Positions 1 through 40,645 of a stretch of 40,645 bases of DNA are shown here, piece after piece. A program made the position numbers and the translations under genes. Within the stretch, counting starts at the first letter, position 1; each line of letters begins with the position of its first letter. Source of the DNA: a virus; the IMG/VR virus record IMGVR_UViG_3300028840_000558. The stretch is one strand, 5' to 3'. The notes beneath the pieces were generated by a model. That model was not told where the DNA came from. It ran no database searches and was given only the letters and a program-made list of their open reading frames with translations.

Positions 1-255
1 CCGCAGGTCGGCATACCGCAGGTCGGCACCCTGCAGGTTGGCACTCCGCAGGTCGGCATACCGCAGGTTGGCATACCGCAGGTCGGCATACCGCAGGTCG
101 GCATACCGCAGGTCGGCACCCTGCAGGTTGGCACTCCGCAGGTCGGCATCCCGCAGGTCGGCATACCGCAGGTCGGCATACCGCAGGTCGGCACCCTGCA
201 GGTTGGCACTCCGCAGGTCGGCACCCTGCAGGTTGGCATACCGCAGGTCGGCACC
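1..255. repeat. 17 tandem 15-bp units (ccgcaggtcggcata and variants), the coding repeats of pentapeptide protein B
   Basis: Counted by hand. The period is exactly 15 nt (5 codons), and units differ at only 1-4 positions. Confidence 0.95.
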
Positions 256-606
256 GCAACACCAGCCCAGCCGGATAATGCGCCAGAACACACGTTTACT
301 AACACGTTTCAAGCGGAGTTCCCTCACCCCTACTTTCTCCTTGCTTTCACCAATGATGCCTCGATACTCACAAAACCACGGCCACCAACCGACAGGTGCG
401 TATCGCGCGGATAGTTTCTTCATGACGTGCCACCTGCCCGCTCCACAATCCTTACCATCTGGTTCAGCAGGTTCGGGATGTGTGAGCCACGGACCCCACT
501 TCTCGTCAGGTCTTGGCAGGGGATCTATGGTTTCAACCCCTTCGTATTCCGTCGCCCCGTACTGGTTCAAGAACTTCCAGCCGCGACCATCTATTTTTTC
601 GGTCAT
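1..606 (-). CDS. Pentapeptide-repeat protein B: N-terminal domain plus repeats. The 3' end runs off the left edge and continues at 40358..40645 if the contig is circular.
   Basis: ATG at 606..604 follows an AAGGAGACACA RBS and overlaps the upstream stop (ATGA). Hand translation gives [22 protein letters not shown]...RLGWCCG, then [15 protein letters not shown] pentads down to position 1. It is absent from the ORF track because there is no stop inside the window. Confidence 0.8.
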
Positions 607-1217
607 TGTGTCTCCTTATCTTCTGGCATCCTCGTGTATTCGTTTGTGATAATGCCGCGCAGGTCAGCACCCTCCAGGTCGGCATACCGCAGGTCGGCAT
701 CCCGCAGGTCGGCATACCGCAGGTCAGCACCCTCCAGGTTGGCATCCCGCAGGTTGGCATTCCGCAGGTCTGCATACCGCAGGTTGGCATCCCGCAGGTT
801 GGCACCCCGCAGGTTGGCACCCCGCAGGTCGGCATTCCACAGGACGGCATTCCATAGGTTGGAACCCTTACACCAACCCAACCGGATTACACGCCAAAAC
901 ACACGCTTTGGTACAAGGCGCAACCGCAATTCACGGACCCCAACCTTTTTATCGCTCTCGCCAAAGATGCCTCGATATTCGACGAACCACGGCCACCAAC
1001 CAATGGGCGCGTATTGTGCTGACAGTTTCTTCATCACATGCCAGCGACCAGAACCGCAATCCTTACCATCTGGTTCAGCAGGTTCGGGATGTGTGAGCCA
1101 CGGACCCCACTTCTCGTCAGGTCTTGGCAGGGGATATATGGTTTCAACCCCTTCGTATTCCGTCGCCCCGTACTGGTTCAAGAACTTCCAGCCGCGACCG
1201 TCTATTTTTTCGGTCAT
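603..1217 (-). CDS. Pentapeptide-repeat protein A (204 aa), a paralog of protein B
   Basis: The ORF track shows ...[61 protein letters not shown]. It shares the N-domain of gene B (about 160 nt nearly identical at 447..606 vs 1058..1217). GAGGAGAC RBS. Confidence 0.85.
655..860. repeat. About 13 tandem 15-bp units encoding the pentapeptide repeats of protein A
   Basis: Same ccgcaggt(c/t)ggcaNN unit as at 1..255, but more diverged. Confidence 0.9.
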
Positions 1218-1420
1218 TATGTCTCCTCGATTTTGTGAGTGCTGGTAATATATTTATGTTGTAAGCGGACTACAAACTCTTTATCGCAACCACCCTCTTC
1301 TATGTCGCATATCAATACAAGGGAGGTTGGTCCATATAATTTGCAGGGGAACAGGTAGCAAATAGTTTTTCTGCAATATGGACATTCTAGATTTAGTCTT
1401 ACATCATATTTGTTTATCAT
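1217..1420 (-). CDS. Small Cys-rich (zinc-ribbon-like) protein, 67 aa
   Basis: ORF with CPYC...C...C. Its stop overlaps the start of the next gene (TAATG). Confidence 0.5.
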
Positions 1421-1449
1421 TGTGTCTTCCTCATTTATATGATTCTCCT

Positions 1450-1473
1450 GGGGGGAGGTATCAGCCTCCCCCC
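1450..1473 (-). promoter_or_regulatory. Perfect 9-bp GC-rich stem-loop between recT and the next gene
   Basis: ggggggagg-tatcag-cctcccccc. No U-tract follows on the minus-strand RNA, so it is not a canonical terminator. Confidence 0.4.
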
Positions 1474-1496
1474 ATACCCAAGGAGGAGAAGAAACG

Positions 1497-2378
1497 CTAA
1501 GGCTGATCGCCCTTCAGCGCCTTAGCCAGCGCGGTTTCTTTTTCGTCGCCTTTATCGCGCCACCCACGATAGAATTTGGCGGCGAGTACAAGTTCCTGAT
1601 CAGAAATCTTGGGCTTTTCTGATTTGATCATGTTCAGGATACTAGCCGCGTGCGCATTATTGCTTGCGGTCCCAGCATCGACCAGAGCTTGAACAACTTT
1701 CGATACGCCGTTGCCGTTAGGTTCTTTTGCTTTAGGTGGGGATTTCTTCACAGTATCGGATGGGGTTTTTGTTTCTACCACTTGGCCCTCAACGGTATCA
1801 ACGGCATCAAACCCGTTTGATGCTTGCCCCATTTCTTCTGCGGTATACAATCCGCTCAACTCTTGGGGAAATGCTTTGCGAAGCGCAAGAGACTCGGCGC
1901 ATTTTGCCAGCATAAGGTCGGGCATTCGTGACCAGAAAACAGTTATACTGCCATCCTTTTTGCACTGTACATAAGAGTCATAACGGGCAACTGCCCAAAG
2001 TGGTTCTGCAAAGCCGGTTTTGAAAACTCCGACCTTGGCGGCAGATGGAGGCTCGTTAGACAACCACACATCCAACCATTCGCCATCTTTGCCACACCAG
2101 AAGGGACCGATTTGACCAGCATATTTTTCTGTCCGATCAGCAATGAGACGAAAACCGTCTATACTGGTTTGAATTGCCATGACCTCTCGTTTCTCTTTTG
2201 AATCCCAGCGTTTGATTGCGTAGATTTGGCGCGAGAAAGGGTCAAGTCCTGTGCGCTCTGCCTGCATGATAAACAATTTCAGTTCATCGTCAGTTGAGCC
2301 TTTGGCAATAGTGCGCTTTATCAAATCAATTTGCTCGTCTGTCATGTGTGTTCGCTGTTGTATTATTTCACTTGTCAT
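1497..2378 (-). CDS. recT: RecT/Bet-family single-strand annealing recombinase
   Basis: Sequence reads ...[23 protein letters not shown]...[15 protein letters not shown]...[14 protein letters not shown], which is typical of RecT. Confidence 0.85.
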
Positions 2379-2391
2379 CAGTCTATTCCTT

Positions 2392-2679
2392 TCAGAATCC
2401 TAGCTCAGTTAGGATCTCGTCCGAACTTCTTTTGGGTTTCTTCTTTCGTAAGTCGCGCGCCGCAAACGCCTCATCGCTGTTCAATTGGTCGATGCGCACG
2501 CGGCTTGTGTGTATGTGTTGTGTCACCTTCCCGCAGTTAGGGCACTCGGCGTAATACTCGCCGTTGCCCTGGTAGAACGGGATAAAGTGGCTGCGGCATA
2601 TTGCGCAACGCCGGTCACGGATGAACAACCCGATCTCTGCCTCTGTGAATGTGAGCGGGGCTAAAATATTGTCTGTCAT
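2392..2679 (-). CDS. Small zinc-ribbon protein, 95 aa
   Basis: CAIC...CPNC pairs. AGGAGGAGC RBS. Confidence 0.6.
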
Positions 2680-2693
2680 GCTCCTCCTTTCTG

Positions 2694-2783
2694 CTATTTT
2701 CTATTCAAGTCACGCCATGCCATCCAGCACAGCACGAAGCCTAGGACTGCCATCACGGTATAGAATTCAAGGGGGGTCAACAT
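2694..2783 (-). CDS. Micro-ORF, 29 aa, single hydrophobic helix
   Basis: Hand translation MLTPLEFYTVMAVLGFVLCWMAWRDLNRK. The ATG overlaps the upstream TAA (TAATG). Too short for the ORF track. Confidence 0.3.
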   Translation of the reverse strand: MLTPLEFYTVMAVLGFVLCWMAWRDLNRK

Positions 2784-3046
2784 TAATAAACCTCCTCTAG
2801 CGGGAACATCTCCCGCGCCTTGGCTTCGCATGCTGGGCAGTGGTGTTCTGGTAGGAAGCAGGCGCAGTCATCAACCGGCGTGGTCCAACAGCCCCCATTT
2901 TCTAGGGCTACCAGCCAGGAGTTTATAGCGTCTCCCAGTTCAATTATGATTGTGCCCTCGCCGTAATCCACGTGACATCTGATAGGATCGGGCAATTTCA
3001 CAAACTGGCGCGTCATGTGCTCAGGATGGGATTGGTAAATAGGCAT
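2783..3046 (-). CDS. Hypothetical protein, 87 aa (start moved to the internal ATG)
   Basis: A GGAGGAG RBS sits 5 nt upstream of the ATG at 3046. The ORF-track start at 3076 has no RBS. Confidence 0.6.
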   Translation of the reverse strand: MPIYQSHPEHMTRQFVKLPDPIRCHVDYGEGTIIIELGDAINSWLVALENGGCWTTPVDDCACFLPEHHCPACEAKAREMFPLEEVY

Positions 3047-3054
3047 AGCTCCTC

Positions 3055-3144
3055 CTAGAGTACAGAACGGCGACAACCGTATAGGTATGTCGCCACGAAT
3101 AGGGTTATCAGGATGAATGCGGTAAAACTATCGATCTCGGGCAT
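3055..3144 (-). CDS. Micro-ORF, 29 aa, hydrophobic
   Basis: Hand translation MPEIDSFTAFILITLFVATYLYGCRRSVL. It begins 2 nt after the stop of the RHH gene. Confidence 0.3.
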   Translation of the reverse strand: MPEIDSFTAFILITLFVATYLYGCRRSVL

Positions 3145-3145
3145 T

Positions 3146-3325
3146 TCAAGCCGTTCCAGCGACAGGCTCTTCTTCTTTCTGGGGCAGGGTGTCGCCAAAA
3201 ACGTATTTGTATTCTCGTGTCACCAACTGGTCAATTTGCTGTACAATGTACAAGCGGTTTAGATCAGCCAGCTTTTCTAATTTCTCGTAGGTGTCCAGCC
3301 AAACTCGTACCTGTTTACTTTTCAT
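3146..3325 (-). CDS. Ribbon-helix-helix (Arc/CopG-like) DNA-binding protein, 59 aa; first gene of the early operon
   Basis: Hand translation MKSKQVRVWLDTYEKLEKLADLNRLYIVQQIDQLVTREYKYVFGDTLPQKEEEPVAGTA shows a strand-helix-helix pattern. GGAGGT RBS at 3329..3334. One codon below the ORF-track cutoff. Confidence 0.6.
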   Translation of the reverse strand: MKSKQVRVWLDTYEKLEKLADLNRLYIVQQIDQLVTREYKYVFGDTLPQKEEEPVAGTA

Positions 3326-3362
3326 TGTACCTCCAACTGGCGGAACTAATTTATTCGATATT

Positions 3363-3391
3363 ATTATATACTATTGTAGTTGAATTGTCAA
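3363..3391 (-). promoter_or_regulatory. Consensus sigma70 promoter (TTGACA, 17 nt, TATAAT)
   Basis: The minus strand reads TTGACA (3391..3386), a 17-nt spacer, then TATAAT (3368..3363). It lies about 40 nt upstream of the RHH gene. An inverted repeat GTCAAT-N5-ATTGAC (3387..3403) overlaps the -35. Confidence 0.7.
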
Positions 3392-3454
3392 TACTTAATT
3401 GACTATTTCACGGTAGGTATTTATAATTATTATGAAAGGATGTGGTGTTATGGA

Positions 3455-3491
3455 TAGTAAAATGGAAAGACCGCGCACGTTGTACGCGGTC
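3455..3491 (-). terminator. Rho-independent terminator ending the structural operon
   Basis: Minus-strand RNA GACCGCG-UACAACGUG-CGCGGUC followed by UUUCCAUUUUACUAU, about 55 nt after the fibre-gene stop. Confidence 0.7.
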
Positions 3492-3545
3492 GTTACCTGC
3501 CCGCACTGCGGGGGATTGGTGGAGTTCGGCTTGAGGGGTGGGTGA

Positions 3546-4235
3546 TTATGAGTATAGTTTGGCGATGGCGATGTGGGTAAATTCACCGTCAGAATCGATT
3601 TGTTGGGCATCTCCTGAATTTTGGTATGCGCGAACATCGATATAATCTGCTGCCGATAAATCTACAATTGCAGATCCAATAACGAACACGTTGACGGTAT
3701 TATTTGCATTAACAAAGTAGGAACCCATAATACAAACCCTGGCTCCGTTTTTATAAAGTTCCAAATCAGCGCGTTCATTTGCTAACCATCCTGCAGACTG
3801 GTAATAACAGGTCGCGATTACCAGATATTTACCGCCCTGGTCTGCGGGTACAGTGAATTTCCACGCTGCCCCAACCGTTACGGCAGTATCGGTATCGTAG
3901 TCTTTTACAGCATAATCGATAATGGTTTGACTGGAATCCGCGACTTCTTGGGTATCGTCTACATAATAACGCGCTCCTACTCCGGTCGATGGACCATTAG
4001 GAACTGTGCCCCATTTTATGCCGCACGCCTCCCCGCTGTCAGCAATGAGAACATGCCCATCGGTTCCTACCGCCAATCTTGCGGCGGTATCCGCTGCGGT
4101 TGCAACCGCCAGATCACCCTTGGTTGTGAATATGTCCGGCACCCCTGCGGCGAAATTATCTCGCACATAGGTATTATGTTCGGCTGCCGTCCATTCATCG
4201 CCTGTATTTTGCGTGGGTACTGCTGTATATGCCAT
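3546..4235 (-). CDS. Tail fibre / receptor-binding protein 2, with a C1q/TNF-like jelly-roll C-terminus (tentative)
   Basis: The N-terminus MAYTAVPTQNTGDEWTAAEHNTYVRDNFAAGVPDIFTTKGDLAVATAADTAARL is shared with the neighbouring gene. It is the last gene of the tail module. Confidence 0.65.
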   Translation of the reverse strand: MAYTAVPTQNTGDEWTAAEHNTYVRDNFAAGVPDIFTTKGDLAVATAADTAARLAVGTDGHVLIADSGEACGIKWGTVPNGPSTGVGARYYVDDTQEVADSSQTIIDYAVKDYDTDTAVTVGAAWKFTVPADQGGKYLVIATCYYQSAGWLANERADLELYKNGARVCIMGSYFVNANNTVNVFVIGSAIVDLSAADYIDVRAYQNSGDAQQIDSDGEFTHIAIAKLYS

Positions 4236-4245
4236 AATCGCCCTC

Positions 4246-4932
4246 CTAATTCAGCGGTAAGTAAGCTACAGAAAGATTGCCCCAGGTTGAATCACCTGAT
4301 AAATACCAATTTTCACCGCCCGTTTTAAAGCATTTCATACGAACATCGATAATGTCTCCCTGGATGCACTTTACAATATCCATTCCTACGACTTCCCCAT
4401 GGTATCCACCGCCGACCTTTGCCTCATCAAAATTTGCTCTGTATAATACAGAGTGCAAAACCGCATTTTTATATAAATAATATCTAAGGTTATCATTTAT
4501 TTGAATATGTCCTTCACTGTTTCCATCTGCATAATCTGTGCAAATCACCAGATACATACCTGGAGCAGGACAGGTAAATCTATCGCTTGTAAATGCCGCT
4601 GCGGTATCAAATGTTTCTGTAGATAGACAAGTGATAAGTGCAGTGCTTACCGATGATACAAGTTGATTTGCTCCATCTCCTACTGTTTTTAAATGCCCAA
4701 TTTCTCCCCAGACAAGTCCTGTAGTTGCCCCACTATCGGCATAGAGCCACTCATCATTTGAGCCAATGCCGAGCCTTGTTGCTGTATCATTGGCGGTCGC
4801 TACTGCAATGTCGCCCTTGGTTGTCATTATGTCGGGAACGCCCGCCGCAAAATTGTCACGCACGTATCTATTCATATCCCTTGCAGTCCATGGGTCGCCC
4901 GTGCTAACTGTTTTGACTGCTGTATAAGCCAT
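4246..4932 (-). CDS. Tail fibre / receptor-binding protein 1 (paralog, different C-terminal domain)
   Basis: N-terminus MAYTAVKTVSTGDPWTARDMNRYVRDNFAAGVPDIMTTKGDIAVATANDTATRL. The C-terminal half is diverged. Confidence 0.65.
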   Translation of the reverse strand: MAYTAVKTVSTGDPWTARDMNRYVRDNFAAGVPDIMTTKGDIAVATANDTATRLGIGSNDEWLYADSGATTGLVWGEIGHLKTVGDGANQLVSSVSTALITCLSTETFDTAAAFTSDRFTCPAPGMYLVICTDYADGNSEGHIQINDNLRYYLYKNAVLHSVLYRANFDEAKVGGGYHGEVVGMDIVKCIQGDIIDVRMKCFKTGGENWYLSGDSTWGNLSVAYLPLN

Positions 4933-4935
4933 GTC

Positions 4936-6435
4936 TCACCATCCTAAAATCGTGTTGGTCTCGAAGGTTGCCGGGAATATCCAGTATCCCAATACGTCCT
5001 CTGGGTCGGGCTCTAACCTCCAAGTCGTCCTGCAACCGCGGGTCGCCTGCCAGTCATGCTCGATGTAGGTGATGTAGTAATCCCCGTCAATCCCCAGTTT
5101 ATCAATATCCAGCACGACGCCATCGAATAAATCATATGCAAACTGGTAGGTAGGTCTCTCCTCGAAGCGTATCCAGGGTACTTTGCGGGGATCTGCGTAC
5201 AAATATATTGCAAATCCCGCGTGGTCTGCCGCTTCTTGTGATTCCTGGGTCCAAATCTCATTTACCGTCATGTCGCGCCTACCATAATCGTTGATGCTGA
5301 CGGTATCTGATTCGATAGCAAACGTCTTGCTCTCGTCCTGGTACAATTCCCCGCGCAGTTTCATCAAGGTCAGGTAAACGCCTCCCGCATCGTTGTTCGT
5401 GATTTCCAATTTCGCCTCGGTTGCATAATCAGTCATTGAGATGCTAATTTGCGCGGTCTTATCCGCGCCGCCGCCTCCTTCCTCCGTATTGGCGGTATAG
5501 TCCGTGGTAGCTACAGGCGTGGTCACGCTCTTAGCGGGAGCCCATTCGCCCTCGTCCTGGTACTCAGCCCAAATGGTCAAAGTACCACTTGCGCCGATAT
5601 ATGGGATGTCTGATAGTCTCCAAATCTCTATTGATCCCGACTCGCGCCTCGGGTGAGCTCCAATCCTGATGCGATTCTTTATCTCCTCCCATGGCTGCTG
5701 CAGCTCCATGTCCTTTAATAATTCAGACTGCGTGATCGTGACTTTTGGATCTAATCCATAAATGCGCGCCTCATAACTAAATGTGCCATCTGTCGCTACA
5801 AATGCGTTGCCCGCCCAAGTGTTCTCCAGTTCGTTGATCGCCTCCAGCACGGTCTTCTTCGGGTCTGACCACCAGTAGGGCATCGTGTCGCCGTTATTTT
5901 CAATCCCCGTACCACCCAATTCGCTGTTGGTCTCAAAAATCATCGGGAATATCCAGCCCGAAGTATCAGCGAAAGGCCAACCTGCAGCGACCGTTAAGTC
6001 GTTGATCGCCTCATTGACTAGGTAATCGGTCTGCACATCCCCGTGTTCGCAGTTCTGCTCCTGTAACCAGTCCAGCCCGTCAGAGCATACGATTTGCGCC
6101 TCCGATCTCCCCTGGAAGCCCCGTTGTGGTCGTACATCACGGATAAACCCGGTGAATAGGTTGTAAGTCAATGTGCCATCAGTTGCTTTTATCCGCACAA
6201 CGCGGTTTGGTAGTATGTACCCGTAAAGTTCCCCAGAGGTGTTGAACGGGTCATAGCGACCATCGTAATTATCCAGGGTGAGGTACGCCATCCCAGGGTT
6301 CACATGGGCGTAACCGTCCTTTTCCACAGTCCTGCGCTTGCCACGCTGGATGTTGAACCGGATCACCCGCCCGCCCTCATCGGTGAATGTCCCGTTATCG
6401 TCCCAGTCGATGTAAATGTAATATTGGGTCGCCAT
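4936..6435 (-). CDS. Minor tail / tail-tip (distal tail-like) protein, 499 aa
   Basis: Called on position, directly downstream of the tape measure. I did not recognise a specific motif. Confidence 0.5.
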   Translation of the reverse strand: MATQYYIYIDWDDNGTFTDEGGRVIRFNIQRGKRRTVEKDGYAHVNPGMAYLTLDNYDGRYDPFNTSGELYGYILPNRVVRIKATDGTLTYNLFTGFIRDVRPQRGFQGRSEAQIVCSDGLDWLQEQNCEHGDVQTDYLVNEAINDLTVAAGWPFADTSGWIFPMIFETNSELGGTGIENNGDTMPYWWSDPKKTVLEAINELENTWAGNAFVATDGTFSYEARIYGLDPKVTITQSELLKDMELQQPWEEIKNRIRIGAHPRRESGSIEIWRLSDIPYIGASGTLTIWAEYQDEGEWAPAKSVTTPVATTDYTANTEEGGGGADKTAQISISMTDYATEAKLEITNNDAGGVYLTLMKLRGELYQDESKTFAIESDTVSINDYGRRDMTVNEIWTQESQEAADHAGFAIYLYADPRKVPWIRFEERPTYQFAYDLFDGVVLDIDKLGIDGDYYITYIEHDWQATRGCRTTWRLEPDPEDVLGYWIFPATFETNTILGW

Positions 6436-6436
6436 G

Positions 6437-7936
6437 TTACCTTCTTAAGGCATCATTTATTATCGGTACTAACTGTCGTTCAACTTCATATTGGTCTACA
6501 AACGATACAGCCGGGGAATACGTTAAATTAACCGTTGTCTGTCCTGGCTTAATGCGTGAATGACCAGGAACCCAGGTATTCATATTGGACGAGGTTGTAG
6601 GGTTTTCTCCGCCTCCCCCTAAATTTGGTAGGGTAATGTTGAATGCACCTAATACCGCGTTGATTGCTGTTTGACCCATTTTAAACCAGAGCATTGCCCA
6701 CCAGCGACCTACCGATAATACGCCATTACCAATCGCTGTTAGAATGTCTCTTCCGACCTGCCCCCAATCAACACTTCGTATGTACTCCAGCGTATCTTCT
6801 ATACGCTTCTCCATTACCCCTTTTATCGTATCCCAGATGCTTTTCCATAATTCCTGTAGAGTGTCTCCAAATTTCTCCCAGTCGCCCTCAAATGCCGCGC
6901 TGAATAACTCGAATGTAAGTTGCAATCCCTCCCAGACGCCCTCTACGAAAGTTTTGATACCCATAAAATCACTTTCCCAGGCAGAGCGCAAACCAGCAAT
7001 CCCAGCTTTCATCGCCTCAATTTTTGGAGACAACCATTCCCAGAACTCGCGCAAGGCTGGTAATAATTCCTCCTTCACCCAGCGGTAGGCATCCTTTAGC
7101 CAGGGGATTAATTCCTCTCTCAACCATCTGGCAACGTCCCTGATCCACTGTTGGAACTCCTCAGATGATACAAACTCGGTGATTTCATCTGCAAGATCCT
7201 GTATCAATGGTAGAAACGCCCCTCCGATTTCTTTAGCAGCAGTATCTTTCAGGTTGACCAGTGTTACGCTCAGTTGTTTGAATGGGTCGCTCATCTCGGG
7301 CAGGTTTTCGGTATTGATAGCAAGCTGTTGCATCACGGCATCAAATATCGCCATTTGCTGCTCGCTCTTTGTCAATTCCTTTGCGGTCTTTCCGACCGAT
7401 TCTGCATAGGCCTCCGTTGCGGCAGTCAAATCAACCTGTACCCCCAGGTTGTCCAAAATCATCGGGCTTACACGCCCAACGCCGCGCACAAGACTATCCA
7501 TCAGGAATCCCATGTCCTCGCCGGTCGCTGCGCTAACGCGGCTGAGATAATTCATGGCATTTGGTAATTCATTGGCAAAATCATCACTCACCAGACTGGC
7601 TGCCATGTTGTAGGATTTCATCAGGTCGGTATTGCGAATCAAGCCCCCTGACTGCCTTCTAAAGGCATCCATTAATTCATCGGCAGATTTTCCAGAACTC
7701 TCAGCAATCCCCTCGAATGCTTCCTCAATAGGACCGAGTTGGGCGGCATCTTTCGCCAAAACACCCAGACCAACCGCTAAACCACCAACCGCAGCTGTGG
7801 TCGCTCCAATTCCAGCTACGACTGCAGTACCAGCAAGTTTGCCCAGTTTGCCCAATGATCCAGATAAGCCGCCAATTATACCTTTTGTTTGATCTTTGGC
7901 ACTTATAATGATTTGTAGTTCTTCTTTGGTCGCCAT
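6437..7936 (-). CDS. Tail tape measure protein (short, 499 aa)
   Basis: Gly/Ala-rich hydrophobic N-terminus, long helical W/E-rich repeats, and position after the G/GT chaperone pair. Confidence 0.75.
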   Translation of the reverse strand: MATKEELQIIISAKDQTKGIIGGLSGSLGKLGKLAGTAVVAGIGATTAAVGGLAVGLGVLAKDAAQLGPIEEAFEGIAESSGKSADELMDAFRRQSGGLIRNTDLMKSYNMAASLVSDDFANELPNAMNYLSRVSAATGEDMGFLMDSLVRGVGRVSPMILDNLGVQVDLTAATEAYAESVGKTAKELTKSEQQMAIFDAVMQQLAINTENLPEMSDPFKQLSVTLVNLKDTAAKEIGGAFLPLIQDLADEITEFVSSEEFQQWIRDVARWLREELIPWLKDAYRWVKEELLPALREFWEWLSPKIEAMKAGIAGLRSAWESDFMGIKTFVEGVWEGLQLTFELFSAAFEGDWEKFGDTLQELWKSIWDTIKGVMEKRIEDTLEYIRSVDWGQVGRDILTAIGNGVLSVGRWWAMLWFKMGQTAINAVLGAFNITLPNLGGGGENPTTSSNMNTWVPGHSRIKPGQTTVNLTYSPAVSFVDQYEVERQLVPIINDALRR

Positions 7937-8173
7937 TTATCGCATTCTCCGCGCCTTTCGCTGTTCAGCCTGTGCAACTCTACCCCGCTCCATATTAGCC
8001 AACTCGCAGTAATGCCACCATCTACCTGTAAGTTTCTCCTCCATCTCCTGGGCCTTTAATGGATCAAACTCTGCTGCCGCCAGGATACGGAACCAGAGCG
8101 GAACATAAGCCTTGTATCCTCTAAAATAGGCGCGTATTTCTGCCCTATCTTTAGAGGTTATGTTGTAGGGTTT
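7937..8173 (-). CDS. gpT-like extension reached by a -1 frameshift from the chaperone (predicted 163-aa GT fusion)
   Basis: The -1 frame is open from 8176 to the TAA at 7939..7937, with no ATG, GTG or TTG near its 5' end. It exactly fills the gap to the tape-measure ATG (7936). An XXXYYYZ heptamer A_AAC_CCT at 8173..8167 is in the correct zero-frame phase. Confidence 0.55.
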   Translation of the reverse strand, partial: KPYNITSKDRAEIRAYFRGYKAYVPLWFRILAAAEFDPLKAQEMEEKLTGRWWHYCELANMERGRVAQAEQRKARRMR

Positions 8174-8427
8174 TCTTCATCACCTCCCCCCGTGATTGCC
8201 ACCATTAATGATCTAATTTGTGCTTCCGAGGCATCCAAGAGCGCTTCTCGCGCTTCGTCCCTGTCTTCTGGCTCGGTCACATATCCGAGAAATATTTCCA
8301 CTAACCCATCAATCGCACCTGGCGATAGATTATCCTTAAATTCGGAATACAACTCAAGGATATGTCGTTGTCGCCGTAGGTATCCTGGCGCGTCTATGCC
8401 TGGAGGGTCAAATTTTAATACTGTCAT
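8158..8427 (-). CDS. Tail assembly chaperone (gpG-like), 89 aa
   Basis: Small acidic protein between the tube and the tape measure, followed by a start-less overlapping ORF. Confidence 0.65.
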   Translation of the reverse strand: MTVLKFDPPGIDAPGYLRRQRHILELYSEFKDNLSPGAIDGLVEIFLGYVTEPEDRDEAREALLDASEAQIRSLMVAITGGGDEENPTT

Positions 8428-8442
8428 GTATAGTCCTTTCCA

Positions 8443-9453
8443 CTACTGTACTGCAGCTAGTGCGGGCACTACGTAAATCTCGCAGAACGCGGCGGCGTCT
8501 GGGTCGTAGGCAACCCGGAATGTCCCGGTTACAACATCATCTCCGTCCATGTCATCCAGTGGCGTGAAGTCCTCCCACGATCCCACCATGGAGATACGCA
8601 GCGTCTTATAGGTGAATGAAGTCCCGGCGGTCGTGAATGCGGTTCCCTCAAATATCAAGCGCAGTTTCCGCGCAGTCCTTGCGCGCCATGCGGCGATTTC
8701 GGTGATCGCATCGGCGTTGTGTTCCATGGTGATGTCGCAGCGGATCTCAGGTCCCACGTTTTTAGCAAAGGTGAAGTACAGCGATCCGTCCCCGGTGTAC
8801 TGCGGTTCCCATCCGGTATTACAGCGGAACTCAAAACCGCGCCAGAATGACGTTTTTTGAGTGTTGCCCCAGGTGACGGTATCACCATCGATGTAGATTT
8901 TGCCCTTGCCGAACAGGATCTCCTCCACGGTCGGGATCGTGGCGGTCGTAGTACTGGTGAACGTCCCAGTTGAGACTTGTCTCCCCACGATATTTGCCTG
9001 CATCATCACCGCTTCGCCCGGTACGCCTGACAGGGTGAAGTCGGTACAGAAACCGTAGGCGAACTCCTCCTCGCCGGAGTTATCGCCGCCCTCGACCGTG
9101 TAACTTTTGACCGATCCAGTATCGCTGGTCTGGTTGAACGGATATACGTAAACGTACCCGCTGCCGCTCCCGTCCTGCGATGCCGCGGCGGACTCGACGC
9201 CCATCTCAAGGATGTGCAATATCTGCTCAAACGTGGCGGGCGTCTCCTCTAAATCTAGCAATGCCTCATATTTGGAGATATAAGATCTGTTCACGCCTCC
9301 TTTATAGCCCACGTCCTCGTCGGGGAACACCAAACTCATGTTGTCTTCGATGGTGCCAGTCCCGCGCCAGTAGGTCGTCGCATCGACCTTTGTGCCCGCG
9401 GTCGTCTCCCGCCCCAATTGAATCTTTCTTAGTTTTCTGATACCTCCTGCCAT
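8443..9453 (-). CDS. Major tail (tube) protein
   Basis: 336 aa, immediately upstream of the chaperone pair. Called on synteny. Confidence 0.65.
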   Translation of the reverse strand: MAGGIRKLRKIQLGRETTAGTKVDATTYWRGTGTIEDNMSLVFPDEDVGYKGGVNRSYISKYEALLDLEETPATFEQILHILEMGVESAAASQDGSGSGYVYVYPFNQTSDTGSVKSYTVEGGDNSGEEEFAYGFCTDFTLSGVPGEAVMMQANIVGRQVSTGTFTSTTTATIPTVEEILFGKGKIYIDGDTVTWGNTQKTSFWRGFEFRCNTGWEPQYTGDGSLYFTFAKNVGPEIRCDITMEHNADAITEIAAWRARTARKLRLIFEGTAFTTAGTSFTYKTLRISMVGSWEDFTPLDDMDGDDVVTGTFRVAYDPDAAAFCEIYVVPALAAVQ

Positions 9454-9656
9454 TTACTCACCTCCTCTATCTCTGGCTTTTCCGATTTGCGCTTTTTATA
9501 TATTCTCCTCTCTTCCTCCGGTACAACCTCGATGTATAAACCCGAACCGATCAGCGCGCCGTAGTCCCAGCCGTTCGCCTCGATCTCCTCCAGCGTCAAA
9601 TCCCTGGATGGCACGCCTGGTATCCAACTATTCCCGATGTATTTCAGTTTGCACAT
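9429..9656 (-). CDS. Hypothetical protein, 75 aa
   Basis: ORF overlapping both neighbours. Lys/Glu-rich tail. Confidence 0.5.
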   Translation of the reverse strand: MCKLKYIGNSWIPGVPSRDLTLEEIEANGWDYGALIGSGLYIEVVPEEERRIYKKRKSEKPEIEEVSKWQEVSEN

Positions 9657-10368
9657 CTTTAATGTCCTCCTCTGGTATTGGGTTTACCTGGCAGTAAGTT
9701 CGGTAAGTCTGCTCCGTTACCCAATGCGTCCCCCCGTGCGGGCTGGTCAGGGTAAAATCGCACCATATTTTGATACCCGCCTCCTTCGCTTTCTGGCAAA
9801 AATAGTTATCGTGGCTGCCCAACGTCTTGCTGGGGTAATGCGGGTCGTTGATAAACCAAGGCCACTCCACCTGCTCGAACACTTCCCTGGCGATGATGAT
9901 ACATCCCGTGCCGATAGCGTCTACCTCGGCGCACTCTGGTTCCCATTCGTGAGGGCGATATATCCCCTGCTCTGATACATAGCACGCCAGCGGCGAGAAT
10001 GGCGCATTGCGTTTGAAATTCAACCCACCAACTACTAATCGCTCCGGGTCTTCTATCACGCGCCTGCACAACCTGTGAACCACATCAGTCGGGTGACGGT
10101 GATCGGCGTCCAGCATGACGATATGCGTCTTGTCACTATCTAGCAGTTCCTTAGCGGCTTCATTGCGCGCCCGATCTGCGAACATGTACGGCTGGTAGAT
10201 AAATGGGGTCCCGTACCTGGCAATTTCGTTGATGCGCGGCCATACCTCATCGGCAAACGGTAATGATTGCATCATTGGGATAAATACTACCGGCTTAGGC
10301 CAGTCCCAATGCACCACCGGCCATTTATTCAGTATGCTGTAATCAGGCTCGTACCCGTTATCGCCCAT
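9628..10368 (-). CDS. GT-A fold (family-2-like) glycosyltransferase
   Basis: VVFIPMM..., IVMLDADH (DxD-type motif) and AIGTGCIIIAREVFE are typical of GT2 enzymes. Confidence 0.65.
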   Translation of the reverse strand: MGDNGYEPDYSILNKWPVVHWDWPKPVVFIPMMQSLPFADEVWPRINEIARYGTPFIYQPYMFADRARNEAAKELLDSDKTHIVMLDADHRHPTDVVHRLCRRVIEDPERLVVGGLNFKRNAPFSPLACYVSEQGIYRPHEWEPECAEVDAIGTGCIIIAREVFEQVEWPWFINDPHYPSKTLGSHDNYFCQKAKEAGIKIWCDFTLTSPHGGTHWVTEQTYRTYCQVNPIPEEDIKDVQTEIHRE

Positions 10369-11485
10369 TCTTTACCATCTCCAATGCTTTCTGCCCTCCC
10401 GCGGCTCTCACCGCATTGTCCAGTTCCCTGGTCAGTTTCAAATTCTCCTCGAAGATCCCTAGTGCAAATCCCTTAGCGTATCCGGCGTTGATGTGCTGTC
10501 TTGTGAAGCTGTCTAGTTGCAGTCGCGCGGTTGGGCTCTTGCCGTGTTCATACGCCTCAATCGTGTAATCCAACCTGCCTGCGGTGCGGTGGATCATCTG
10601 GTGATACCTCTCGGCATCCTGCCGCGCCTGGCCTGCTGCTGCTTCATACTCGTTGCGATCTAAAATCGCCGTTCCCCCGTTCTGCAGCATCTCGGCAACT
10701 TTACTGGCGTACTTCTCTATTTCGTGCAAATGACCTTCCAGTTTACCCAAGGCGCCGCTGGCATTGATCAGTTCGCTTATCCTCTGCGATAAGTTCCCGT
10801 TGTTAAATGCCCTGGATAACGCCGCCTCTTTGCGGTCGTAGTCCTCCTTTGCCTCAGCGACCAATTCTCTCAGTTCCTCGGCGCGCTGGTCAAATCCTTC
10901 GGTTGTCCGCATGATGTCGCCTTCATAACCATAAACCGGCTGGTTGAAAAGCGAATTGCCGCCGTAGTAATCCACCAGGATACTCTTACCCAGCGCAATC
11001 CCGGTGTAGAAAGCGATGCAATCGCGCTGCCTTATATACTCGGTATCGGTCGCATTCTCCACACCATAAACGCAGATTTTGTTAGGTCTCTTGGTGATCG
11101 CCAATGCCAGGGCGTATGCGATCGACGAGGTGAAGAATTTAAGCTCCTTCAACTCAACTCCCTGCCTGAACCCGCTCAAGAGTGAATAGCATACTTCTTT
11201 CAGCGGGTATTTGCGGGAATTGGGCACCAGCGGATCAACCTCCAGCATATAAATCACTAGGTCGCCATGGTTCTGCTGCAGCCAGCGCCAATGATCTTTA
11301 TCGGCGCGGTTGTGAGAACTGCGGTAGACCTCCGGCGGGTGCATTTGGAACAATACCCGCGCGTTCCCCTTTGTCCATGGCGAGGTGTAGGTCTCGTTGA
11401 ATATCCAGAGTTCAGCCTCTGGATTGTCAAACGGCGCCATTTCCCTAGTCGCTGGATGCGTCCCCACAATGTGTATCTCGCTCAT
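10358..11485 (-). CDS. Rossmann-like N-domain plus coiled-coil protein, paralog 2 (possible sugar-transferase-like)
   Basis: IHIVGTHP...ELWIFNE...FFTSSIAYALALAI...ICVYGVE...EY. It is a paralog of the upstream gene and is ATGA-coupled to it. Confidence 0.4.
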   Translation of the reverse strand: MSEIHIVGTHPATREMAPFDNPEAELWIFNETYTSPWTKGNARVLFQMHPPEVYRSSHNRADKDHWRWLQQNHGDLVIYMLEVDPLVPNSRKYPLKEVCYSLLSGFRQGVELKELKFFTSSIAYALALAITKRPNKICVYGVENATDTEYIRQRDCIAFYTGIALGKSILVDYYGGNSLFNQPVYGYEGDIMRTTEGFDQRAEELRELVAEAKEDYDRKEAALSRAFNNGNLSQRISELINASGALGKLEGHLHEIEKYASKVAEMLQNGGTAILDRNEYEAAAGQARQDAERYHQMIHRTAGRLDYTIEAYEHGKSPTARLQLDSFTRQHINAGYAKGFALGIFEENLKLTRELDNAVRAAGGQKALEMVKNGR

Positions 11486-12618
11486 TCGCCCATCACCATC
11501 TCTAACGCTTTCACTCCACCTGCGGAGCGTACCTGCTCATCGTATAGTTCCATCCAGCGGGTATTCTCCGTTCTCACCCCATTCGCTACACCAGCGGCGT
11601 AACAGGCATTTCCATGCTCTGCGATACGGTGCCCGATTTGCGCCCGCAATGCTGCCGCTCTAGCCGACTTATCCCCGCTCCACATATCGATAAACGGTTG
11701 CAGTTCTCCAGCGGTGCGGTACACCTCGTTGCGGTAGTCATTAGCGTCCTGGGCGGTAAGCGCCAGGGCACTCTCCCATTCTCCACGATCCAGAAAAGCG
11801 GTTCCCCACTTCTCCAGCATATCGCTGACGATGTTATGGAACCTTTCCGACACCTGTAAAGCGCCTTCCAGATTACCCCATTCCGTCATCGCTTGAGCCC
11901 ATTCGGTGATGCGCTCGGATAGTTTCTTGTTGTTCCAGGCACGCAACAGCGCGTCAGCCTTGCGCTCCACTTTCTCGCGCGCCTTGCGGATCTCCGTTTT
12001 CAACTCTCTGACACGCTCCTCGAAGGTTTCCAGTTTCTGTTCCAAGTTGCCCTCATAAGCGTACAGCGGGAAGCGGAAAATCCCGTCCCCGGAATAGAAG
12101 TTAACTTTTATCCCGCGCCCGATTGCAATGCCCGTCCAAAACGTCAGGTTGTCTCGCTGGTATTCCCACTCTGTGTCGCTTGACATTTCCACGCCGTACA
12201 CATTGATTTGGGAATACCCCTGATAAATTGCCAGGGCGATTGCATATACCGGAGTAGAGCGGAAGAACGGGCACTCCTCCAGGTCCACCCCTTGATGGAA
12301 GTTACCCAACAGTTCCAGACAAATCCCCTCCAGGGGATACCGCACCGAGTTTGGCACATCCGGGTCAACCTCCTGCATATAAATTTTCAAATCGCCGTGA
12401 TCCTGCTGTAACCATTCCCAATGGTGCGGGTCACAACGGTTGTGCGGCGATTGGTAAACTACCGGGATGTGAATCTGGAATACTGCATCCAAATCCCACT
12501 CCTTCGCCCATTGGTTAGCCGCCTCGTTCATCACCCATACATCCACATCGGGATCATGTGACGGTGCGAGGTGGCGCGTATCCGACTGGCTGCCTACGAT
12601 CGCTACGGTTTGGTTCAT
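11482..12618 (-). CDS. Rossmann-like N-domain plus coiled-coil protein, paralog 1
   Basis: VAIVGSQS...DVWVMNE...FFRSTPVYAIALAI...INVYGVE...EY. I chose the ATG at 12618, which forms an ATGA overlap with the upstream stop. Confidence 0.4.
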   Translation of the reverse strand: MNQTVAIVGSQSDTRHLAPSHDPDVDVWVMNEAANQWAKEWDLDAVFQIHIPVVYQSPHNRCDPHHWEWLQQDHGDLKIYMQEVDPDVPNSVRYPLEGICLELLGNFHQGVDLEECPFFRSTPVYAIALAIYQGYSQINVYGVEMSSDTEWEYQRDNLTFWTGIAIGRGIKVNFYSGDGIFRFPLYAYEGNLEQKLETFEERVRELKTEIRKAREKVERKADALLRAWNNKKLSERITEWAQAMTEWGNLEGALQVSERFHNIVSDMLEKWGTAFLDRGEWESALALTAQDANDYRNEVYRTAGELQPFIDMWSGDKSARAAALRAQIGHRIAEHGNACYAAGVANGVRTENTRWMELYDEQVRSAGGVKALEMVMGE

Positions 12619-13046
12619 GCAAGGATGCTGGTATCTTCGATCTTGATACCGGTGACGGTGAACGTCCAACCGGAGTAATAATCCGGCTGAGTTTCACTAC
12701 CCAGGTTGATGTTGGCGCTGAACGTGTATTCGATGTCTCCGAAGGTCTGGCAGGTGCTGTTTAGCGTGACGTTTTTCTCCAGTTCTGCCGCTACCAGTTC
12801 GCCCATTGGCAAGAGCGTTTTGAGTGTTTTTGCCAAGTCAATTCGCGGGCAGTAGACGTACAACTCGACGCTATGGAGCCCCTGTAAAACGCCAGTAGGG
12901 GCCTGCCGGAATACGCCGCTTGACGGTAATGCCATAGCAAATATCCCCGGAGGCAATTTGTCAGTTGCGTACTCCGGCGCAGCTCGTACCCCCTGTACGT
13001 CCCCTACAATGGCGAGTATTTCTCGTATCGCATCGTCAAGAGCCAT
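12615..13046 (-). CDS. Head-tail joining / tail-terminator-like protein (called on position)
   Basis: 143 aa, directly after the gp6-like adaptor. Confidence 0.4.
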   Translation of the reverse strand: MALDDAIREILAIVGDVQGVRAAPEYATDKLPPGIFAMALPSSGVFRQAPTGVLQGLHSVELYVYCPRIDLAKTLKTLLPMGELVAAELEKNVTLNSTCQTFGDIEYTFSANINLGSETQPDYYSGWTFTVTGIKIEDTSILA

Positions 13047-13049
13047 GCG

Positions 13050-13667
13050 CTACACCATACTGATTTTGAACGCGTCCAGCGTGCGCTTCGCGTCAGGATG
13101 CCAGCCTGGGACTACCGCGATCTGACCGACCTCGGTTGGACCAAGCACCCCCGTCGGGGAAGCGTTGTAGTCATGCAGGCATTGGAGCAAACACGCCTCC
13201 TTGATAGCATTCAGGGTGCTTGCTGGCGCGGTCGCTGCGTGGTAGTTGAAGCGCCCGACCACCTTGACCGCCTTGGCGCTCGTTGGGAAGCATAGAGATC
13301 CCAGTGGCAGCCGGTCGATCCTGAAATAGGGTAAACCCTCCGAGCTGGCGTTATAGGGGTAAGCCTCAAAGTGTGTGCCCTCTGTCCAGCTGGTCGAGTA
13401 TGTCCTATCCACCTCATCATCGGTCGCCACGCTGGTTATCGTGGTGATCGGGTCAATCCAGCAGTGTGATACATCCTGGGCGGTAAAGTAGCGCGTCTCA
13501 TCGCTGCCAGTGTTGTAAAAGCGCGTCCCGGTATACAGGTTAATTTCCCTGCTCACCTTGGCGATGATGCGCGCTAGTTCGGTGTCGTTTACATCATCGG
13601 GCACCTGGTCGCTAGGCCACAGTCTCGCCTTGAGTTCGTCCAGAGTGCAGTAGTCGCCAGTCGCCAT
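13050..13667 (-). CDS. Head-tail adaptor (gp6-like connector)
   Basis: The N-terminus YCTLDELKARLWPSDQVPDDVNDTELARIIAKVSREINLYTGTRF matches the gp6-like connector pattern. Confidence 0.65.
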   Translation of the reverse strand: MATGDYCTLDELKARLWPSDQVPDDVNDTELARIIAKVSREINLYTGTRFYNTGSDETRYFTAQDVSHCWIDPITTITSVATDDEVDRTYSTSWTEGTHFEAYPYNASSEGLPYFRIDRLPLGSLCFPTSAKAVKVVGRFNYHAATAPASTLNAIKEACLLQCLHDYNASPTGVLGPTEVGQIAVVPGWHPDAKRTLDAFKISMV

Positions 13668-13679
13668 GCGCTACCTCCG

Positions 13680-13943
13680 CTATTGGTTCAGAGTTGCAAG
13701 GTAAGTCAGAACCACCGTCCCCTCGGTCGATACGCCGTAAATGGCTTCATTAGGACCGACATACAGGTCGATTTTTCCACTGGCTGGCAAATAGTGCCCG
13801 GTCGTTGTCGACACCGTAGAATTGCCGATATAAACTACGCCCTGGCTTGATACCTGGATATGCACATACGCGCCATCCCTATCAGGCGGGAATATCAACG
13901 TTGGATTGGTGGTTACTGTTACCTTATTTGTGGAAAGTGTCAT
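13680..13943 (-). CDS. Hypothetical small beta-rich protein, 87 aa
   Basis: Start moved to the ATG at 13943, which has a GAGGAA RBS. Confidence 0.5.
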   Translation of the reverse strand: MTLSTNKVTVTTNPTLIFPPDRDGAYVHIQVSSQGVVYIGNSTVSTTTGHYLPASGKIDLYVGPNEAIYGVSTEGTVVLTYLATLNQ

Positions 13944-13947
13944 AGAC

Positions 13948-14322
13948 CTATTCCTCGTAAACCAGAATAAGCGCGCCTGATTTACTAGCACCTCCCTCAT
14001 CTACAGTAAGTTTAGGTCTGCCCATGATGATAAATGGTTCCCGATCTCCACCGCTAGTCCCTGTCAGATCCGATCCCGTTTCGCCTTGCAACAACCTGCG
14101 CGGATACCATATTTTGTCGGCTGTTCCGGCATTAGTGATAGTCAGGATAGTTTCGGTTACGGGATAAGAGTCCCAAGTCAGTGTCAAATCTGTTCCAGTA
14201 TCCATGTCTCCGCGGTCATAAAGGACTGCGATCAAGCGCCCAAAGATCGACTTCTCGCCATAGGTAACGAGGTCGCCAGATGCGTCCACGGTTATCGCGA
14301 TACGCATATCTTTTAGGGTCAT
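13948..14322 (-). CDS. Hypothetical structural-module protein, 124 aa
   Basis: ORF coupled to both neighbours. Confidence 0.55.
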   Translation of the reverse strand: MTLKDMRIAITVDASGDLVTYGEKSIFGRLIAVLYDRGDMDTGTDLTLTWDSYPVTETILTITNAGTADKIWYPRRLLQGETGSDLTGTSGGDREPFIIMGRPKLTVDEGGASKSGALILVYEE

Positions 14323-14498
14323 TTCGTGGCCTTTTTAGCGCGCGGCTTTGGTTCGTCCTCTAAATCATCGTAGGGTGACACTTCCTCGACCTTACCTGCG
14401 TATTTTGATTTAATCAAAAAATCAGGCACCCAGGCAATCTCACCCTTTTTAAACTGGTCGATAGCAACCTTGAATTTAACTCGTGACATTAAAGGCAT
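14319..14498 (-). CDS. Hypothetical protein, 59 aa
   Basis: Hand translation MPLMSRVKFKVAIDQFKKGEIAWVPDFLIKSKYAGKVEEVSPYDDLEDEPKPRAKKATK. GGAGGA RBS and an ATGA overlap with the next gene. Confidence 0.5.
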   Translation of the reverse strand: MPLMSRVKFKVAIDQFKKGEIAWVPDFLIKSKYAGKVEEVSPYDDLEDEPKPRAKKATK

Positions 14499-14510
14499 GA
14501 TTTATCCTCC

Positions 14511-15413
14511 TTATACTGGGTCTATTGCGGTCGTACCGAGGTAGTTGACACCCCAGTTGTTAGTTGTGACAGTCCCTGCATCATCGTAGGGCGATGTAGT
14601 TGTAGCAACACCGTAGCCAGCGCTATTACCAGACACAAAAGCGCGCGACACGGCAGAACCAAGAGTTATCGCCAGACCTTCAGTGTTCGCCTTGAGCGCA
14701 AAAGTGTTATTGATAATCCGGTGATATGCGCCCGCAGATATATTGATGCAATCTCCGGTCAATCGGTCAAAGTGGCATCCCTCAATCCACACCCCAGGCG
14801 GGTCATCCTGCACAGAAATTCCCCCCGAGGAAAGTGAGGACAAGAAGAAGCTATCAGTTACCGCGATATTAAATCCCCAATCACCAGAAGTGACGGATAG
14901 TCCGTAGGTGCCCTGTGCAAAGAAGCACTCATGGATATGCAGCATTTTCTTTCCATCATCTACCGTTATCCCGGCAGATGCCGCATTCGGATAAAACCCT
15001 AATCCTTCGAGGTAAACACAGTCCGCTACAATATCCATACATGCGGTCGTTGAGGGCGCATACATACATACCCATTTCGTTGATGGGTGTCGGGGCTGCA
15101 GTCCAATGATGTTGACTAAGCTCTTGTTGACACTAACCGGCCACGTTTCGCCGGTTGGTTGATAGTAATCAAGTATAAAGATGTAATCATTCGCCTCGGT
15201 TGTGCAGTATGACAACGCTTTGGTCAGCGTCATCAATGGTTCTTCGGGCGAAAGCCCATCATTAGCATCACTACCAGTTCCAAATCCGTTCGCCCAGGTG
15301 ATCCCATTGACGTAGAACACCTCGCCATGATTTGGTGGCAGACTACTTTGAATCCCGTCTGCTAAGTCGCGGAGTTTGCTTACTCCCTTTCTCAATATAT
15401 ATGATCTAGACAT
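14511..15413 (-). CDS. Right-handed parallel beta-helix (pectate-lyase-fold) protein
   Basis: GSDANDGLSPEEPLMTLTKAL is followed by repeated short hydrophobic/Gly/Asn rungs (ITVDDG, LSVTSGD, ISVQDD, INISAG, IINNT). Confidence 0.55.
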   Translation of the reverse strand: MSRSYILRKGVSKLRDLADGIQSSLPPNHGEVFYVNGITWANGFGTGSDANDGLSPEEPLMTLTKALSYCTTEANDYIFILDYYQPTGETWPVSVNKSLVNIIGLQPRHPSTKWVCMYAPSTTACMDIVADCVYLEGLGFYPNAASAGITVDDGKKMLHIHECFFAQGTYGLSVTSGDWGFNIAVTDSFFLSSLSSGGISVQDDPPGVWIEGCHFDRLTGDCINISAGAYHRIINNTFALKANTEGLAITLGSAVSRAFVSGNSAGYGVATTTSPYDDAGTVTTNNWGVNYLGTTAIDPV

Positions 15414-15480
15414 TATTATCCTCCTTTGCCTCCGGGGGAGGGTTGTAATACCCTCCCCTATCAGGCTCTCATATCAGAGT

Positions 15481-17763
15481 TTATACAGTAATGTTGTAGG
15501 TGATGGCGCTTGCATCGGAGTCCCGATACGCCAAACCCCAGCGCAGCAATGCAACGATTTGGTTGGTGTCGGCCTCGGGCCAACGGTCAATCTCCATGGT
15601 CATGCGCCGTTTCCAGCGCAAAGCCCATTGATCCCAGCGGACTGCAAAGAACGCGCCTTTAGTGTTATTCGATTCGGTAGTCTGATCCACTTTGCCGCTG
15701 GTATTGGCCTTCAGCTGGTACGCGGCGGTCGTGACCGTGCCGAGCAGAACCCCGGCGTAGTGCATAAAGTGACTTACCTTTACCGGATAACCCCAGATTG
15801 CGGTCAGCATACCGTTTTCGATGGTCGCCCCAGAGAATACATCCCTGGTCTTGACCTCAGACAGTTCTAATGCCTTCCAGTGTACCCACGGATCTAGGAC
15901 GAAACTAACCTTGGTTCTATCAGTCGCATGCTTCCCGGCGGTTCCCATCAGTTTGAGTGTTTCCAGAAAATCTTCCACAGCTAAAACGCCACCATCTCGT
16001 GAATTTGCGGTGTTCGTGACTAGCCCCAACTTGCGGAAACCGTCCACCAGGTTGAATACCGCAGTACCGGCGGGTTGTGCCCCAATGTCATTGATATTCG
16101 TGGTGTTCGCGCTTGATGTGTCGCCATCGATGATAGCGTGTTCCATTTGCTCCTGACCGCTTACCTGGATCTGTCGGTAAGCGTTTGGCACCCAGCGGAC
16201 CAGCGAGTCCTCAACCATCTCGCCGGTAAACAGAACTCGGCACCCCATTTTTGCTAGAGAAACGCTCTTCTGTGCAGTGCCAATCGGCGAGGCGGTAACA
16301 GACGCTACCGGGCGCAAACAGGTCGAATCGACCGCCGTAGTCTGCGCGACCTTGTACCAGATTGGGTCGGTGCTTTCCAGTGGCACAATGTCGCTTTCGT
16401 ACCCGTCGGGGATCTGGCGCACATCGCCGCCCCGCTCTAGTTCAGACAGCACCCACGTCCCGGCTCGGATTTTCTCCCACAGGTCGGAATGGTACAGGAC
16501 TCCAACCCACTGATCGCCGTAGCTGGAGTAGGTGGAGTAGTTGACCTCGTTAGCCTTGATCTCTGGCGCCAGTTTGTGCAGCGCCTTCATCGCGGAATAA
16601 CTGTGCTTGTCGCCCTTCTGCGCTTCGCTATCAGCTTTGAGTGCCAACGCCTTGACTGCAGCATCGGTGATGTTCTGTCCTTCTCCGCGCTGATGGTATA
16701 ACCCTTTCCAGCATGACAGCATAAATGCATGTTCGCCTGGAGTAAGGTCATCGAATTTATCGGTGTCGCCATACTTTTTGATATACGGCATACCGTCGTC
16801 AGACGATAGGCGGTTCGCTTTGGCAGCCTCGGCCTCCCACTTCTCGCGCTCGGCTTTGACTGCAGCGTCGATCTTCTCCTGTTCCGCTTTGGCGACGGCT
16901 TCGGCGACTTCGCGCTTTTCAGTCTCAGCCTTTAACGCATCAGCAACTTGTTTAGCAACAAGTTCTTGTACTTCTTTCTCTTCCATGATTTTTTGTCCCT
17001 CCATAACTCGTTCTGAGCTTTCTAAATGATTGGTGTCCGGGGAGGTCTGAGGCTTCACCGCGCCACCCGGCTGGGTCTCTAGCGTGGTCTCCGGCCCGTC
17101 CATCTCCGGCAGTTCGGGCAGTTCTAATCCCGCCCGCTTATAACTCTTCTGCGCTATGGGTAGCGCCACCGCGTATTGGTTGGCGGGTTGGCGGCTGCCC
17201 ACGGCGTCTAACAAACTCAACTCGGTAATCGGCCAGTGCAGGATCTCTCCATCAGTAGCGGTCCGTACCAGGTGCGATATGCTCCCGCTCGATGCCCTGG
17301 CGATGCCCTGCTTGGCCGCTTCCCAGACGCGCTTGGCGTACTCGCTGGCTTTATCCAGAACCACTCTCCACCACACACCATCAGCGCGCTTTTCATAACC
17401 GTTGGTCTCGCCGATAATCTCCGGGTCTCCCTGGGGATTTCCTTCTGGGTCGAAACCGTGGTAATACGTCACCAGGGGCTTGCTAAACCGATCCAGGTAA
17501 AATTCGGTCTTCGAGCTGAAGTACTCGCCATCGGCGTCTTTTCCCCCTTGTGGCCCCCCATAGGGGATGCCGAGTACTTCCAGCTCCCAATCCCCCACGG
17601 CTTTGACCGATATACCCTTAACGCTCTTCTTCGCCTGTTCCCACATGCTGTAACAGACCGCCACGGCCTGCTTGTTGTCCTCGGCGGTTCCATCCTCCAG
17701 CACAACCGGGATGCAGCGCTGGATAAATTCTTCTTGTGTTTCCCCATCCTGCGGTTCCGGCAT
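15481..17763 (-). CDS. Prohead protease / coiled-coil scaffold / HK97-fold major capsid protein fusion
   Basis: The N-terminal third looks like an HK97-type prohead protease (LVTYYHGFD...ARASSGSISH). The middle is EKEVQELVAKQVADALKAETEKREVAEAVAKAEQEKIDAAVKAEREKWEAEAAKA. The C-terminal 400 aa or so are capsid-like. I chose the start at 17763, which has an AGGAGGA RBS. Confidence 0.7.
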   Translation of the reverse strand: MPEPQDGETQEEFIQRCIPVVLEDGTAEDNKQAVAVCYSMWEQAKKSVKGISVKAVGDWELEVLGIPYGGPQGGKDADGEYFSSKTEFYLDRFSKPLVTYYHGFDPEGNPQGDPEIIGETNGYEKRADGVWWRVVLDKASEYAKRVWEAAKQGIARASSGSISHLVRTATDGEILHWPITELSLLDAVGSRQPANQYAVALPIAQKSYKRAGLELPELPEMDGPETTLETQPGGAVKPQTSPDTNHLESSERVMEGQKIMEEKEVQELVAKQVADALKAETEKREVAEAVAKAEQEKIDAAVKAEREKWEAEAAKANRLSSDDGMPYIKKYGDTDKFDDLTPGEHAFMLSCWKGLYHQRGEGQNITDAAVKALALKADSEAQKGDKHSYSAMKALHKLAPEIKANEVNYSTYSSYGDQWVGVLYHSDLWEKIRAGTWVLSELERGGDVRQIPDGYESDIVPLESTDPIWYKVAQTTAVDSTCLRPVASVTASPIGTAQKSVSLAKMGCRVLFTGEMVEDSLVRWVPNAYRQIQVSGQEQMEHAIIDGDTSSANTTNINDIGAQPAGTAVFNLVDGFRKLGLVTNTANSRDGGVLAVEDFLETLKLMGTAGKHATDRTKVSFVLDPWVHWKALELSEVKTRDVFSGATIENGMLTAIWGYPVKVSHFMHYAGVLLGTVTTAAYQLKANTSGKVDQTTESNNTKGAFFAVRWDQWALRWKRRMTMEIDRWPEADTNQIVALLRWGLAYRDSDASAITYNITV

Positions 17764-17773
17764 ATTTCCTCCT

Positions 17774-17824
17774 AAAAACAAAAAAGCGCAACCAGCACGG
17801 AATAATCCCGCGCGAATTGCGCTT
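17774..17824 (-). terminator. Terminator-like hairpin plus U-tract immediately upstream of the capsid RBS
   Basis: Minus-strand RNA AAGCGCAA-(25 nt)-UUGCGCUU followed by UUUUGUUUUU, then AGGAGGAAAUAUG. Confidence 0.45.
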
Positions 17825-17927
17825 CGATACATCGAACTTTTGCGCCCCTGCGATTCCCTTTTCGCCCCACCCTCACCGGGTCTCTAGGGCTATCCTGTCA
17901 CCGCAGGTACGTTATTCAACTGTCGAT

Positions 17928-17956
17928 ATTATACCATAAATACAATACTATGCAAG
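17928..17956 (-). promoter_or_regulatory. Extended -10 promoter (TGGTATAAT) with a weak -35 (TTGCAT)
   Basis: TATAAT at 17933..17928, TGG at 17936..17934, and TTGCAT 16 nt upstream. Confidence 0.5.
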
Positions 17957-17963
17957 CGGTTTA

Positions 17964-18173
17964 TTATGTTGGAAAAATTTCCACAGGTAAATTCAAATTC
18001 CCCAAATGTTCACCTGCATATTTACCGATATAATAGGCCGCCACAACAACCTCAATAGGATTTTCAAAATCAATCGGTTGTCCAAATATAGAACTCCTAT
18101 CCATTCTACTAATTATCTTTTCATATTGTCTATCAATGTATCCTCGACGTTCCCTGTCAATAACCTCGCTCAT
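17964..18173 (-). CDS. Hypothetical protein, 69 aa (AT-rich)
   Basis: ORF only. Confidence 0.45.
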   Translation of the reverse strand: MSEVIDRERRGYIDRQYEKIISRMDRSSIFGQPIDFENPIEVVVAAYYIGKYAGEHLGNLNLPVEIFPT

Positions 18174-18176
18174 ATA

Positions 18177-18635
18177 TTACCTTTCCAGTGCCTTCTGCAC
18201 TTCTTTCTGAACGAACTCAATTACCCTATTAGCCTCTTCCTTCGCTACTTGCTCGGTGGTCTTCCACCCGCGTTGTTTATGGAAAGACGCCTGCTGGTCT
18301 CCCTGGACAAATGGACCATATGACACATTGTTCCCCACAATCTGCCCGAGACCGCCGCTTGTTGCGCGAGTAGTCCATTTCTTGCCCAGGGTCTCACTGG
18401 TTTTGCGCCCTCCAATTGAGCCGTCAGCGCGCCTCCACCTGGGACCATAACCGCGCTCGTACCATCTACGCTGTGCCGGACTGTTAGCGCTGGTCGCCGG
18501 TGGGTATTGCGCTATCTTGCCCTTGACGTGTTCGGCGGCAGCTTTTAGCGCGGTCTTGACCGGCTGGAGGTCTTTTAGCCTCTCCAGTTTGCCCATCAGT
18601 TTGTCTAGCCCTTCAATGCGTACTGCGGTTGTCAT
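18177..18635 (-). CDS. HK97 gp10-like head-tail component
   Basis: MTTAVRIEGLDKLMGKLERLKD...VSYGPFV resembles the gp10-family N-terminus. Confidence 0.5.
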   Translation of the reverse strand: MTTAVRIEGLDKLMGKLERLKDLQPVKTALKAAAEHVKGKIAQYPPATSANSPAQRRWYERGYGPRWRRADGSIGGRKTSETLGKKWTTRATSGGLGQIVGNNVSYGPFVQGDQQASFHKQRGWKTTEQVAKEEANRVIEFVQKEVQKALER

Positions 18636-19297
18636 TTTTGTAACTCATACGTTACCCAGCACCTACACCTGGGATGCATCGGCGGGTAAACGCCATCGGT
18701 AATCTCTTTATTGTGCCTGGGACCACATAGCGGGCATACCAGCTCGTCGTTGTTCGTCTGCCACATGGGGATCATGCGTATGCCCTGGTTCGCCAGTTCC
18801 CGCGCCATTCCCTGCTCGCCTTCGCTGGCGGCGCGGGTGATTTCTGTCACCGCGATGTTCTCTGCCCTTGAAGGTCCAAAACCGGCGCGCATGATTTGTT
18901 CCTCAAGTTCGCCCCTGGTCAACGCATCCCGATAGTAGCGACTGACCGCATTAGCTACCCGATCCCTGGTGGTTCGGTCGATACCCCTTACCAGTTCACC
19001 CGTGTACTGCGCTGCCCAATCTGCAGCGCGCTCATTGACCAGTGACCAGTCAATACCAATATCGAGCCCCTCGCTAATCATCATTTGCGCCGCATCCAAA
19101 TATACCCTCTCCCCAAAAGGGCGCAGCACTCTCAACAATTCCTGGGCTTCATCGTCCCAAAACTCAGGCGGTATATTATCTAGGCTGGGCGGGTCTCCCA
19201 GTTTCTCCAGCAGGTTTCCCCCGTACTTCTGCAGCAAGCGCGATAATGCCCTGGTGTACTGCCGTTCTAACTCGTCACGGTTCGGAATTGGGGGCAT
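18632..19297 (-). CDS. Head morphogenesis protein (SPP1 gp7 / Mu F-like)
   Basis: C-terminal ...ELVCPLCGPRHNKEI...PPMHPRCRCWV. Confidence 0.75.
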   Translation of the reverse strand: MPPIPNRDELERQYTRALSRLLQKYGGNLLEKLGDPPSLDNIPPEFWDDEAQELLRVLRPFGERVYLDAAQMMISEGLDIGIDWSLVNERAADWAAQYTGELVRGIDRTTRDRVANAVSRYYRDALTRGELEEQIMRAGFGPSRAENIAVTEITRAASEGEQGMARELANQGIRMIPMWQTNNDELVCPLCGPRHNKEITDGVYPPMHPRCRCWVTYELQK

Positions 19298-20833
19298 TTA
19301 CGGGTATCCATTCCATGCCAGGGCATCACTAAATATGCGCTTTACAGCGTCCTTGCTGACCGCAGATTCCAATGCTCCAATTATAGCACTGTTCAGCGAC
19401 TGCGGAATTACATCACTTTCGAACTCCACCGCCGGGGGCTTGCTGCGCTTGATGGCATTTAGCGCCTTGCGCTGCCATTTCGCGACCTCCACCTCGAACT
19501 CGCTCTCCTCCGGTGGGCTCTCCTCTTCTTCGCTGGTAGTCTCTTCCTCGGGTGCTTCCTGGGGCGGTAGCTGCAGTTGGGGTGGGATCTCCTGTTCTTC
19601 GCCCCTGGATACCGCCATCGATACCGGAGCAGCGCCAATCTGCGCGGGCAGCAGTAATCCACGGTCGTCGCCGATCTCCACATCCCCGTAAAACTCCTGG
19701 CGAATTTCATTGACTGTATGCGTCATTGAGAATACGCGCTGCTCCTCCAGCTCCAACGCACGGTCGACCTGGCGCGGGTCATCGAACACAGCAAACAGGT
19801 TCTCCCCGTAAAGCGGCAGCAGAACATTGGTGATTTTGGCGGCAATATCGACCAAAAGCGGCCAGATGGTCATTTCTAAAAACGTCTGCTTTCCTGCCTT
19901 GGCGTTGGCCTCGGTCGCGTTCACGTCCAGTATGGATGCAAGTCCTGGGGCATACACGCTATAAATCTCCTCTTTGTTGAATTTGCGCCCCAGGATAAAT
20001 TCCATGTCCCGGTGTCCAATAGCAGACTGCAACCACTCGACGCCGCCCTTGCCGACATTGCGGAGCATGAGATAATTGCGTTTTGCGGATTGACTGTCAA
20101 TCTGGTTCTGCAGTTTGATCCACTGCAAATCGTTGATGGGGTCAGCAAACGCCAGTATACCGGGGATGCGTGCGTTCGATTTATACAGGCTGGTGTTGTA
20201 CTTCTGCATCTCCAAATCACCGACCGATACCTGCGCCAATGCCTCGATGGGGCTCATCCCCACAAACTCGTTCATCGGGTTATAGCGTTTGAAATGGACA
20301 ACCTCCCAGGTCTCTAGTGCGAAGGGCTCGGTGCCACCGCCTGGATCGTATACGTACCCTTTTAGATACAACTTGTTGTCAGGGACTGGCATGATCTTGT
20401 AAGACGGGATCACCCATATCTCAGCGGGCGTCGCATTCTCGCTTGTCTTATTCAACCACCAGTAGGCATTTCCGGTCAGCGCGTGGAAACTGAACGTAGC
20501 GACCAGGAACTCGAAGCGGCTCATCAGCGGGTTTGGGCTGTTCAGTTTCAACTCGAACTCGTGGTTATCGATGTCCTCCAGTTCTTCTCCCTGCTTCTTG
20601 AGCTTTTTTATACTGAGCTTCTGGATCGCCGCAGTCTGCGCGGTGCGCTCCACCGCTGACAACACCCAGGATAAGCGCCGGTACAAATCAGCCTGGTTCT
20701 CGTACATCCCCGCATCGGGCATATCCCAGGCCTCGTGACCAGCCATTGCCAGCAGGTGTGGCGCGCTGGTCTCGCGCGCTTTCCTGAATGTCCCGTAATT
20801 ACTCGCTACAATCGCTGCCCTATTGTTGTTCAT
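19298..20833 (-). CDS. Portal protein
   Basis: 511 aa between the terminase and the MuF-like gene, with an acidic C-terminal tail. Confidence 0.8.
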   Translation of the reverse strand: MNNNRAAIVASNYGTFRKARETSAPHLLAMAGHEAWDMPDAGMYENQADLYRRLSWVLSAVERTAQTAAIQKLSIKKLKKQGEELEDIDNHEFELKLNSPNPLMSRFEFLVATFSFHALTGNAYWWLNKTSENATPAEIWVIPSYKIMPVPDNKLYLKGYVYDPGGGTEPFALETWEVVHFKRYNPMNEFVGMSPIEALAQVSVGDLEMQKYNTSLYKSNARIPGILAFADPINDLQWIKLQNQIDSQSAKRNYLMLRNVGKGGVEWLQSAIGHRDMEFILGRKFNKEEIYSVYAPGLASILDVNATEANAKAGKQTFLEMTIWPLLVDIAAKITNVLLPLYGENLFAVFDDPRQVDRALELEEQRVFSMTHTVNEIRQEFYGDVEIGDDRGLLLPAQIGAAPVSMAVSRGEEQEIPPQLQLPPQEAPEEETTSEEEESPPEESEFEVEVAKWQRKALNAIKRSKPPAVEFESDVIPQSLNSAIIGALESAVSKDAVKRIFSDALAWNGYP

Positions 20834-21081
20834 ATCTCCTCCCCGCTCAATACTACGTGGATGGTATCGATCTCCTGCAGCGGGAACGTGATCTCGGTCG
20901 GGTGGTTGTCCAGCATGATCTCAAATGTGCCAATCAGCCTGCCTCTGCGATACTCCTTCAATAACCGCTGGTACTCGCTCCACTCTGTCACCCCGATAAA
21001 CGGAGCCCGCTGCCCCTCCGCTGTTGGCTTGAAATGAATTGCTATGTCATAAGAGTCCTTTTTATTCATAAGTTCCCGCAA
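20830..21081 (-). CDS. Hypothetical protein, 83 aa
   Basis: ORF overlapping TerL and the portal gene. Confidence 0.5.
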   Translation of the reverse strand: MRELMNKKDSYDIAIHFKPTAEGQRAPFIGVTEWSEYQRLLKEYRRGRLIGTFEIMLDNHPTEITFPLQEIDTIHVVLSGEEI

Positions 21082-22330
21082 ATCCTACTAATGATGCTCC
21101 GACCGGCATACCAATATGCTGTATACAGTAGCGCAGTGCATCAATGCGGTGGTATTTCTCTTTGTCCTTGATCTTCTCGGTCGGTTGTCCAAACTCATCT
21201 AAAACCCTCGAATAACGTCCAATCTCATCAATCAATCCAATACAGGTATCAAAAATAAACAATCGCTTAGTTTTCAACAATTCTATTATCCTATCAATAC
21301 CAGCCTCCACATCGATAATTACTGGCTCAGATACCGGGACACCCGCGTCATGCCAATCCATGCGTTGCTGTTCTTCTCCTTTCGCACCGCCCGCCCATTT
21401 GACTACATTTTCTCCTTTTGCGTTATTGAGCGCCTCTCTTGCGTGCTGCCTAGTAGTCATGCCGCCTTCCAGACTTTCCCGGTAAATAAAGAATACATTG
21501 CGCTCCAAATCTTCAACTACCCAAATCAACGCAGTATTTACCGCTCCGAAGTCCACACCAACATACCGCGGCCATTCCGGGGACAGAGCGAAGGGCTTGA
21601 TCTTGTGGATTGTCTCGTCATAATCCACCAAGATCATCCCGGCTGGGCGCTCAAAGTTGCCGCGATACATCATCTCAAACTTCCACTTTGGAAGTACTCT
21701 GCGCGCCCGCTCGAACTCTTCCTCAGGGAACGATGGGTTCATTACGCTCTCGAACTGAAACACAGCATAATCGCCATCGCCACCTCGCCAGCGATCATAC
21801 ACCTGCGACTTTAGCCAACCCATATTGTAGACCGTGGTAGATCCCAATACGCGCCCCTGGGAAAGACTTAACCGGCGCTGTACCGCCTCCCACGCCTGGA
21901 GAGTGAAGTCGTCTTGACCGCATTCGTCCAACCAGGCTGCTTTAGCCGTTGCCGCCTCCAACCCACCTTCGCTGGTCGCTGCCCTTAGTATGATGCGGGT
22001 ATCCCCTGCGTTGTTGTATATTACCCGGTCAGTTTTGTGGTAGCTCCAATCTGGAATATAACCGCCGAATACCCGCAGCAATTCAGGTAGCATCTTCAGT
22101 TTGAAAAGATCGTATGTCGCTGTTACCGCTAAATAATCTCCTGGTCCACAAGTCTCAATTTCGCGCCGCAGCCACCAGGGACCAAAAGTAGTCTTTCCTG
22201 ACTGCGTCCCTGCAATGATCCAGGTAAAACGCCGGTCGCTATCATAGGCTCTAGATTGACCTGGGTGAAAATTGAGGCGCAGTTTATTACCGACCAACTC
22301 AACCAGTTCATTCGCCATAGTCCTTGACAA
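21062..22330 (-). CDS. terL: Terminase large subunit
   Basis: Walker A IIAGTQSGKTT and Walker B AAWLDECG, with a C-terminal nuclease-like half. Confidence 0.85.
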   Translation of the reverse strand: MSRTMANELVELVGNKLRLNFHPGQSRAYDSDRRFTWIIAGTQSGKTTFGPWWLRREIETCGPGDYLAVTATYDLFKLKMLPELLRVFGGYIPDWSYHKTDRVIYNNAGDTRIILRAATSEGGLEAATAKAAWLDECGQDDFTLQAWEAVQRRLSLSQGRVLGSTTVYNMGWLKSQVYDRWRGGDGDYAVFQFESVMNPSFPEEEFERARRVLPKWKFEMMYRGNFERPAGMILVDYDETIHKIKPFALSPEWPRYVGVDFGAVNTALIWVVEDLERNVFFIYRESLEGGMTTRQHAREALNNAKGENVVKWAGGAKGEEQQRMDWHDAGVPVSEPVIIDVEAGIDRIIELLKTKRLFIFDTCIGLIDEIGRYSRVLDEFGQPTEKIKDKEKYHRIDALRYCIQHIGMPVGASLVGFAGTYE

Positions 22331-22667
22331 TCTCTATCGTCTCAATTCGTACAGGAGTGCCCTCCTTGCCTGTATGTTCTACGCGCTCTACATATCCGCG
22401 GTTTTTACATTGCGTCTTAAGATAGAAAATAATTGCTGTAATGTTTCCACCATCAACCGCCTTTAGCAATGCATTTTCAACGTAGTCGTGTCGCTTCTCC
22501 CTGGTGTCCTCCAGTGCCTGTTTGGCAGTAGCATACTGGTTGAGATAGCGGTAAAAAGTGGAGCGCGAGACGCCTAGAATATCAGCCGCCTTGGACGCAA
22601 ACCCGCGGCTCTTCTCGATTGCGTCTATCATCTGCTCTGCTGTCCTATGATTAAAGTTTTTAGCCAT
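22308..22667 (-). CDS. terS: Terminase small subunit (HTH)
   Basis: AADILGVSRSTFYRYL and ...ITAIIFYLKTQCKNRGY, directly upstream of TerL. Confidence 0.7.
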   Translation of the reverse strand: MAKNFNHRTAEQMIDAIEKSRGFASKAADILGVSRSTFYRYLNQYATAKQALEDTREKRHDYVENALLKAVDGGNITAIIFYLKTQCKNRGYVERVEHTGKEGTPVRIETIEIVKDYGE

Positions 22668-22685
22668 CTCTTTTTTATAGGTGTC

Positions 22686-24236
22686 CTATTTGTCCTTTAT
22701 TTCAATATCACCACATTCCACATCGCCATACTGCTTAATCGCCTTCGGATCACCCTTATAAAATATCAATACGTTTTGATGGGTCTTTCCCAGCTTGCGG
22801 TATCCCTGGAACTGTTTACCAACTCTAATAGTCAACGATCCCACAGCCGTTACTAATATAGCCTCGTTATATAATTCCATACCCGCTCTTTGAAATGCGT
22901 CAATGGTATCACTCACGAAATTACGATAGAATCCTTGTTTATCCCGTAAATCCCCAACCACAAAACAGGCAAAACGATTGTCTTTTAGCATTGATATACT
23001 AGAGGCTACAATAGATCGATATTGGCTTATAAACTCCTCATAAGAACTAAGTGCTGATAATTCTCCGGGCAAATCGCTGTAAATTTCAAGATTGTAATAT
23101 GGTGGACACGAAAAGACAAAATCATATTCTCCTGAAGCCAAATCAATGACATTTATACTATCTCCGACAATCCAAGTTGGAGATAGGTCTAGATTCTCCG
23201 CTTGTTTCTTATTTGCCACTACCTGCTCCGGGCGCAGTTCAATACCTGTATACTTATAACCGAGATACTCGGCCACAATGCCCCGTACACTTCCACCGGA
23301 AAATGGGTCTAATATCATTGCGTTATTGGAGGGACAGAACCAGCGATAGGCGAGTTCGCATAAAACAGGATCAAAGATACTTGTGCCAGTTTGCGTAACT
23401 TCTGCTACTTTTGGCGTTGATTCTGCCGTTCCTCCATGCCATAAATTGCCCTTCAATTGTGATCCTGTCCTCATAAAATCTCGATTTTTATAGTCGCATG
23501 ATAACTCTCCTGGTCCCCCGCTGTTGTAGACAACAGCGGATTGTCGTTGTCTGTCAAACCGCTTCGCAGTTCCTTTCGTGCCACCATAATTTAGCGAACC
23601 ATCAGCATTCTGCGTCACAGTTGGGGGATGCGGGGGTTTGCAACCTTCTCCACGTCCTAACTCACTTTGAATCCCCAACGATAACCAAGCGTTCTTTCGC
23701 TCCTGCCAATATCCCTGACGCGCATCTAGCACACTAAAAGGCGGCACAATAAACCGTTCTGCTAGTGTCTGCGCCCCAGGGTCTTCCGGCGGCTCTTCAC
23801 TATCCCACAGCGTCAAGTCCAGTTCTTGTGGTTCAAAACCCCAATTCAATAAATCATCCACCTCAAAGTTGTTAGCCAGCAGATCAAAATCCCATTCGCC
23901 CGCCGCGCCCTTGTGCAGGAACACAGTCAACTTCTTTCGCTCATCCTCGGTCAGTTCCCTGGATGCAACCCGGCAATCTACCTCATAATCTGGACCATGC
24001 TCGTCAATCCAGACGTTTAGCCGCTGGTGTCCATTGTAAATTTCGTTGTCTGGACCGATAGCGATTGTCTCCACCTGGGAGAACTCATCTAGCGACTGGC
24101 TCAATCGCTGCGCCTGGTCTTTCTTTATTTGGCGCGGGTTTATCGGCCAGGGGATTAGATCGCCTAACCTGCGTTTTTCATTCGTCCAGATAATACCGTT
24201 GCTGCTCACCTCGTACACCTGATAATTCCCCAGCAC
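22686..24236 (-). CDS. ParB-like nuclease domain fused to an N6A/N4C-type DNA methyltransferase
   Basis: The N-terminus has ...IYNGHQRL (ParB-type). The C-terminus has motif I ILDPFSGGSVRG and motif IV FSCPPYYN. The GTG start is uncertain (24236 or 24218). Confidence 0.75.
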   Translation of the reverse strand: MLGNYQVYEVSSNGIIWTNEKRRLGDLIPWPINPRQIKKDQAQRLSQSLDEFSQVETIAIGPDNEIYNGHQRLNVWIDEHGPDYEVDCRVASRELTEDERKKLTVFLHKGAAGEWDFDLLANNFEVDDLLNWGFEPQELDLTLWDSEEPPEDPGAQTLAERFIVPPFSVLDARQGYWQERKNAWLSLGIQSELGRGEGCKPPHPPTVTQNADGSLNYGGTKGTAKRFDRQRQSAVVYNSGGPGELSCDYKNRDFMRTGSQLKGNLWHGGTAESTPKVAEVTQTGTSIFDPVLCELAYRWFCPSNNAMILDPFSGGSVRGIVAEYLGYKYTGIELRPEQVVANKKQAENLDLSPTWIVGDSINVIDLASGEYDFVFSCPPYYNLEIYSDLPGELSALSSYEEFISQYRSIVASSISMLKDNRFACFVVGDLRDKQGFYRNFVSDTIDAFQRAGMELYNEAILVTAVGSLTIRVGKQFQGYRKLGKTHQNVLIFYKGDPKAIKQYGDVECGDIEIKDK

Positions 24237-24532
24237 TCCAGCGTATTACCCTCGGAGCTGGTGAATTTGACCTCCAGTCTGTAATCGTAATTCTGCGTAA
24301 GTCCAGTCACTAGCGGAGTAGTGATCACCTGCCCGCTGGCGCTCGCGCTCCCTGACAGCATAGTTGAACTGCGGTCGGTATTGGTGCTGTTGGGATCTTC
24401 GTACAGTTTCACCGATAGGCTGGACAACGTGGACGTTCCCCAGGAGGTGGGTATCGTAATTGCATAAGCGATCGACTCGTCTGCGCCCTGCTCGAAGGGG
24501 CTCTCTTTTATCCTGCGGTCTTTGTAGGTCAT
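24206..24532 (-). CDS. Hypothetical Ser/Thr-rich beta protein, 108 aa
   Basis: ORF only. Confidence 0.5.
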   Translation of the reverse strand: MTYKDRRIKESPFEQGADESIAYAITIPTSWGTSTLSSLSVKLYEDPNSTNTDRSSTMLSGSASASGQVITTPLVTGLTQNYDYRLEVKFTSSEGNTLECWGIIRCTR

Positions 24533-24747
24533 GGTCTATCCTCCACGGTTGCTGTACCAAACTGTCGGATACGCAAATCGGCGCTCCCAAACTGGCGGTC
24601 GGGCAACGACGCAGATCCAAACGAACGCGCTCCCAATGTGGCATCAATCACGCCAATTACACCCACATTCAAGCCGAACAATATAAAATGCTCAATGTCC
24701 GATGGTGTGCCAATTCCCAGGGTGATAATCTGGTCAATGTCAGCCAT
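24529..24747 (-). CDS. Hypothetical protein with three RxFGxA repeats, 72 aa
   Basis: RSFGSASLPDRQFGSADLRIRQFGTATVEDR. Confidence 0.5.
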   Translation of the reverse strand: MADIDQIITLGIGTPSDIEHFILFGLNVGVIGVIDATLGARSFGSASLPDRQFGSADLRIRQFGTATVEDRP

Positions 24748-25730
24748 TAGGTCGCCCTCGTGATGCTAGTCGGGTTAGTGGCATCGTCCAACGTAAAGGT
24801 CATTGCGGTAGTGCTCCCGTCCAGTTTCTTGACGGTAACGGTCGTGGTCGCTACTGCCCGCTCCTGTAAGAACTGCTGGATTGCGAATACTGCCTGGGCG
24901 AGGGTCGGAGCTGCTCCGTCGGTGGCGTAGGATTCGGTCATCGCTACCGTCAAAACGCCCGCCGCGATTTCCGTAACCGCATCGGCGGCAAGTTCACTCG
25001 CGCCAATCGCATTAGCCGCTATCTTGGCGGCGGTAATCGCATCGTTCGCCAGGACTACCCCATCCGTCCCAGTATCAGCTACAATTGCATCAACGATCCC
25101 ATCTACTACGGCTATCTCGTCGCTCAAGGTCTCCAGCGTGTCACTATCCGCGCCGGTTCGTGCGACTGCGGTCGATCCACTATCCGAAGATGCAAGCGGA
25201 AACGCTGTACTCTCATCAAACTTAGCCGAGGTGATAGCATCATTCGCCAGGGATACTCCATTCGTGACTGCGGTCACGGTCGGAACGGTAATGTTGGTCA
25301 GCGTGGTCGCTCCCGAAGCCGCCTTGATGTTGTTGAAGTCCAGCCCAGCCTCGCCGGTGGCTGCCACATCCAAGCGCGCGGCGGGATCTTCCCACCACTC
25401 AACGCGGGTATCCGGCGTGGTCGTATCCCCCGATGCGCCGGTCAGATATACCTTGACTATATCGGTATTAGATACCGGGATGTGGATTGACGGGAACATA
25501 ATCGAGGTCACGCCAGACGCGACGCTTTCGGTAGTGATTGGCGTCTTGTACGCGCTCCCCGCTCCCGCAAGTTGTACGGTGGCATAGACCACATAATCAT
25601 CATTGCCCGCCACCTGGTCAGCGAATACGCGAATCAGCAAATGCCGCGCGGCATCGGCGGTATAACTGCCAATCTCCAGCGCGCTCGATATGTTCTGGTT
25701 AGATAAAGTATCGGTTTCTAATAGTGCCAT
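24747..25730 (-). CDS. Fibre-like Ala/Thr/Asp-rich protein, 327 aa
   Basis: Repeated LANDAIT(S/A)AK motif and low-complexity Thr/Ala/Val tracts. Confidence 0.5.
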   Translation of the reverse strand: MALLETDTLSNQNISSALEIGSYTADAARHLLIRVFADQVAGNDDYVVYATVQLAGAGSAYKTPITTESVASGVTSIMFPSIHIPVSNTDIVKVYLTGASGDTTTPDTRVEWWEDPAARLDVAATGEAGLDFNNIKAASGATTLTNITVPTVTAVTNGVSLANDAITSAKFDESTAFPLASSDSGSTAVARTGADSDTLETLSDEIAVVDGIVDAIVADTGTDGVVLANDAITAAKIAANAIGASELAADAVTEIAAGVLTVAMTESYATDGAAPTLAQAVFAIQQFLQERAVATTTVTVKKLDGSTTAMTFTLDDATNPTSITRAT

Positions 25731-25827
25731 TTCCCACCTCGCTTATAGATGCGTTTAACTACCCGGTCAATGATGCGGTCAATCAGCGCATCTAATTTCT
25801 GGAACAACCATTCTTTCAAACGCATTC

Positions 25828-26073
25828 TCATTCTAACGCGTCGATTTCCGATACCTTCGCTGACCGTGCTGACTGCAATGCTACCAACTCGCCCTGGTAT
25901 CCCTGATGCGATACGTCGCGTTCCGATTCCTTCTTGCGGATCTCGCTTTCGATCTGCGCCAGTTCGGTCTCAAGAGCCGCGCGTTGCAAAAATACCTTAA
26001 ACTTCACCGCATCACCATCGAACGCCGATACAATCGCATCCACTACTGCGTTAATCTGTGCCTCTGTTGCCAT
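25828..26073 (-). CDS. Coiled-coil protein, 81 aa
   Basis: The ORF has a heptad-like pattern. Confidence 0.5.
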   Translation of the reverse strand: MATEAQINAVVDAIVSAFDGDAVKFKVFLQRAALETELAQIESEIRKKESERDVSHQGYQGELVALQSARSAKVSEIDALE

Positions 26074-26091
26074 TTTAGACCTCCTGTTAAA

Positions 26092-26718
26092 CTAAACCGA
26101 TACTACTGTAAAGTCATCGTATCGCTGATTGCTTGATGAGCCTCGAAATGAATAAAGGCCATGTTTTGTCTCAGACTGGTGGAGCGAATTGGAATAAGTT
26201 AGCTCATCTCCACCGTCAATCGTACAACTGATTGATGCTCCAGAAAGTGTTACCGCAATCGTATAAAAATCGCCTGACGTATAACTTCCAACACCCGTAC
26301 CCCGCACCGTCTTTGACCCTCCATCATTCTCGATAAGCGTCCAGTCGCCATTGTCCCTTATACACGCATACCAAAAGTTACTAATGTCCTTTACTCTGAA
26401 CGCAACTCCAGCCCGATTTATATAAACATCAACTTCACAAGATATGGAAACGTCTGCGTCAGATGTCTCTAAATAGGCAATGAAATCATTGTAATTTGTG
26501 TCATCCTGCGTTACAAAATTACCCCGCATCGTCCATATTCCTGCAAGTATCTGCCACCCGCCTCCGATTACGTCAATATCGGGTGTATGAGCCGCAATAC
26601 TCAATCCAGAGTCGCCAGTCATGGTGTCGTATGCAAGGGTTATGGGTGCCTCCTCCCCCGCACTCACCAGCGGACCAAACGGCGGCGGCATCACCCGCCC
26701 AAAGGGGGCGTTAAACAT
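26092..26718 (-). CDS. Jelly-roll (ConA/LamG-like lectin) protein, tentative
   Basis: Alternating beta pattern ...AGVAFRVKDISNFWYACIRDNGDWTLIENDGG...YTIAVTLSGASISCTIDG. Confidence 0.35.
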   Translation of the reverse strand: MFNAPFGRVMPPPFGPLVSAGEEAPITLAYDTMTGDSGLSIAAHTPDIDVIGGGWQILAGIWTMRGNFVTQDDTNYNDFIAYLETSDADVSISCEVDVYINRAGVAFRVKDISNFWYACIRDNGDWTLIENDGGSKTVRGTGVGSYTSGDFYTIAVTLSGASISCTIDGGDELTYSNSLHQSETKHGLYSFRGSSSNQRYDDFTVVSV

Positions 26719-26989
26719 CGTCCCTCCCGTTCCTTATCCAGCGGTAGACGTCCGCGTAGTGGGTCCCGCATAGCACATTCTCGCGCATCTCCAACTCACC
26801 ATCTTCAACCAGTTTCTTGAGAAGCGCCTTTGTTTTATCCCAACCCATGCGCCACTCTCTCGAGGCGTGTGTAACAGTAAACTCATTATCCATAATTGGC
26901 TCGGGCGCAATCTGGAGCGTATCAGCAATACTTTTTAGGATTTCCTGGCGAACTTCCTCAGCAGCCCTTTCTTTGATTTCCTCTCGCAT
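26711..26989 (-). CDS. Hypothetical protein (start moved to the ATG at 26989)
   Basis: AAGGAA RBS. The ORF-track start at 27034 would overlap the upstream gene by 100 nt. Confidence 0.45.
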   Translation of the reverse strand: MREEIKERAAEEVRQEILKSIADTLQIAPEPIMDNEFTVTHASREWRMGWDKTKALLKKLVEDGELEMRENVLCGTHYADVYRWIRNGRDDV

Positions 26990-27831
26990 ATAACCGTTTC
27001 CTTTGTGCGAATATCTAAGGTCTCCTCTACCCATATCGGCCTGCTCACTTCTCCGTCTTCAACATGAAAAAAAGCGATGCCGTTTGTAATGATATATGCC
27101 GATTTCGTGACCTGCCTAGCGTATCCCGATAGACCACACATAGAAGGCATTACAACTAAACGGCTCTCATGGTTGCCAACCGTGACAACTTCATTTACTT
27201 TTGTATGGTAGTGACCGCACAATACAAGGTCTGGCGGTCTACGACCATACACAATCTCATCTAACATCAATGAACGCAGATAATGGCGCGCCACATTGCC
27301 CTTTGTCCAATTGCGAATACCCCCACCAGGACCATGATGCCTGTAATCGATAAACGCACCACTAACCTCTAAAAGCCCGTGATCCACTACTCTCAGGTCT
27401 ATTTCTGGATATTCCTTTTGTAATGTTTCTCCTAATTCGATTGTTGCCGATCCCTCATCAAATTCGTGTGCGTCAGTACCAATGCACATTCTCAACATAA
27501 CCGGGTTTAGCGACTCGATCCAGGGAATAAAATTTCCCCTGCCAATTACAAGCTGATCAGATAAGCGGTTGCTCATTAACCCCGAAGAATATTTATTGCC
27601 GTGGGTCTGTTCTCCCAAATGCAATAAAACAGCCTCTTTATCCTCTGATAGTTCAATGGCTTTTTCTATCGCCTCAAGATTTAACTCCCACAAATATTCT
27701 TGAATATCTGTAAGTTCGGGGGTATACGGCGAATAGGTTCCCTCCTCGTCCCTATCATATAACACAATATCTGGTGGGCATAAGCCATGCTTGTGACCTC
27801 CGTGCGTATCGGAAACTACAATTACAAGCAT
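26935..27831 (-). CDS. Calcineurin-like metallophosphoesterase
   Basis: VVSDTHGG near the N-terminus, GEQTHGN, and LCGHYHT. Confidence 0.7.
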   Translation of the reverse strand: MLVIVVSDTHGGHKHGLCPPDIVLYDRDEEGTYSPYTPELTDIQEYLWELNLEAIEKAIELSEDKEAVLLHLGEQTHGNKYSSGLMSNRLSDQLVIGRGNFIPWIESLNPVMLRMCIGTDAHEFDEGSATIELGETLQKEYPEIDLRVVDHGLLEVSGAFIDYRHHGPGGGIRNWTKGNVARHYLRSLMLDEIVYGRRPPDLVLCGHYHTKVNEVVTVGNHESRLVVMPSMCGLSGYARQVTKSAYIITNGIAFFHVEDGEVSRPIWVEETLDIRTKETVICERKSKKGLLRKFARKS

Positions 27832-27879
27832 GATTAGCCCCCTTTGTTAAGGTGCGTTTCTGTTTTATCTTCCAGAGTT

Positions 27880-28035
27880 TCAACTCCCTACTAAGGGTTG
27901 GATCTCCAACATTGCCAGCAGGATAAACTCCAGCCAGCAGCAGAATGTAGTGACGAACAGAAAGACAAATATTGTTATTGCAACCAGTATCACCCTGGAA
28001 TCGTCGGAGGAAAACATACAGCGGGGGTTGTCCAT
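27880..28035 (-). CDS. Small membrane protein, 51 aa
   Basis: MDNPRCMFSSDDSRVILVAITIFVFLFVTTFCCWLEFILLAML... TAATG overlap with the upstream gene. Confidence 0.4.
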   Translation of the reverse strand: MDNPRCMFSSDDSRVILVAITIFVFLFVTTFCCWLEFILLAMLEIQPLVGS

Positions 28036-28328
28036 TACTGCCTGGTCCCAATCCCAAACAGCGTGGCTACCGCGATTGCAATTGTATTGAAACCGTCCCA
28101 AAAATAGCCGCGCTGTTTGAGATTTTTTATATCGTCTGTATTGCGGTTTGATTGTCCTTTTATGGCTATAATCGCCTTCTCGTTTTCAGAACTACGCCCA
28201 TTGATTTTGCGCAATTGATCTTTCTGCTCGTCGAACCTTTCTTCCATCCTGGCAGTCAAATTTTCCAGCATGACCGCCAGGACCGTATTTGATGTTCTGG
28301 TGTTCTTGGCAGCATCATCGTCAGCCAT
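28035..28328 (-). CDS. Coiled-coil protein with a C-terminal transmembrane anchor, 97 aa
   Basis: ...GYFWDGFNTIAIAVATLFGIG at the C-terminus. Confidence 0.55.
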   Translation of the reverse strand: MADDDAAKNTRTSNTVLAVMLENLTARMEERFDEQKDQLRKINGRSSENEKAIIAIKGQSNRNTDDIKNLKQRGYFWDGFNTIAIAVATLFGIGTRQ

Positions 28329-28340
28329 GTCGGTTCCCCC

Positions 28341-28670
28341 TTACTGAGAGTACGATTTGCCTACCAGGAATACACCGCGGAACTTATCATGGACAACACG
28401 AGCAGAAATAAACTGAACGACATACGCCACGAATGGTCCCAAAACAGCCATGAAATCTGCTAATTCCTGATCGATACCCGCTACATCCAGGTCGGGAGCG
28501 ATAACCTTAGAAGCAAATAAGGCGCATAACCCAACAAGGTTGAAGCCGATAGACCAATTTGCCGCCGTTCCGTCCTTGATAAAACCGACGGATTTGCCCA
28601 GGTTAATCAGGAACGCTATGAGCGCACCTACGCCTACCAGCGCGCCAAATTCGATTAATAGCTGATCCAT
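28341..28670 (-). CDS. Multi-pass membrane protein, holin-like, 109 aa
   Basis: Three hydrophobic segments (FGALVGVGALIAFLI, FNLVGLCALFA, VLGPFVAYVVQFI). AAAGGAGG RBS. Confidence 0.5.
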   Translation of the reverse strand: MDQLLIEFGALVGVGALIAFLINLGKSVGFIKDGTAANWSIGFNLVGLCALFASKVIAPDLDVAGIDQELADFMAVLGPFVAYVVQFISARVVHDKFRGVFLVGKSYSQ

Positions 28671-28762
28671 TTAGTACCTCCTTTCTTTAGAATTATTGTA
28701 CCTATATCGGTATTTTATACCGCCTATATTATACACTAATTTTCAATTTAGCGCCGCACTAT

Positions 28763-29092
28763 CTAATAGCCAGTCCATGCTGGATTGCGGGATGGGGTAC
28801 AACAAGCGGCTGAAACGGCAGAAAACGATACTCTGCTATACTGCCAATCCCGTATTCTTTTTTCCGTTTCCTCTGGCGAAAATTCATCAAAGTCTACTTG
28901 TTGCCATTCACCCTTAACCAACCTATCAAATTCAACGGCGGTTCTCTCTGCTACTTGTTGCATATATTGGTCAAATACTGATCCGCCACAATGCTCTAAT
29001 CTTTTGACAGATTCGGTTAGGGCTGCGGCATATTCCAATTCCTCCGGTTCCGCAACAACCATTTGCTCGAATACATTTGTATCTGCTAACAT
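28763..29092 (-). CDS. Hypothetical acidic protein, 109 aa
   Basis: ORF only. Confidence 0.45.
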   Translation of the reverse strand: MLADTNVFEQMVVAEPEELEYAAALTESVKRLEHCGGSVFDQYMQQVAERTAVEFDRLVKGEWQQVDFDEFSPEETEKRIRDWQYSRVSFSAVSAACCTPSRNPAWTGY

Positions 29093-29094
29093 AT

Positions 29095-29388
29095 TTACCT
29101 CCTTATCACAATCTCGCCAATTTCAACTGACTGCTCCTGTATCGGACTTCCGTCACTCAAGAACTCATGGCATACATACACATAGTACGTGTCGTAACCG
29201 CACACCTTGATGACTTCTAGCCCTTCTGGTGGAGTTGGTTGGTGGGTCGGTGCGGGGTACGGGTCTTGCGCCTGTACGCGGTACGGCTCAACCTTTACCC
29301 GTGCGGGGATAAATGCAGGCACAACGCACAGCGCCATGACGGCAATTGTCAATATTACAGTAACAGCAATCGGGATAATTTTATTCAT
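29095..29388 (-). CDS. Membrane-anchored or secreted small protein, 97 aa
   Basis: Start moved to MNKIIPIAVTVILTIAVMALCVVP (GGAAGGAGG RBS). Confidence 0.5.
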   Translation of the reverse strand: MNKIIPIAVTVILTIAVMALCVVPAFIPARVKVEPYRVQAQDPYPAPTHQPTPPEGLEVIKVCGYDTYYVYVCHEFLSDGSPIQEQSVEIGEIVIRR

Positions 29389-29638
29389 CTGTAACCTCCT
29401 TCCAATCCTCACCATACAGCGCAACCTGCCGGGGGCAGTCATCGGCGTGACCATATATTTGCAATGTGGCACACCACATACACATCCGTTCACCACCAGG
29501 AGCACCAACCCACTCCACACTCACAAGCGTATTCCACAATCGCGCATTGTCAGATGTAACCTCGTTAAACGCTTTAATAACGTCTCCCCAAGATTTCTGT
29601 AGTTTTTCAAGTTGCGTACTTTTGCTCTTTCTCATCAT
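29381..29638 (-). CDS. Small zinc-finger protein, paralog of 31841..32077
   Basis: Shares VEW...C..C...H..DCPRQV.LYGEDWKE with the paralog. GAGGAG RBS before the ATG at 29638. Confidence 0.55.
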   Translation of the reverse strand: MMRKSKSTQLEKLQKSWGDVIKAFNEVTSDNARLWNTLVSVEWVGAPGGERMCMWCATLQIYGHADDCPRQVALYGEDWKEVTDE

Positions 29639-30029
29639 CTTCACTCTCCTCAATCACTCCAATCGTTATCTCTACCTCGCCGCCTTTGACCACTTCTCCC
29701 CACTCGGCAGTGGTGCGTTTTATTTGAAAATCATCTATTCCCAATGCTGTGCAAATACCATCCAGAAATGGTTTGCATCGTGCTACGAAGTTGTCAATAT
29801 CCCTTCGTCTCCTGTCAGGAGGACGCAAAATATAGTTTGCCGACAATCGTTTCATAAAAAACCCCAAATCATTTACAATAAAGATACCTTTATCGGTTAA
29901 CCAATTTTGTGTTCGACTATGTGCTATCCACTTTCCTGCATTGACAGCATCGCGCCTCTTCGCCCAATGCCCGCGCCAGTTGGGAGAACACTCAGCGGGA
30001 GGCCATGGGAGGGTTACTGTTATCTCCAC
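29607..30029 (-). CDS. rusA: RusA-family Holliday junction resolvase
   Basis: PPDRRRRDIDNFVARCKPFLDGICTALGIDDFQI. GTG start. Confidence 0.75.
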   Translation of the reverse strand: MEITVTLPWPPAECSPNWRGHWAKRRDAVNAGKWIAHSRTQNWLTDKGIFIVNDLGFFMKRLSANYILRPPDRRRRDIDNFVARCKPFLDGICTALGIDDFQIKRTTAEWGEVVKGGEVEITIGVIEESEDDEKEQKYAT

Positions 30030-30180
30030 TATCCTGCTCCTTTCTCGGGTCTCGCCATGGGTGACAGGCGAGACAAATCAATATGTGCCCGTTCCACAAA
30101 TGCTCGGTCTGCATCCCGCAAATGGAACACCATGACGGGAACATGTCTCCTGGTTTTACAGTCTCGGGGTTACGGTTCAT
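29992..30180 (-). CDS. Small zinc-ribbon protein, 62 aa
   Basis: MNRNPETVKPGDMFPSWCSICG...LICLACHPW. ATGA overlap with the peptidase stop. Confidence 0.45.
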   Translation of the reverse strand: MNRNPETVKPGDMFPSWCSICGMQTEHLWNGHILICLACHPWRDPRKEQDSGDNSNPPMASR

Positions 30181-30890
30181 CTCTTCTTCCTCGACTTTAT
30201 ATCTAATGGCACACACACCTCGGAGTGTTCGCCGAGCAGTCTGCCAACCGCTTCGTAACCAATCCAGACCAGCGGGTAGTCTTTGCCCCAGGAGTTGCAC
30301 AACCGGAACGCCTCGCGTTTGTCGGACGCGCCATAACAGCAGATTGCGTGACCGCCCATCGCGTAACCATACTCGCCGCGCCCAATCCATAGTTCATTGT
30401 TATACACCTGCGGCATCATAAAGTTGGTGTACCAGTTGACCCCAAACACTACAGGACGGTTCACCAGAATTGCCTTGCGTATCTCATCCACGGTTTGCGC
30501 CCAGTAGTAGGAGTAAATCCCCTCGTACCAGTAAGGCAGTATCCGGTTCTTGGGTCTATGTCCGCGCTTTTCCAGAACTCGGAACGGCGCGACAAGGTAA
30601 GTTCCAACGTCTGCCTCAGGCGTAGTCGCGGGATCTCCGTCAATGTCACACGCGCGGTGGTACAACCACATCGCATTATAAAGTTTACGGTTGAGTATGC
30701 TCATCGCTATGGATGCGGAGTAACCGCAGCAGGAATTATGCGGCGACTGGTCATAATAAATCCAGTATTCATCGGAGAGGTCTAACACCTTCTCCACGTG
30801 CGTTGCAGGGTCAAGCCCAAGTCTGCTGAACGGGTACCGCTCCACATGCGCCCAATCGCGGGGTATCTTGCGCCCGAAGTTATAGTTCAT
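30177..30890 (-). CDS. Papain-like (C1-family-like) cysteine peptidase
   Basis: The order Q...C (DQSPHNSCCGYSAS), His (GGHAICCYG) and Asn-Ser-Trp-Gly (LCNSWGKDYP) matches the papain catalytic layout. I chose the start at 30890, which follows GGAAGG. Confidence 0.6.
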   Translation of the reverse strand: MNYNFGRKIPRDWAHVERYPFSRLGLDPATHVEKVLDLSDEYWIYYDQSPHNSCCGYSASIAMSILNRKLYNAMWLYHRACDIDGDPATTPEADVGTYLVAPFRVLEKRGHRPKNRILPYWYEGIYSYYWAQTVDEIRKAILVNRPVVFGVNWYTNFMMPQVYNNELWIGRGEYGYAMGGHAICCYGASDKREAFRLCNSWGKDYPLVWIGYEAVGRLLGEHSEVCVPLDIKSRKKR

Positions 30891-30891
30891 C

Positions 30892-31074
30892 CTAATATCC
30901 TTCCATTCCACACGCTACTGCTATAACTGCCATCATTGCGAAAAAGAAAACTAACACAATCCACATAAACACAATCCCAAACTTGAAGTTTGTCCACATC
31001 CCAACAACCCAGCCTATCATAGATAATACGCACAAGGCTGCAAGTACAATAAAAACACATGCTATCGTATCCAT
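30892..31074 (-). CDS. Small two-pass membrane protein, 60 aa
   Basis: MDTIACVFIVLAALCVLSMIGWVVGMW...IVFMWIVLVFFFAMMAVIAVA. GGAGGTTGTG RBS. Confidence 0.5.
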   Translation of the reverse strand: MDTIACVFIVLAALCVLSMIGWVVGMWTNFKFGIVFMWIVLVFFFAMMAVIAVACGMEGY

Positions 31075-31217
31075 CACAACCTCCATCCACGGTTCCACAA
31101 CCATTCAAATAATTTACCAAGTAAAGTAAGGTATCCTAAAAACACTATCGTTATTGCTGGAATAAGGATGAACAAAACCACTAACGAAACGCCAATTCCA
31201 ATAAATACTTGTTCCAT
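31074..31217 (-). CDS. Small membrane protein, 47 aa
   Basis: Hand translation MEQVFIGIGVSLVVLFILIPAITIVFLGYLTLLGKLFEWLWNRGWRL. It has the same GGAGGTTGTGATGG start context as the next gene. Confidence 0.4.
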   Translation of the reverse strand: MEQVFIGIGVSLVVLFILIPAITIVFLGYLTLLGKLFEWLWNRGWRL

Positions 31218-31360
31218 CACAACCTCCATTCACATTCCGTCATTACAATCATCCTGCTCCACGTCCAGTTCACCATCCGGTCGGTCTCCATGAACCACAA
31301 TTGCGTGATGGGGTGGCGCAGGAACAATAACCAACCAATCATGTAGTGGTGGTCAATCAT
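31217..31360 (-). CDS. Possible micro-ORF, 47 aa
   Basis: MIDHHYMIGWLLFLRHPITQLWFMETDRMVNWTWSRMIVMTECEWRL. It fills an otherwise ORF-free gap, but support is weak. Confidence 0.25.
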   Translation of the reverse strand: MIDHHYMIGWLLFLRHPITQLWFMETDRMVNWTWSRMIVMTECEWRL

Positions 31361-31541
31361 CAGTTTCTATAACCAAGCATAACAACGTATTAGCATTATC
31401 AATCCATTCCTGTGCTTCTTCTTTTGTGTCGAACAAAATCCAGGTAAAATCAGAATCGTAAAAAGTCTCGTTGCCACGCTTTACAAAATATTGATCACGT
31501 TTATCGTTGTAATGAATTTCAAACGGGTCATTTATACTCAT
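31353..31541 (-). CDS. Hypothetical protein, 62 aa
   Basis: ORF only. Confidence 0.5.
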   Translation of the reverse strand: MSINDPFEIHYNDKRDQYFVKRGNETFYDSDFTWILFDTKEEAQEWIDNANTLLCLVIETDD

Positions 31542-31551
31542 CTGAATATCT

Positions 31552-31812
31552 CTAAATTATCGCAAAACCTATCCTACGAAAATCATCTTCTGTAGCAACA
31601 TCATCAATGAAAGGCCACCAGTCGTCACTCATATATTCCTCGTCTTCGCCATGCAATTCTTCACATTCCCAAAAACCAATCCATCCGTCACCGGTATTGT
31701 AGACGCATGGAACGTTTAGGGGTTTTCCACAAAACGAACACTTCTTGTGCGGCGGTAAGGCAAGTTTGTAATCTGGTAAAAGTGGTCTTTCCACAATTTC
31801 CTTTTCGTTCAT
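31552..31812 (-). CDS. Small Cys-containing protein, 86 aa
   Basis: Start moved to MNEKEIV, which has an AAAGGAG RBS. Contains CSFCG...C...C. Confidence 0.5.
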   Translation of the reverse strand: MNEKEIVERPLLPDYKLALPPHKKCSFCGKPLNVPCVYNTGDGWIGFWECEELHGEDEEYMSDDWWPFIDDVATEDDFRRIGFAII

Positions 31813-31840
31813 AACTCGCGCTCCTTTCATGTAGTGGTGG

Positions 31841-32077
31841 TCAATCATCCTTCTCTTTCCAATCCTCCCCATACAGAGTGACCTGCCGGGGGCAGTCGAA
31901 CTCATGACCAGATGTTTTGAGACTGTGATCTCTGGCATAGGTTGGCTCAAACCCGCCACAGAACAAACATACGCCTTGTTCCCACTCTACGCTCTCCAGC
32001 ACTTCGCGCAACTGCTCATTCTCGGCGCGAAGTTGGTCAATTTCCTCTATAATCTTAGATAGTGGATATGTTGTCAC
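31841..32077 (-). CDS. Small zinc-finger protein, paralog of 29381..29638
   Basis: GTG start after GGGGGAGG. SVEWEQGVCLFCG...GHEFDCPRQVTLYGEDWKE. Confidence 0.55.
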   Translation of the reverse strand: MTTYPLSKIIEEIDQLRAENEQLREVLESVEWEQGVCLFCGGFEPTYARDHSLKTSGHEFDCPRQVTLYGEDWKEKDD

Positions 32078-32238
32078 CGATACCTCCCCCGGCACAAATT
32101 CCAATACTCACAATAGCGGGGATTGCATTTCCACCCCGTTGGGTTTTCGGGAAATGCCTCCGCCTGGATCGCCTTCCATACGTTCTCGATCATGCGGAAC
32201 AGGAACATCATCTCCTTCAGGTTGTGCTGGTGTTCCAT
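32074..32238 (-). CDS. Hypothetical protein, 54 aa, with a C-terminal Cys cluster
   Basis: Hand translation MEHQHNLKEMMFLFRMIENVWKAIQAEAFPENPTGWKCNPRYCEYWNLCRGRYR. Confidence 0.35.
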   Translation of the reverse strand: MEHQHNLKEMMFLFRMIENVWKAIQAEAFPENPTGWKCNPRYCEYWNLCRGRYR

Positions 32239-32241
32239 TCT

Positions 32242-32445
32242 TCACTCATCGTCTGTCTCCTCTTCATACGTAAAGTAAGTCTCCCAACCACAGTGCGGAC
32301 AGCGCCACAGTTCCGCACCTCCGCGCCGGTAGACCATGCGCGCGGGTTTCCAGCACTCATTACATACCATGTCTTTGAATGGTGCGGGATTGTCTCGCCT
32401 GTTCTTCCTGTACTTACTCGCCTTCTTCTGGTGCTTGATGCTCAT
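32242..32445 (-). CDS. Small zinc-ribbon protein, 67 aa
   Basis: CNEC...CPHC. Confidence 0.55.
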   Translation of the reverse strand: MSIKHQKKASKYRKNRRDNPAPFKDMVCNECWKPARMVYRRGGAELWRCPHCGWETYFTYEEETDDE

Positions 32446-32456
32446 GTCATTACTCC

Positions 32457-33749
32457 TTAGAACGGTACTTCCTTTGTCGCATTGCCCAGCGCCGGGTATC
32501 CTGGTATCCGCACCAGGTCAAACCATTGGCGCGGGTTTTCCAATTCACGTCCCTTGCCGAACACGCACCGCGCTATACTCGGCTGTTTTTCGGGTTTCAC
32601 AATAAACAACAATAAGTCCGTATCGTAGAACTGCTGGTTGCTACCTCTCAAGTCCTGTCCCTCGGGCATCCCGCTCATGCCGCGTTTATTCAGACTGTGG
32701 ATGACCATACCAGCAATATCCAGCGAACGGCAGATTGACTTCAGCCTGGCTGACACAAAACCAGTGCGGTCATTCTCGGATAGTCCAGCGCCATCCTTCA
32801 ATAGATACGCGTAATCGAGCCCGAACCACTGGATACCATATTGAACTTTCAACCGCGCCAAATCTGCTCTAAGACTGGTGGTGGTCCACATCACGCTATC
32901 GCTCATGTAAAGCGGTAGACTATCAAGTACCTCAACCTCTTTGGCAATCACGGCAATATCGTCGGGGTCAATGCGCCCGGACTTCAAGTCTCTCGTTCCG
33001 ACCTTCGCCAGATAAGACAGCAGTCTGCGAATTACCTGCGTTCCAGGCATCTCCAGACTGTAAAGACAACCCGGAACTCCATTGAGCGCAATCTGGTAAC
33101 TCGCCTGCATGACGAATATGGACTTGCCCACTCCTGGTTCACCCGATACGTACAGGATCTCCCCAGGCTGCAATCCTCCGGTGATGCGGTCGAAATCTGT
33201 AAATCCGGTAGGTATCCCCCACACATCCTGCGGGTTCTCCATGCGCTCTAGCGCCTCTTCCATGACTGGAGCGGTATAGTTCGATACATGCGATGCGGCG
33301 CCTTTGACTGATACCGCCTTCAACAGGCTGTCCATGATGTCGCCCGCTTCGCTTTCCAAGGCGGTGTTTGTGTCATACGCGACTTTCGCTATCCGTGACG
33401 CAACATCACTCCACTTGCGCCGGTCAGCGTAATCGGACACAACCTTGCCGTACTCTTCGGCGCGCATACTGCTAGGAGCAGCGGCAATCAATCCAGCTAA
33501 GAACGATGCGCCGCCGACTTCATCCAGTTTACCCATCCGCTCCAGGATCTCAGCGACTAGCACAATGTCAATGTCGCGCCCTGCCTGGTGCAGCCTGTCT
33601 AACGCTTGCCAAACGAACCTGTGGCGGTGAACGTAGAAGTCGTCGGCGGTTATGTCCAGTGATGCGATTGCTGACGGGTTTACCAGGACCGCGCCCAGCA
33701 ATGCTTCTTCTGATTCCTTGCTAAATAAGTCGCTCGGAGCTGTATTCAT
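32457..33749 (-). CDS. dnaB: Replicative DNA helicase (DnaB family)
   Basis: SKESEEALLGAVLVNPSAI..., Walker A SGEPGVGKS, and the overall DnaB layout. Confidence 0.85.
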   Translation of the reverse strand: MNTAPSDLFSKESEEALLGAVLVNPSAIASLDITADDFYVHRHRFVWQALDRLHQAGRDIDIVLVAEILERMGKLDEVGGASFLAGLIAAAPSSMRAEEYGKVVSDYADRRKWSDVASRIAKVAYDTNTALESEAGDIMDSLLKAVSVKGAASHVSNYTAPVMEEALERMENPQDVWGIPTGFTDFDRITGGLQPGEILYVSGEPGVGKSIFVMQASYQIALNGVPGCLYSLEMPGTQVIRRLLSYLAKVGTRDLKSGRIDPDDIAVIAKEVEVLDSLPLYMSDSVMWTTTSLRADLARLKVQYGIQWFGLDYAYLLKDGAGLSENDRTGFVSARLKSICRSLDIAGMVIHSLNKRGMSGMPEGQDLRGSNQQFYDTDLLLFIVKPEKQPSIARCVFGKGRELENPRQWFDLVRIPGYPALGNATKEVPF

Positions 33750-34587
33750 GATATATCCTATGGGATTTGTAATCCTTAAATGGAATATGTCCTAGAAATC
33801 GTTGTTTTGACCAATAACGCACATAATCTTTTAGTTCTCTTTCTGTCCAATATTCGCCTATATATTGGTTTCGTTTTATTGAATCGAGTGGCTGGTAGCG
33901 CATGGGACTTACCCATATACCTAAATTCTTCAATGTCTCCAATCTATATAACGCATCCTCGGGTGTATCTTTGAAACCGATAAGACAATAAACCCGCAAT
34001 TTATTTTTAGGTATTCCAGCATCCATTAATAATTGCAACGATCCTAAAACTTTATTCTCGATCTTGGCATTATCCCAAGCTAATCTCACACAATACAAAT
34101 CAAGCTCTGATAGTCTATTGGCGTGATAATTATTAAGCAATCGGGCATCCAGGCCCTGATTAAAATCTATTCCTTTTATAGACTTTAATTTGTCTATCAC
34201 GCTATCAAAATGAAACTTACTCGATGCTAAAAAGTTATTGTCACAAACAATTGGTTTTATTTTCCAATCATCAAGTTCTACAAAATCCCCTTCTATTTTA
34301 GGTACTATGCAAAACGGACACTGACGTATACAACCCCTAGTAGTAAACGTAGCGTCTGGATTATGTTTTTCTAAAACACCATCCATTGAATTTCGAACTA
34401 ATGCAACGCTTTTTAAATATTGTGGGTTATACAAGACCGCCGGACCGCCAGCAACAACCTTATATCCTAGTGACTTATACCAAATCGCTCGCTGATAAGT
34501 CTTGGCTAATTGCCATGAAAAAACTACAGAAAGGTAAGCTGTATCATTCTCGATCCAATCAATAAGTCCGCCAGACCATTTAGTCAT
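33721..34587 (-). CDS. Radical SAM domain protein
   Basis: CxxxCxxC motif CIRQCPFC at about 34309..34332. Lies in the AT-rich island. Confidence 0.65.
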   Translation of the reverse strand: MTKWSGGLIDWIENDTAYLSVVFSWQLAKTYQRAIWYKSLGYKVVAGGPAVLYNPQYLKSVALVRNSMDGVLEKHNPDATFTTRGCIRQCPFCIVPKIEGDFVELDDWKIKPIVCDNNFLASSKFHFDSVIDKLKSIKGIDFNQGLDARLLNNYHANRLSELDLYCVRLAWDNAKIENKVLGSLQLLMDAGIPKNKLRVYCLIGFKDTPEDALYRLETLKNLGIWVSPMRYQPLDSIKRNQYIGEYWTERELKDYVRYWSKQRFLGHIPFKDYKSHRIYHEYSSERLI

Positions 34588-34609
34588 ATTGTTTATTAAT
34601 TCCTCTTAC

Positions 34610-35362
34610 TCAATTTGAGTAGCCTGCACGTTTCAACTCCTCAACGGATGTGCCGTTAGTCTTGCTGTCTTTGCGGTTGGACTGGAATCCTTCCACCTGC
34701 CATCGTTTTAGAATCGCCTCGGCATAAGACCACGACCGTTTATTCTGGCGCGACGCCTCCTCAATTGCCGCGATAATCCACTCCTCCGGTATTTGTTCAT
34801 CATCAATCCACGACGCTATAGAATCCATGACCTTTGGAGTTAATACCCCTATCTCTGATTCATAAGAATTAAAGACAGAAGAACTATTACTACTGCCTTT
34901 CCTTTCTTCTTCTTCTTTATTTTCTTCTTCTTTAATTAACGATATGGTATCTATACCGTATGGATAGGGTATATTATTAGTAGAATAGGGTATTTTTTTC
35001 TGATAATATGCTATATAAATGTGTTTTAATTCGCAATCTGGTATTTCGTCTAGATCCTTTTGGATTCGTTTTTCTACAAGCGAACTTCCCTTATGGTATT
35101 TGCGCATGTTCACAATCCATACGATTCCCTCACGGTAAATAACCTTGTTCCCTTGCTCGAATTTAATAAGTGAATTTTTTATGAAGTCCTCGTCAAGCCC
35201 GGTTTCCCAATGCATTACTTTAATGGGTAATTTATAAATCCCGCTAAGACTAGCAAGCTCATTAGAAAACAAGTAAATAAATAACAGTTTTTCATCTGAA
35301 TTTAAATCTATGAACCATTCATCTTTCCAGATGCTTACATGAATTTGACGATAATTAGCCAT
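34610..35362 (-). CDS. DnaD / replisome-organiser-like replication protein
   Basis: The C-terminus FNSYESEIGVLTP...AIEEASRQNKRSWSYAEAILKRWQVEG resembles a DnaD-type domain. Confidence 0.6.
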   Translation of the reverse strand: MANYRQIHVSIWKDEWFIDLNSDEKLLFIYLFSNELASLSGIYKLPIKVMHWETGLDEDFIKNSLIKFEQGNKVIYREGIVWIVNMRKYHKGSSLVEKRIQKDLDEIPDCELKHIYIAYYQKKIPYSTNNIPYPYGIDTISLIKEEENKEEEERKGSSNSSSVFNSYESEIGVLTPKVMDSIASWIDDEQIPEEWIIAAIEEASRQNKRSWSYAEAILKRWQVEGFQSNRKDSKTNGTSVEELKRAGYSN

Positions 35363-35375
35363 AAATACCTCAATA

Positions 35376-35897
35376 TCAAAGCAGGAACGGATTGATTAAA
35401 TCGGTTTCTTCAATGCTTTTTATCCAATCTACATCCTCATCAGTTAATTGAAACCATTCTCCAAATACACACTTGCCAGCAAACATCTGATGTAAAATTT
35501 TTTCAAGTTCGGAGCACCTCTTTGAGCGGATTTTATGGATCAACATTAAACTAGAGTTTCCCGTAGATGATTGCAGAGCATTAAGACGCTTGCGAATATC
35601 AGTAGTCATTCCAATTTTATATAAATTACGTTCGCAATCTTTGATTAGATAAACATATCCAATGCGTCGTCTTACACCCTTGAAATCATCAAGCAATCCA
35701 AGTTTCTCTAGTTCTGCCACATCGCGTTCAATATTTTCTAGCGACTTATGAGTATAAAAAGCTAGGTCTTCGGAAGTAACCAACTCTTCTTTCCAAGAAA
35801 ATACTAAACAAATTTCAACGAATGTTCGCCACAGCCTGTCGCTCAACGTACCAATTTTGTAGTTATTTAATATATGATGATTAATTACGAGTTTCAT
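35376..35897 (-). CDS. T5orf172 (GIY-YIG-like) domain protein with an N-terminal winged-helix-like region
   Basis: GYVYLIKDCERNLYKIGMTTDIRKRLNALQSS...ELEKILHQMFAGKCVFGEWFQL. Confidence 0.6.
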   Translation of the reverse strand: MKLVINHHILNNYKIGTLSDRLWRTFVEICLVFSWKEELVTSEDLAFYTHKSLENIERDVAELEKLGLLDDFKGVRRRIGYVYLIKDCERNLYKIGMTTDIRKRLNALQSSTGNSSLMLIHKIRSKRCSELEKILHQMFAGKCVFGEWFQLTDEDVDWIKSIEETDLINPFLL

Positions 35898-36019
35898 TCC
35901 GCTCCTTACGCAAACACCCGCTCACCACCATTTCTGTTAGCTGCTAGGGCACACAGGACTGGGTAGATGAGCGGGTATTCGCACAGAAACATAAATCCTG
36001 CGTGCAACCTAGCCCCACA

Positions 36020-36028
36020 ATTATACCA
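36020..36028 (-). promoter_or_regulatory. Extended -10 element TGGTATAAT (second copy of the motif seen at 17928..17936)
   Basis: The minus strand reads TGGTATAAT. There is no convincing -35. A leader of about 120 nt with a 9-bp hairpin (ACCCGCUCA...UGAGCGGGU) precedes the T5orf172 gene. Confidence 0.4.
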
Positions 36029-36037
36029 CAGGTTGAA

Positions 36038-37153
36038 TTATATACCGGCGGCATGTTCAATTATCCTCCTGCCAACCCACTCTGCGACCTGCGGCACTAC
36101 GGCGTTGCCTAGTCCTCTAAGTCGGTCCACCCGAGCGGGAACTTTTGTGGCTATACGAGGGATGCCATCTTCCCAACTGGATATTTCCCAATTCGTCTTC
36201 CCGTCGAATGCCAAAAATCGTGACACGGTTTGCATAGAGTTTGAATGTTCTCTGCTAAATTGTTCTGAATCCTCTGGTCTATATGATGAGCCTGCAAATC
36301 CAAGCATGAGCCGCACGCCTCGCATTTCGTCTTCAAGTGCTTCCGGGCACGCCACGAATATCCGTGCTTGGTCAATGTCTGGCGCGTGTTCGCACACGAA
36401 AGCGAACAAAACCTCCGCTGCTTGAAGGCGGTCAAGTCCTCCAGTCGCTTTCCGTATCGCTTCCGCACCATTTCCTCGCCACAACTCTCGCAATATTTTG
36501 GTTGCTCTTTTACTCTCTTCATAACTCATTCCTTTTCCGATATGTCGCTCCAACCATGAGGGAAACCCATCAGACCTTCTACCCACGCCGGGTTCAACTG
36601 ACCACCAACTTCGCTTGATAGAGGAGGCGAATGATTCCCGTGGTCTGTTCCTGTTCCGCTCCTGTAGTCTCGTTCTGTCGGTGTCGGCCACAATGAAGAT
36701 CCGTTCTCGTCTGTGCGGGGCATCGAAGGCGCAAGCTGGAATATTAAATGTCCAGCAGGTGTAGCCTTCACTTTCCAGGTCAGATAGCACCTGGTCGAGA
36801 TAGGTGGTGACGATTCCAGGAACGTTCTCGGCAAGGACGTATCGCGGTCTTGCCTCTCTAATAATCCGGATAAATTCTGGCCAGAGATTGCGGTCATCTG
36901 CTGCGCCTCGTCGCTTCCCGGCGACACTGTGAGGCTGGCAAGGGAATCCTCCAGCAATAAGATCAACTGGTTCGAGGTTCCGTTTTCCACACTTTCTGAC
37001 ATCTCTGTACCTCCTAACCTCCGTCCAATGCTTCTCCAATACTTTTGTGCAGTAGTTGTCAAGTTCGACCTGCCACAGGCACGTCATTCCAGCGCGCTCA
37101 AGCCCCAGGTCAATGCCTCCTATCCCCGCGAACAGCGAGCCGAAGGTCATCAT
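36038..37153 (-). CDS. DNA (cytosine-5) methyltransferase, with an uninterrupted 371-codon frame across a nested HNH gene
   Basis: Motif I FAGIGG, IV GGFPCQPHS, VI LAENVPG, VIII APHRRERIFIV, X GLGNAVVPQ. About 130 codons between motifs VIII and X have no recognisable motif. Confidence 0.7.
   Translation of the reverse strand: MMTFGSLFAGIGGIDLGLERAGMTCLWQVELDNYCTKVLEKHWTEVRRYRDVRKCGKRNLEPVDLIAGGFPCQPHSVAGKRRGAADDRNLWPEFIRIIREARPRYVLAENVPGIVTTYLDQVLSDLESEGYTCWTFNIPACAFDAPHRRERIFIVADTDRTRLQERNRNRPRESFASSIKRSWWSVEPGVGRRSDGFPSWLERHIGKGMSYEESKRATKILRELWRGNGAEAIRKATGGLDRLQAAEVLFAFVCEHAPDIDQARIFVACPEALEDEMRGVRLMLGFAGSSYRPEDSEQFSREHSNSMQTVSRFLAFDGKTNWEISSWEDGIPRIATKVPARVDRLRGLGNAVVPQVAEWVGRRIIEHAAGI
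36151..36522 (-). CDS. HNH endonuclease (homing-type), nested out of frame inside the methyltransferase ORF
   Basis: CESCG...CEACGSCLDLQAHHIDQRIQNNLAENIQTLCKPCHDFWH. AAGGAA RBS 6 nt upstream of the ATG. Confidence 0.8.
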   Translation of the reverse strand: MKRVKEQPKYCESCGEEMVRKRYGKRLEDLTAFKQRRFCSLSCANTRQTLTKHGYSWRARKHLKTKCEACGSCLDLQAHHIDQRIQNNLAENIQTLCKPCHDFWHSTGRRIGKYPVGKMASLV

Positions 37154-38154
37154 CTCAACATCTCCTCATACACGTACCACGCGGGCTTCTTCATTCTTGC
37201 ATACGCCAGGTCGGAGTTGCGCCAACCGTTGCCGTAAAGCGTGTACCACAGCACGTGGTCAACCAGGTCTAAGTTGAATATATAGTGCGCGTAATCTGCC
37301 TGCGCCTTCTCGAATGAGCCGCCGCAGTCTCCGTCACAAAGTAAACTGGTCTCTGTAATCCAGATAGGTTTGTCCACGCCGTACCTGCGTAAAAAGTCAA
37401 GTTGTCTCAGCACTTGCTTGTAGTCCATCTTGGGGTATGTCAAGTATGAGTGAATTGAGTACACGTCATAGTTGGGTTGGGTCGATAACATCCCCTCGGT
37501 AAACTCTGCCTTTTTACTGAACGGGTCAAGAAGTGTCGCACCTGCCATGATGTAAACGCTGGGATGGTACGCATGTACGATGTTGTAGACATAATCCACG
37601 AACTCACCATACAGTTTGCCCGCCTGGAAATACGTCAACCTGTTCGGCCAACATCCCATCAGCGGGGAGTTCGGGTCAATGCCGCTCGCGTGCGTCTCGG
37701 GTTCGTTCCATATCTCAACCGCGTTGGGGTGATACCTGTCTATCACGCTGACAACGAACATTGCGTAGTCATAGTAGTAGTGTTCCGCGGGAGGAGAGCA
37801 AACATAACCCGCGTACTGCCTCGCCCAGGTGGGTGTAGTCTTGATGTTCAACACTAACGGATATGACTCAAGTGCGCGAATGTCAGCGTCAAGCTTTGAA
37901 GGCCAGTTTAGAACTCCGCGCTCTTCTTCAATCTTGTACCAGAACACCTGCCGCTCAACGGTAGATCCTGGTATGAGGTACGGTTGGTTGTAATCGGTCG
38001 CGCCTTCCAACTGGACGCCGACACGGTGCAGCGCGGGTCTTGACTTGATTGCGATTGGCATGAATATTTTATGCTCCTGTATTCCTAGTGGTTTTGTTGG
38101 TACACAAGAGACCATGATTACCGCCAGAATAAATAAAACCAGATATTTTCGCAT
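37150..38154 (-). CDS. Lipoprotein glycoside hydrolase, clan GH-A (beta/alpha)8-like
   Basis: Signal/lipobox MRKYLVLFILAVIMVSC. Acid/base-type VEIWNEPE and nucleophile-type IWITETS. I chose the start at 38154 so that the signal peptide is N-terminal. Confidence 0.6.
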   Translation of the reverse strand: MRKYLVLFILAVIMVSCVPTKPLGIQEHKIFMPIAIKSRPALHRVGVQLEGATDYNQPYLIPGSTVERQVFWYKIEEERGVLNWPSKLDADIRALESYPLVLNIKTTPTWARQYAGYVCSPPAEHYYYDYAMFVVSVIDRYHPNAVEIWNEPETHASGIDPNSPLMGCWPNRLTYFQAGKLYGEFVDYVYNIVHAYHPSVYIMAGATLLDPFSKKAEFTEGMLSTQPNYDVYSIHSYLTYPKMDYKQVLRQLDFLRRYGVDKPIWITETSLLCDGDCGGSFEKAQADYAHYIFNLDLVDHVLWYTLYGNGWRNSDLAYARMKKPAWYVYEEMLR

Positions 38155-38328
38155 GTCATAATAATTCCGGGCATGGGTGCCGCCGTTCCCATGCAATGAA
38201 GGACACTTGTTCTGGTATCAAAGATTGAAGTAGGATCTCTCCTTTAGTTCTCCACCGCAGGGTTAGGCGGCATCGTACTGCGGATCGTTGCGGGGTGGGA
38301 GCATACGCTTCTACCACGTACCGCTTAG

Positions 38329-38414
38329 TGGGGCGGGCAGGATTCGAACCTGCGGAAACCACGGTGGTATGATCAAAACTCCGCGCATTTCGTGCTCCAT
38401 AACGCCGCCGCCCC
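38329..38414 (-). ncRNA. tRNA-like element E1 (86 nt) without a canonical anticodon arm
   Basis: 7-bp acceptor GGGGCGG/CCGCCCC plus discriminator A. Canonical T arm GCAGG-UUCGAAU-CCUGC. D hairpin CGU-UAUGGAGC-ACG. I could not fold a 5-bp/7-nt anticodon arm. Confidence 0.5.
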
Positions 38415-38427
38415 ATGTCTGTATTGT

Positions 38428-38622
38428 TTATGAGATTTGTTGCTCATAACGCCCAAGCGCATCCATGGCTGTTAGCTCTGGAATTATCGTGTTGCTATAT
38501 TCCCCTTGTGTAGCGAAGGCGATCAACCGGATTGCGCAGAAATAAACAAGTCTCTTTGGCATCTTCCATGCCAGTTTCATCCAGAATTTTGCTATTAATC
38601 TTTGTATTACGCCATTTATCAT
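38428..38622 (-). CDS. Hypothetical protein, 64 aa
   Basis: AAAGGAGAA RBS. AT-rich. Confidence 0.5.
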   Translation of the reverse strand: MINGVIQRLIAKFWMKLAWKMPKRLVYFCAIRLIAFATQGEYSNTIIPELTAMDALGRYEQQIS

Positions 38623-38658
38623 TGCTATTCTCCTTTCAAATCCATCTTATCCTTCTAG

Positions 38659-38825
38659 TGGGGCGGGCAGGTAACGCTCCTGCCACCGTTTCCGCACCAC
38701 GAAGGGCTGAGTGATAACAAGGTATTTTTGCACTTATTCAACGGATCGCCTGCGGCTTACGTTCCGCGGGTTACACACATCAGATACGCTTCTGTGTGAA
38801 CGTGTCACTTCCACGCCGCCGCCCC
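38659..38825 (-). ncRNA. tRNA-like element E2 (167 nt), with the same termini as E1 and an expanded core
   Basis: 5' GGGGCGGCGGCG and 3' CCUGCCCGCCCCA are identical to E1. D-like hairpin CGUG-GAAGUGA-CACG and T-like hairpin GGCAGG-AGCGUUA-CCUGCC. Confidence 0.4.
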
Positions 38826-38829
38826 AAGT

Positions 38830-39087
38830 TCATTCGTTATCTTCTGGTAAACAGGATCTCTCAATAGGAATATTAATCACCGGATATACAGTACAAATTA
38901 TTCGAGCTTCACCTGACAATTCAATGACTTCACCAGATTTTGCCGGAATCACATCGTAGGTAATATATGTAACTCCATAAGGAATTTCAATAACACAAAA
39001 TGGCTGACCTTGATTGTCAGCAAGAGTTCGAGCCCGATTTATCGTATTATTTCTTAAACTCTCAACCGATTGTGTATATGCGCTCAT
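38830..39087 (-). CDS. Hypothetical protein, 85 aa
   Basis: TAGGAGA RBS. AT-rich. Confidence 0.5.
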   Translation of the reverse strand: MSAYTQSVESLRNNTINRARTLADNQGQPFCVIEIPYGVTYITYDVIPAKSGEVIELSGEARIICTVYPVINIPIERSCLPEDNE

Positions 39088-39335
39088 TGCAATCTCCTAT
39101 TATTTGTCTCTCCCTACCAGATCGGGAGAGACTCTCCTCTTTTCGCCCCGAAGGGCGGAGCCACTTTCTCGCCCCCATTTTGTCAGGACTAGGACAATCA
39201 CCTGACTGTAGCACCACCTCCGTTGCCTTTGGGTACTGTTAGCGTCGTTACCACACGTCCGAGGCCTGTCGTTTCATTCAATACGTGGCACGTTATCTCG
39301 GCCTTTTGTGGCTTGCCATTCCACCATAGGCTCTG
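39088..39335 (-). ncRNA. ORF-free, hairpin-dense 248-nt segment (structured leader or ncRNA)
   Basis: No ORF longer than 17 codons on the minus strand. Hairpins GCCC-UUCG-GGGC, GUCUCUCCC-N9-GGGAGAGAC and GUCAGG-N13-CCUGAC. Confidence 0.3.
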
Positions 39336-39452
39336 TGGGGCGGGCAGGATTCGATCCATATCATTGCTCCCGGTCTGGTCGGTGTCCAGGTCGGCGTGGC
39401 ACGCTTACGGGCGATCAACCCCAGCCAGACGCGTTACCCACGCCGCCGCCCC
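39336..39452 (-). ncRNA. tRNA-like element E3 (117 nt), with the same termini as E1 and an expanded core
   Basis: 5' GGGGCGGCGGCG, D-like hairpin GCG-UGGGUAA-CGC, long helix GUCUGG...CCAGAC, and a degenerate T region GGAUCGAAUCCUGCCCGCCCCA. Confidence 0.4.
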
Positions 39453-39456
39453 ATGA

Positions 39457-39627
39457 TTAAACATCGTTCATTTGAACGTGGATAAGTAACTCTCCCTCAA
39501 TGATTAATTCACACCCACAGTGGGGGCAATTTTCAATTTGCTTGTCCTCGAGATAATCCTCAATGTCTTTCGCAAGTTGAAAATCTCCAGCGCATTTAGG
39601 ACAAAACGTATATTCCCAGGTGTTCAT
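39457..39627 (-). CDS. Small zinc-ribbon protein, 56 aa
   Basis: Hand translation MNTWEYTFCPKCAGDFQLAKDIEDYLEDKQIENCPHCGCELIIEGELLIHVQMNDV. The GGAG RBS lies inside a fourth copy of the GGGGCGGCGG motif. Confidence 0.5.
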   Translation of the reverse strand: MNTWEYTFCPKCAGDFQLAKDIEDYLEDKQIENCPHCGCELIIEGELLIHVQMNDV

Positions 39628-39650
39628 CTATCCGCTCCGCCGCCCCATAA

Positions 39651-40361
39651 TTACTTTACCCACTTAGCATATACCTTGCCGCGGTAGCGCATTGCGGCGT
39701 ATTGGCAGTAGCCCAACACCATCCAGAGATCGTTGCCATCGGGGAATGAACTGCCTCGTACAAGACATATAACCTCGACCAATTCGCCTTTATTTAGGTG
39801 ATATGTAACAGGGTTAGCAGTTCCTGGTCCAGTACGTATATTCAGGAACGGGTCAGCGGTGATTTCCGCAACGGGCAACTCTGGAAACTGCGGTATTTCA
39901 ATCTCAACTGGTTCCGGTTCCTCGTCAATGCACTTGACCAGGTATGGAGCCGGGTCGATTGGCACTCCATCTTTACGAAGTTCAAAGTGCAGGTGTGGTC
40001 CGGTGCTATTGCCCGTGTTGCCCAAATAACCAACAAAATCTCCGGCTCTGACATCCTGACCTTCGTCAACGACAATATCTCTTAGATGGGCATAAATAGT
40101 CATAAAGTGAATGTTGTGAGCGATACGTACATGATAACCATAGCCAGTTTTAGCCCATCGCCTATCAGATACAACCCCATCAGCCGAGGCAAGTACGGTT
40201 GTTCCCATAGGAGCGCCAAAGTCAACCCCCCCATAGTAATAAACGCCACTCGGACATGGACCAGGCTTATGGCACCACCCATTCACCTTTGCCCACTTCA
40301 CATGCTCCGCAAACGTCTGTGTTATTGGAGCATTTGACGGGACTGGATATAAAAGTTTCAT
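39651..40361 (-). CDS. M23 peptidase with a C-terminal SH3-like domain (endolysin candidate)
   Basis: GGVDFGAP...GYHVRIAH...GNTGNSTGPHLHFELR. The C-terminus is LNIRTGPGTANPV...GELVEV. Confidence 0.8.
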   Translation of the reverse strand: MKLLYPVPSNAPITQTFAEHVKWAKVNGWCHKPGPCPSGVYYYGGVDFGAPMGTTVLASADGVVSDRRWAKTGYGYHVRIAHNIHFMTIYAHLRDIVVDEGQDVRAGDFVGYLGNTGNSTGPHLHFELRKDGVPIDPAPYLVKCIDEEPEPVEIEIPQFPELPVAEITADPFLNIRTGPGTANPVTYHLNKGELVEVICLVRGSSFPDGNDLWMVLGYCQYAAMRYRGKVYAKWVK

Positions 40362-40645
40362 TGTGTCTCCTTATCTTCTGGCATCCTCGTGTATTTATTT
40401 GTGATAATGCTCCGCAGGTTGGCATCCCGCAGGTCGGCATCCCGCAGGTCGGCACTCCGCAGGTCGGCATCCCGCAGGTCGGCATCCCGCAGGTCGGCAT
40501 CCCGCAGGTCGGCATACCGCAGGTCGGCACCCTGCAGGTTGGCACTCCGCAGGTCGGCATACCGCAGGTTGGCATACCGCAGGTCGGCATACCGCAGGTC
40601 GGCATACCGCAGGTCGGCACCCTGCAGGTTGGCACTCCGCAGGTC
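40358..40645 (-). CDS. C-terminal end of a pentapeptide-repeat protein (5' part off the right edge; probably the same gene as 1..606)
   Basis: Hand translation ...[26 protein letters not shown], with a TGA overlapping the lysin ATG (ATGA). The tail is nearly identical to that of protein A (607..655 vs 40362..40410). Confidence 0.8.
   Translation of the reverse strand, partial: DLRSANLQGADLRYADLRYADLRYANLRYADLRSANLQGADLRYADLRDADLRDADLRDADLRSADLRDADLRDANLRSIITNKYTRMPEDKETQ
40412..40645. repeat. 15.6 tandem 15-bp units, continuous with the array at 1..255
   Basis: Units were hand-aligned. The last 144 nt are identical to 1..144. Confidence 0.95.

Follow-up and report, generated by a model that had tools for sequence, protein, structure and literature searches.

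Pentapeptide-repeat proteins are common in phages, where annotation usually follows the analogy with Qnr and MfpA and labels them gyrase inhibitors or resistance factors. The monomers of Qnr and MfpA have about 8–10 coils, and both proteins function as dimers. The literature on the phage pentapeptide proteins holds annotation-level remarks only. Another group of phage proteins carries the uncharacterised domain DUF7666 (PF24703), with Salmonella phage ES18 gp53, Pseudomonas phage PspYZU05 gp55 and Ralstonia phage Hyacinthe 8G_00057 as examples. These proteins have an N-terminal head of ~95–115 aa with the motif K...C-x-x-G-x-H, followed by a tandem array of short peptides whose copy number varies between close relatives (11 repeats in ES18 vs 4 in S135), and they are encoded in early operons beside recombination genes, gp53 of ES18 being located between an N-like antiterminator gene and cIII, kil, erf and ssb. 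A literature search covering 8 million papers gave no mention of DUF7666.

The stretch of viral DNA analysed here (the window, 40,645 nucleotides in total) contains two adjacent genes, A and B, which resemble the DUF7666 genes in all of these traits. The sequence-only reading had described them as tandem paralogs with three parts in common, an N-domain, a run of pentads and a tail, and all of these features were found at the places given. The head has 116 aa in both products, and both tails contain IITN(E/K) followed by the same 11 residues. The preferred explanation, to which we assign a probability of roughly 45%, is that A and B are old tandem paralogs combining a DUF7666-like head with an evolvable rod, and that they function intracellularly at an early stage of infection. 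The features of the locus and its surroundings are as follows.

603..1217, minus strand: gene A, an ORF of 204 aa comprising a DUF7666-like head, a run of 14 pentapeptide repeats and a tail of 18 aa
870..1217, minus strand: head of gene A (aa 1–116), predicted to be beta-rich, with a helix at aa 104–112 leading into the beta-helix
660..869, minus strand: pentapeptide array of gene A, 14 pentads, same-codon fraction 0.83
1..606, minus strand: 5' part of gene B, with the start codon at 604–606, the head at 259–606 and the initial 258 nt of the array at 1–258
40358..40501, minus strand: 3' part of gene B, with the remainder of the array at 40415–40501 and the tail and stop codon at 40358–40414
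40502..40645, no strand: terminal redundancy, identical to window positions 1–144 and not additional coding sequence
1217..1420, minus strand: gene for a 67-aa Cys-rich (zinc-ribbon-like) protein, its stop codon overlapping the start codon of gene A
1497..2378, minus strand: recT, single-strand annealing protein (Pfam RecT, E 2.3e-31; PHROG 2780, E 3.3e-74)
39651..40361, minus strand: M23 peptidase with an SH3-like C-terminus (Pfam PF01551, E 4.7e-32; SH3_3, 2.7e-4, below the Pfam cut-off)
3363..3391, minus strand: sigma-70 promoter-like site TTGACA-17-TATAAT, matching 12/12 consensus positions in a consensus scan
3469..3491, minus strand: terminator-like hairpin from the same kind of scan, with a 10-bp stem, 7 G-C pairs and a T-rich tail

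The product of gene A is identical to the database protein P0021. Gene B, whose start codon overlaps the stop codon of A (ATGA), spans the junction of a circular phage contig of 40,501 bp, a length obtained both from the window (40,645 − 144) and from contig k141_2597858 (40,642 − 141). The terminal redundancy is a product of assembling a circular or terminally redundant genome. Joining the two ends of gene B with the 144-base overlap kept broke the pentad register ('RDLRS'), while joining them without it gave a protein of 249 aa in perfect register. The earlier description of B as running from position 606 to the edge and resuming at the right end was correct, whereas the length of 297 aa that follows from a naive join was not, the window ends being redundant. 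An independent assembly with the array internal to its contig (L005) was 100% identical over 20,615 bases, including across the junction, and encodes the identical 249-aa protein. Five further ORFs overlapping the pair, three on the plus strand (38..649, 427..1248 and 513..857) and two on the minus strand (533..850 and 724..855), were rejected as by-products of the stop-free repeat, with homologues and Pfam support existing only in the frame of A and B.

The near-identity of about 160 nt noticed between the two genes was confirmed: between the heads of A and B there are only 2 differences in the first 161 nt, against 52 in the 187 nt that follow. The dS between the heads was 0.06 in codons 1–54 and saturated in codons 55–116, and on account of this saturation in the 3' half of the head a recent duplication of A and B was rejected. 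The pattern indicates that the genes duplicated long ago and underwent a recent gene conversion at the 5' end, the homogenised stretch being the first 161 nt only. The dN/dS of 0.11 between the heads showed that both copies are under purifying selection.

A search of 1.84 billion proteins with a profile of the head recovered 136 cluster representatives. Members are almost all 100–350 aa long and begin with the head (median start at residue 5), which the repeats follow, and some retain the head with only ~2–3 pentads. Eight of the nine loci recovered from sequence collections were located on IMG/VR viral contigs and the ninth on a short contig assigned by binning to an archaeal MAG; the family is probably phage-restricted. 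The head has a mean column identity of 60%, with conserved K11, Y28, P31, H43, D50, the motif C54-G-x-G-x-x-H60 and K91; among 126 sequences C54 was present in 93% and H60 in 94%, and H43 was replaced by Ala in 13.

Neither Pfam, PHROGs, NCBIfam nor PADLOC contained a match to the head, and against the PDB there was no sequence-profile match, the best Foldseek result having an E of 1.3 and TM below 0.21. The tblastn searches of 50,697 phage records with the A/B-type head and with a distant head found nothing. A, B and 22 close homologues gave no match to PF24703 even at E up to 10 (gathering cut-off 27 bits), while distant members of the family produced sub-threshold scores of 12.5–18.3 bits that spanned the whole model. 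In a viral structure library the top Foldseek matches of the head were DUF7666 proteins (TM 0.55–0.61, rmsd 2.9–4.2 Å), with probabilities of 0.99–1.0 for the best five. Comparison of the 126-sequence head alignment with seven phage DUF7666 domains in hhalign gave a probability of 92.2% and an E of 5.9e-7 over 91 columns, pairing CGxGRxH of the A/B family with CxSGFH of DUF7666. The distant subgroup alone reached a probability of 77% (E 2e-5) and the close-family profile alone only a weak E of 0.05. The profile of the distant subgroup reached no PF24703-annotated protein in a set of 5.8 billion proteins. A search with the PspYZU05 DUF7666 domain as query yielded no candidates, and tblastn against phage records was used in its place. 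The link to DUF7666 therefore rests on transitive and structural evidence, because the window proteins have no Pfam score and the close-family profile is weak. The head, taken at first for an orphan domain of unknown kind, is probably a divergent, remote relative of DUF7666, as both the profile–profile probability and the TM of 0.61 indicate.

The likeness extends to the predicted fold, but several differences separate the window proteins from canonical DUF7666 members. Their heads carry an inserted PLPxPxEKWGPWxxHPxP segment and do not have the canonical Cys17 and Cys44; their repeat is the canonical A(D/N)LXX pentapeptide, in contrast to the 9-residue SAATNTGxx repeat; and the conserved '...HIRASKVGENG...' C-terminal domain is absent.

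The repeat part of both proteins was recognised by the Pfam Pentapeptide model PF00805 (cut-off 20.2 bits), with an E of 6.3e-26 and 90 bits for A and 8.4e-41 and 137.6 bits for B, corresponding to 14 and 23 uninterrupted pentads (~3.5 and 5.75 coils). Tandem Repeats Finder placed 15-bp arrays at 1–253, 658–850 and 40412–40645 with scores of 225–338 for the 15-bp period and, for longer periods of these arrays, of up to 408. Wherever pentads of gene B have the same amino acid at the same position the codon was identical as well (875/875, a fraction of 1.00 vs 0.29 expected), and the fraction in gene A exceeded its expectation of 0.28, both expectations being derived from the codon usage of this phage. 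Such DNA-identical units had been regarded as unusual for pentapeptide proteins, but equally high same-codon fractions were found in other members of the family (0.998 in L008 and 1.0 in L010 and L013). Older arrays (L012 and L001) have retained the protein motif and lost the DNA identity of their units.

These properties would also suit arrays acting mainly as DNA, as origin iterons, a packaging site or a recombination hotspot, with coding a secondary matter: A contributes 14 and B 23 to a total of 37 nearly identical direct repeats of 15 bp, which are located near replication and recombination genes, and a core of GCC-RAC-CTG is common to several family members. We consider this extremely unlikely, since the reading frame is kept in all 136 representatives with the head under strong purifying selection, the units vary synonymously between phages (GCA in L008, GCG/AAT/CTC in L014), it is the protein motif and not the DNA identity that the old arrays hold, and the GC skew does not switch at the array.

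The prediction that the array of B had expanded recently and is unstable in length was borne out both by the codon identity and by repeat-number polymorphism among relatives, which had been proposed as a check. A strain 99.6–99.99% identical to the window carries an allele of 16 pentads (214 aa), which differs from the 23-pentad allele by in-register losses of 5 and 2 pentads, and this strain has point mutations elsewhere too. A third data set, a JGI sample, matched the window allele in its 3' 87 codons. An exact 30-mer from gene B had no match in the JGI metagenome and IMG/VR collections, and the further alleles were obtained by exact-protein look-ups. The polymorphism is known from short-read assemblies, the source samples being ERZ27256783, ERZ27256790, SRR6963591 and JGI 3300017990. 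The repeat-number difference and part of the array homogeneity might be assembly artefacts: the window breaks inside the array and has a 144-bp redundant end, contigs of two further runs stop 26 nt from the array, where several assemblies break, and a 54-bp overlap also closes the circle in register, giving 279 aa. This explanation is nevertheless quite improbable. The longest exact repeat within the B array is 73 nt, shorter than the assembler k of 141, and both alleles could therefore be assembled correctly; the 249-aa allele occurs inside a contig of the independent, fully identical assembly and in part in the JGI sample; the 214-aa allele shows clean in-register losses in a strain which also has point mutations elsewhere; and similar length variation exists in DUF7666 genes of cultured phages. 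Across the family the rod ranges from ~2 to ~50 pentads, the part after the head comprising 27–252 residues.

The AlphaFold2 model of A (pLDDT 93.4, pTM 0.85) consists of the beta-rich head, the helix at 104–112 and a regular beta-helix, the array being predicted as a right-handed quadrilateral beta-helix (pLDDT 95–97) with one strand residue per 5 residues. The repeat part is 42–46% identical to the cyanobacterial proteins Np275/Np276 (2J8I, 2J8K), Rfr23 (2O6W) and Alr5209 (6OMX), and in a Foldseek search of the PDB the model matched Np275 and Rfr23 with an E of ~3e-6 and a predicted rmsd of 0.4–0.9 Å over 80 columns; the product of gene B scored 122.9 bits on the Alr5209 model (cut-off 125). 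Unlike A and B, these cyanobacterial proteins are cellular, have no DUF7666-like head and their functions are largely unknown.

The same predicted fold is found by Foldseek in MfpA, QnrB1 and AlbG, and a Qnr/MfpA-like DNA mimic directed against gyrase, a nuclease or restriction had been suggested. In that case the beta-helix would mimic B-DNA and block a host DNA enzyme, such as gyrase, RecBCD/AddAB or a restriction/defence complex, thereby protecting phage DNA ends and recombination intermediates. Family genes recurrently adjoin RecT, Rad52-like and PD-(D/E)XK genes in what appears to be an early operon, a position that resembles that of lambda gam beside bet and exo and of P22 abc beside erf; lambda Gam, encoded beside the Red genes, blocks RecBCD/AddAB. 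However, the NCBIfam Qnr scores were only 27 (A) and 37 (B) bits against a cut-off of 240, and the MfpA scores 36.6 and 46.7 bits against 360. The rods of A and B, with their few coils, are about half as long as those of MfpA, Qnr and AlbG or less, and their surface, alternating Asp and Arg, is probably nearly neutral, with a net charge of repeat part plus tail of −3 in A and −4 in B; this part has a pI of 4.85, the head is basic (pI 9.2) and the whole proteins have a pI of 7.6–7.7. In the family the charge of the repeat part averages −1.4 and is net positive in 35% of the members, and the head remains conserved even in members with ~2–3 pentads. The model of A has no helix after the array, where the predicted tail falls to a pLDDT of 54; dimerisation helix and Qnr loops appear to be missing in A and B, which have a large additional N-terminal domain instead. 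The combination of short rods of low net charge with scores far below the cut-offs makes DNA mimicry unlikely.

The pair is located between recT and the M23 peptidase gene, downstream of the promoter-like site, and in the series 67-aa gene, A, B and M23 peptidase gene each stop codon overlaps the next start codon. The 67-aa gene had no family match in Pfam, PHROGs, PADLOC or NCBIfam. The terminator-like hairpin sits after a tail-fibre-like gene and would close the late operon, and the promoter-like site is likely the start of the operon with recT, A and B. This order on the coding strand, with the candidate hairpin followed by the full sigma-70 consensus and overlapping stop/start codons, agrees with the early operon next to recT that had been proposed. 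Placement in replication/recombination modules was shown to recur across otherwise unrelated phages: RecT lies upstream of the family gene in the window and in L008, a Rad52-like gene downstream of it in L012, the gene is flanked in L014 by a PD-(D/E)XK nuclease on one side and an SNF2 helicase, Dam methylase and primase on the other, and in L001–L004 it heads a primase-DnaB-PolA-RecA operon. A, B and the neighbouring small genes had no match to any PADLOC anti-phage defence model.

The translational coupling to the M23 peptidase might alternatively indicate a role connected with the cell wall. A and B would then serve as scaffold, regulator or chaperone of the coupled peptidase/SH3 protein, in an accessory function in the cell envelope or lysis. 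The stop codon of B overlaps the peptidase start, and in L008 a GH25 muramidase, whose C-terminus resembles that of the window M23 protein, is encoded ~3 kb downstream of the homologue. Most other contexts of the family are, however, replication/recombination modules with no lysin nearby, canonical DUF7666 genes belong to lambdoid early-left operons and not to lysis cassettes, and neither a signal peptide nor a membrane segment was found in the A and B sequences, which renders such a role very unlikely.

According to the preferred explanation, recT, A, B and the M23 peptidase gene would form one translationally coupled operon, in which A and B are probably transcribed by the host RNA polymerase from the consensus promoter. 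The basic head of ~115 aa would pack on the N-terminal end of the right-handed pentapeptide beta-helix, and the short tail is predicted to be unstructured. The head would be the functional, target-recognising module and may hold a metal via H43, C54 and H60, while the rod would provide a rigid, quickly evolvable spacer or a secondary binding surface. Slippage or unequal recombination would add and remove DNA-identical 15-bp units in frame, and the rod length would consequently differ between strains and across the family. Early in infection the two proteins may act inside the cell by binding stoichiometrically to a factor of host or phage that is connected with DNA metabolism or defence, and the paralogs perhaps cover two variants of one target.

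A further-reaching generalisation, that DUF7666-headed proteins make up a class of effectors which is widespread in early operons of phages, has gone unrecognised and acts on the host, for example in counter-defence or takeover, appears doubtful at present. If true, solenoid rods of different kinds (pentapeptide, SAATNTGxx, NTGNH or SLRDSL repeats) would be exchangeable behind a conserved head in Salmonella P22/ES18-like, Pseudomonas, Ralstonia, Acinetobacter and Clostridioides phages and possibly giant viruses, the rod length would be a fast-evolving trait comparable to a contingency locus by means of the DNA-identical units, and A and B would be two specificity variants separated by selection and partly homogenised by gene conversion. 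As a general early-gene module, the head with its variable rod would be a new kind of rapidly evolving phage–host interface and would explain why phage assemblies frequently break at such genes. The analogy with Qnr and MfpA can mislead, since here it is a separate head that is conserved and the repeat rod is freely variable in length. The DUF7666 link ties an orphan metagenomic family to genes of phages that are well studied and amenable to genetics; the DUF7666 gene of ES18 and P22-like phages is located between the antiterminator gene and c3/kil/erf, with gene 24 and c3 on its two sides, and its function is thus directly testable.

The window has no tRNAs, and the portal protein it encodes shares no more than 30% identity with any cultured phage. 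Two proteins of other phages matched the head by predicted structure, the 'Pentapeptide' protein A0A4P8NLD3 of Rheinheimera phage vB_RspM_Barba28A (TM 0.55) and A0A075BV24 of Microcystis phage MaMV-DC (TM 0.47). Both are only 10–14% identical to it and were not retrieved by the sequence profile; judged from its name, the Rheinheimera phage protein may share the head-plus-pentapeptide architecture.

Genes A and B proved to be tandem paralogs with three shared parts, as the sequence-only reading had described: a 116-aa head, pentapeptide repeats (14 pentads in A and 23 in B; Pfam PF00805, E 6.3e-26 and 8.4e-41, respectively) and a short tail, IITN(E/K) followed by 11 residues. The last tail codons contain AAGGAGACACA-ATG, which serves the next gene as ribosome-binding site and overlapping start (ATGA), and this may partly explain the conservation of the tail at the DNA level. 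The pair belonged to a phage-like genome (G+C 0.50) with nearly all long ORFs on the minus strand, whose recognizable products included RecT, a DnaB-like helicase, a C5 DNA methyltransferase, a ParB-methyltransferase fusion, the large terminase, portal, tape-measure-like proteins and an M23 peptidase. The main features were as follows:

603..1217, minus: gene A, 204 aa
start 606, across the left edge, end 40358, minus: gene B, 249 aa
1217-1420, minus: Cys-rich protein of 67 aa with a zinc-ribbon-like pattern (CPYC...C...C), its translation coupled to that of gene A
3363-3391, minus: sigma-70 consensus promoter-like site (TTGACA-17-TATAAT, 12/12)
3469-3491, minus: terminator-like hairpin after a tail-fibre-like gene
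22686-24236, minus: 516-aa protein joining a ParB-like nuclease/partition domain to a DNA methyltransferase, directly upstream of the large terminase gene
39651-40361, minus: M23 peptidase (SH3-like C-terminus), its translation coupled to that of gene B

The window break fell within the 15-bp tandem array of gene B. Positions 1-144 and 40502-40645 were exact 144-bp copies of each other, indicating a genome of 40,501 bp, either closed or terminally redundant; a 54-bp overlap would likewise close the circle in register. Naive joining of the ends gave a 297-aa B with a broken pentad register, and removal of the 144-bp redundancy gave 249 aa in perfect register. An identical 249-aa B was encoded by an independent MEGAHIT contig, ERZ27256783 (40,642 bp), which carried the array in its interior and was 100% identical to the window over 20,615 bases spanning the junction. 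Such an array can be assembled because its longest exact internal repeat (73 nt) is below the assembler k of 141, while contigs from two other runs stopped 26 nt from it, as expected where a repeat is hard to assemble; an assembly artefact as the source of the repeat features had less support. ORFs at 38-649 (+), 427-1248 (+), 513-857 (+), 533-850 (-) and 724-855 (-) were rejected, being without family support; they arise only because the 15-bp unit, read in those frames, is free of stop codons, and they encode repeats of, for example, RRSAYRRLA or a ten-residue unit.

The repeats of B were homogeneous. Where the same amino acid occupied the same pentad position, the same codon was used in 875 of 875 comparisons (0.29 expected from the codon usage of the phage), and the codons concerned (GCC, CGG) were not those that the phage prefers; the corresponding fraction in A was 0.83 vs 0.28 expected. 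A strain 99.6-99.99% identical to the window phage (ERZ27256790) encoded a B of 214 aa with 16 pentads, differing by two in-register losses, one of 5 pentads and one of 2, while a JGI fragment carried the window's B allele over the last 87 codons. The suspected expansion and length instability of the array was thereby borne out, and this direct evidence of repeat-length polymorphism is new. The near-identity of the DNA units was also confirmed, but it is not peculiar to B: same-codon fractions reached 0.998, 1.0 and 1.0 in the homologue loci L008, L010 and L013, in contrast to the old, diverged arrays of L001 (0.56) and L012 (0.37). A DNA core GCC-(G/A)AC-CTG, coding for Ala-(Asp/Asn)-Leu, was common to the window units and those of different phages (L010, L011, L013, L015), while other codons were used in L008 (GCA) and L014 (GCG/AAT/CTC). 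The common core may have been inherited with one ancestral amplified unit or may result from mutational or selective bias; a role of the 15-bp arrays as DNA-level iterons had less support.

The two heads had a composite history. Their DNA differed at 2 positions in the first 161 nt, agreeing with the earlier remark on some 160 almost identical nucleotides, and at 52 in the next 187 nt. In a Nei-Gojobori analysis, dS was 0.06 for codons 1-54, synonymous sites were saturated in codons 55-116 (pS 0.77), and dN/dS over the whole head was 0.11. These values indicated an old duplication with purifying selection on both copies, followed by recent 5' homogenisation through gene conversion or mosaic exchange, a history not described before. 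Two tandem copies occurred only in the window phage among family members.

The head had no match in Pfam, PHROGs, NCBIfam or PADLOC, by PDB sequence profile, or by tblastn among 50,697 phage records. A word-indexed search yielded 20 homologues with 50-73% identity, and a full profile search of 1.84 billion cluster representatives gave 136 matches, 106 of them below 1e-10. Nearly all were proteins of 100-350 aa with an N-terminal head followed by pentapeptide repeats, which a few members replaced by SLRDSL-type repeats. Residues K11, Y28, P31, H43, P44, D50, C54, G55, G57, H60 and K91 (A numbering) were conserved over 126 head sequences, and the head was basic (pI 9.2, net charge +4 or +5). AlphaFold2 modelled the whole protein A with pLDDT 93.4 and pTM 0.85 (head alone, pLDDT 93.0): the head is predicted to be beta-rich, residues 75-101 forming a long hairpin and residues 104-112 a helix that runs into the beta-helix.

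Foldseek found no relative of this head in the PDB (best E 1.3). The top matches in a viral structure library (TM 0.55-0.61, probability 0.99-1.0) were DUF7666 (PF24703) proteins of Hyperionvirus, Pseudomonas phage PspYZU05 and a podovirus, and a Rheinheimera phage protein named 'Pentapeptide'; gp55 of PspYZU05 is a true PF24703 protein (E 2.7e-19). Distant family members gave sub-threshold matches over the whole PF24703 model (E 0.003-0.2), and hhalign of the 126-sequence alignment with seven DUF7666 domains from cultured phages gave a probability of 92.2% (E 5.9e-7, 91 columns), with CGxGRxH lined up with CxSGFH; the close subgroup alone aligned weakly (E 0.05). On these grounds the head, previously taken as unknown, is probably a divergent member of the DUF7666 superfamily missed by the Pfam model. 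Both building blocks are known Pfam entities; the assignment of the orphan head is new.

Canonical DUF7666 proteins of cultured phages were built in a similar way:

L017 2486-3334: ES18 gp53, 282 aa, head, 11 SAATNTGxx units, C-terminal domain
L023 1486-2145: counterpart in Salmonella phage S135, 219 aa, 4 nine-residue copies
L024 1486-2074: copy in phage Emek, frameshifted
L025, record end: Ralstonia phage Raharianne, record stopping inside the array
L016 33437-35661: Pseudomonas phage PspYZU05, 536 aa, domain at residues 93-185

Other short repeats were present in DUF7666 proteins of Pseudomonas, Ralstonia, Acinetobacter and Clostridioides phages, and the repeat instability of canonical genes resembled that of the window array. 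The domain of the T4-like PspYZU05 was internal instead of N-terminal. In the early-left operon of ES18, S135 and Emek, the gene directly followed an N-like antiterminator and preceded c3/kil/(arf)/erf. The general pattern is thus a conserved head joined to a tandem-repeat rod of variable length, encoded next to recombination genes in an early operon, and the window's family represents the pentapeptide variant of it. No mention of DUF7666 was found in the literature searched, and the recognition that its heads generally carry hypervariable rods in early operons is new.

The proposed early operon next to recT was supported by a consensus scan of the window. The promoter-like site lay just downstream of the strong hairpin, where the tail genes give way to the recT/A/B operon, and its perfect consensus suggests dependence on the host sigma-70 RNA polymerase. 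Small genes, recT, the Cys-rich gene, A, B and the M23 peptidase gene followed, the last four with overlapping stop/start codons. In otherwise unrelated phage backbones the homologue was likewise linked to replication and recombination: following RecT (L008), ahead of a Rad52-like gene (L012) or an SNF2 helicase (L011), between a PD-(D/E)XK nuclease and SNF2 helicase, Dam methylase and primase (L014), or heading a primase-DnaB-PolA-RecA operon (L001-L004). Despite the coupling of B to the M23 gene, a role of A and B as accessories of the peptidase had less support. Over its C-terminal 73 aa the M23 protein shared 44% identity with the end of a GH25 muramidase from the unrelated phage locus L008, a hint that the two have a cell-wall-binding module in common and that the host envelopes are similar. 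The Cys-rich protein had no confident library match and one borderline PHROGs match (E 0.0097).

The part after the head ranged from 27 to 252 residues across the family, some members retaining only about 2-3 pentads, while the head was conserved; the function is therefore probably in the head, and the rod may be a rigid spacer or secondary surface that evolves readily. Lacking a signal peptide or membrane segment, A and B are expected to work within the cell, where they are probably produced early and most likely bind a host or phage factor. DNA mimicry of the Qnr/MfpA type, suggested earlier and most attractive as a Gam-like role beside recT, was weakened by Qnr and MfpA scores that fell far short of the cut-offs, short rods, the absence of a C-terminal helix in the model and the near-neutral net charge of the repeat parts. 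The significance would be greater if the general head and rod pattern marks a class of host-interaction effectors.

The family was restricted to phages. The sole match in 185,579 reference genomes was a 7.5-kb contig (L007, WJJK01000131.1) in a Candidatus Altiarchaeales MAG bin, which also encoded a terminase-like protein and is therefore probably a mis-binned phage fragment. The approximately 63-kb phage encoding the homologue P0011 had a second, headless pentapeptide-repeat gene divergently upstream:

L001 8367-9044 and L003 1035-1712, minus: pentapeptide-repeat gene, 225 aa

In other samples the same phage was without this gene and had instead a 449-aa ORF at the adjoining position (L002) or a 209-aa ORF (L004), both without a Pfam match, so that the region looks variable. 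The DUF7666 gene of PspYZU05 adjoined one annotated as phosphatidylinositol-4-phosphate 5-kinase-like, itself without a Pfam match, and the copy of Acinetobacter phage fLi-Aba03 had X residues in its translated repeats. Finally, one further gene of the window had the C5 methyltransferase gene on one side and the DnaB_2/DnaB replication genes on the other, and may be a homing-endonuclease-like insertion:

35376-35897, minus (15822-16343 in L005, an independent assembly of the same phage): T5orf172/MUG113 (GIY-YIG-like) domain protein

Follow-up and report, generated by a model that had tools for sequence, protein, structure and literature searches.

The 40,645-nucleotide stretch of viral DNA analysed here (IMG/VR record IMGVR_UViG_3300028840_000558; hereafter the window) carries within its structural operon three genes that, on balance, probably form a late cassette glycosylating the phage's own virion proteins, analogous to the cassettes of mycobacteriophages and built on a new enzyme family. 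To our knowledge, direct demonstrations that virion proteins of tailed phages are glycosylated come almost entirely from mycobacteriophages, in which the sugars reduce recognition by antibodies. In these phages, cassettes of glycosyltransferase and methyltransferase genes located in the structural operon modify capsid and tail tube (PMC11600133, PMC12619734), and virion glycosylation cassettes are described for Che8, Corndog and Myrna (Freeman et al. 2023, as cited in PMC11600133 and PMC12619734). Virion glycosylation had been suggested in an initial annotation of the window, and every computational test applied here backed this interpretation. The evidence comprises the gene structure, the paralogy, fold and conserved residues of two of the products, and the accessory status and constant location of their family in an island of glycan enzymes.

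As initially annotated, the cassette consists of three minus-strand ORFs at 12618-9628 that are coupled by ATGA or longer overlaps into the structural operon. Paralog A (378 aa; 11482..12618, minus strand) starts with the ATG at 12618; a TTG at 12669 opens the longest ORF and is the less likely start. It is followed by paralog B (375 aa; 10358..11485, minus strand) and by a 246-aa divergent GT-A/GT2-like glycosyltransferase, assigned from its PHROG matches (9628..10368, minus strand). ATGA overlaps join an upstream 143-aa ORF to paralog A (12618-12615) and paralog A to paralog B (11485-11482), while the genes of paralog B and the 246-aa protein overlap by 11 nt. A scan of positions 8000-18000 revealed no excess of promoter- or terminator-like sites. 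Hydrophobic segments are absent, which rules out a membrane-bound serotype-conversion enzyme: no membrane segment was found in paralog A, paralog B or the 246-aa protein. No flippase-like partner adjoins the cassette, which also contains no sugar O-methyltransferase, and no donor-synthesis gene was found among the larger ORFs of the window, which were the ones scanned. No tRNA genes were found.

The upstream edge of the insertion is formed by the 143-aa ORF (12615..13046, minus strand), head-tail joining or tail-terminator-like by position, next to a 205-aa head-tail adaptor (13050..13667, minus strand; phrog_442, head-tail adaptor, 8.5e-8). At the downstream edge, a conserved 75-aa ORF (9429..9656, minus strand) that overlaps both of its neighbours separates the cassette from the gene of a 336-aa putative major tail (tube) protein (8443..9453, minus strand), identified by gene order and family alignment A5. 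We assign the 75-aa ORF to the core tail module because its homologs are also found ahead of the tube gene in numerous relatives, those with transferase-free loci among them; in insert-free relatives, the homolog of the 143-aa ORF is immediately followed by the 75-aa ORF or by the tube gene. The cassette had been placed between tail terminator and tail tube; it does lie inside the operon at this point, but it does not abut the tube gene. Both of these names are positional assignments, as neither the 336-aa nor the 143-aa ORF matched a family in Pfam or PHROG, and the tube call is supported by the order tube, 89-aa ORF, tape measure. Enzymes, initially regarded as normally absent from such a position, do have a precedent there, since the structural operon of mycobacteriophages also houses cassettes of glycosyltransferases and methyltransferases (PMC11600133).

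The two paralogs, first described as proteins of about 375 aa, share 46% identity over 372 residues (E=9e-115, far beyond chance), and the motif originally quoted for them (IVG..W.FNE..SS.AYALALAI..I.VYGVE) is present in both. Neither matched Pfam, PHROG or NCBIfam models, nor PDB sequences in a single-sequence search. Among 45 members of the paralog family there was no Pfam match at E<=1 and none to PF01973 (DUF115, MptE-like), and the family profile retrieved no sialyltransferase from the PDB at E<=10. When 1.84 billion proteins were searched with this profile, 4,609 metagenomic protein clusters (50% identity) were matched, the best 150 of which were listed; one relative bears the source label 'chaperonin cofactor prefoldin'. 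A scan of GTDB genomes gave no match. By tblastn, a Microcystis phage was the only phage-database match of paralog B, and no relatives were found in mycobacteriophage records. The family is new, very abundant and undescribed. It is the likely protein-directed transferase of the locus.

Conservation is concentrated in polar residues. N30, E31, Q47, H49, N59, E149, Q153 and Y185 are invariant in the family alignment (A1), all invariant residues are kept in paralog A, and most of them fall in the N-terminal alpha/beta domain; judged by sequence, they are of the kind that would be expected in an enzyme. The C-terminal domain has conserved motifs of its own (R277-x-E-x-E and G339..G343...E347-N348). 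Stand-alone versions of the N-domain occur outside the structural module. The C-terminal domain was rejected as an independent module: in related loci it occurs only fused to the N-domain, and two C-only matches proved to be fragments at contig ends.

AlphaFold modelled full-length paralog B (pLDDT 89.6) as an N-terminal alpha/beta domain (residues 1-190; nt 11485-10916, minus strand) followed by four long helices (residues 195-373; nt 10903-10367, minus strand) at residues 195-229, 232-270, 277-315 and 318-373 (pLDDT about 90); the N-domain alone was modelled with pLDDT 86.6 and pTM 0.85. In paralog A, the sialyltransferase-like alpha/beta domain and the helical domain correspond to about nt 12618-12046 and 12033-11491 (both minus strand), respectively. 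The C-domain had been taken for a long coiled coil, whereas four modelled long helices with conserved motifs fit a helical bundle better than a plain coiled coil.

Foldseek ranked the CMP-sialic-acid transferase CstII (1ro8_B) first among PDB structures, whether the query was the full-length model (E=2.5e-3, prob 1.0) or the N-domain alone (E=3.2e-4, prob 1.0, with TM-scores of about 0.44-0.5). The second N-domain match was the Pasteurella multocida GT42 sialyltransferase 9c08 (E=6.5e-3), followed by thiamin pyrophosphokinase and human ST6GALNAC2; thiamin pyrophosphokinases scored nearly as well as CstII (prob 1.0, TM 0.40-0.47). SteA was also among the matches of the full-length model, and among viral models a ChoanoV1 DUF115 protein was matched (E=8.2e-3, prob 1.0). 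With CstII on top for both models and a DUF115 protein among the viral ones, the early description of the paralogs as reminiscent of sialyltransferase- or Maf-type enzymes is supported. The same annotation had called for HMM and structure searches with the paralogs, and no structural or assembly family was found in them.

Alignment of the paralog family to CstII by hhalign gave a probability of 29% with collinear motifs: the paralog IVGtHPaT aligned to IAGNGPSL of CstII, W.FNE to FRCNQ, TSSxAYALALAI..I.vYGvE to TSGVYMCAVAIALGYKEIYLSGID, and TEY to SSY. The paralogs would resemble GT42 enzymes in the modelled CstII-type alpha/beta fold of the N-domain, which has its best solved-structure matches there, and they show collinear equivalents of three GT42 features: the glycine loop at the N-terminus, the N-Q/E motif and the T-S-x...G-x-D/E motif spanning a helix and a strand. 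Members of GT42 belong to the inverting enzymes of GT-A type and lack a DxD motif, and His188 is the general base of CstII (PMC4202792). In the extended hhalign alignment, the His188 position is occupied by 'TGIALG' in the paralog family, with no conserved His, and the invariant His49 of the family sits elsewhere. Moreover, sequence similarity to GT42 (PF06002) is below family level, GT42 enzymes act on lipooligosaccharide and not on proteins, and they lack the long helical domain of the paralogs. The similarity between paralogs and sialyltransferases is one of fold and motifs, not of family membership.

The domain order also recalls the Maf (motility accessory factor) proteins, nonulosonic-acid glycosyltransferases acting on flagellin, which consist of an N-terminal degenerate Rossmann domain, a CstII-like core and C-terminal helical bundles (PMC11339370), and whose acceptors are selected by a helical module that can be a TPR domain or the specificity factor GlfM, a four-helix bundle (bioRxiv 10.1101/2023.12.03.569772). 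Compared with these published descriptions, the modelled paralogs appear to share a CstII-like catalytic domain followed by a C-terminal alpha-helical domain, and by analogy both systems would O-glycosylate subunits of self-assembling polymers before assembly. They differ in that the paralogs have no PF01973 match and no N-terminal degenerate Rossmann domain, their catalytic domain starting at residue 1, and in that their helical module forms one polypeptide with the catalytic domain while GlfM is separate. The paralogs are encoded in a phage morphogenesis operon and not in a flagellar locus; every context of the family that was examined was a phage structural module.

The third gene product was initially annotated as GT-A/GT2-like, and this assignment is supported: MLDADH and GTGCIIIAREVFE are both present, and the 246-aa protein matched phrog_1574 (2.3e-13) and the glycosyltransferase family phrog_12406 (2.9e-7), with Pfam GT2 (PF00535) at 0.0059 and 17 bits, under the 23.3 cut-off. 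Among 14 diverse members of its subfamily, three gave weak GT2-type matches. Within the LDxDH motif (LDADH in the window; nt 10099-10110, minus strand), all of these members share D89, and nearly all share L86, D87 and H92; the invariant positions of the subfamily alignment (A7) are N69, D89, R120, P123, F164, D187, D204 and H211. The subfamily thus has a conserved motif of the DxD (metal or nucleotide-sugar) type after a beta-strand. The best PDB match of the subfamily profile was the viral GT-A glycosyltransferase A197 of STIV (2C0N), at a marginal E=0.013, with Dpm synthase at 0.67, and the A197 alignment spans the DxD region together with the conserved block that comes after it. A197 is reportedly a small GT-A glycosyltransferase of viral origin that has a DxD motif, and the virus encoding it has a glycosylated capsid protein; A197 differs from the present case in being archaeal-viral, and its own substrate is unproven. 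By tblastn, the 246-aa protein matched phage 'glycosyltransferase' genes at 3e-7 to 5e-5, among them Thibault gp11, a distant homolog (27.5% identity, E=5e-5); in cluster-J mycobacteriophages such homologs, annotated as glycosyltransferases, adjoin the capsid gene. By its sequence, the 246-aa protein is probably a divergent GT-A/GT2-type enzyme.

In about 110 related loci, the paralog-family gene is invariably located between those for capsid and tail tube and never with replication or lysogeny genes; its position within the structural module varies. The family is accessory, since it is present in only half of the lineage (12 of the 24 members carrying both markers). A core structural protein was accordingly dismissed, the family being absent from half of the phages with the same capsid, adaptor and tube genes. 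It sits in a variable island, and its neighbours there in relatives include GT2 enzymes above the Pfam threshold, methyltransferases in many cases (Methyltransf_23/11, TylF/Methyltransf_24, FkbM), polysaccharide pyruvyl transferase, sulfotransferase, RmlD/epimerase, IspD-like cytidylyltransferase and a radical-SAM enzyme. In 18 loci, the paralog-family gene is directly followed by that of a 201-aa protein with 91% hhalign probability to CstII, the two genes overlapping by 4 nt in one locus (L055); the profile of this neighbour gave spurious ferritin matches and a weak match to CstI among PDB sequences. The cytidylyltransferase and this clearer CstII-like enzyme may be read as indirect hints, from sequence, of a CMP-sialic acid donor. 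Four loci (L013, L014, L026 and L031) have the family without any other transferase. Neither megablast of the region nor tblastn of the tube protein revealed a close isolated-phage record; the nearest isolate portals, from Geobacillus phages and actinobacteriophages, are only about 30% identical.

As to possible acceptors, the most S/T-rich 12-mer among the structural proteins of the window is the loop STGTFTSTTTAT (residues 161-172; nt 8938-8973, minus strand) of the 336-aa putative tube protein, which makes this protein a candidate acceptor. Relatives with the paralog family encode beside the capsid gene a 165-aa protein with an S/T-rich C-terminal tail; this protein is absent from the window. 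A DpdA match in the capsid protein of the window was below the cut-off (E=4.9e-4) and was discarded as spurious.

From these data we infer transferase activity, donor, acceptor and division of labour between the genes as follows. The cassette would be expressed late, and virion proteins would be glycosylated inside the infected cell. Each paralog would be a soluble two-domain enzyme whose N-domain, with a CstII/Maf-type (GT42/DUF115-like) nucleotide-sugar-binding fold, would move a sugar from an activated donor to Ser/Thr of a structural protein. As donor, a CMP-linked acid of the ulosonic or nonulosonic kind would be most plausible; it would come from the host, since no gene for donor synthesis was found among the scanned ORFs of the window. 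The helical domain at the C-terminus would pick the protein acceptor, as do the helical C-domain, TPR domain or GlfM in Maf systems. The two paralogs may each have an acceptor of their own or may differ in the sugar that they add, and the 246-aa GT-A enzyme may add, or extend the glycan with, a second NDP-linked sugar. The most specific version of this scheme, which we put forward tentatively and regard as doubtful, is that the paralog family represents virion-protein 'sialyltransferases', Maf-like enzymes with a built-in helical domain for acceptor recognition. In environmental siphophages, they would cap the proteins of capsid or tail with sialic-acid-like (nonulosonic/ulosonic) sugars derived from the host.

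According to PMC12619734, DNA glucosylation and serotype conversion are the functions for which phage glycosyltransferases are best known. The cassette could likewise make or modify a glycan off the virion, on the host envelope late in infection (for instance to block superinfection or adsorption of progeny to debris) or on phage DNA. The glycan tool-kit of relatives (epimerase, cytidylyltransferase, pyruvyl transferase) could equally build a polysaccharide, and the S/T-tailed protein is missing from the window. We nevertheless regard this explanation as less likely, indeed rather unlikely, given the overlap-coupled genes with their invariable place between capsid and tube and none among replication or lysogeny genes, the three enzymes without membrane segment or adjoining flippase-like partner, and, in relatives, the company of an S/T-rich tail on a small capsid-adjacent protein. 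It is likewise improbable, and slightly more so, that the paralogs, as members of the same fold superfamily, have a different nucleotide-dependent activity, for example that of a pyrophosphokinase, a kinase or a nucleotidyl-transferase (compare thiamin pyrophosphokinase and MptE), with a small molecule or a protein as substrate. Such an enzyme would fit the near-equal scores of thiamin pyrophosphokinases, ATP-dependent pyrophosphokinases using the same fold, as well as the SteA match, the naming of DUF115/PF01973 after a pterin pyrophosphokinase, the missing catalytic His of CstII and the presence of a 'kinase' among the cassette genes of cluster-J mycobacteriophages. However, sialyltransferases or DUF115 topped three independent searches, the collinear motifs match CstII at its N-terminal glycine loop and at the helix-strand motifs of its core, and the neighbours are overwhelmingly glycan enzymes. 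Pyrophosphokinases typically have an invariant aspartate cluster; this is missing from the paralogs, whose invariant residues are N, E, Q and H.

Slightly less probable still is a non-catalytic role of the paralogs in assembly or structure, for instance as a chaperone or scaffold in head-tail joining that retains an old Rossmann-like fold. Their strict location in the morphogenesis operon, a long helical domain reminiscent of scaffolds and chaperones, the prefoldin label of one relative and the four loci without other transferase speak for such a role; half of the phages with the same structural genes nevertheless do without the family, its position within the module varies, its invariant polar residues cluster in the alpha/beta domain, and N-domains occur alone outside the module.

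Glycosylation of virion proteins, the reading we prefer, has its closest precedent in mycobacteriophages, which also carry transferase genes within the virion structural operon (compare gp11-gp19 of cluster J Thibault), often with an O-methyltransferase alongside the glycosyltransferase. Judged from the genes, glycans on capsid and tail tube would be the expected outcome here too. The present cassette differs in belonging to another phage lineage and host, in being centred on a sialyltransferase-fold family and in its insertion just upstream of the tail tube gene instead of just after the capsid gene.

The locus suggests that virion glycosylation is common in uncultivated siphophages, outside mycobacteriophages, and that its glycan enzymes are encoded there in a rapidly evolving island within the structural operon. 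If this is true, several thousand clusters of 'hypothetical' phage proteins would gain a function, and protein glycoengineering could draw on an enzyme that is compact, soluble and equipped with its own acceptor-recognition module by fusion. The surface chemistry of environmental phages, that is their charge, stickiness and recognition by hosts, grazers and immune systems, would then be a testable question; should the sialyltransferase reading be correct, acidic sugars on the particles could alter adsorption, aggregation, grazing and immune recognition.

In the part of the window that carries the siphophage morphogenesis operon, all genes lie on the minus strand. The terminase gene (22330-21062) is followed by the genes for the portal (20833-19298), a Mu-F-like protein and a 783-aa capsid fusion protein (17832-15481), then by a beta-helix protein gene and several small ORFs, the head-tail adaptor gene (13667-13050) and a 143-aa ORF (13046-12615). 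The cassette itself comprises paralog A (378 aa; 12618-11482), paralog B (375 aa; 11485-10358) and a 246-aa protein (10368-9628). Downstream lie a 75-aa ORF (9656-9429), a 336-aa putative tube protein, assigned by position (9453-8443), an 89-aa ORF and the tape-measure gene (7936-6437). The initial annotation of three overlap-coupled genes, two of them paralogous, was borne out by the ORF coordinates, by the overlaps (ATGA between the 143-aa ORF and A, ATGA between A and B, and 11 nt between B and the 246-aa gene) and by the 46% identity of A and B (E=9e-115). The proposed insertion between the tail terminator and tube genes holds on the upstream side, where the 143-aa ORF, a tail-terminator candidate by position, is found, but the cassette does not directly abut the tube gene, given that the 75-aa ORF intervenes. 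A site scan showed no enrichment of promoter- or terminator-like sequences that would interrupt the gene run. Both paralogs retain all invariant residues of their family, and each is 43-46% identical to homologs in other contigs, approximately their mutual identity, indicating that the duplication is old.

The 75-aa ORF overlaps the glycosyltransferase gene by 29 nt and the tube gene by 25 nt; many relatives, transferase-free ones among them, conserve it just before the tube gene. Two adjacent ORFs (4936-6435 and 6437-7936) have the same length, 499 aa; the second matches tape-measure PHROGs, and the first has no clear assignment. In relatives, the capsid fusion shows Peptidase_S78 and Phage_capsid domains; the first ~23 codons of the capsid ORF in the window are hydrophobic and basic, so translation may in fact begin at the codon-24 Met. 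A DpdA match at capsid residues 618-776 was weak and looks spurious. Directly 3′ of the capsid gene, a 300-aa right-handed beta-helix/DUF1565 protein (14511-15413; its homolog in the related phage locus L002 has 555 aa) may be a capsid-borne fibre or a polysaccharide-binding or -degrading protein.

Paralogs A and B had no match in Pfam, PHROGs, NCBIfam or PDB sequences. Their family comprised 50 close clusters in a word-indexed protein search and 216 confirmed loci in IMG/VR, and a search with an N-domain profile (E<=1e-3) retrieved 4,609 representatives of 50% clusters, of which 616 reached E<=1e-30. The AlphaFold2 model built with the family alignment (pLDDT 89.6) consists of an alpha/beta domain (residues 1-185), a short disordered linker, in which a YGYEG motif is almost invariant, and four helices, each 35-55 residues long; modelled by itself, the N-domain reached a pTM of 0.85. 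In Foldseek searches of the PDB, the CMP-sialic-acid transferase CstII ranked first for both the full-length (E=2.5e-3) and the N-domain model (E=3.2e-4), with a probability of 1.0, followed for the N-domain by the P. multocida GT42 sialyltransferase, thiamin pyrophosphokinases and human ST6GALNAC2. Viral models matched were short uncharacterised phage proteins and one DUF115 protein. As to the fold, these matches agree with the initial guess that the paralogs are sialyltransferase- or Maf-like.

Alignment of the family to CstII by hhalign was weak (29%) but collinear, matching an N-terminal glycine loop, an N-E/N-Q motif after strand 2 and a T-S-S...G-V-E helix-strand motif, the last being the only block aligned with confidence. 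His188, the general base of CstII (PMC4202792), occupies a position that is not conserved in the paralog family, which has an invariant histidine of its own, His49. The tests run did not place the N-domain in GT42 or PF01973. As modelled, it has a sialyltransferase/DUF115/pyrophosphokinase fold together with a sialyltransferase-like motif pattern.

The 246-aa protein scored 17 bits against Pfam GT2, just under the threshold of 23.3, and matched two PHROGs, one of which is annotated as glycosyltransferase (2.9e-7). Its distant tblastn relatives are 'glycosyltransferase' genes of uncultivated phages and cluster-J mycobacteriophages. One of these, gp11 of phage Thibault, lies directly 3′ of the major head protein gene and is followed, ahead of the head-tail connector genes, by genes for four further glycosyltransferases, one kinase and one methyltransferase. 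Across 14 diverse members of the subfamily, LDxDH (D87, D89, H92), N69, R120, D187, D204 and H211 are conserved. Among solved structures, the subfamily profile matched STIV A197 best, a GT-A glycosyltransferase of viral origin, with a marginal E-value of 0.013. Judged by its sequence, we accept the protein as a probable divergent GT-A enzyme, though not as a proven member of GT2, the other half of the earlier GT-A/GT2-like call.

Genomic context was evaluated in 80 family-seeded IMG/VR loci, in 10 protein-index contigs and in 77 additional loci seeded on the tube protein; the tube search gave 80 loci, three of which were already in the set. A full-length two-domain gene was located between the capsid and tube genes in every family-bearing locus having both landmarks. 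It occupies one of two spots there, the first right behind a 165-aa ORF 3′ of the capsid gene and the second past the adaptor and 143-aa genes. Among the 24 tube-seeded loci holding both capsid and tube genes, nine had the family and GT-A, three the family without GT-A, five GT-A only and seven neither. The presence of the family in just 12 of these 24 loci rules it out as a structural core component and indicates an accessory gene. The capsid-to-tube interval of relatives encodes several GT2 types (up to 94.6 bits), Methyltransf_24/TylF-like, FkbM and class-I methyltransferases, polysaccharide pyruvyl transferase, sulfotransferase, RmlD/epimerase-like, IspD/MobA-like cytidylyltransferase and B12-radical-SAM enzymes (examples of glycan enzymes at L100:4740-7224, L065:3360-4346, L032:8511-9494 and L072:3768-4445), a range that implies elaborate, diverse glycans.

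Directly 3′ of the family gene, 18 loci carry a gene for a 201-aa protein (e.g. L055:8125-8730, L100:3539-4144), which in L055 overlaps the family gene by 4 nt. This protein has no Pfam match; it contains GNGPSL, FGSN and LVGvDH motifs, and aligns over its full length to CstII (91% hhalign probability). It seems to be a second enzyme of sialyltransferase-like type in the islands, and a clearer one. Short homologs consisting of the N-domain only occur in some genomes outside the capsid-tube interval. In Microcystis phage Mvi-Yong1342-1 (PP496355.1 34781-35584), a 267-aa stand-alone N-domain homolog (28.5% identity) is annotated as 'type 11 methyltransferase'; it has no methyltransferase Pfam match, and this public annotation thus looks wrong. 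Locus L002 encodes two tandem tube-protein paralogs of 333 and 330 aa (12211-14218).

S/T-rich segments were taken as hints of candidate acceptors. In relatives, the ORF of about 165 aa beside the capsid gene has a C-terminal tail rich in S/T in 100 of 100 family-positive loci (e.g. L018:4317-4814, L005:5135-5626, L089:6398-6901), such as ...PRYKQTTHISATASASA, ...SST, ...SAT or ..SATASASA, with 59 distinct tails and a mean of 3.07 S/T among the last six residues. The corresponding tail of 14 family-negative loci (e.g. L113:4313-4780) reads ...QPSMIVD, with 1.0 S/T, but these loci form a single clade, so that the contrast is not independent evidence. The tails are reminiscent of mycobacteriophage capsid and tube proteins, which carry glycosylation sites at their C-termini (PMC12619734), and make the 165-aa ORF of relatives a candidate C-terminal acceptor. 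The window contains no homolog of this ORF. Its most S/T-rich 12-mer among structural proteins is STGTFTSTTTAT (tube residues 161-172, nt 8938-8973). This stretch falls within a loop that varies across the tube family, and it exceeds the length seen in 18 aligned relatives.

Maf flagellin glycosyltransferases combine a CstII-like core with a C-terminal helical domain (PMC11339370), an order paralleled by the core and helical domain of the paralogs. In Maf systems a helical module determines which acceptor is used; this module can be a TPR domain at the C-terminus or a separate factor, GlfM, a predicted four-helix bundle bridging enzyme and flagellin (bioRxiv 10.1101/2023.12.03.569772). By analogy, we propose that each paralog would be a self-contained protein O-glycosyltransferase, whose N-domain would bind an activated acidic sugar, probably CMP-linked, and whose helical domain would dock a virion subunit ahead of assembly; the GT-A enzyme would then add a second sugar. 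No hydrophobic segments were found in the three cassette proteins. The window ORFs that were scanned include no gene for donor synthesis, and the donor would thus come from the host. Taking the modelled fold alone, the paralogs may also be ATP-dependent enzymes. Virion glycosylation, one of the initial suggestions, is the best-supported reading on this evidence: we infer, with a slight leaning in its favour, that the paralogs act as the transferases by which the cassette glycosylates proteins of the virion, the acceptor being a matter of candidates. That the sugars put on virion proteins are sialic-acid-like is a more specific reading, which we consider rather doubtful.

Outside the operon, nucleotides 34000-36000 are low in GC (0.37-0.38 versus about 0.5 elsewhere in the window) and include an ORF for a GIY-YIG/T5orf172 protein (35376-35897) adjoining a DnaD-like replication gene. 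This is probably a mobile homing-endonuclease insertion. The window also encodes a pentapeptide-repeat protein (603-1217) and an M23 peptidase with SH3 domain (39651-40361). Pentapeptide repeats and matches to Microcystis and Synechococcus phages hint weakly at a cyanobacterial host.

Glycosyltransferase cassettes inside the phage structural operon are already known from mycobacteriophages, and we found no description of nonulosonic-acid modification of phage virions in the literature. What is new here is an unannotated and very abundant family combining a sialyltransferase fold with a helical domain. New, too, are the family's apparent standing as the most constant part of a hypervariable glyco-island, in a lineage of uncultivated siphophages, and the implication that CMP-type acidic sugars are used.

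Follow-up and report, generated by a model that had tools for sequence, protein, structure and literature searches.

M.AquI is a split C5 methyltransferase, with motifs I-VIII on one chain and motifs IX and X on the other. Free-standing homing endonucleases can leave phage genes in pieces, as mobE does in splitting nrdA of phage Aeh1, and group I introns often carry HNH genes. In M.EcoHK31I, part of a bacterial restriction-modification system (Lee, Kam and Shaw 1995, as described in PMC2836561), the beta chain is encoded wholly inside the alpha gene in another frame and carries motif IX; both chains are needed, and beta can largely do without its N-terminal part (PMC2836561). Arsenault, Gosselin and Gogarten (2025, PMC11855218) described the ShiLan domain, a hidden out-of-frame HNH in a mycobacteriophage DNA methylase, the class of which is not stated in the ShiLan papers. 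No RBS was found for this HNH, and leaderless initiation was proposed (PMC11855218).

Here we describe a locus on the minus strand of a viral DNA stretch of 40,645 nucleotides (IMG/VR record IMGVR_UViG_3300028840_000558; hereafter the window). It comprises three ORFs at 36038..37153 (371 aa), 36526..37062 (178 aa from TTG) and 36151..36522 (123 aa), termed alpha, beta and HNH, with the second in the +1 frame relative to the first. Comparison with related sequences suggests that the locus is probably a two-polypeptide C5 methyltransferase of the M.EcoHK31I design that was invaded by a read-through, out-of-frame HNH cassette. A nested beta chain and a read-through HNH have each been described separately before, and the combination found here is a variant. 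Its features are as follows.

36038..37153, minus strand: alpha ORF, 371 aa, with catalytic domain, linker, HNH-cassette read-through and motif X
36662..37150, minus strand: catalytic half of alpha, aa 2-164, with motifs I (FAGIGG), IV (GFPCQ), VI (ENV) and VIII (RRERIF)
37010..37015, minus strand: AGGAGG Shine-Dalgarno (SD) sequence, 7 nt 5' of the beta ATG and inside alpha codons R-R-Y
36526..37002, minus strand: beta ORF, 158 aa from the ATG at 37002 (frame open from 37062), +1 frame, stop TGA at 36528..36526
36542..36595, minus strand: repeat copy 1 of the junction, beta reading kept (LNPAWVEGLMGFPHGWSD), alpha reading degenerate (EPGVGRRSDGFPSWLERH)
36529..36534, minus strand: AAGGAA SD-like element upstream of the HNH ATG (36522..36520)
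36151..36522, minus strand: HNH endonuclease ORF, 123 aa, +1 frame, with an N-terminal zinc ribbon CxxC...FCSLSC
36173..36541, minus strand: alpha read-through of the cassette, aa 205-327, a stop-free passenger peptide
36119..36172, minus strand: repeat copy 2 of the junction, alpha reading kept (EDGIPRIATKVPARVDRL), running into motif X
36109..36150, minus strand: relic of the beta C-terminus, PQKFPLGWTDLED*, +1 frame past the HNH stop
36041..36118, minus strand: alpha motif X and C-terminal helix RGLGNAVVPQVAEWVGRRIIEHAAGI, single-frame coding

Overlapping reading frames of a probable two-chain methyltransferase

An earlier sequence-only reading of the window had described a frame of 371 codons with C5 motifs I, IV, VI, VIII and X that lacked a canonical motif IX, and a +1 frame of 178 codons ending in a motif-IX-like sequence. 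Both descriptions were confirmed, the first by ORF, Pfam and motif searches and the second by the ORF listing and the sequence itself. Pfam PF00145 matched alpha over aa 2-164 only, corresponding to profile positions 1-168 of 324 (E 6e-49), and Foldseek aligned about 161 columns of alpha with M.HhaI and M.HaeIII at E 2e-14. With motifs I, IV (PCQ), VI (ENV) and VIII and an M.HhaI-like fold, alpha has the features of a C5 cytosine methyltransferase; it does not carry motifs IX and X on one polypeptide after a target-recognition domain (TRD), as a single-chain C5 enzyme does. The motif IX pattern was absent from the alpha frame in the window and in its top 120 homologs. When virtual proteins were searched with Pfam, the HMM match still ended at about position 165 for alpha I-VIII joined to the beta C-terminus and motif X, and likewise for alpha without the insert.

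Motif X of alpha (GLGNAVVPQ) lies close to the C-terminus, and its residues L348, G349, N350, A351, V353 and P354 were invariant across 27 insert-bearing homologs. The linker is unconserved, low-complexity sequence. In the AF2 model of alpha, the catalytic half mostly reached a pLDDT of 80-95, and a helix was predicted at 354-370 (pLDDT 74-88).

The likely start of beta is the ATG at 37002..37000. Its N-terminal part reads PGSDEAQQMTAISG...STRCYLTWK; beta also contains a TRD-like element, WPTPTERDYRSG (pattern WPTPTxRDY), and the motif-IX-like sequence LNPAWVEGLMGFPHGWSD (form LNPxWVExLMGFPxGW), and the ORF ends in ...LNPAWVEGLMGFPHGWSDISEKE. The beta family conserves the pattern LNPAWVEGLMGFPHGW, and motif IX and the TRD are assigned in it by pattern only. 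Beta was matched by phrog_1008, annotated as 'DNA methyltransferase' (E 1e-26), and beta-like ORFs were found in 93 cultured phages. None of 101 called beta homologs had a Pfam match, a profile of 42 beta homologs gave no match to PDB sequences at E up to 10, and hhalign of the beta profile against a canonical Staphylococcus phage methyltransferase returned only a weak WPTPxAxD match to LSPTIQARDYKG, at a probability of 0.7%.

The overlap between the two frames is not confined to the window. In all 42 distinct insert-free relatives from IMG/VR, the +1 frame was open for at least 160 codons (overlap range 160-400 codons), and its median open length was 254 codons versus 41 for the -1 frame; motif IX was present in the +1 frame of 34 of them. 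The overlap was also found in three further loci (L006, L008 and L009) and in the cultured mycobacteriophage Hades. An ATG at the position equivalent to D-V of alpha occurred in 21 of 36 relatives, 12 of these with an SD-like motif. With alpha held fixed, a stop-free beta frame had a P of 2e-4 if codons followed the usage of neighbouring genes and of 0.025 if the codons of the gene itself were shuffled, and wobble diversity in alpha was lower inside the overlap (0.56 vs 0.71, P 5e-4). Usually only one of the two frames had been called or annotated in the relatives examined.

Because all 42 insert-free relatives have the overlap, the two-frame layout predates the HNH gene and is ancestral and universal in this methyltransferase subfamily. 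The +1 ORF had been proposed as a product of HNH invasion, or of recoding or a recent frame change, and its conservation in the insert-free relatives, in L006, L008 and L009 and in Hades contradicts these origins. Dual coding, also among the candidates, is the right explanation.

M.EcoHK31I, and not M.AquI, is the closest published precedent for this layout. As in its published description, beta lies within alpha but is read in a different frame, and the part of beta that is largely dispensable in M.EcoHK31I is the part that overlaps the alpha catalytic domain here. The two differ in that the TRD of M.EcoHK31I is described in alpha, whereas the TRD-like WPTPTxRDY is in beta here, and in that M.EcoHK31I belongs to a bacterial restriction-modification system without an HNH insert. 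When beta was searched against plasmids by tblastn, matches came from Bacillus, Paenibacillus and Lacticaseibacillus only, with none from E. coli.

The window shares with M.AquI the (here probable) two-polypeptide enzyme, and the M.AquI division of motifs is seen in 19 relatives of a second host architecture, with motifs I-VIII on one chain and IX and X on the other. The window itself is not divided into I-VIII and IX plus X on separate genes: alpha retains motif X, and the two genes share bases in different frames instead of lying adjacent. The sequence-only reading had offered a choice between a split enzyme in the manner of M.AquI and translation through the insert; the locus combines splitting with read-through, and M.EcoHK31I takes the place of M.AquI as the model.

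The HNH cassette at the motif IX/X junction

The beta TGA (36528..36526) is followed by one codon (GTT) and then by the HNH ATG, behind AAGGAA, an arrangement noted earlier and verified from the sequence coordinates. The same order of stop, 3 nt and ATG, with a GGARRAGGA-type purine run, was found at 10 further loci with alpha read-through (L002, L004, L005, L021, L031, L032, L033, L036, L046 and L130). The HNH core reads CEACG...AHHID...N...NIQTLCKPCH..WH. PHROG HNH families matched the protein with E 2e-9, and Pfam support was weak (E 0.014). Its AF2 model had a pLDDT of 90.6, and the best PDB matches of the model were nearly all HNH nucleases (T5 SciA, Cap5), with weak scores (best E 0.06). 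We found 296 HNH homologs at 57-80% identity, and no mycobacteriophage was matched at E 1e-3 when 50,697 phage records were searched by tblastn. Of 37 HNH ORFs, 36 were intact; in L021, HNH was degenerate and the host frame intact.

Alignment with uninterrupted homologs placed the insertion site at the motif IX/X junction, where beta motif IX and the alpha segment preceding motif X are encoded by the same bases. The cassette measures 423 nt (141 codons), a multiple of three. Insert-free homologs join EPDVGRVAHGVPxRVDRLRGLGNAVVPQ directly, and EPxVG and GNAVVP are 161-162 aa apart with the insert vs 21 aa without it. Across 22 insert-free relatives, junction diversity was about zero at all three codon positions, while the wobble positions of motif X just past the junction showed a diversity of 0.45-0.68. 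This suggests that dual coding makes the junction near-invariant DNA and thereby an ideal homing target, which may be why the cassette is found there.

The cassette is flanked by a duplication of this junction. Imperfect direct repeats at 36544..36564 and 36121..36141 had been noted before, and our recount likewise gave 16 of 21 identical positions. The real duplication is longer, about 54-63 nt (36542..36595 vs 36119..36172, 29/63 nt identical), with copy 2 offset by 423 nt from copy 1. It is clearer in protein, where copy 1 reads GQLNPAWVEGLMGFPHGWSD in the beta frame and copy 2 reads EDGIPRIATKVPARVDRL in the alpha frame. The two readings reported past the HNH stop, PQKFPLGWTDLED* in the beta frame and KVPARVDRLRGLGNAVVPQ for the same bases in frame 0, were reproduced, and in two relatives (L020 and L035) the HNH ORF continues into the equivalent beta relic, EWLMGWPLGWTDLNPLETDKFQQWL.

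The alpha frame contains no stop across the HNH gene, where 5.3-7.6 would be expected with the HNH protein fixed (P about 2e-4). The host frame was open across HNH in all 36 related viral loci, in 3 metagenome contigs and in phiKX1; the third frame was open for only about 12 codons. The earlier judgement that two such open frames are unlikely to arise by chance is upheld by codon simulations and by the open frames in relatives. Selection on the cassette gave similar NN p and NS p (0.210 and 0.222), with SN p saturated at 0.747, and amino-acid identity was 70% for HNH vs 44% for the host frame. By these measures, the alpha-frame amino acids across HNH evolve neutrally and HNH is strongly constrained. 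Homologs do not show the stretch of about 130 codons in alpha, with no constraint at the amino-acid level, to be a normal target-recognition domain. Because the host frame stays open while its amino acids drift neutrally, alpha is most likely translated through HNH as a passenger loop. AF2 predicted aa 200-285 as helical (pLDDT about 70-79), with values below 50 at 162-193 and 288-350; given these moderately confident helices, the passenger peptide may still have a structural role.

Together, these data are consistent with the following mechanism. Alpha would be translated straight through the cassette, the roughly 140 extra residues forming a tolerated loop between linker and motif X. Beta would start at ATG 37002, behind AGGAGG, and HNH would be translated by termination-reinitiation coupled to beta, through TGA, one codon and ATG behind AAGGAA. 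By analogy with M.EcoHK31I, alpha and beta would assemble into an active enzyme. HNH would cut insert-free alleles at the near-invariant, dual-coded junction, and repair of the cut would copy it in.

The sequence-only reading was unaware that out-of-frame HNH insertions with a host frame reading through them had been published for phage methylases in 2025 (PMC11855218). As in ShiLan, the window shows an insertion relative to homologs in a phage methylase, without host-frame stops, with HNH in an alternative frame and with no intron or intein signature by Rfam and Pfam. The insert start resembles the sequence past the insertion site in both, and in each case the host-frame peptide is predicted to form a loop of poor order that includes a small bundle of helices. 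The patchy distribution of the ShiLan element was read as homing; here the nearest relatives lack the insert, but its distribution is strongly clade-structured. Judged by description, the HNH lineages differ (195 aa with two zinc ribbons in ShiLan, 123 aa with one N-terminal ribbon here), as does the frame ('third frame' there vs +1 here), and ShiLan was not among the megablast relatives of Hades gp69. The window also differs in its clear SD and stop-start coupling to the upstream ORF, and in its host, an alpha/beta overlapping gene with the insert on a dual-coded junction, which is not described in PMC11855218.

The window and mobE/nrdA both have a homing endonuclease (by our reading, in the case of the window) in a conserved phage gene, with host function kept and no intron or intein. 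They differ in that nrdA is cut into two ORFs, whereas the host ORF here continues through the endonuclease gene.

Homing, domestication and other readings

Placement of the cassette at the C5 IX/X junction, as the alignment with insert-free homologs shows it, bears out where the sequence-only reading had put a homing-endonuclease invasion; we infer that HNH acts as a homing endonuclease, or did so until recently. The same anatomy could also belong to an HNH that is a domesticated partner of the methyltransferase instead of a selfish homing gene, which we consider rather unlikely. Such a partner may be a nuclease that spares alpha/beta-methylated DNA, so that the nested genes form a restriction-modification or addiction-like module; alternatively, it may serve in nicking or packaging. 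Possible co-option was also raised by the ShiLan authors (PMC11855218).

The distribution of the cassette bears on both readings. It occurred in none of 42 close viral relatives, and the nearest relatives of the window by catalytic domain (80-85% identity) all lack it, which counts against a domesticated partner. The same cassette is present in two host architectures, with 19 loci each. On a tree of insert state, at least 7 gains or losses were needed. Insert-bearing alleles fell mostly in one clade (7 changes vs 24.6 expected if random), which agrees with domestication. Insert-bearing status was classed here by EPxVG-GNAVVP spacing, replacing a regex classification that under-called, and the argument from a scattered distribution is therefore weaker. 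HNH identity follows host identity (r 0.74), a correlation that could arise equally from long vertical co-inheritance or from homing between alleles that resemble each other.

Further support for domestication comes from the gene itself. HNH is under strong purifying selection, with about 64% identity where host catalytic domains share 35-45%; nearly all HNH ORFs are intact (36 of 37), and the coupling to beta through stop, one codon and ATG is conserved. Nesting and translational coupling to beta would keep the nuclease linked and co-expressed with the methyltransferase. Against these points stand the degenerate copy in L021, an unrelated HNH lineage at the same site and with the same layout in L130, and the combination of a duplicated target with insertion in the most invariant DNA of the gene, both hallmarks of homing elements. 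It also appears unlikely, by our estimate, that a long-resident HNH and alpha/beta now form a maximally compact restriction-modification or addiction-like module of three proteins in two frames, with a nuclease that spares modified DNA.

A single-chain methyltransferase made by programmed frameshifting, with frame 0 to motif VIII, +1 for TRD and motif IX and frame 0 again for motif X, would yield a joined order of I-VIII, WPTPT..., LMGFPxGW and LGNAVVPQ that looks canonical. We consider it very unlikely. The +1 frame is conserved open for 90-190 codons upstream of motif VIII, where a frameshift product needs none, and the wobble constraint reaches into this part of the overlap. Beta of the window has an AGGAGG and an ATG of its own, the two chains of M.EcoHK31I function when expressed separately (PMC2836561), and the ribosome would have to shift twice or bypass the entire HNH gene.

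Removal of the cassette as an intron (group I or II) or as an intein, which would leave the open host frame incidental, is very unlikely, even though HNH genes are common in group I introns and the resemblance of the insert start to the sequence after the insert was regarded by the ShiLan authors as a possible intron signature (PMC11855218). When 35500..37700 was scanned against Rfam with a cut-off of E 10, two chance matches (miRNA, snoRNA) and no intron were returned, and the host frame is not interrupted as it is by a group I intron; it was stop-free at every locus examined, which a spliced intron would not need. Neither a Hint nor an intein domain was matched by Pfam in the 371-aa ORF, and HNH is in the +1 frame, where an intein has Hint blocks and an endonuclease in the host frame. 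The ShiLan element is likewise without an intron or intein signal (PMC11855218).

Sequencing or assembly indels that broke a conventional single-frame gene, favoured by nothing beyond the unusual appearance of the locus, have a negligible chance of explaining it, since the Logan assembly of SRR6963491, made independently, matches the locus at 100% identity across 1716 nt, an identical 371-aa protein is present on 8 contigs, and the three-ORF layout recurs in finished phage genomes as well as on dozens of contigs that have diverged.

Implications for phage methyltransferases

With a two-chain methyltransferase carrying an invading HNH as the preferred reading, the locus provides a well-replicated natural case of a nuclease gene that resides in an essential-looking ORF with neither intron nor intein. 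In the segment taken up by the cassette, any sequence is tolerated by the host protein, and selection acts only against stop codons. An SD followed by reinitiation after the beta stop would be the answer, in this lineage, to the translation question left open by the ShiLan paper. Should HNH and alpha/beta form a compact module after all, the phage could attack unmodified host or competitor genomes, and duplicating the junction would have freed two overlapping coding constraints from each other.

Since 1995 a nested beta had been known from a single enzyme, M.EcoHK31I; this design appears to be the normal state in a large subfamily of phage methyltransferases, and both annotation pipelines and methylome studies should allow for it.

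Layout of the methyltransferase locus

The minus strand of 36038..37153 carries three ORFs in two frames:

36038..37153, minus strand: alpha, the C5-methyltransferase ORF with motifs I-VIII and X, 371 aa
36526..37062, minus strand, +1 frame: beta, the overlapping ORF with a motif-IX-like end
36151..36522, minus strand, +1 frame (as beta): HNH ORF, 123 aa

Translation of beta likely starts at the ATG at 37002, which has an AGGAGG upstream (37015..37010). The HNH ORF starts one codon past the beta TGA and is preceded by AAGGAA. In Pfam, PF00145 covers only the first half of alpha (aa 2-164, E 6e-49), beta has no match and the HNH ORF matches weakly. PHROGs classify both alpha and beta as 'DNA methyltransferase' (beta as phrog_1008, E 1e-26) and the third ORF as an HNH endonuclease (E 2e-9).

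A sequence-only reading had described direct repeats flanking the HNH. We confirmed these repeats and found them to be longer, at ~54-63 nt (36542..36595 and 36119..36172), with the two junction copies separated by 423 nt (141 codons). Copy 1 keeps the beta reading, GQLNPAWVEGLMGFPHGWSD, followed by ISEKE and a stop, while copy 2 keeps the alpha reading, EDGIPRIATKVPARVDRL, followed by RGLGNAVVPQ; the +1 frame of copy 2 holds a relic of the beta C-terminus, FPLGWTDLED plus a stop.

Chance is excluded as the cause of the open frames within the window. With the HNH protein fixed, the alpha frame across the HNH contains 0 stops vs 5.3-7.6 expected (P about 2e-4), and the beta frame is stop-free across alpha (P 2e-4 to 0.025, by choice of null). 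The earlier claim that the out-of-frame stretches are open beyond chance thus holds for both frames when tested within the window itself. Assembly error, including the indels that the same reading had worried about, was ruled out by an identical alpha protein on 8 contigs and an independent Logan assembly identical over 1716 nt.

Several features of the surrounding genome were also recorded. A 348-aa ORF (37150-38196, minus strand) has a lipoprotein-like N-terminus and matches no PHROG. Its stop codon and the start codon of the methyltransferase share bases (ATGATGA), an arrangement suggestive of translational coupling into alpha. Directly downstream of the methyltransferase, GC drops to 0.37 in 34001-36000 compared to ~0.50 elsewhere. 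This segment, which may have been acquired recently, has the gene of a DnaD-like replication protein (34610..35362) along with a 173-aa ORF (35376..35897) matching PHROGs of unknown function and an 'endonuclease' family. The phage has at least two methyltransferases: the second, encoded at 22686-24236 (minus strand), combines a ParB-like domain at its N-terminus with a DNA methyltransferase (phrog_498, E 1e-104).

The alpha/beta overlap in the gene family

Alpha homologs come in a short and a long form. In the short forms (230-340 aa), motif VIII is followed by an unconserved linker and ...EPDVGRVAHGVPxRVDRLRGLGNAVVPQ; the long forms (400-450 aa) have ~140 additional residues. Motif IX was not found in the own frame of any alpha homolog among the top 120 searched. 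DNA of three insert-free loci (L006, L008, L009) contains a +1 ORF of 235-274 codons nested in alpha, with the consensus ...PGSEEAxxMTxTSG...STRCYLTWK...WPTPxAxD...LNPxWVEWLMGFPxGWTDL. In a set of 42 distinct IMG/VR sequences related to the catalytic domain of the window, the +1 frame is open for at least 160 codons in every case (median 254 vs 41 for the -1 frame) and 34 show the motif-IX-like pattern in this frame; none carries the HNH. At conserved four-fold codons, alpha wobble diversity is 0.56 inside the overlap vs 0.71 before it (P 5e-4). This lower variability of alpha wobble positions inside the overlap shows that selection acts on beta itself.

Among cultured phages, 93 have a beta-like ORF. 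In Paenibacillus larvae phages the two frames each bear the annotation 'DNA cytosine methyltransferase', and mycobacteriophage Hades gp69 has the alpha/beta overlap too. Judged from these comparisons, genes of this family normally have the two-frame layout. The records of Paenibacillus phage Likha (L001 963-2000) and of many P. larvae phages list two CDS under this one name, one nested within the other in a different frame; by its layout, this is an unrecognised alpha/beta pair. The published architecture of M.EcoHK31I is the same nested alpha/beta arrangement, the likeness here being one of layout. However, the TRD-like motif WPTPTERDYRSG lies in beta here and not in alpha, which differs from M.EcoHK31I; hhalign matched it weakly to LSPTIQARDYKG of a canonical enzyme.

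Probable read-through and wiring of the HNH cassette

The HNH has a confidently predicted fold (pLDDT 90.6); most of its top PDB matches are HNH nucleases, but they score weakly. Its homologs form 296 clusters at 57-80% identity. EPxVG and GNAVVP are 161-162 aa apart in insert-bearing homologs vs 21 aa in those that lack the insert. Searching with the HNH protein retrieved 36 viral loci. In all of these, as well as in 3 metagenome contigs and Komagataeibacter phage phiKX1, an open stretch of 296-703 codons spans the HNH in frame -1 relative to it, and the third frame is open for ~12 codons only. In some relatives the HNH ORF runs into the beta relic, reading EWLMGWPLGWTDLNPLETDKFQQWL.

In an overlapping-gene substitution analysis of 33 sequences, the HNH frame had 70% amino-acid identity, compared to 44% for the host frame. 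Sites nonsynonymous for HNH and host alike (p = 0.210) and HNH-nonsynonymous/host-synonymous sites (p = 0.222) gave a ratio of ~0.94, while HNH-synonymous/host-nonsynonymous sites were saturated (p = 0.747). This indicates that the HNH is strongly constrained; on the host-frame peptide across the HNH, no amino-acid-level constraint is detectable in this set. The host-frame peptide never gains a stop there, and motif X downstream of the insert is still invariant. The simplest reading is that alpha is translated through the cassette to reach motif X with a passenger loop. The AF2 model of alpha is confident for the catalytic domain and the C-terminal helix, falls below pLDDT 50 at 162-193 and 288-350, and has moderate-confidence helices at 200-285. 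No intron RNA family matched the locus (Rfam, 35500..37700) and no intein domain was found in alpha (Pfam).

In the window and 10 further alpha read-through loci, exactly one codon separates the beta stop from the HNH ATG, with a purine-rich GGARRAGGA run 8-10 nt upstream of the ATG. This spacing and the purine run suggest that the HNH is translated by termination-reinitiation coupled to the beta stop.

The cassette is wired into two architectures, with 19 loci each. In the window's type, architecture 1, the alpha frame runs on through the cassette, with the HNH at +1. In architecture 2 (L010-L020, L022-L027, L030, L035, L045; for example L012 1530-2955), alpha, the catalytic ORF with motifs I-VIII, ends ahead of the cassette, 40-200 nt short of the HNH, which is at +2 relative to the catalytic frame. 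Here the overlapping +1 ORF (MSWLFSQALVEEY...WPTPTA...LNPTWVEKLMGWPxxWT), beta, forms one in-frame fusion with the insert and motif X.

Two further cases were recorded. The cultured phage phiKX1 (L046 857-2513, LC644975.1) has the full layout (alpha 548 aa, beta 374 aa, HNH 172 aa); its GenBank record lists only two short 'hypothetical protein' fragments here and leaves the methyltransferase unannotated. Four loci (L037, L042-L044) and two proteins (P0096, P0102) have a longer insert (195-196 aa from EPxVG to GNAVVP) with an extra segment ...LDRNIDLTFISHECIFTNVIYGG... between junction and HNH; the alignment of their HNH begins at a non-ATG position.

Target site and probable mobility of the cassette

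In 22 insert-free relatives, the ~50 nt coding for W.VEPDVGRVAHGVPxRVD in alpha and GQLNPTWVEWLMGFPxGWTD in beta show about zero diversity at all three codon positions, compared to 0.45-0.68 at motif X wobble positions just downstream of the junction. Dual coding thus makes the junction an unusually invariant DNA target.

The cassette was likely moved by homing. In its catalytic domain, the window enzyme shares 80-85% identity with insert-free proteins vs 78% with the nearest insert-bearing one, and a neighbour-joining tree requires at least 7 gains or losses of the insert. In locus L021 (2501-2560), a premature stop ends the HNH ORF after 19 codons and the host methyltransferase frame is still open (465 codons); the endonuclease seems to be decaying inside a host gene that is itself intact. 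Locus L130 (1001-2365, JGI 3300022665 contig; protein P0091) carries an unrelated HNH (119 aa, 1935-2294) at the same IX/X junction. Its domain order differs from that of the window HNH, with the core N-terminal and the zinc ribbon C-terminal, and 15/36 core residues match; it starts one codon past the beta stop (beta 1143-1931), and the alpha frame continues across it. The site seems to have been invaded independently here. These four lines, together with the two architectures, count for mobility. The alternative that the HNH is a domesticated nuclease we consider rather unlikely. On the other side, insert-bearing alleles belong mostly to one clade (7 changes vs 24.6 expected at random) and HNH identity tracks host identity (r 0.74), both of which disfavour simple active homing. 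Weighing the mobility evidence against this structure, we hold homing to be likely rather than firm.

The window element is of the same kind as the ShiLan domain, a 202-aa insertion in a mycobacteriophage methylase with a stop-free host frame, an out-of-frame HNH, no intron or intein signature, an insert start similar to the sequence after the insert, and a disjunct distribution interpreted as homing (Arsenault, Gosselin and Gogarten 2025, PMC11855218). The window HNH belongs to a different lineage, with no mycobacteriophage match (tblastn, 50,697 phage records, E 1e-3). A further out-of-frame HNH is found in Staphylococcus phage CUB-EPI_14 gp45 (L047 836-2641), a canonical single-chain C5 methyltransferase of 601 aa, where a +1-frame HNH ORF (1995-2477, Pfam HNH E 2e-5) is carried by an insertion directly ahead of motif IX, with the host frame continuing uninterrupted across it. 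To this prior art, the window adds a host that is an alpha/beta overlapping gene, an insertion exactly on the dual-coded junction, and a duplication of that junction so that the two coding constraints separate. It further adds a clear SD with stop-start coupling, one cassette in two wiring architectures, and quantitative evidence that selection acts on frame openness only.

Follow-up and report, generated by a model that had tools for sequence, protein, structure and literature searches.

Three tRNA-like elements interleaved with small genes in a 40,645-nt stretch of viral DNA (IMG/VR record IMGVR_UViG_3300028840_000558, analysed as a whole and referred to here as the window) are best explained as tRNA-derived, non-decoding elements that would be excised as processing signals from an operon transcript, a reading to which we assign a probability of about 0.45. 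That they are not ordinary decoding tRNAs is supported, and with their counterparts in unrelated phage contigs they constitute an RNA family that lies outside Rfam. Judged from sequence, their tRNA ancestry is clear, because a member of this family on contig L121 scores as a tRNA in Rfam and because element E3 carries an anticodon arm of the tRNA-Pro(GGG) type. From this architecture we infer that the elements are transcribed, cleaved and provided with CCA, and that the phage benefits from them. The elements are:

38329–38414, minus strand: E1, an 86-nt tRNA-like element
38659–38825, minus strand: E2, a 167-nt tRNA-like element
39336–39452, minus strand: E3, a 117-nt tRNA-like element

Read on the minus strand, the first 13 and the last 13 nucleotides are identical in all three elements, which start with GGGGCGGCGGCGU and end with CCUGCCCGCCCCA, followed by C. 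Pairing between the two ends gives an acceptor helix of 7 bp, the discriminator being A, as an earlier sequence-only reading of this DNA had proposed, and that reading was also right in placing a D-like hairpin after the 5' end, since one begins at position 10 in each element. Position 8 is a cytosine throughout, the U8 of tRNAs being absent, and the acceptor/T stack comprises 12 bp in E1 and E2. A sharp boundary separates the identical ends (13–19 nt) from cores of 60–140 nt that differ between copies, are unrelated and cannot be aligned. Because 26 end positions are unchanged in all three copies while the cores are unalignable, the sequences argue for selection on the ends. Nor is the recurrence of these ends a matter of chance composition: the exact 5' motif GGGGCGGCGG occurs four times in the window, always on the minus strand and within 1.3 kb, and with one mismatch allowed it yields 11 matches against 3.3 expected, a count reached in none of 100 shuffles. 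The 3' motif has three exact copies, each paired in order with one 5' motif. Folding energies of the elements are no better than those of shuffled sequences (z = −0.6 to −1.4).

Beyond the common ends the three elements diverge in how much of the tRNA body they keep, E1 being the closest to a tRNA:

38408–38414, minus strand: 5' strand of the E1 acceptor helix
About 38390–38405, minus strand: E1 D-like hairpin, preceded by C8 and G9
Minus strand: weak A-U/G-U 'anticodon-like' stem of E1, with a variable-arm-like hairpin (ACCAC-C-GUGGU region)
38337–38353, minus strand: E1 T arm, GCAGG-UUCGAAU-CCUGC
38330–38336, minus strand: 3' strand of the E1 acceptor helix, with discriminator A at 38329

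The T arm of E1, described beforehand as textbook, is present as described, and annotated phage tRNAs have T arms that match it. At the anticodon position E1 offers a stem of A-U and G-U pairs only, accompanied by C33. E2 retains the stem of the T arm, and its T-loop motif is absent:

38800–38816, minus strand: E2 D-like hairpin, GCGUG-GAAGUGA-CACGU
38774–38798, minus strand: E2 hairpin with AGAAGCGUAU in its loop (38784–38793)
Minus strand: long irregular arm of E2, about 85 nt
38667–38683, minus strand: E2 T stem GCAGG/CCUGC with the non-canonical loop AGCGUUA

In the anticodon position of E2 lies a 6–7-bp stem with a loop of 8–13 nt. The near-complementarity suggested between E1 and E2 is real as far as the stretches themselves are concerned (8 bp and 6 bp, with a 3-nt bulge between them), although the duplex energy of the whole cores is not significant against shuffles. 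The core motif AUACCACCG(U)GGUU is common to E1 and the L121 element, and its complement occupies the same position in E2.

E3 is the element in which a decoding arm can still be discerned:

39431–39443, minus strand: E3 D stem, GCGU/ACGC
39419–39430, minus strand: 5' strand of the tRNA-Pro(GGG)-type anticodon stem and start of its loop
About 39380–39418, minus strand: 39-nt insert of E3
39373–39378, minus strand: 3' strand of the anticodon stem, CCAGAC

Its last 19 nucleotides equal those of E1, and its T arm is degenerate or enlarged, with only two base pairs of the T stem left or, alternatively, a displaced stem of 5 bp around a loop of 18 nt; the T regions of E2 and E3 are thus altered much as had been claimed. 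Canonical tRNA features are accordingly distributed unevenly, the acceptor and A73 being found in three of three elements and a full T arm (5-bp stem, 7-nt loop with U54-A58 and C56) in E1 only, and an anticodon stem in the standard position, of 5 bp with a 7-nt loop (U33, purine 37), is absent from all three. The earlier failure to fold a standard anticodon arm in any element stands for E1 and E2, but needs correction for E3: once 39 nt are skipped, the remaining sequence forms a perfect arm with a 6-bp stem (GUCUGG/CCAGAC) and the loop CUGGGGA.

This arm lends some substance to a different view, that the elements are real tRNA genes whose unconventional short introns or inserts are removed post-transcriptionally, E3 being a tRNA-Pro(GGG) interrupted at position 37/38 by an intron of 39 nt, or else the 5' half of a split gene whose 3' half is provided by E1. 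Of 150 shuffles of the E3 core, only 6 produced an ARAGORN hit of this kind, ARAGORN run with introns joins the 5' half of E3 to the 3' half of E1 as a tRNA-Pro(GGG) with a 1033-nt 'intron', and viral contig L274 carries three tRNAs with 23–37-nt inserts in the anticodon loop that pass the Rfam tRNA threshold. Nevertheless we consider this view very improbable. Even after this restoration E3 is without a T arm and keeps C8, and neither E1 nor E2 yields a significant tRNA after any single deletion: E2 was never called in the single-deletion scan, and variants of E1 were called no more often than shuffles, 16 of 150 of which reached the observed count. In the E3/E1 product the anticodon stem is mismatched, the variable region, 26 nt long, is unpaired, and the 'intron' holds two genes and E2; the product is rejected as an artefact of the acceptor ends that E3 and E1 have in common. 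Insertion of a group I intron does not apply to E3 either, the 39-nt insert being too short, and neither Intron_gpI nor any other ribozyme was detected in 38000–39900 even at E values up to 10. No splicing enzymes were found in the window, and its genes for an M23/SH3 peptidase, DnaB and RecT make the host look bacterial.

No tRNA fold is assigned to the elements by standard annotation tools, in agreement with the earlier view that these are not decoding tRNAs. ARAGORN with default settings reports no tRNA and no tmRNA in the window, and when relaxed to 70% thresholds returns only spurious permuted tmRNA calls. No Rfam model reaches its gathering score in the window, the best match being tRNA-Sec on E1 at 20 bits against a threshold of 47, and E2 and E3 give no match at all at E values up to 10. 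Several other classes were considered and rejected. A tmRNA is ruled out by G3:C70 in place of G3:U70 and by the lack of detection by default ARAGORN or Rfam. Assignment to Y RNA or YrlA fails for want of an Rfam hit and in view of ends that make an acceptor helix, and no rsr gene occurs among the ORFs scanned. The R''/R' core sites (RYYYAAC/GTTRRRY) of integron attC sites are absent at the element ends. The copies share ends only and show no target-site duplications, unlike a MITE, and spacings of 194–627 bp do not suit replication iterons.

Elements that combine this acceptor and T stem with other cores were found on about ten unrelated uncultured-phage contigs (L121, L137, L272, L134, L127/131/145/146, L139, L276/280 and L285) with G+C contents of 44–62%, so that the common ends do recur elsewhere. 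This 'GGGGCGG-type' anticodon-less tRNA-like family is defined here by R1, a covariance model for which only members from outside the window were used. It is characterised by the acceptor and T stem, a D-like hairpin, C8 where tRNAs have U8, and the lack of a usable anticodon arm. The outside members were retrieved through the 3' sequence of E1, and ascertainment thus accounts in part for how well the acceptor and the 3' strand of the T stem are conserved. Other features were not selected by the search: the matching T-stem 5' strand is present, C8 is found in eight of nine members compared (L134 has U8), and seven of nine have a hairpin of 4 bp or more beginning at position 10 or 11, against 1.7 expected, with none of 2000 shuffles reaching seven. 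Applied to the window, R1 gives E1 as the top match (49.7 bits, E = 1.2e-7), followed by E3 at rank 2 (23.8 bits, E = 0.012) and E2 at rank 3 (19.6 bits, E = 0.07), the latter two being borderline, and it finds no match across 946 kb of other viral loci. The L121 element scores 37 bits on the Rfam tRNA model, above the threshold of 29. Several members adjoin genuine tRNA genes, several have a genomically encoded CCA, and members elsewhere start 7–23 nt after same-strand ORFs. The same acceptor and T stem also occur in cellular and viral tRNA-Met/Ile(CAU), Lys(UUU) and Ile(UAU). Calls of 'tRNA-Leu' for L134 in the single-deletion scan have mismatched stems and were dismissed.

A blastn comparison of the region with 50,697 phage records gave no match, and with E1 alone only the T arms of assorted tRNAs were matched. 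Protein anchors (the 85-aa ORF, a glycosyl hydrolase with few homologues, and DnaB) led to no useful syntenic relatives in IMG/VR, and the collections searched contain none from which covariation in E2 and E3 could be read. Contigs listed with the same ORFs (5 and 3 places in two look-ups) are 99.8–100% identical in the region, with four SNPs that all lie outside the elements, so that no covariation can be read from them. A scan of viral contigs with the 5' motif only was too noisy, a single metagenome scan gave one locus, and a genome scan returned mostly genuine tRNA-Met/Lys from Actinomycetota, together with matches that are REP-like or due to chance, and no cellular copy of an element.

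These comparisons bear on the proposal that E1–E3 are decaying tRNA pseudogenes, left from a former phage tRNA cluster and devoid of present function. Clear tRNA ancestry and the degenerate T arms of E2 and E3 agree with it, as does a relic on contig L133, consisting of a T arm and a 3' acceptor strand within an array of 28 tRNAs. Yet neutral decay would not hold 26 end positions identical beside diverged cores, nor would it preserve a common architecture across some ten unrelated phages, and the near-identical assemblies have no SNP inside the elements (a weak point, with only four SNPs in the region). On balance, decay seems a very improbable account.

The genomic setting of the elements is as follows, each of them lying between small genes as had been noted:

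39637–39646, minus strand: solitary fourth copy of the 5' motif GGGGCGGCGG, without a 3' partner
39457–39627, minus strand: 56-aa zinc-ribbon ORF, a called gene, its stop 4 nt before E3
39088–39335, minus strand: 248-nt non-coding spacer between E3 and the 85-aa ORF
38830–39087, minus strand: 85-aa ORFan, a called gene with an AGGAG ribosome-binding site, its stop 4 nt before E2
38428–38622, minus strand: 64-aa ORFan, a called gene with an AAAGGAG ribosome-binding site
38295–38317, minus strand: hairpin GUGG-loop-CCAC, 12 nt downstream of E1

The four 5' motifs begin 4, 4, 4 and 13 nt after stop codons, the largest distance being that between the 64-aa ORFan, which itself starts 36 nt after E2, and E1. 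Each motif is preceded by U at position −1, and the elements carry G1:C72 and A73-C74. U(−1), G1:C72 and A73-C74 are favourable features for bacterial RNase P, and these features, the distances to the stop codons and the 12-bp stack of E1 and E2 are compatible with the tRNA-like punctuation suggested in the earlier reading. The solitary motif starts 4 nt past the stop codon of the M23 peptidase gene, shares with E3 the context UAAUYAUGGGGCGGCGG, and provides a GGAG Shine-Dalgarno sequence 7 nt before the ATG of the zinc-ribbon ORF, bearing out its earlier assignment to the ribosome-binding region of that gene. The zinc-ribbon ORF has a weak Zn_Ribbon_YjdM match. The 85-aa ORFan has no Pfam or PHROG match and, among 5.8 billion proteins, no homologue beyond its own 99%-identical cluster. 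GC-rich hairpins (e.g., CGCCC-UUCG-GGGCG) occur in the 248-nt spacer, in which no recognised RNA family was found. The reported repeat of AGAAGCGUAU in E2 and downstream of E1 (38303–38312) is genuine, both copies lying in hairpin loops, and a third copy falls within a coding region (6801–6810). E1–E3 share the coding strand with the small early genes among which they lie, and their transcription within the early operon RNA is therefore probable; a promoter/terminator scan found no element-specific promoter, nor any terminator at the elements.

Excision as processing signals, the reading preferred here, may then proceed as follows. E1–E3 would retain the parts recognised by RNase P, RNase Z and the CCA-adding enzyme, namely the 7-bp acceptor stacked on a T stem, discriminator A, U(−1) and the D-like hairpin, their anticodon domain having presumably been replaced, interrupted or expanded. 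RNase P is predicted to cut at G+1, 4–13 nt past the stop codon of the upstream ORF, and RNase Z or an equivalent 3' tRNA-processing nuclease after A73 or C74. The polycistronic RNA would thereby be resolved into separate mRNAs, with release of structured RNAs of 86, 167 and 117 nt, probably CCA-tailed. Against this reading stand the folding energies, which do not exceed those of shuffles, and the lack of a proper T arm in E3 and of the T-loop motif in E2, because of which RNase P may recognise the elbow of these two elements only weakly. Furthermore, cores of 60–140 nt are needless for a pure processing signal in a compact genome, which hints at a further role.

Such a role might be exerted in trans, by stable RNAs in which the acceptor/T minihelix serves as a scaffold for processing, CCA addition and stability, and the cores are the payload, whether protein sponges, antisense RNAs or decoys for acceptor-end enzymes or toxins. 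The length and copy-specificity of the cores and their retention in a compact genome speak for this, as do the encoded CCA of some family members and their position in tRNA clusters like genes for stable RNAs, the AUACCACCG(U)GGUU motif linking E1 and L121 with its complement in E2, and the display of AGAAGCGUAU in two hairpin loops. However, the cores are not conserved across the family, no partner protein common to the family loci was found, and the E1–E2 duplex energy is not significant; two 14-nt antisense matches to phage transcripts (E about 0.02) lie in coding sequence and are probably due to chance. Trans-acting RNAs are an unlikely alternative, though one with a real chance.

The ends may also be regarded at the DNA level, as linkers providing homology boxes for the exchange or duplication of ORFan cassettes, their tRNA shape being ancestral baggage. 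Promoter-stem-loop cassettes of T4-type phages would be an analogue, and integron attC sites resemble such linkers in layout only. Sharp boundaries, identical ends against unrelated cores, an ORFan before every element, the scar-like 17-nt context (stop codon included) common to the fourth motif and E3, and the presence of the same ends in phages of very different G+C would all fit. Conversely, the ORFs scanned yielded neither an integrase nor a recombinase and no attC core sites were seen, the listed contigs (5 and 3 places) show no presence/absence polymorphism of cassettes, and 13-nt boxes are short for homologous recombination. The D-like hairpins, the T-loop motif and the CCA encoded in family members are left unexplained as well. 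A recombinational function appears very doubtful, if slightly less so than pseudogene decay. More speculatively, and with a rather low likelihood, the elements could be natural 'tRNA scaffolds' of an undescribed phage RNA class, in which a minihelix (C8, A73, optional CCA) would confer processing and stability, a hypervariable core would act, for example by sponging acceptor-end host enzymes or defence toxins or through pairing of the E1 and E2 boxes, and the ends would double as junctions for ORFan shuffling.

The elements may be compared with several known systems. Codon usage or evasion of tRNA-cleaving defences is the usual explanation for phage tRNA genes, and a family that keeps the acceptor/T half without decoding fits neither. 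With phage-encoded tRNA genes the elements share the acceptor, the T arm (E1), the D-like arm and a position on the coding strand between ORFs, and family members are associated with tRNA clusters; they differ in lacking a usable anticodon arm, in having C8 for U8 and in falling below ARAGORN and Rfam thresholds. Annotation with these tools misses such elements, and similar ones are probably under-counted in viral metagenomes. The tRNA-like domain of tmRNA likewise combines an acceptor and a T arm with a 5' GGGG and no anticodon arm, whereas the elements have G3:C70 rather than the alanine-identity pair G3:U70, no tag frame and no pseudoknots, and SmpB is absent. Species 1 and 2 of phage T4 (rnaC/rnaD) are small stable RNAs of unknown function, co-transcribed and processed with the tRNAs of their cluster; likened to the elements by description, they are not known to have a common acceptor sequence or an arrangement alternating with ORFs. 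Mimicry of tRNA by a non-decoding RNA is also seen in YrlA and mascRNA-type molecules. The latter is freed by RNase P and RNase Z, and the former carries its tRNA-like module internally and depends on Ro/Rsr, while the phage elements have no Rfam hit and no rsr gene among the ORFs scanned. A trans-acting role of the released RNAs would make them a novel kind of small phage RNA, the natural counterpart of engineered tRNA scaffolds.

Among the closest known systems are the t-elements of plant mitochondria, non-canonical tRNA-like structures that guide RNase P and RNase Z in forming mRNA ends (Forner et al. 2007, PMC1920247) and are released as small stable RNAs with an added C or CCA (PMC1920247). 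The sequence hallmarks of t-elements, an acceptor stem, a GGTTCRANYCC T arm and direct adjacency to coding regions, are all found here, E1 having GGTTCGAATCC, and E2 and E3 retaining the acceptor with a whole or partial T stem. The t-elements are organellar and have no sequence relationship to the phage elements, whose cleavage is a prediction, and the phage elements are set apart by large variable cores and by ends that are identical within one genome. If E1–E3 are indeed processing signals, they would represent tRNA punctuation of mRNAs in a bacteriophage operon, a mechanism known from organelles.

The elements lie in an assembly of about 40.6 kb from an uncultured tailed phage, apparently circularly permuted, whose minus strand carries almost all genes, including those for the portal, major head protein, large terminase, DnaB-type helicase, RecT, C5 DNA methyltransferase and M23/SH3 peptidase. 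Contigs 99.8–100% identical across the region compared are held in ENA, JGI (sample 3300017963) and Logan assemblies; portal identity to the closest cultured phages is below 30%, and the host looks bacterial from the gene content. The locus occupies the early recombination/replication part of the genome, in the minus-strand order M23 peptidase, 56-aa zinc-ribbon ORF, E3, 248-nt spacer, 85-aa ORFan, E2, 64-aa ORFan, E1, glycosyl-hydrolase-like gene and methyltransferase:

38329-38414, minus strand: E1, tRNA-like element, 86 nt
38659-38825, minus strand: E2, tRNA-like element, 167 nt
39336-39452, minus strand: E3, tRNA-like element, 117 nt
39637-39646, minus strand: solitary fourth copy of the 5' motif

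The feature is real. All three elements begin with GGGGCGGCGGCGU and end with CCUGCCCGCCCCA followed by C, which gives each of them the same G-C-rich, acceptor-like helix of 7 bp and a discriminator A. The window contains four exact copies of the 10-mer GGGGCGGCGG, always on the minus strand and within 1.3 kb, and three of the 13-mer 3' motif, every one of these lying downstream of a 5' motif, a clustering far beyond chance. The T arm of E1 is of textbook form and stacks on the acceptor, and the 3' part of E1 matches T arms of annotated phage tRNAs. In E2 the T stem is present without the T-loop motif; in E3, identical to E1 over the last 19 nt, the 5' strand of that stem is gone. The acceptor/T-stem stack measures 12 bp in E1 and E2, and a short hairpin starts at position 10 in all three. 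Folding with the acceptor constrained produced a multi-branch, cloverleaf-like junction in each case, with overall folding energies no better than those of shuffles. The minus-strand sequence thus bears out the sequence-only reading as to the shared ends, acceptor-like helix and discriminator, the D-like hairpin near each 5' end, the T arm of E1 and altered T regions of E2 and E3, the fourth 5' motif, the AGAAGCGUAU repeat and a box complementary between E1 and E2. The two versions of this box, CCACCGUGGUUUCCGCA in E1 (38352..38368) and UGCGGAAACGGUGG in E2 (38688..38701), occupy the same site directly 5' of the T stem and pair over 8 + 6 bp with a 3-nt bulge, which would be explained by an inverted duplication or by a function in trans pairing. 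L121, an element of an unrelated phage, also carries the version seen in E1, AUACCACCG(U)GGUU. Two segments of E2 (nt 94-107 and 150-163) are perfect 14-nt antisense matches to minus-strand transcripts at 25985..25998, within an 81-aa ORF, and 3491..3504, probably by chance given E ~0.02 for each.

Standard tools upheld the earlier view that these are not decoding tRNAs. ARAGORN found no tRNA or tmRNA in the whole window and no Rfam family reached its gathering score there; at permissive thresholds the sole relevant Rfam match was that of E1 to tRNA-Sec, which scored 20 bits where 47 are required, in an alignment retaining the acceptor, T arm and variable arm with the anticodon arm deleted. 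E1–E3 are not ordinary tRNAs.

By sequence comparison, the elements are descended from tRNAs. L121 exceeds the Rfam tRNA threshold (37 bits vs 29) despite a broken anticodon stem, and genuine tRNAs with U8-A9 and canonical arms share the elements' acceptor and T stem: tRNA-Met/Ile(CAU) and tRNA-Lys(UUU), most of them from Actinomycetota, plus one viral tRNA-Ile(UAU). In a systematic single-deletion scan, ARAGORN accepted E3 as tRNA-Pro(GGG) once 39 nt (~39380-39418) were removed; the D stem then has 4 Watson-Crick pairs and the anticodon stem 6 bp (GUCUGG/CCAGAC), with CU-GGG-GA as its loop, a canonical 37/38 position being possible for the insert. Only 6 of 150 core shuffles gave any such call. 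The same scan was negative on E2 and uninformative on E1, whose shuffles scored equally often; the earlier failure to fold an anticodon arm in any element is corrected for E3. An intron-bearing E3, or a split tRNA as in an ARAGORN chimera joining the E3 5' half to the E1 3' half across a 1033-nt 'intron', is very improbable, as no splicing machinery or ribozyme signature was found in the window and a functional T arm is lacking. Short tRNA inserts, unusual in a phage-like contig, were also seen in a viral-contig tRNA array (L274; 69-169, 288-399, 487-582 (+) and ~622-708), whose tRNAs carry 23-37-nt anticodon-loop inserts, pass the Rfam tRNA threshold (44-45 bits) and are seen by ARAGORN only with introns allowed. 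Decaying tRNA pseudogenes are an unlikely reading: 26 end positions are identical across E1–E3 while the cores cannot be aligned, a pattern incompatible with neutral decay at the ends.

A scan of IMG/VR with the 3' end ATCCTGCCCGCCCCAC yielded 26 loci, about 11 of them with a matching GGGGCGG 5' strand 64–151 nt upstream. Members are L121 (73 nt), L137 (72 nt), L134 (103 nt), L139 (151 nt), L127/131/145/146 (64 nt, on four related contigs; GGGACGG in L145) and L133, a relic without the 5' strand inside a 28-tRNA array; further scans added L272 (78 nt, metagenome), L276/L280 and L285. Their contigs span 44 to 62% G+C and, generic enzymes apart, have no genes in common with the window; ARAGORN calls none of the outside elements. 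Several adjoin genuine tRNA genes (tRNA-Tyr or tRNA-Asp ~130 nt off, tRNA-Met ~380 nt off), and several encode CCA genomically after the discriminator. Three properties were not imposed by the searches. Position 8, near-universally U in tRNAs, is C in eight of nine members compared (U in L134); seven of the nine have a hairpin of 4 bp or more beginning at position 10/11, against 1.7 expected and with none of 2000 core shuffles reaching seven, its stems varying in sequence (GCUC/GAGC, GUCGG/CCGAC, GCGUG/CACGU and others); and the T-stem 5' strand stays in register. Within the 64-nt group, GG:UU becomes GG:CC in the single hairpin. A covariance model (A1, R1) was built from seven outside members only and run on the whole window with filters off; R1 placed E1 at the top (49.7 bits, E=1.2e-7), followed by E3 (E=0.012) and then E2 (E=0.07), the identity of acceptor and T-stem 3' strand being partly ascertainment, as the 3' sequence of E1 itself had served to retrieve the outside members. 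In 946 kb of other viral DNA, R1 matched nothing at E up to 0.1.

Family members vary most in the T loop (15 nt in L276/L280, 18 nt with a shifted stem in E3, 5 nt in L285, non-canonical 7-mers elsewhere), the T stem being kept. Further tRNA-like elements with other acceptors also exist, in L274 and on two family contigs. One in L272 (~1060-1140 (-); acceptor GGGCUCG/CGAGCCC, canonical T arm GUGGU-UUCGAAU-GCCAC) lies 7 nt past an ORF stop; the GGGGCGG-type element follows ~100 nt downstream, and an ERF-like recombinase gene comes after the two. Another, of 164 nt (L139, 6406..6569 (-); encoded CCA, acceptor GGGUGGU/ACCGCCC, T arm ACAGG-UUCGAAC-CCUGU), has three UGACCCCG repeats near its 5' end and runs opposite to that contig's GGGGCGG-type element. 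L275 (~13600-13900 (-) and 10424-12144), a phage contig of 129 kb from the JGI sample named above (3300017963), encodes a tmRNA and tRNAs. Near a GGGGCGGCGG motif it also has one piece like a T arm and tRNA 3' half and, after it, two that resemble tRNA 5' halves.

Each copy of the 5' motif lies close behind a stop codon, 4 nt from that of the M23 gene (solitary motif), the zinc-ribbon ORF (E3) and the 85-aa ORF (E2), and 13 nt from that of the 64-aa ORF (E1), with U at -1 in all four. A 17-nt context that takes in the stop codon (UAAUYAUGGGGCGGCGG) is common to the solitary motif and E3. ORFs downstream of the elements have their own Shine-Dalgarno sequences, and in other phages the element starts 7–23 nt past a same-strand ORF. 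The sharp identity boundaries, the ORFan cassettes (85 and 64 aa) and the solitary motif also fit element ends serving as recombination junctions or linkers, although no recombinase was found among the ORFs scanned and no cassette polymorphism among the assemblies listed. Elsewhere in the window, pentapeptide-repeat genes made of 15-nt tandem repeats (40267..40635 and 38..1217 (-)) span its ends and vary in repeat number among assemblies (214 vs 249 aa), and a 123-aa HNH endonuclease ORF (36151..36522 (-); phrog_1271, E=2e-9) lies wholly inside the 371-aa methyltransferase ORF (36038..37153 (-)) on the same strand in a different frame, exactly where the methyltransferase has a ~100-aa insertion relative to its profiles, a possible overprinted or nested homing-endonuclease insertion.

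The tRNA end-processing enzymes (RNase P, RNase Z and the CCA-adding enzyme) read the acceptor helix/T-stem stack, G1:C72, A73-C74, U(-1) and an elbow-forming D hairpin. G1:C72, A73-C74 and U(-1) are kept among the elements, and the D hairpin of E1 has GG in its loop; by these general enzyme preferences, the conserved parts are those that such enzymes read, and the decoding parts are missing. Together with the conserved ends, this leads us to favour a reading, inferred at every step beyond the anatomy, in which RNase P and a 3' nuclease would excise E1–E3 from the operon transcript, punctuating the mRNAs and releasing three structured RNAs, probably CCA-tailed. Ranked second is a possible role in trans for the released RNAs, in which the tRNA part would be a scaffold. 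This is suggested by how large and diverse the cores are, by the CCA encoded in relatives, by the core motif AUACCACCG(U)GGUU that E1 has in common with L121 and whose complement E2 carries, and by the display of AGAAGCGUAU in loops.

A full-text literature search found no report of such phage elements, which are absent from standard libraries; they are best filed among tRNA-like, tRNA-derived elements in phages, with a putative functional role. The closest documented parallel to the favoured excision is offered by the plant mitochondrial t-elements, non-canonical tRNA-like structures with a GGTTCRANYCC motif. Through RNase Z and RNase P they define mRNA 5' and 3' ends, and they build up as small RNAs to which C/CCA is added (PMC1920247).
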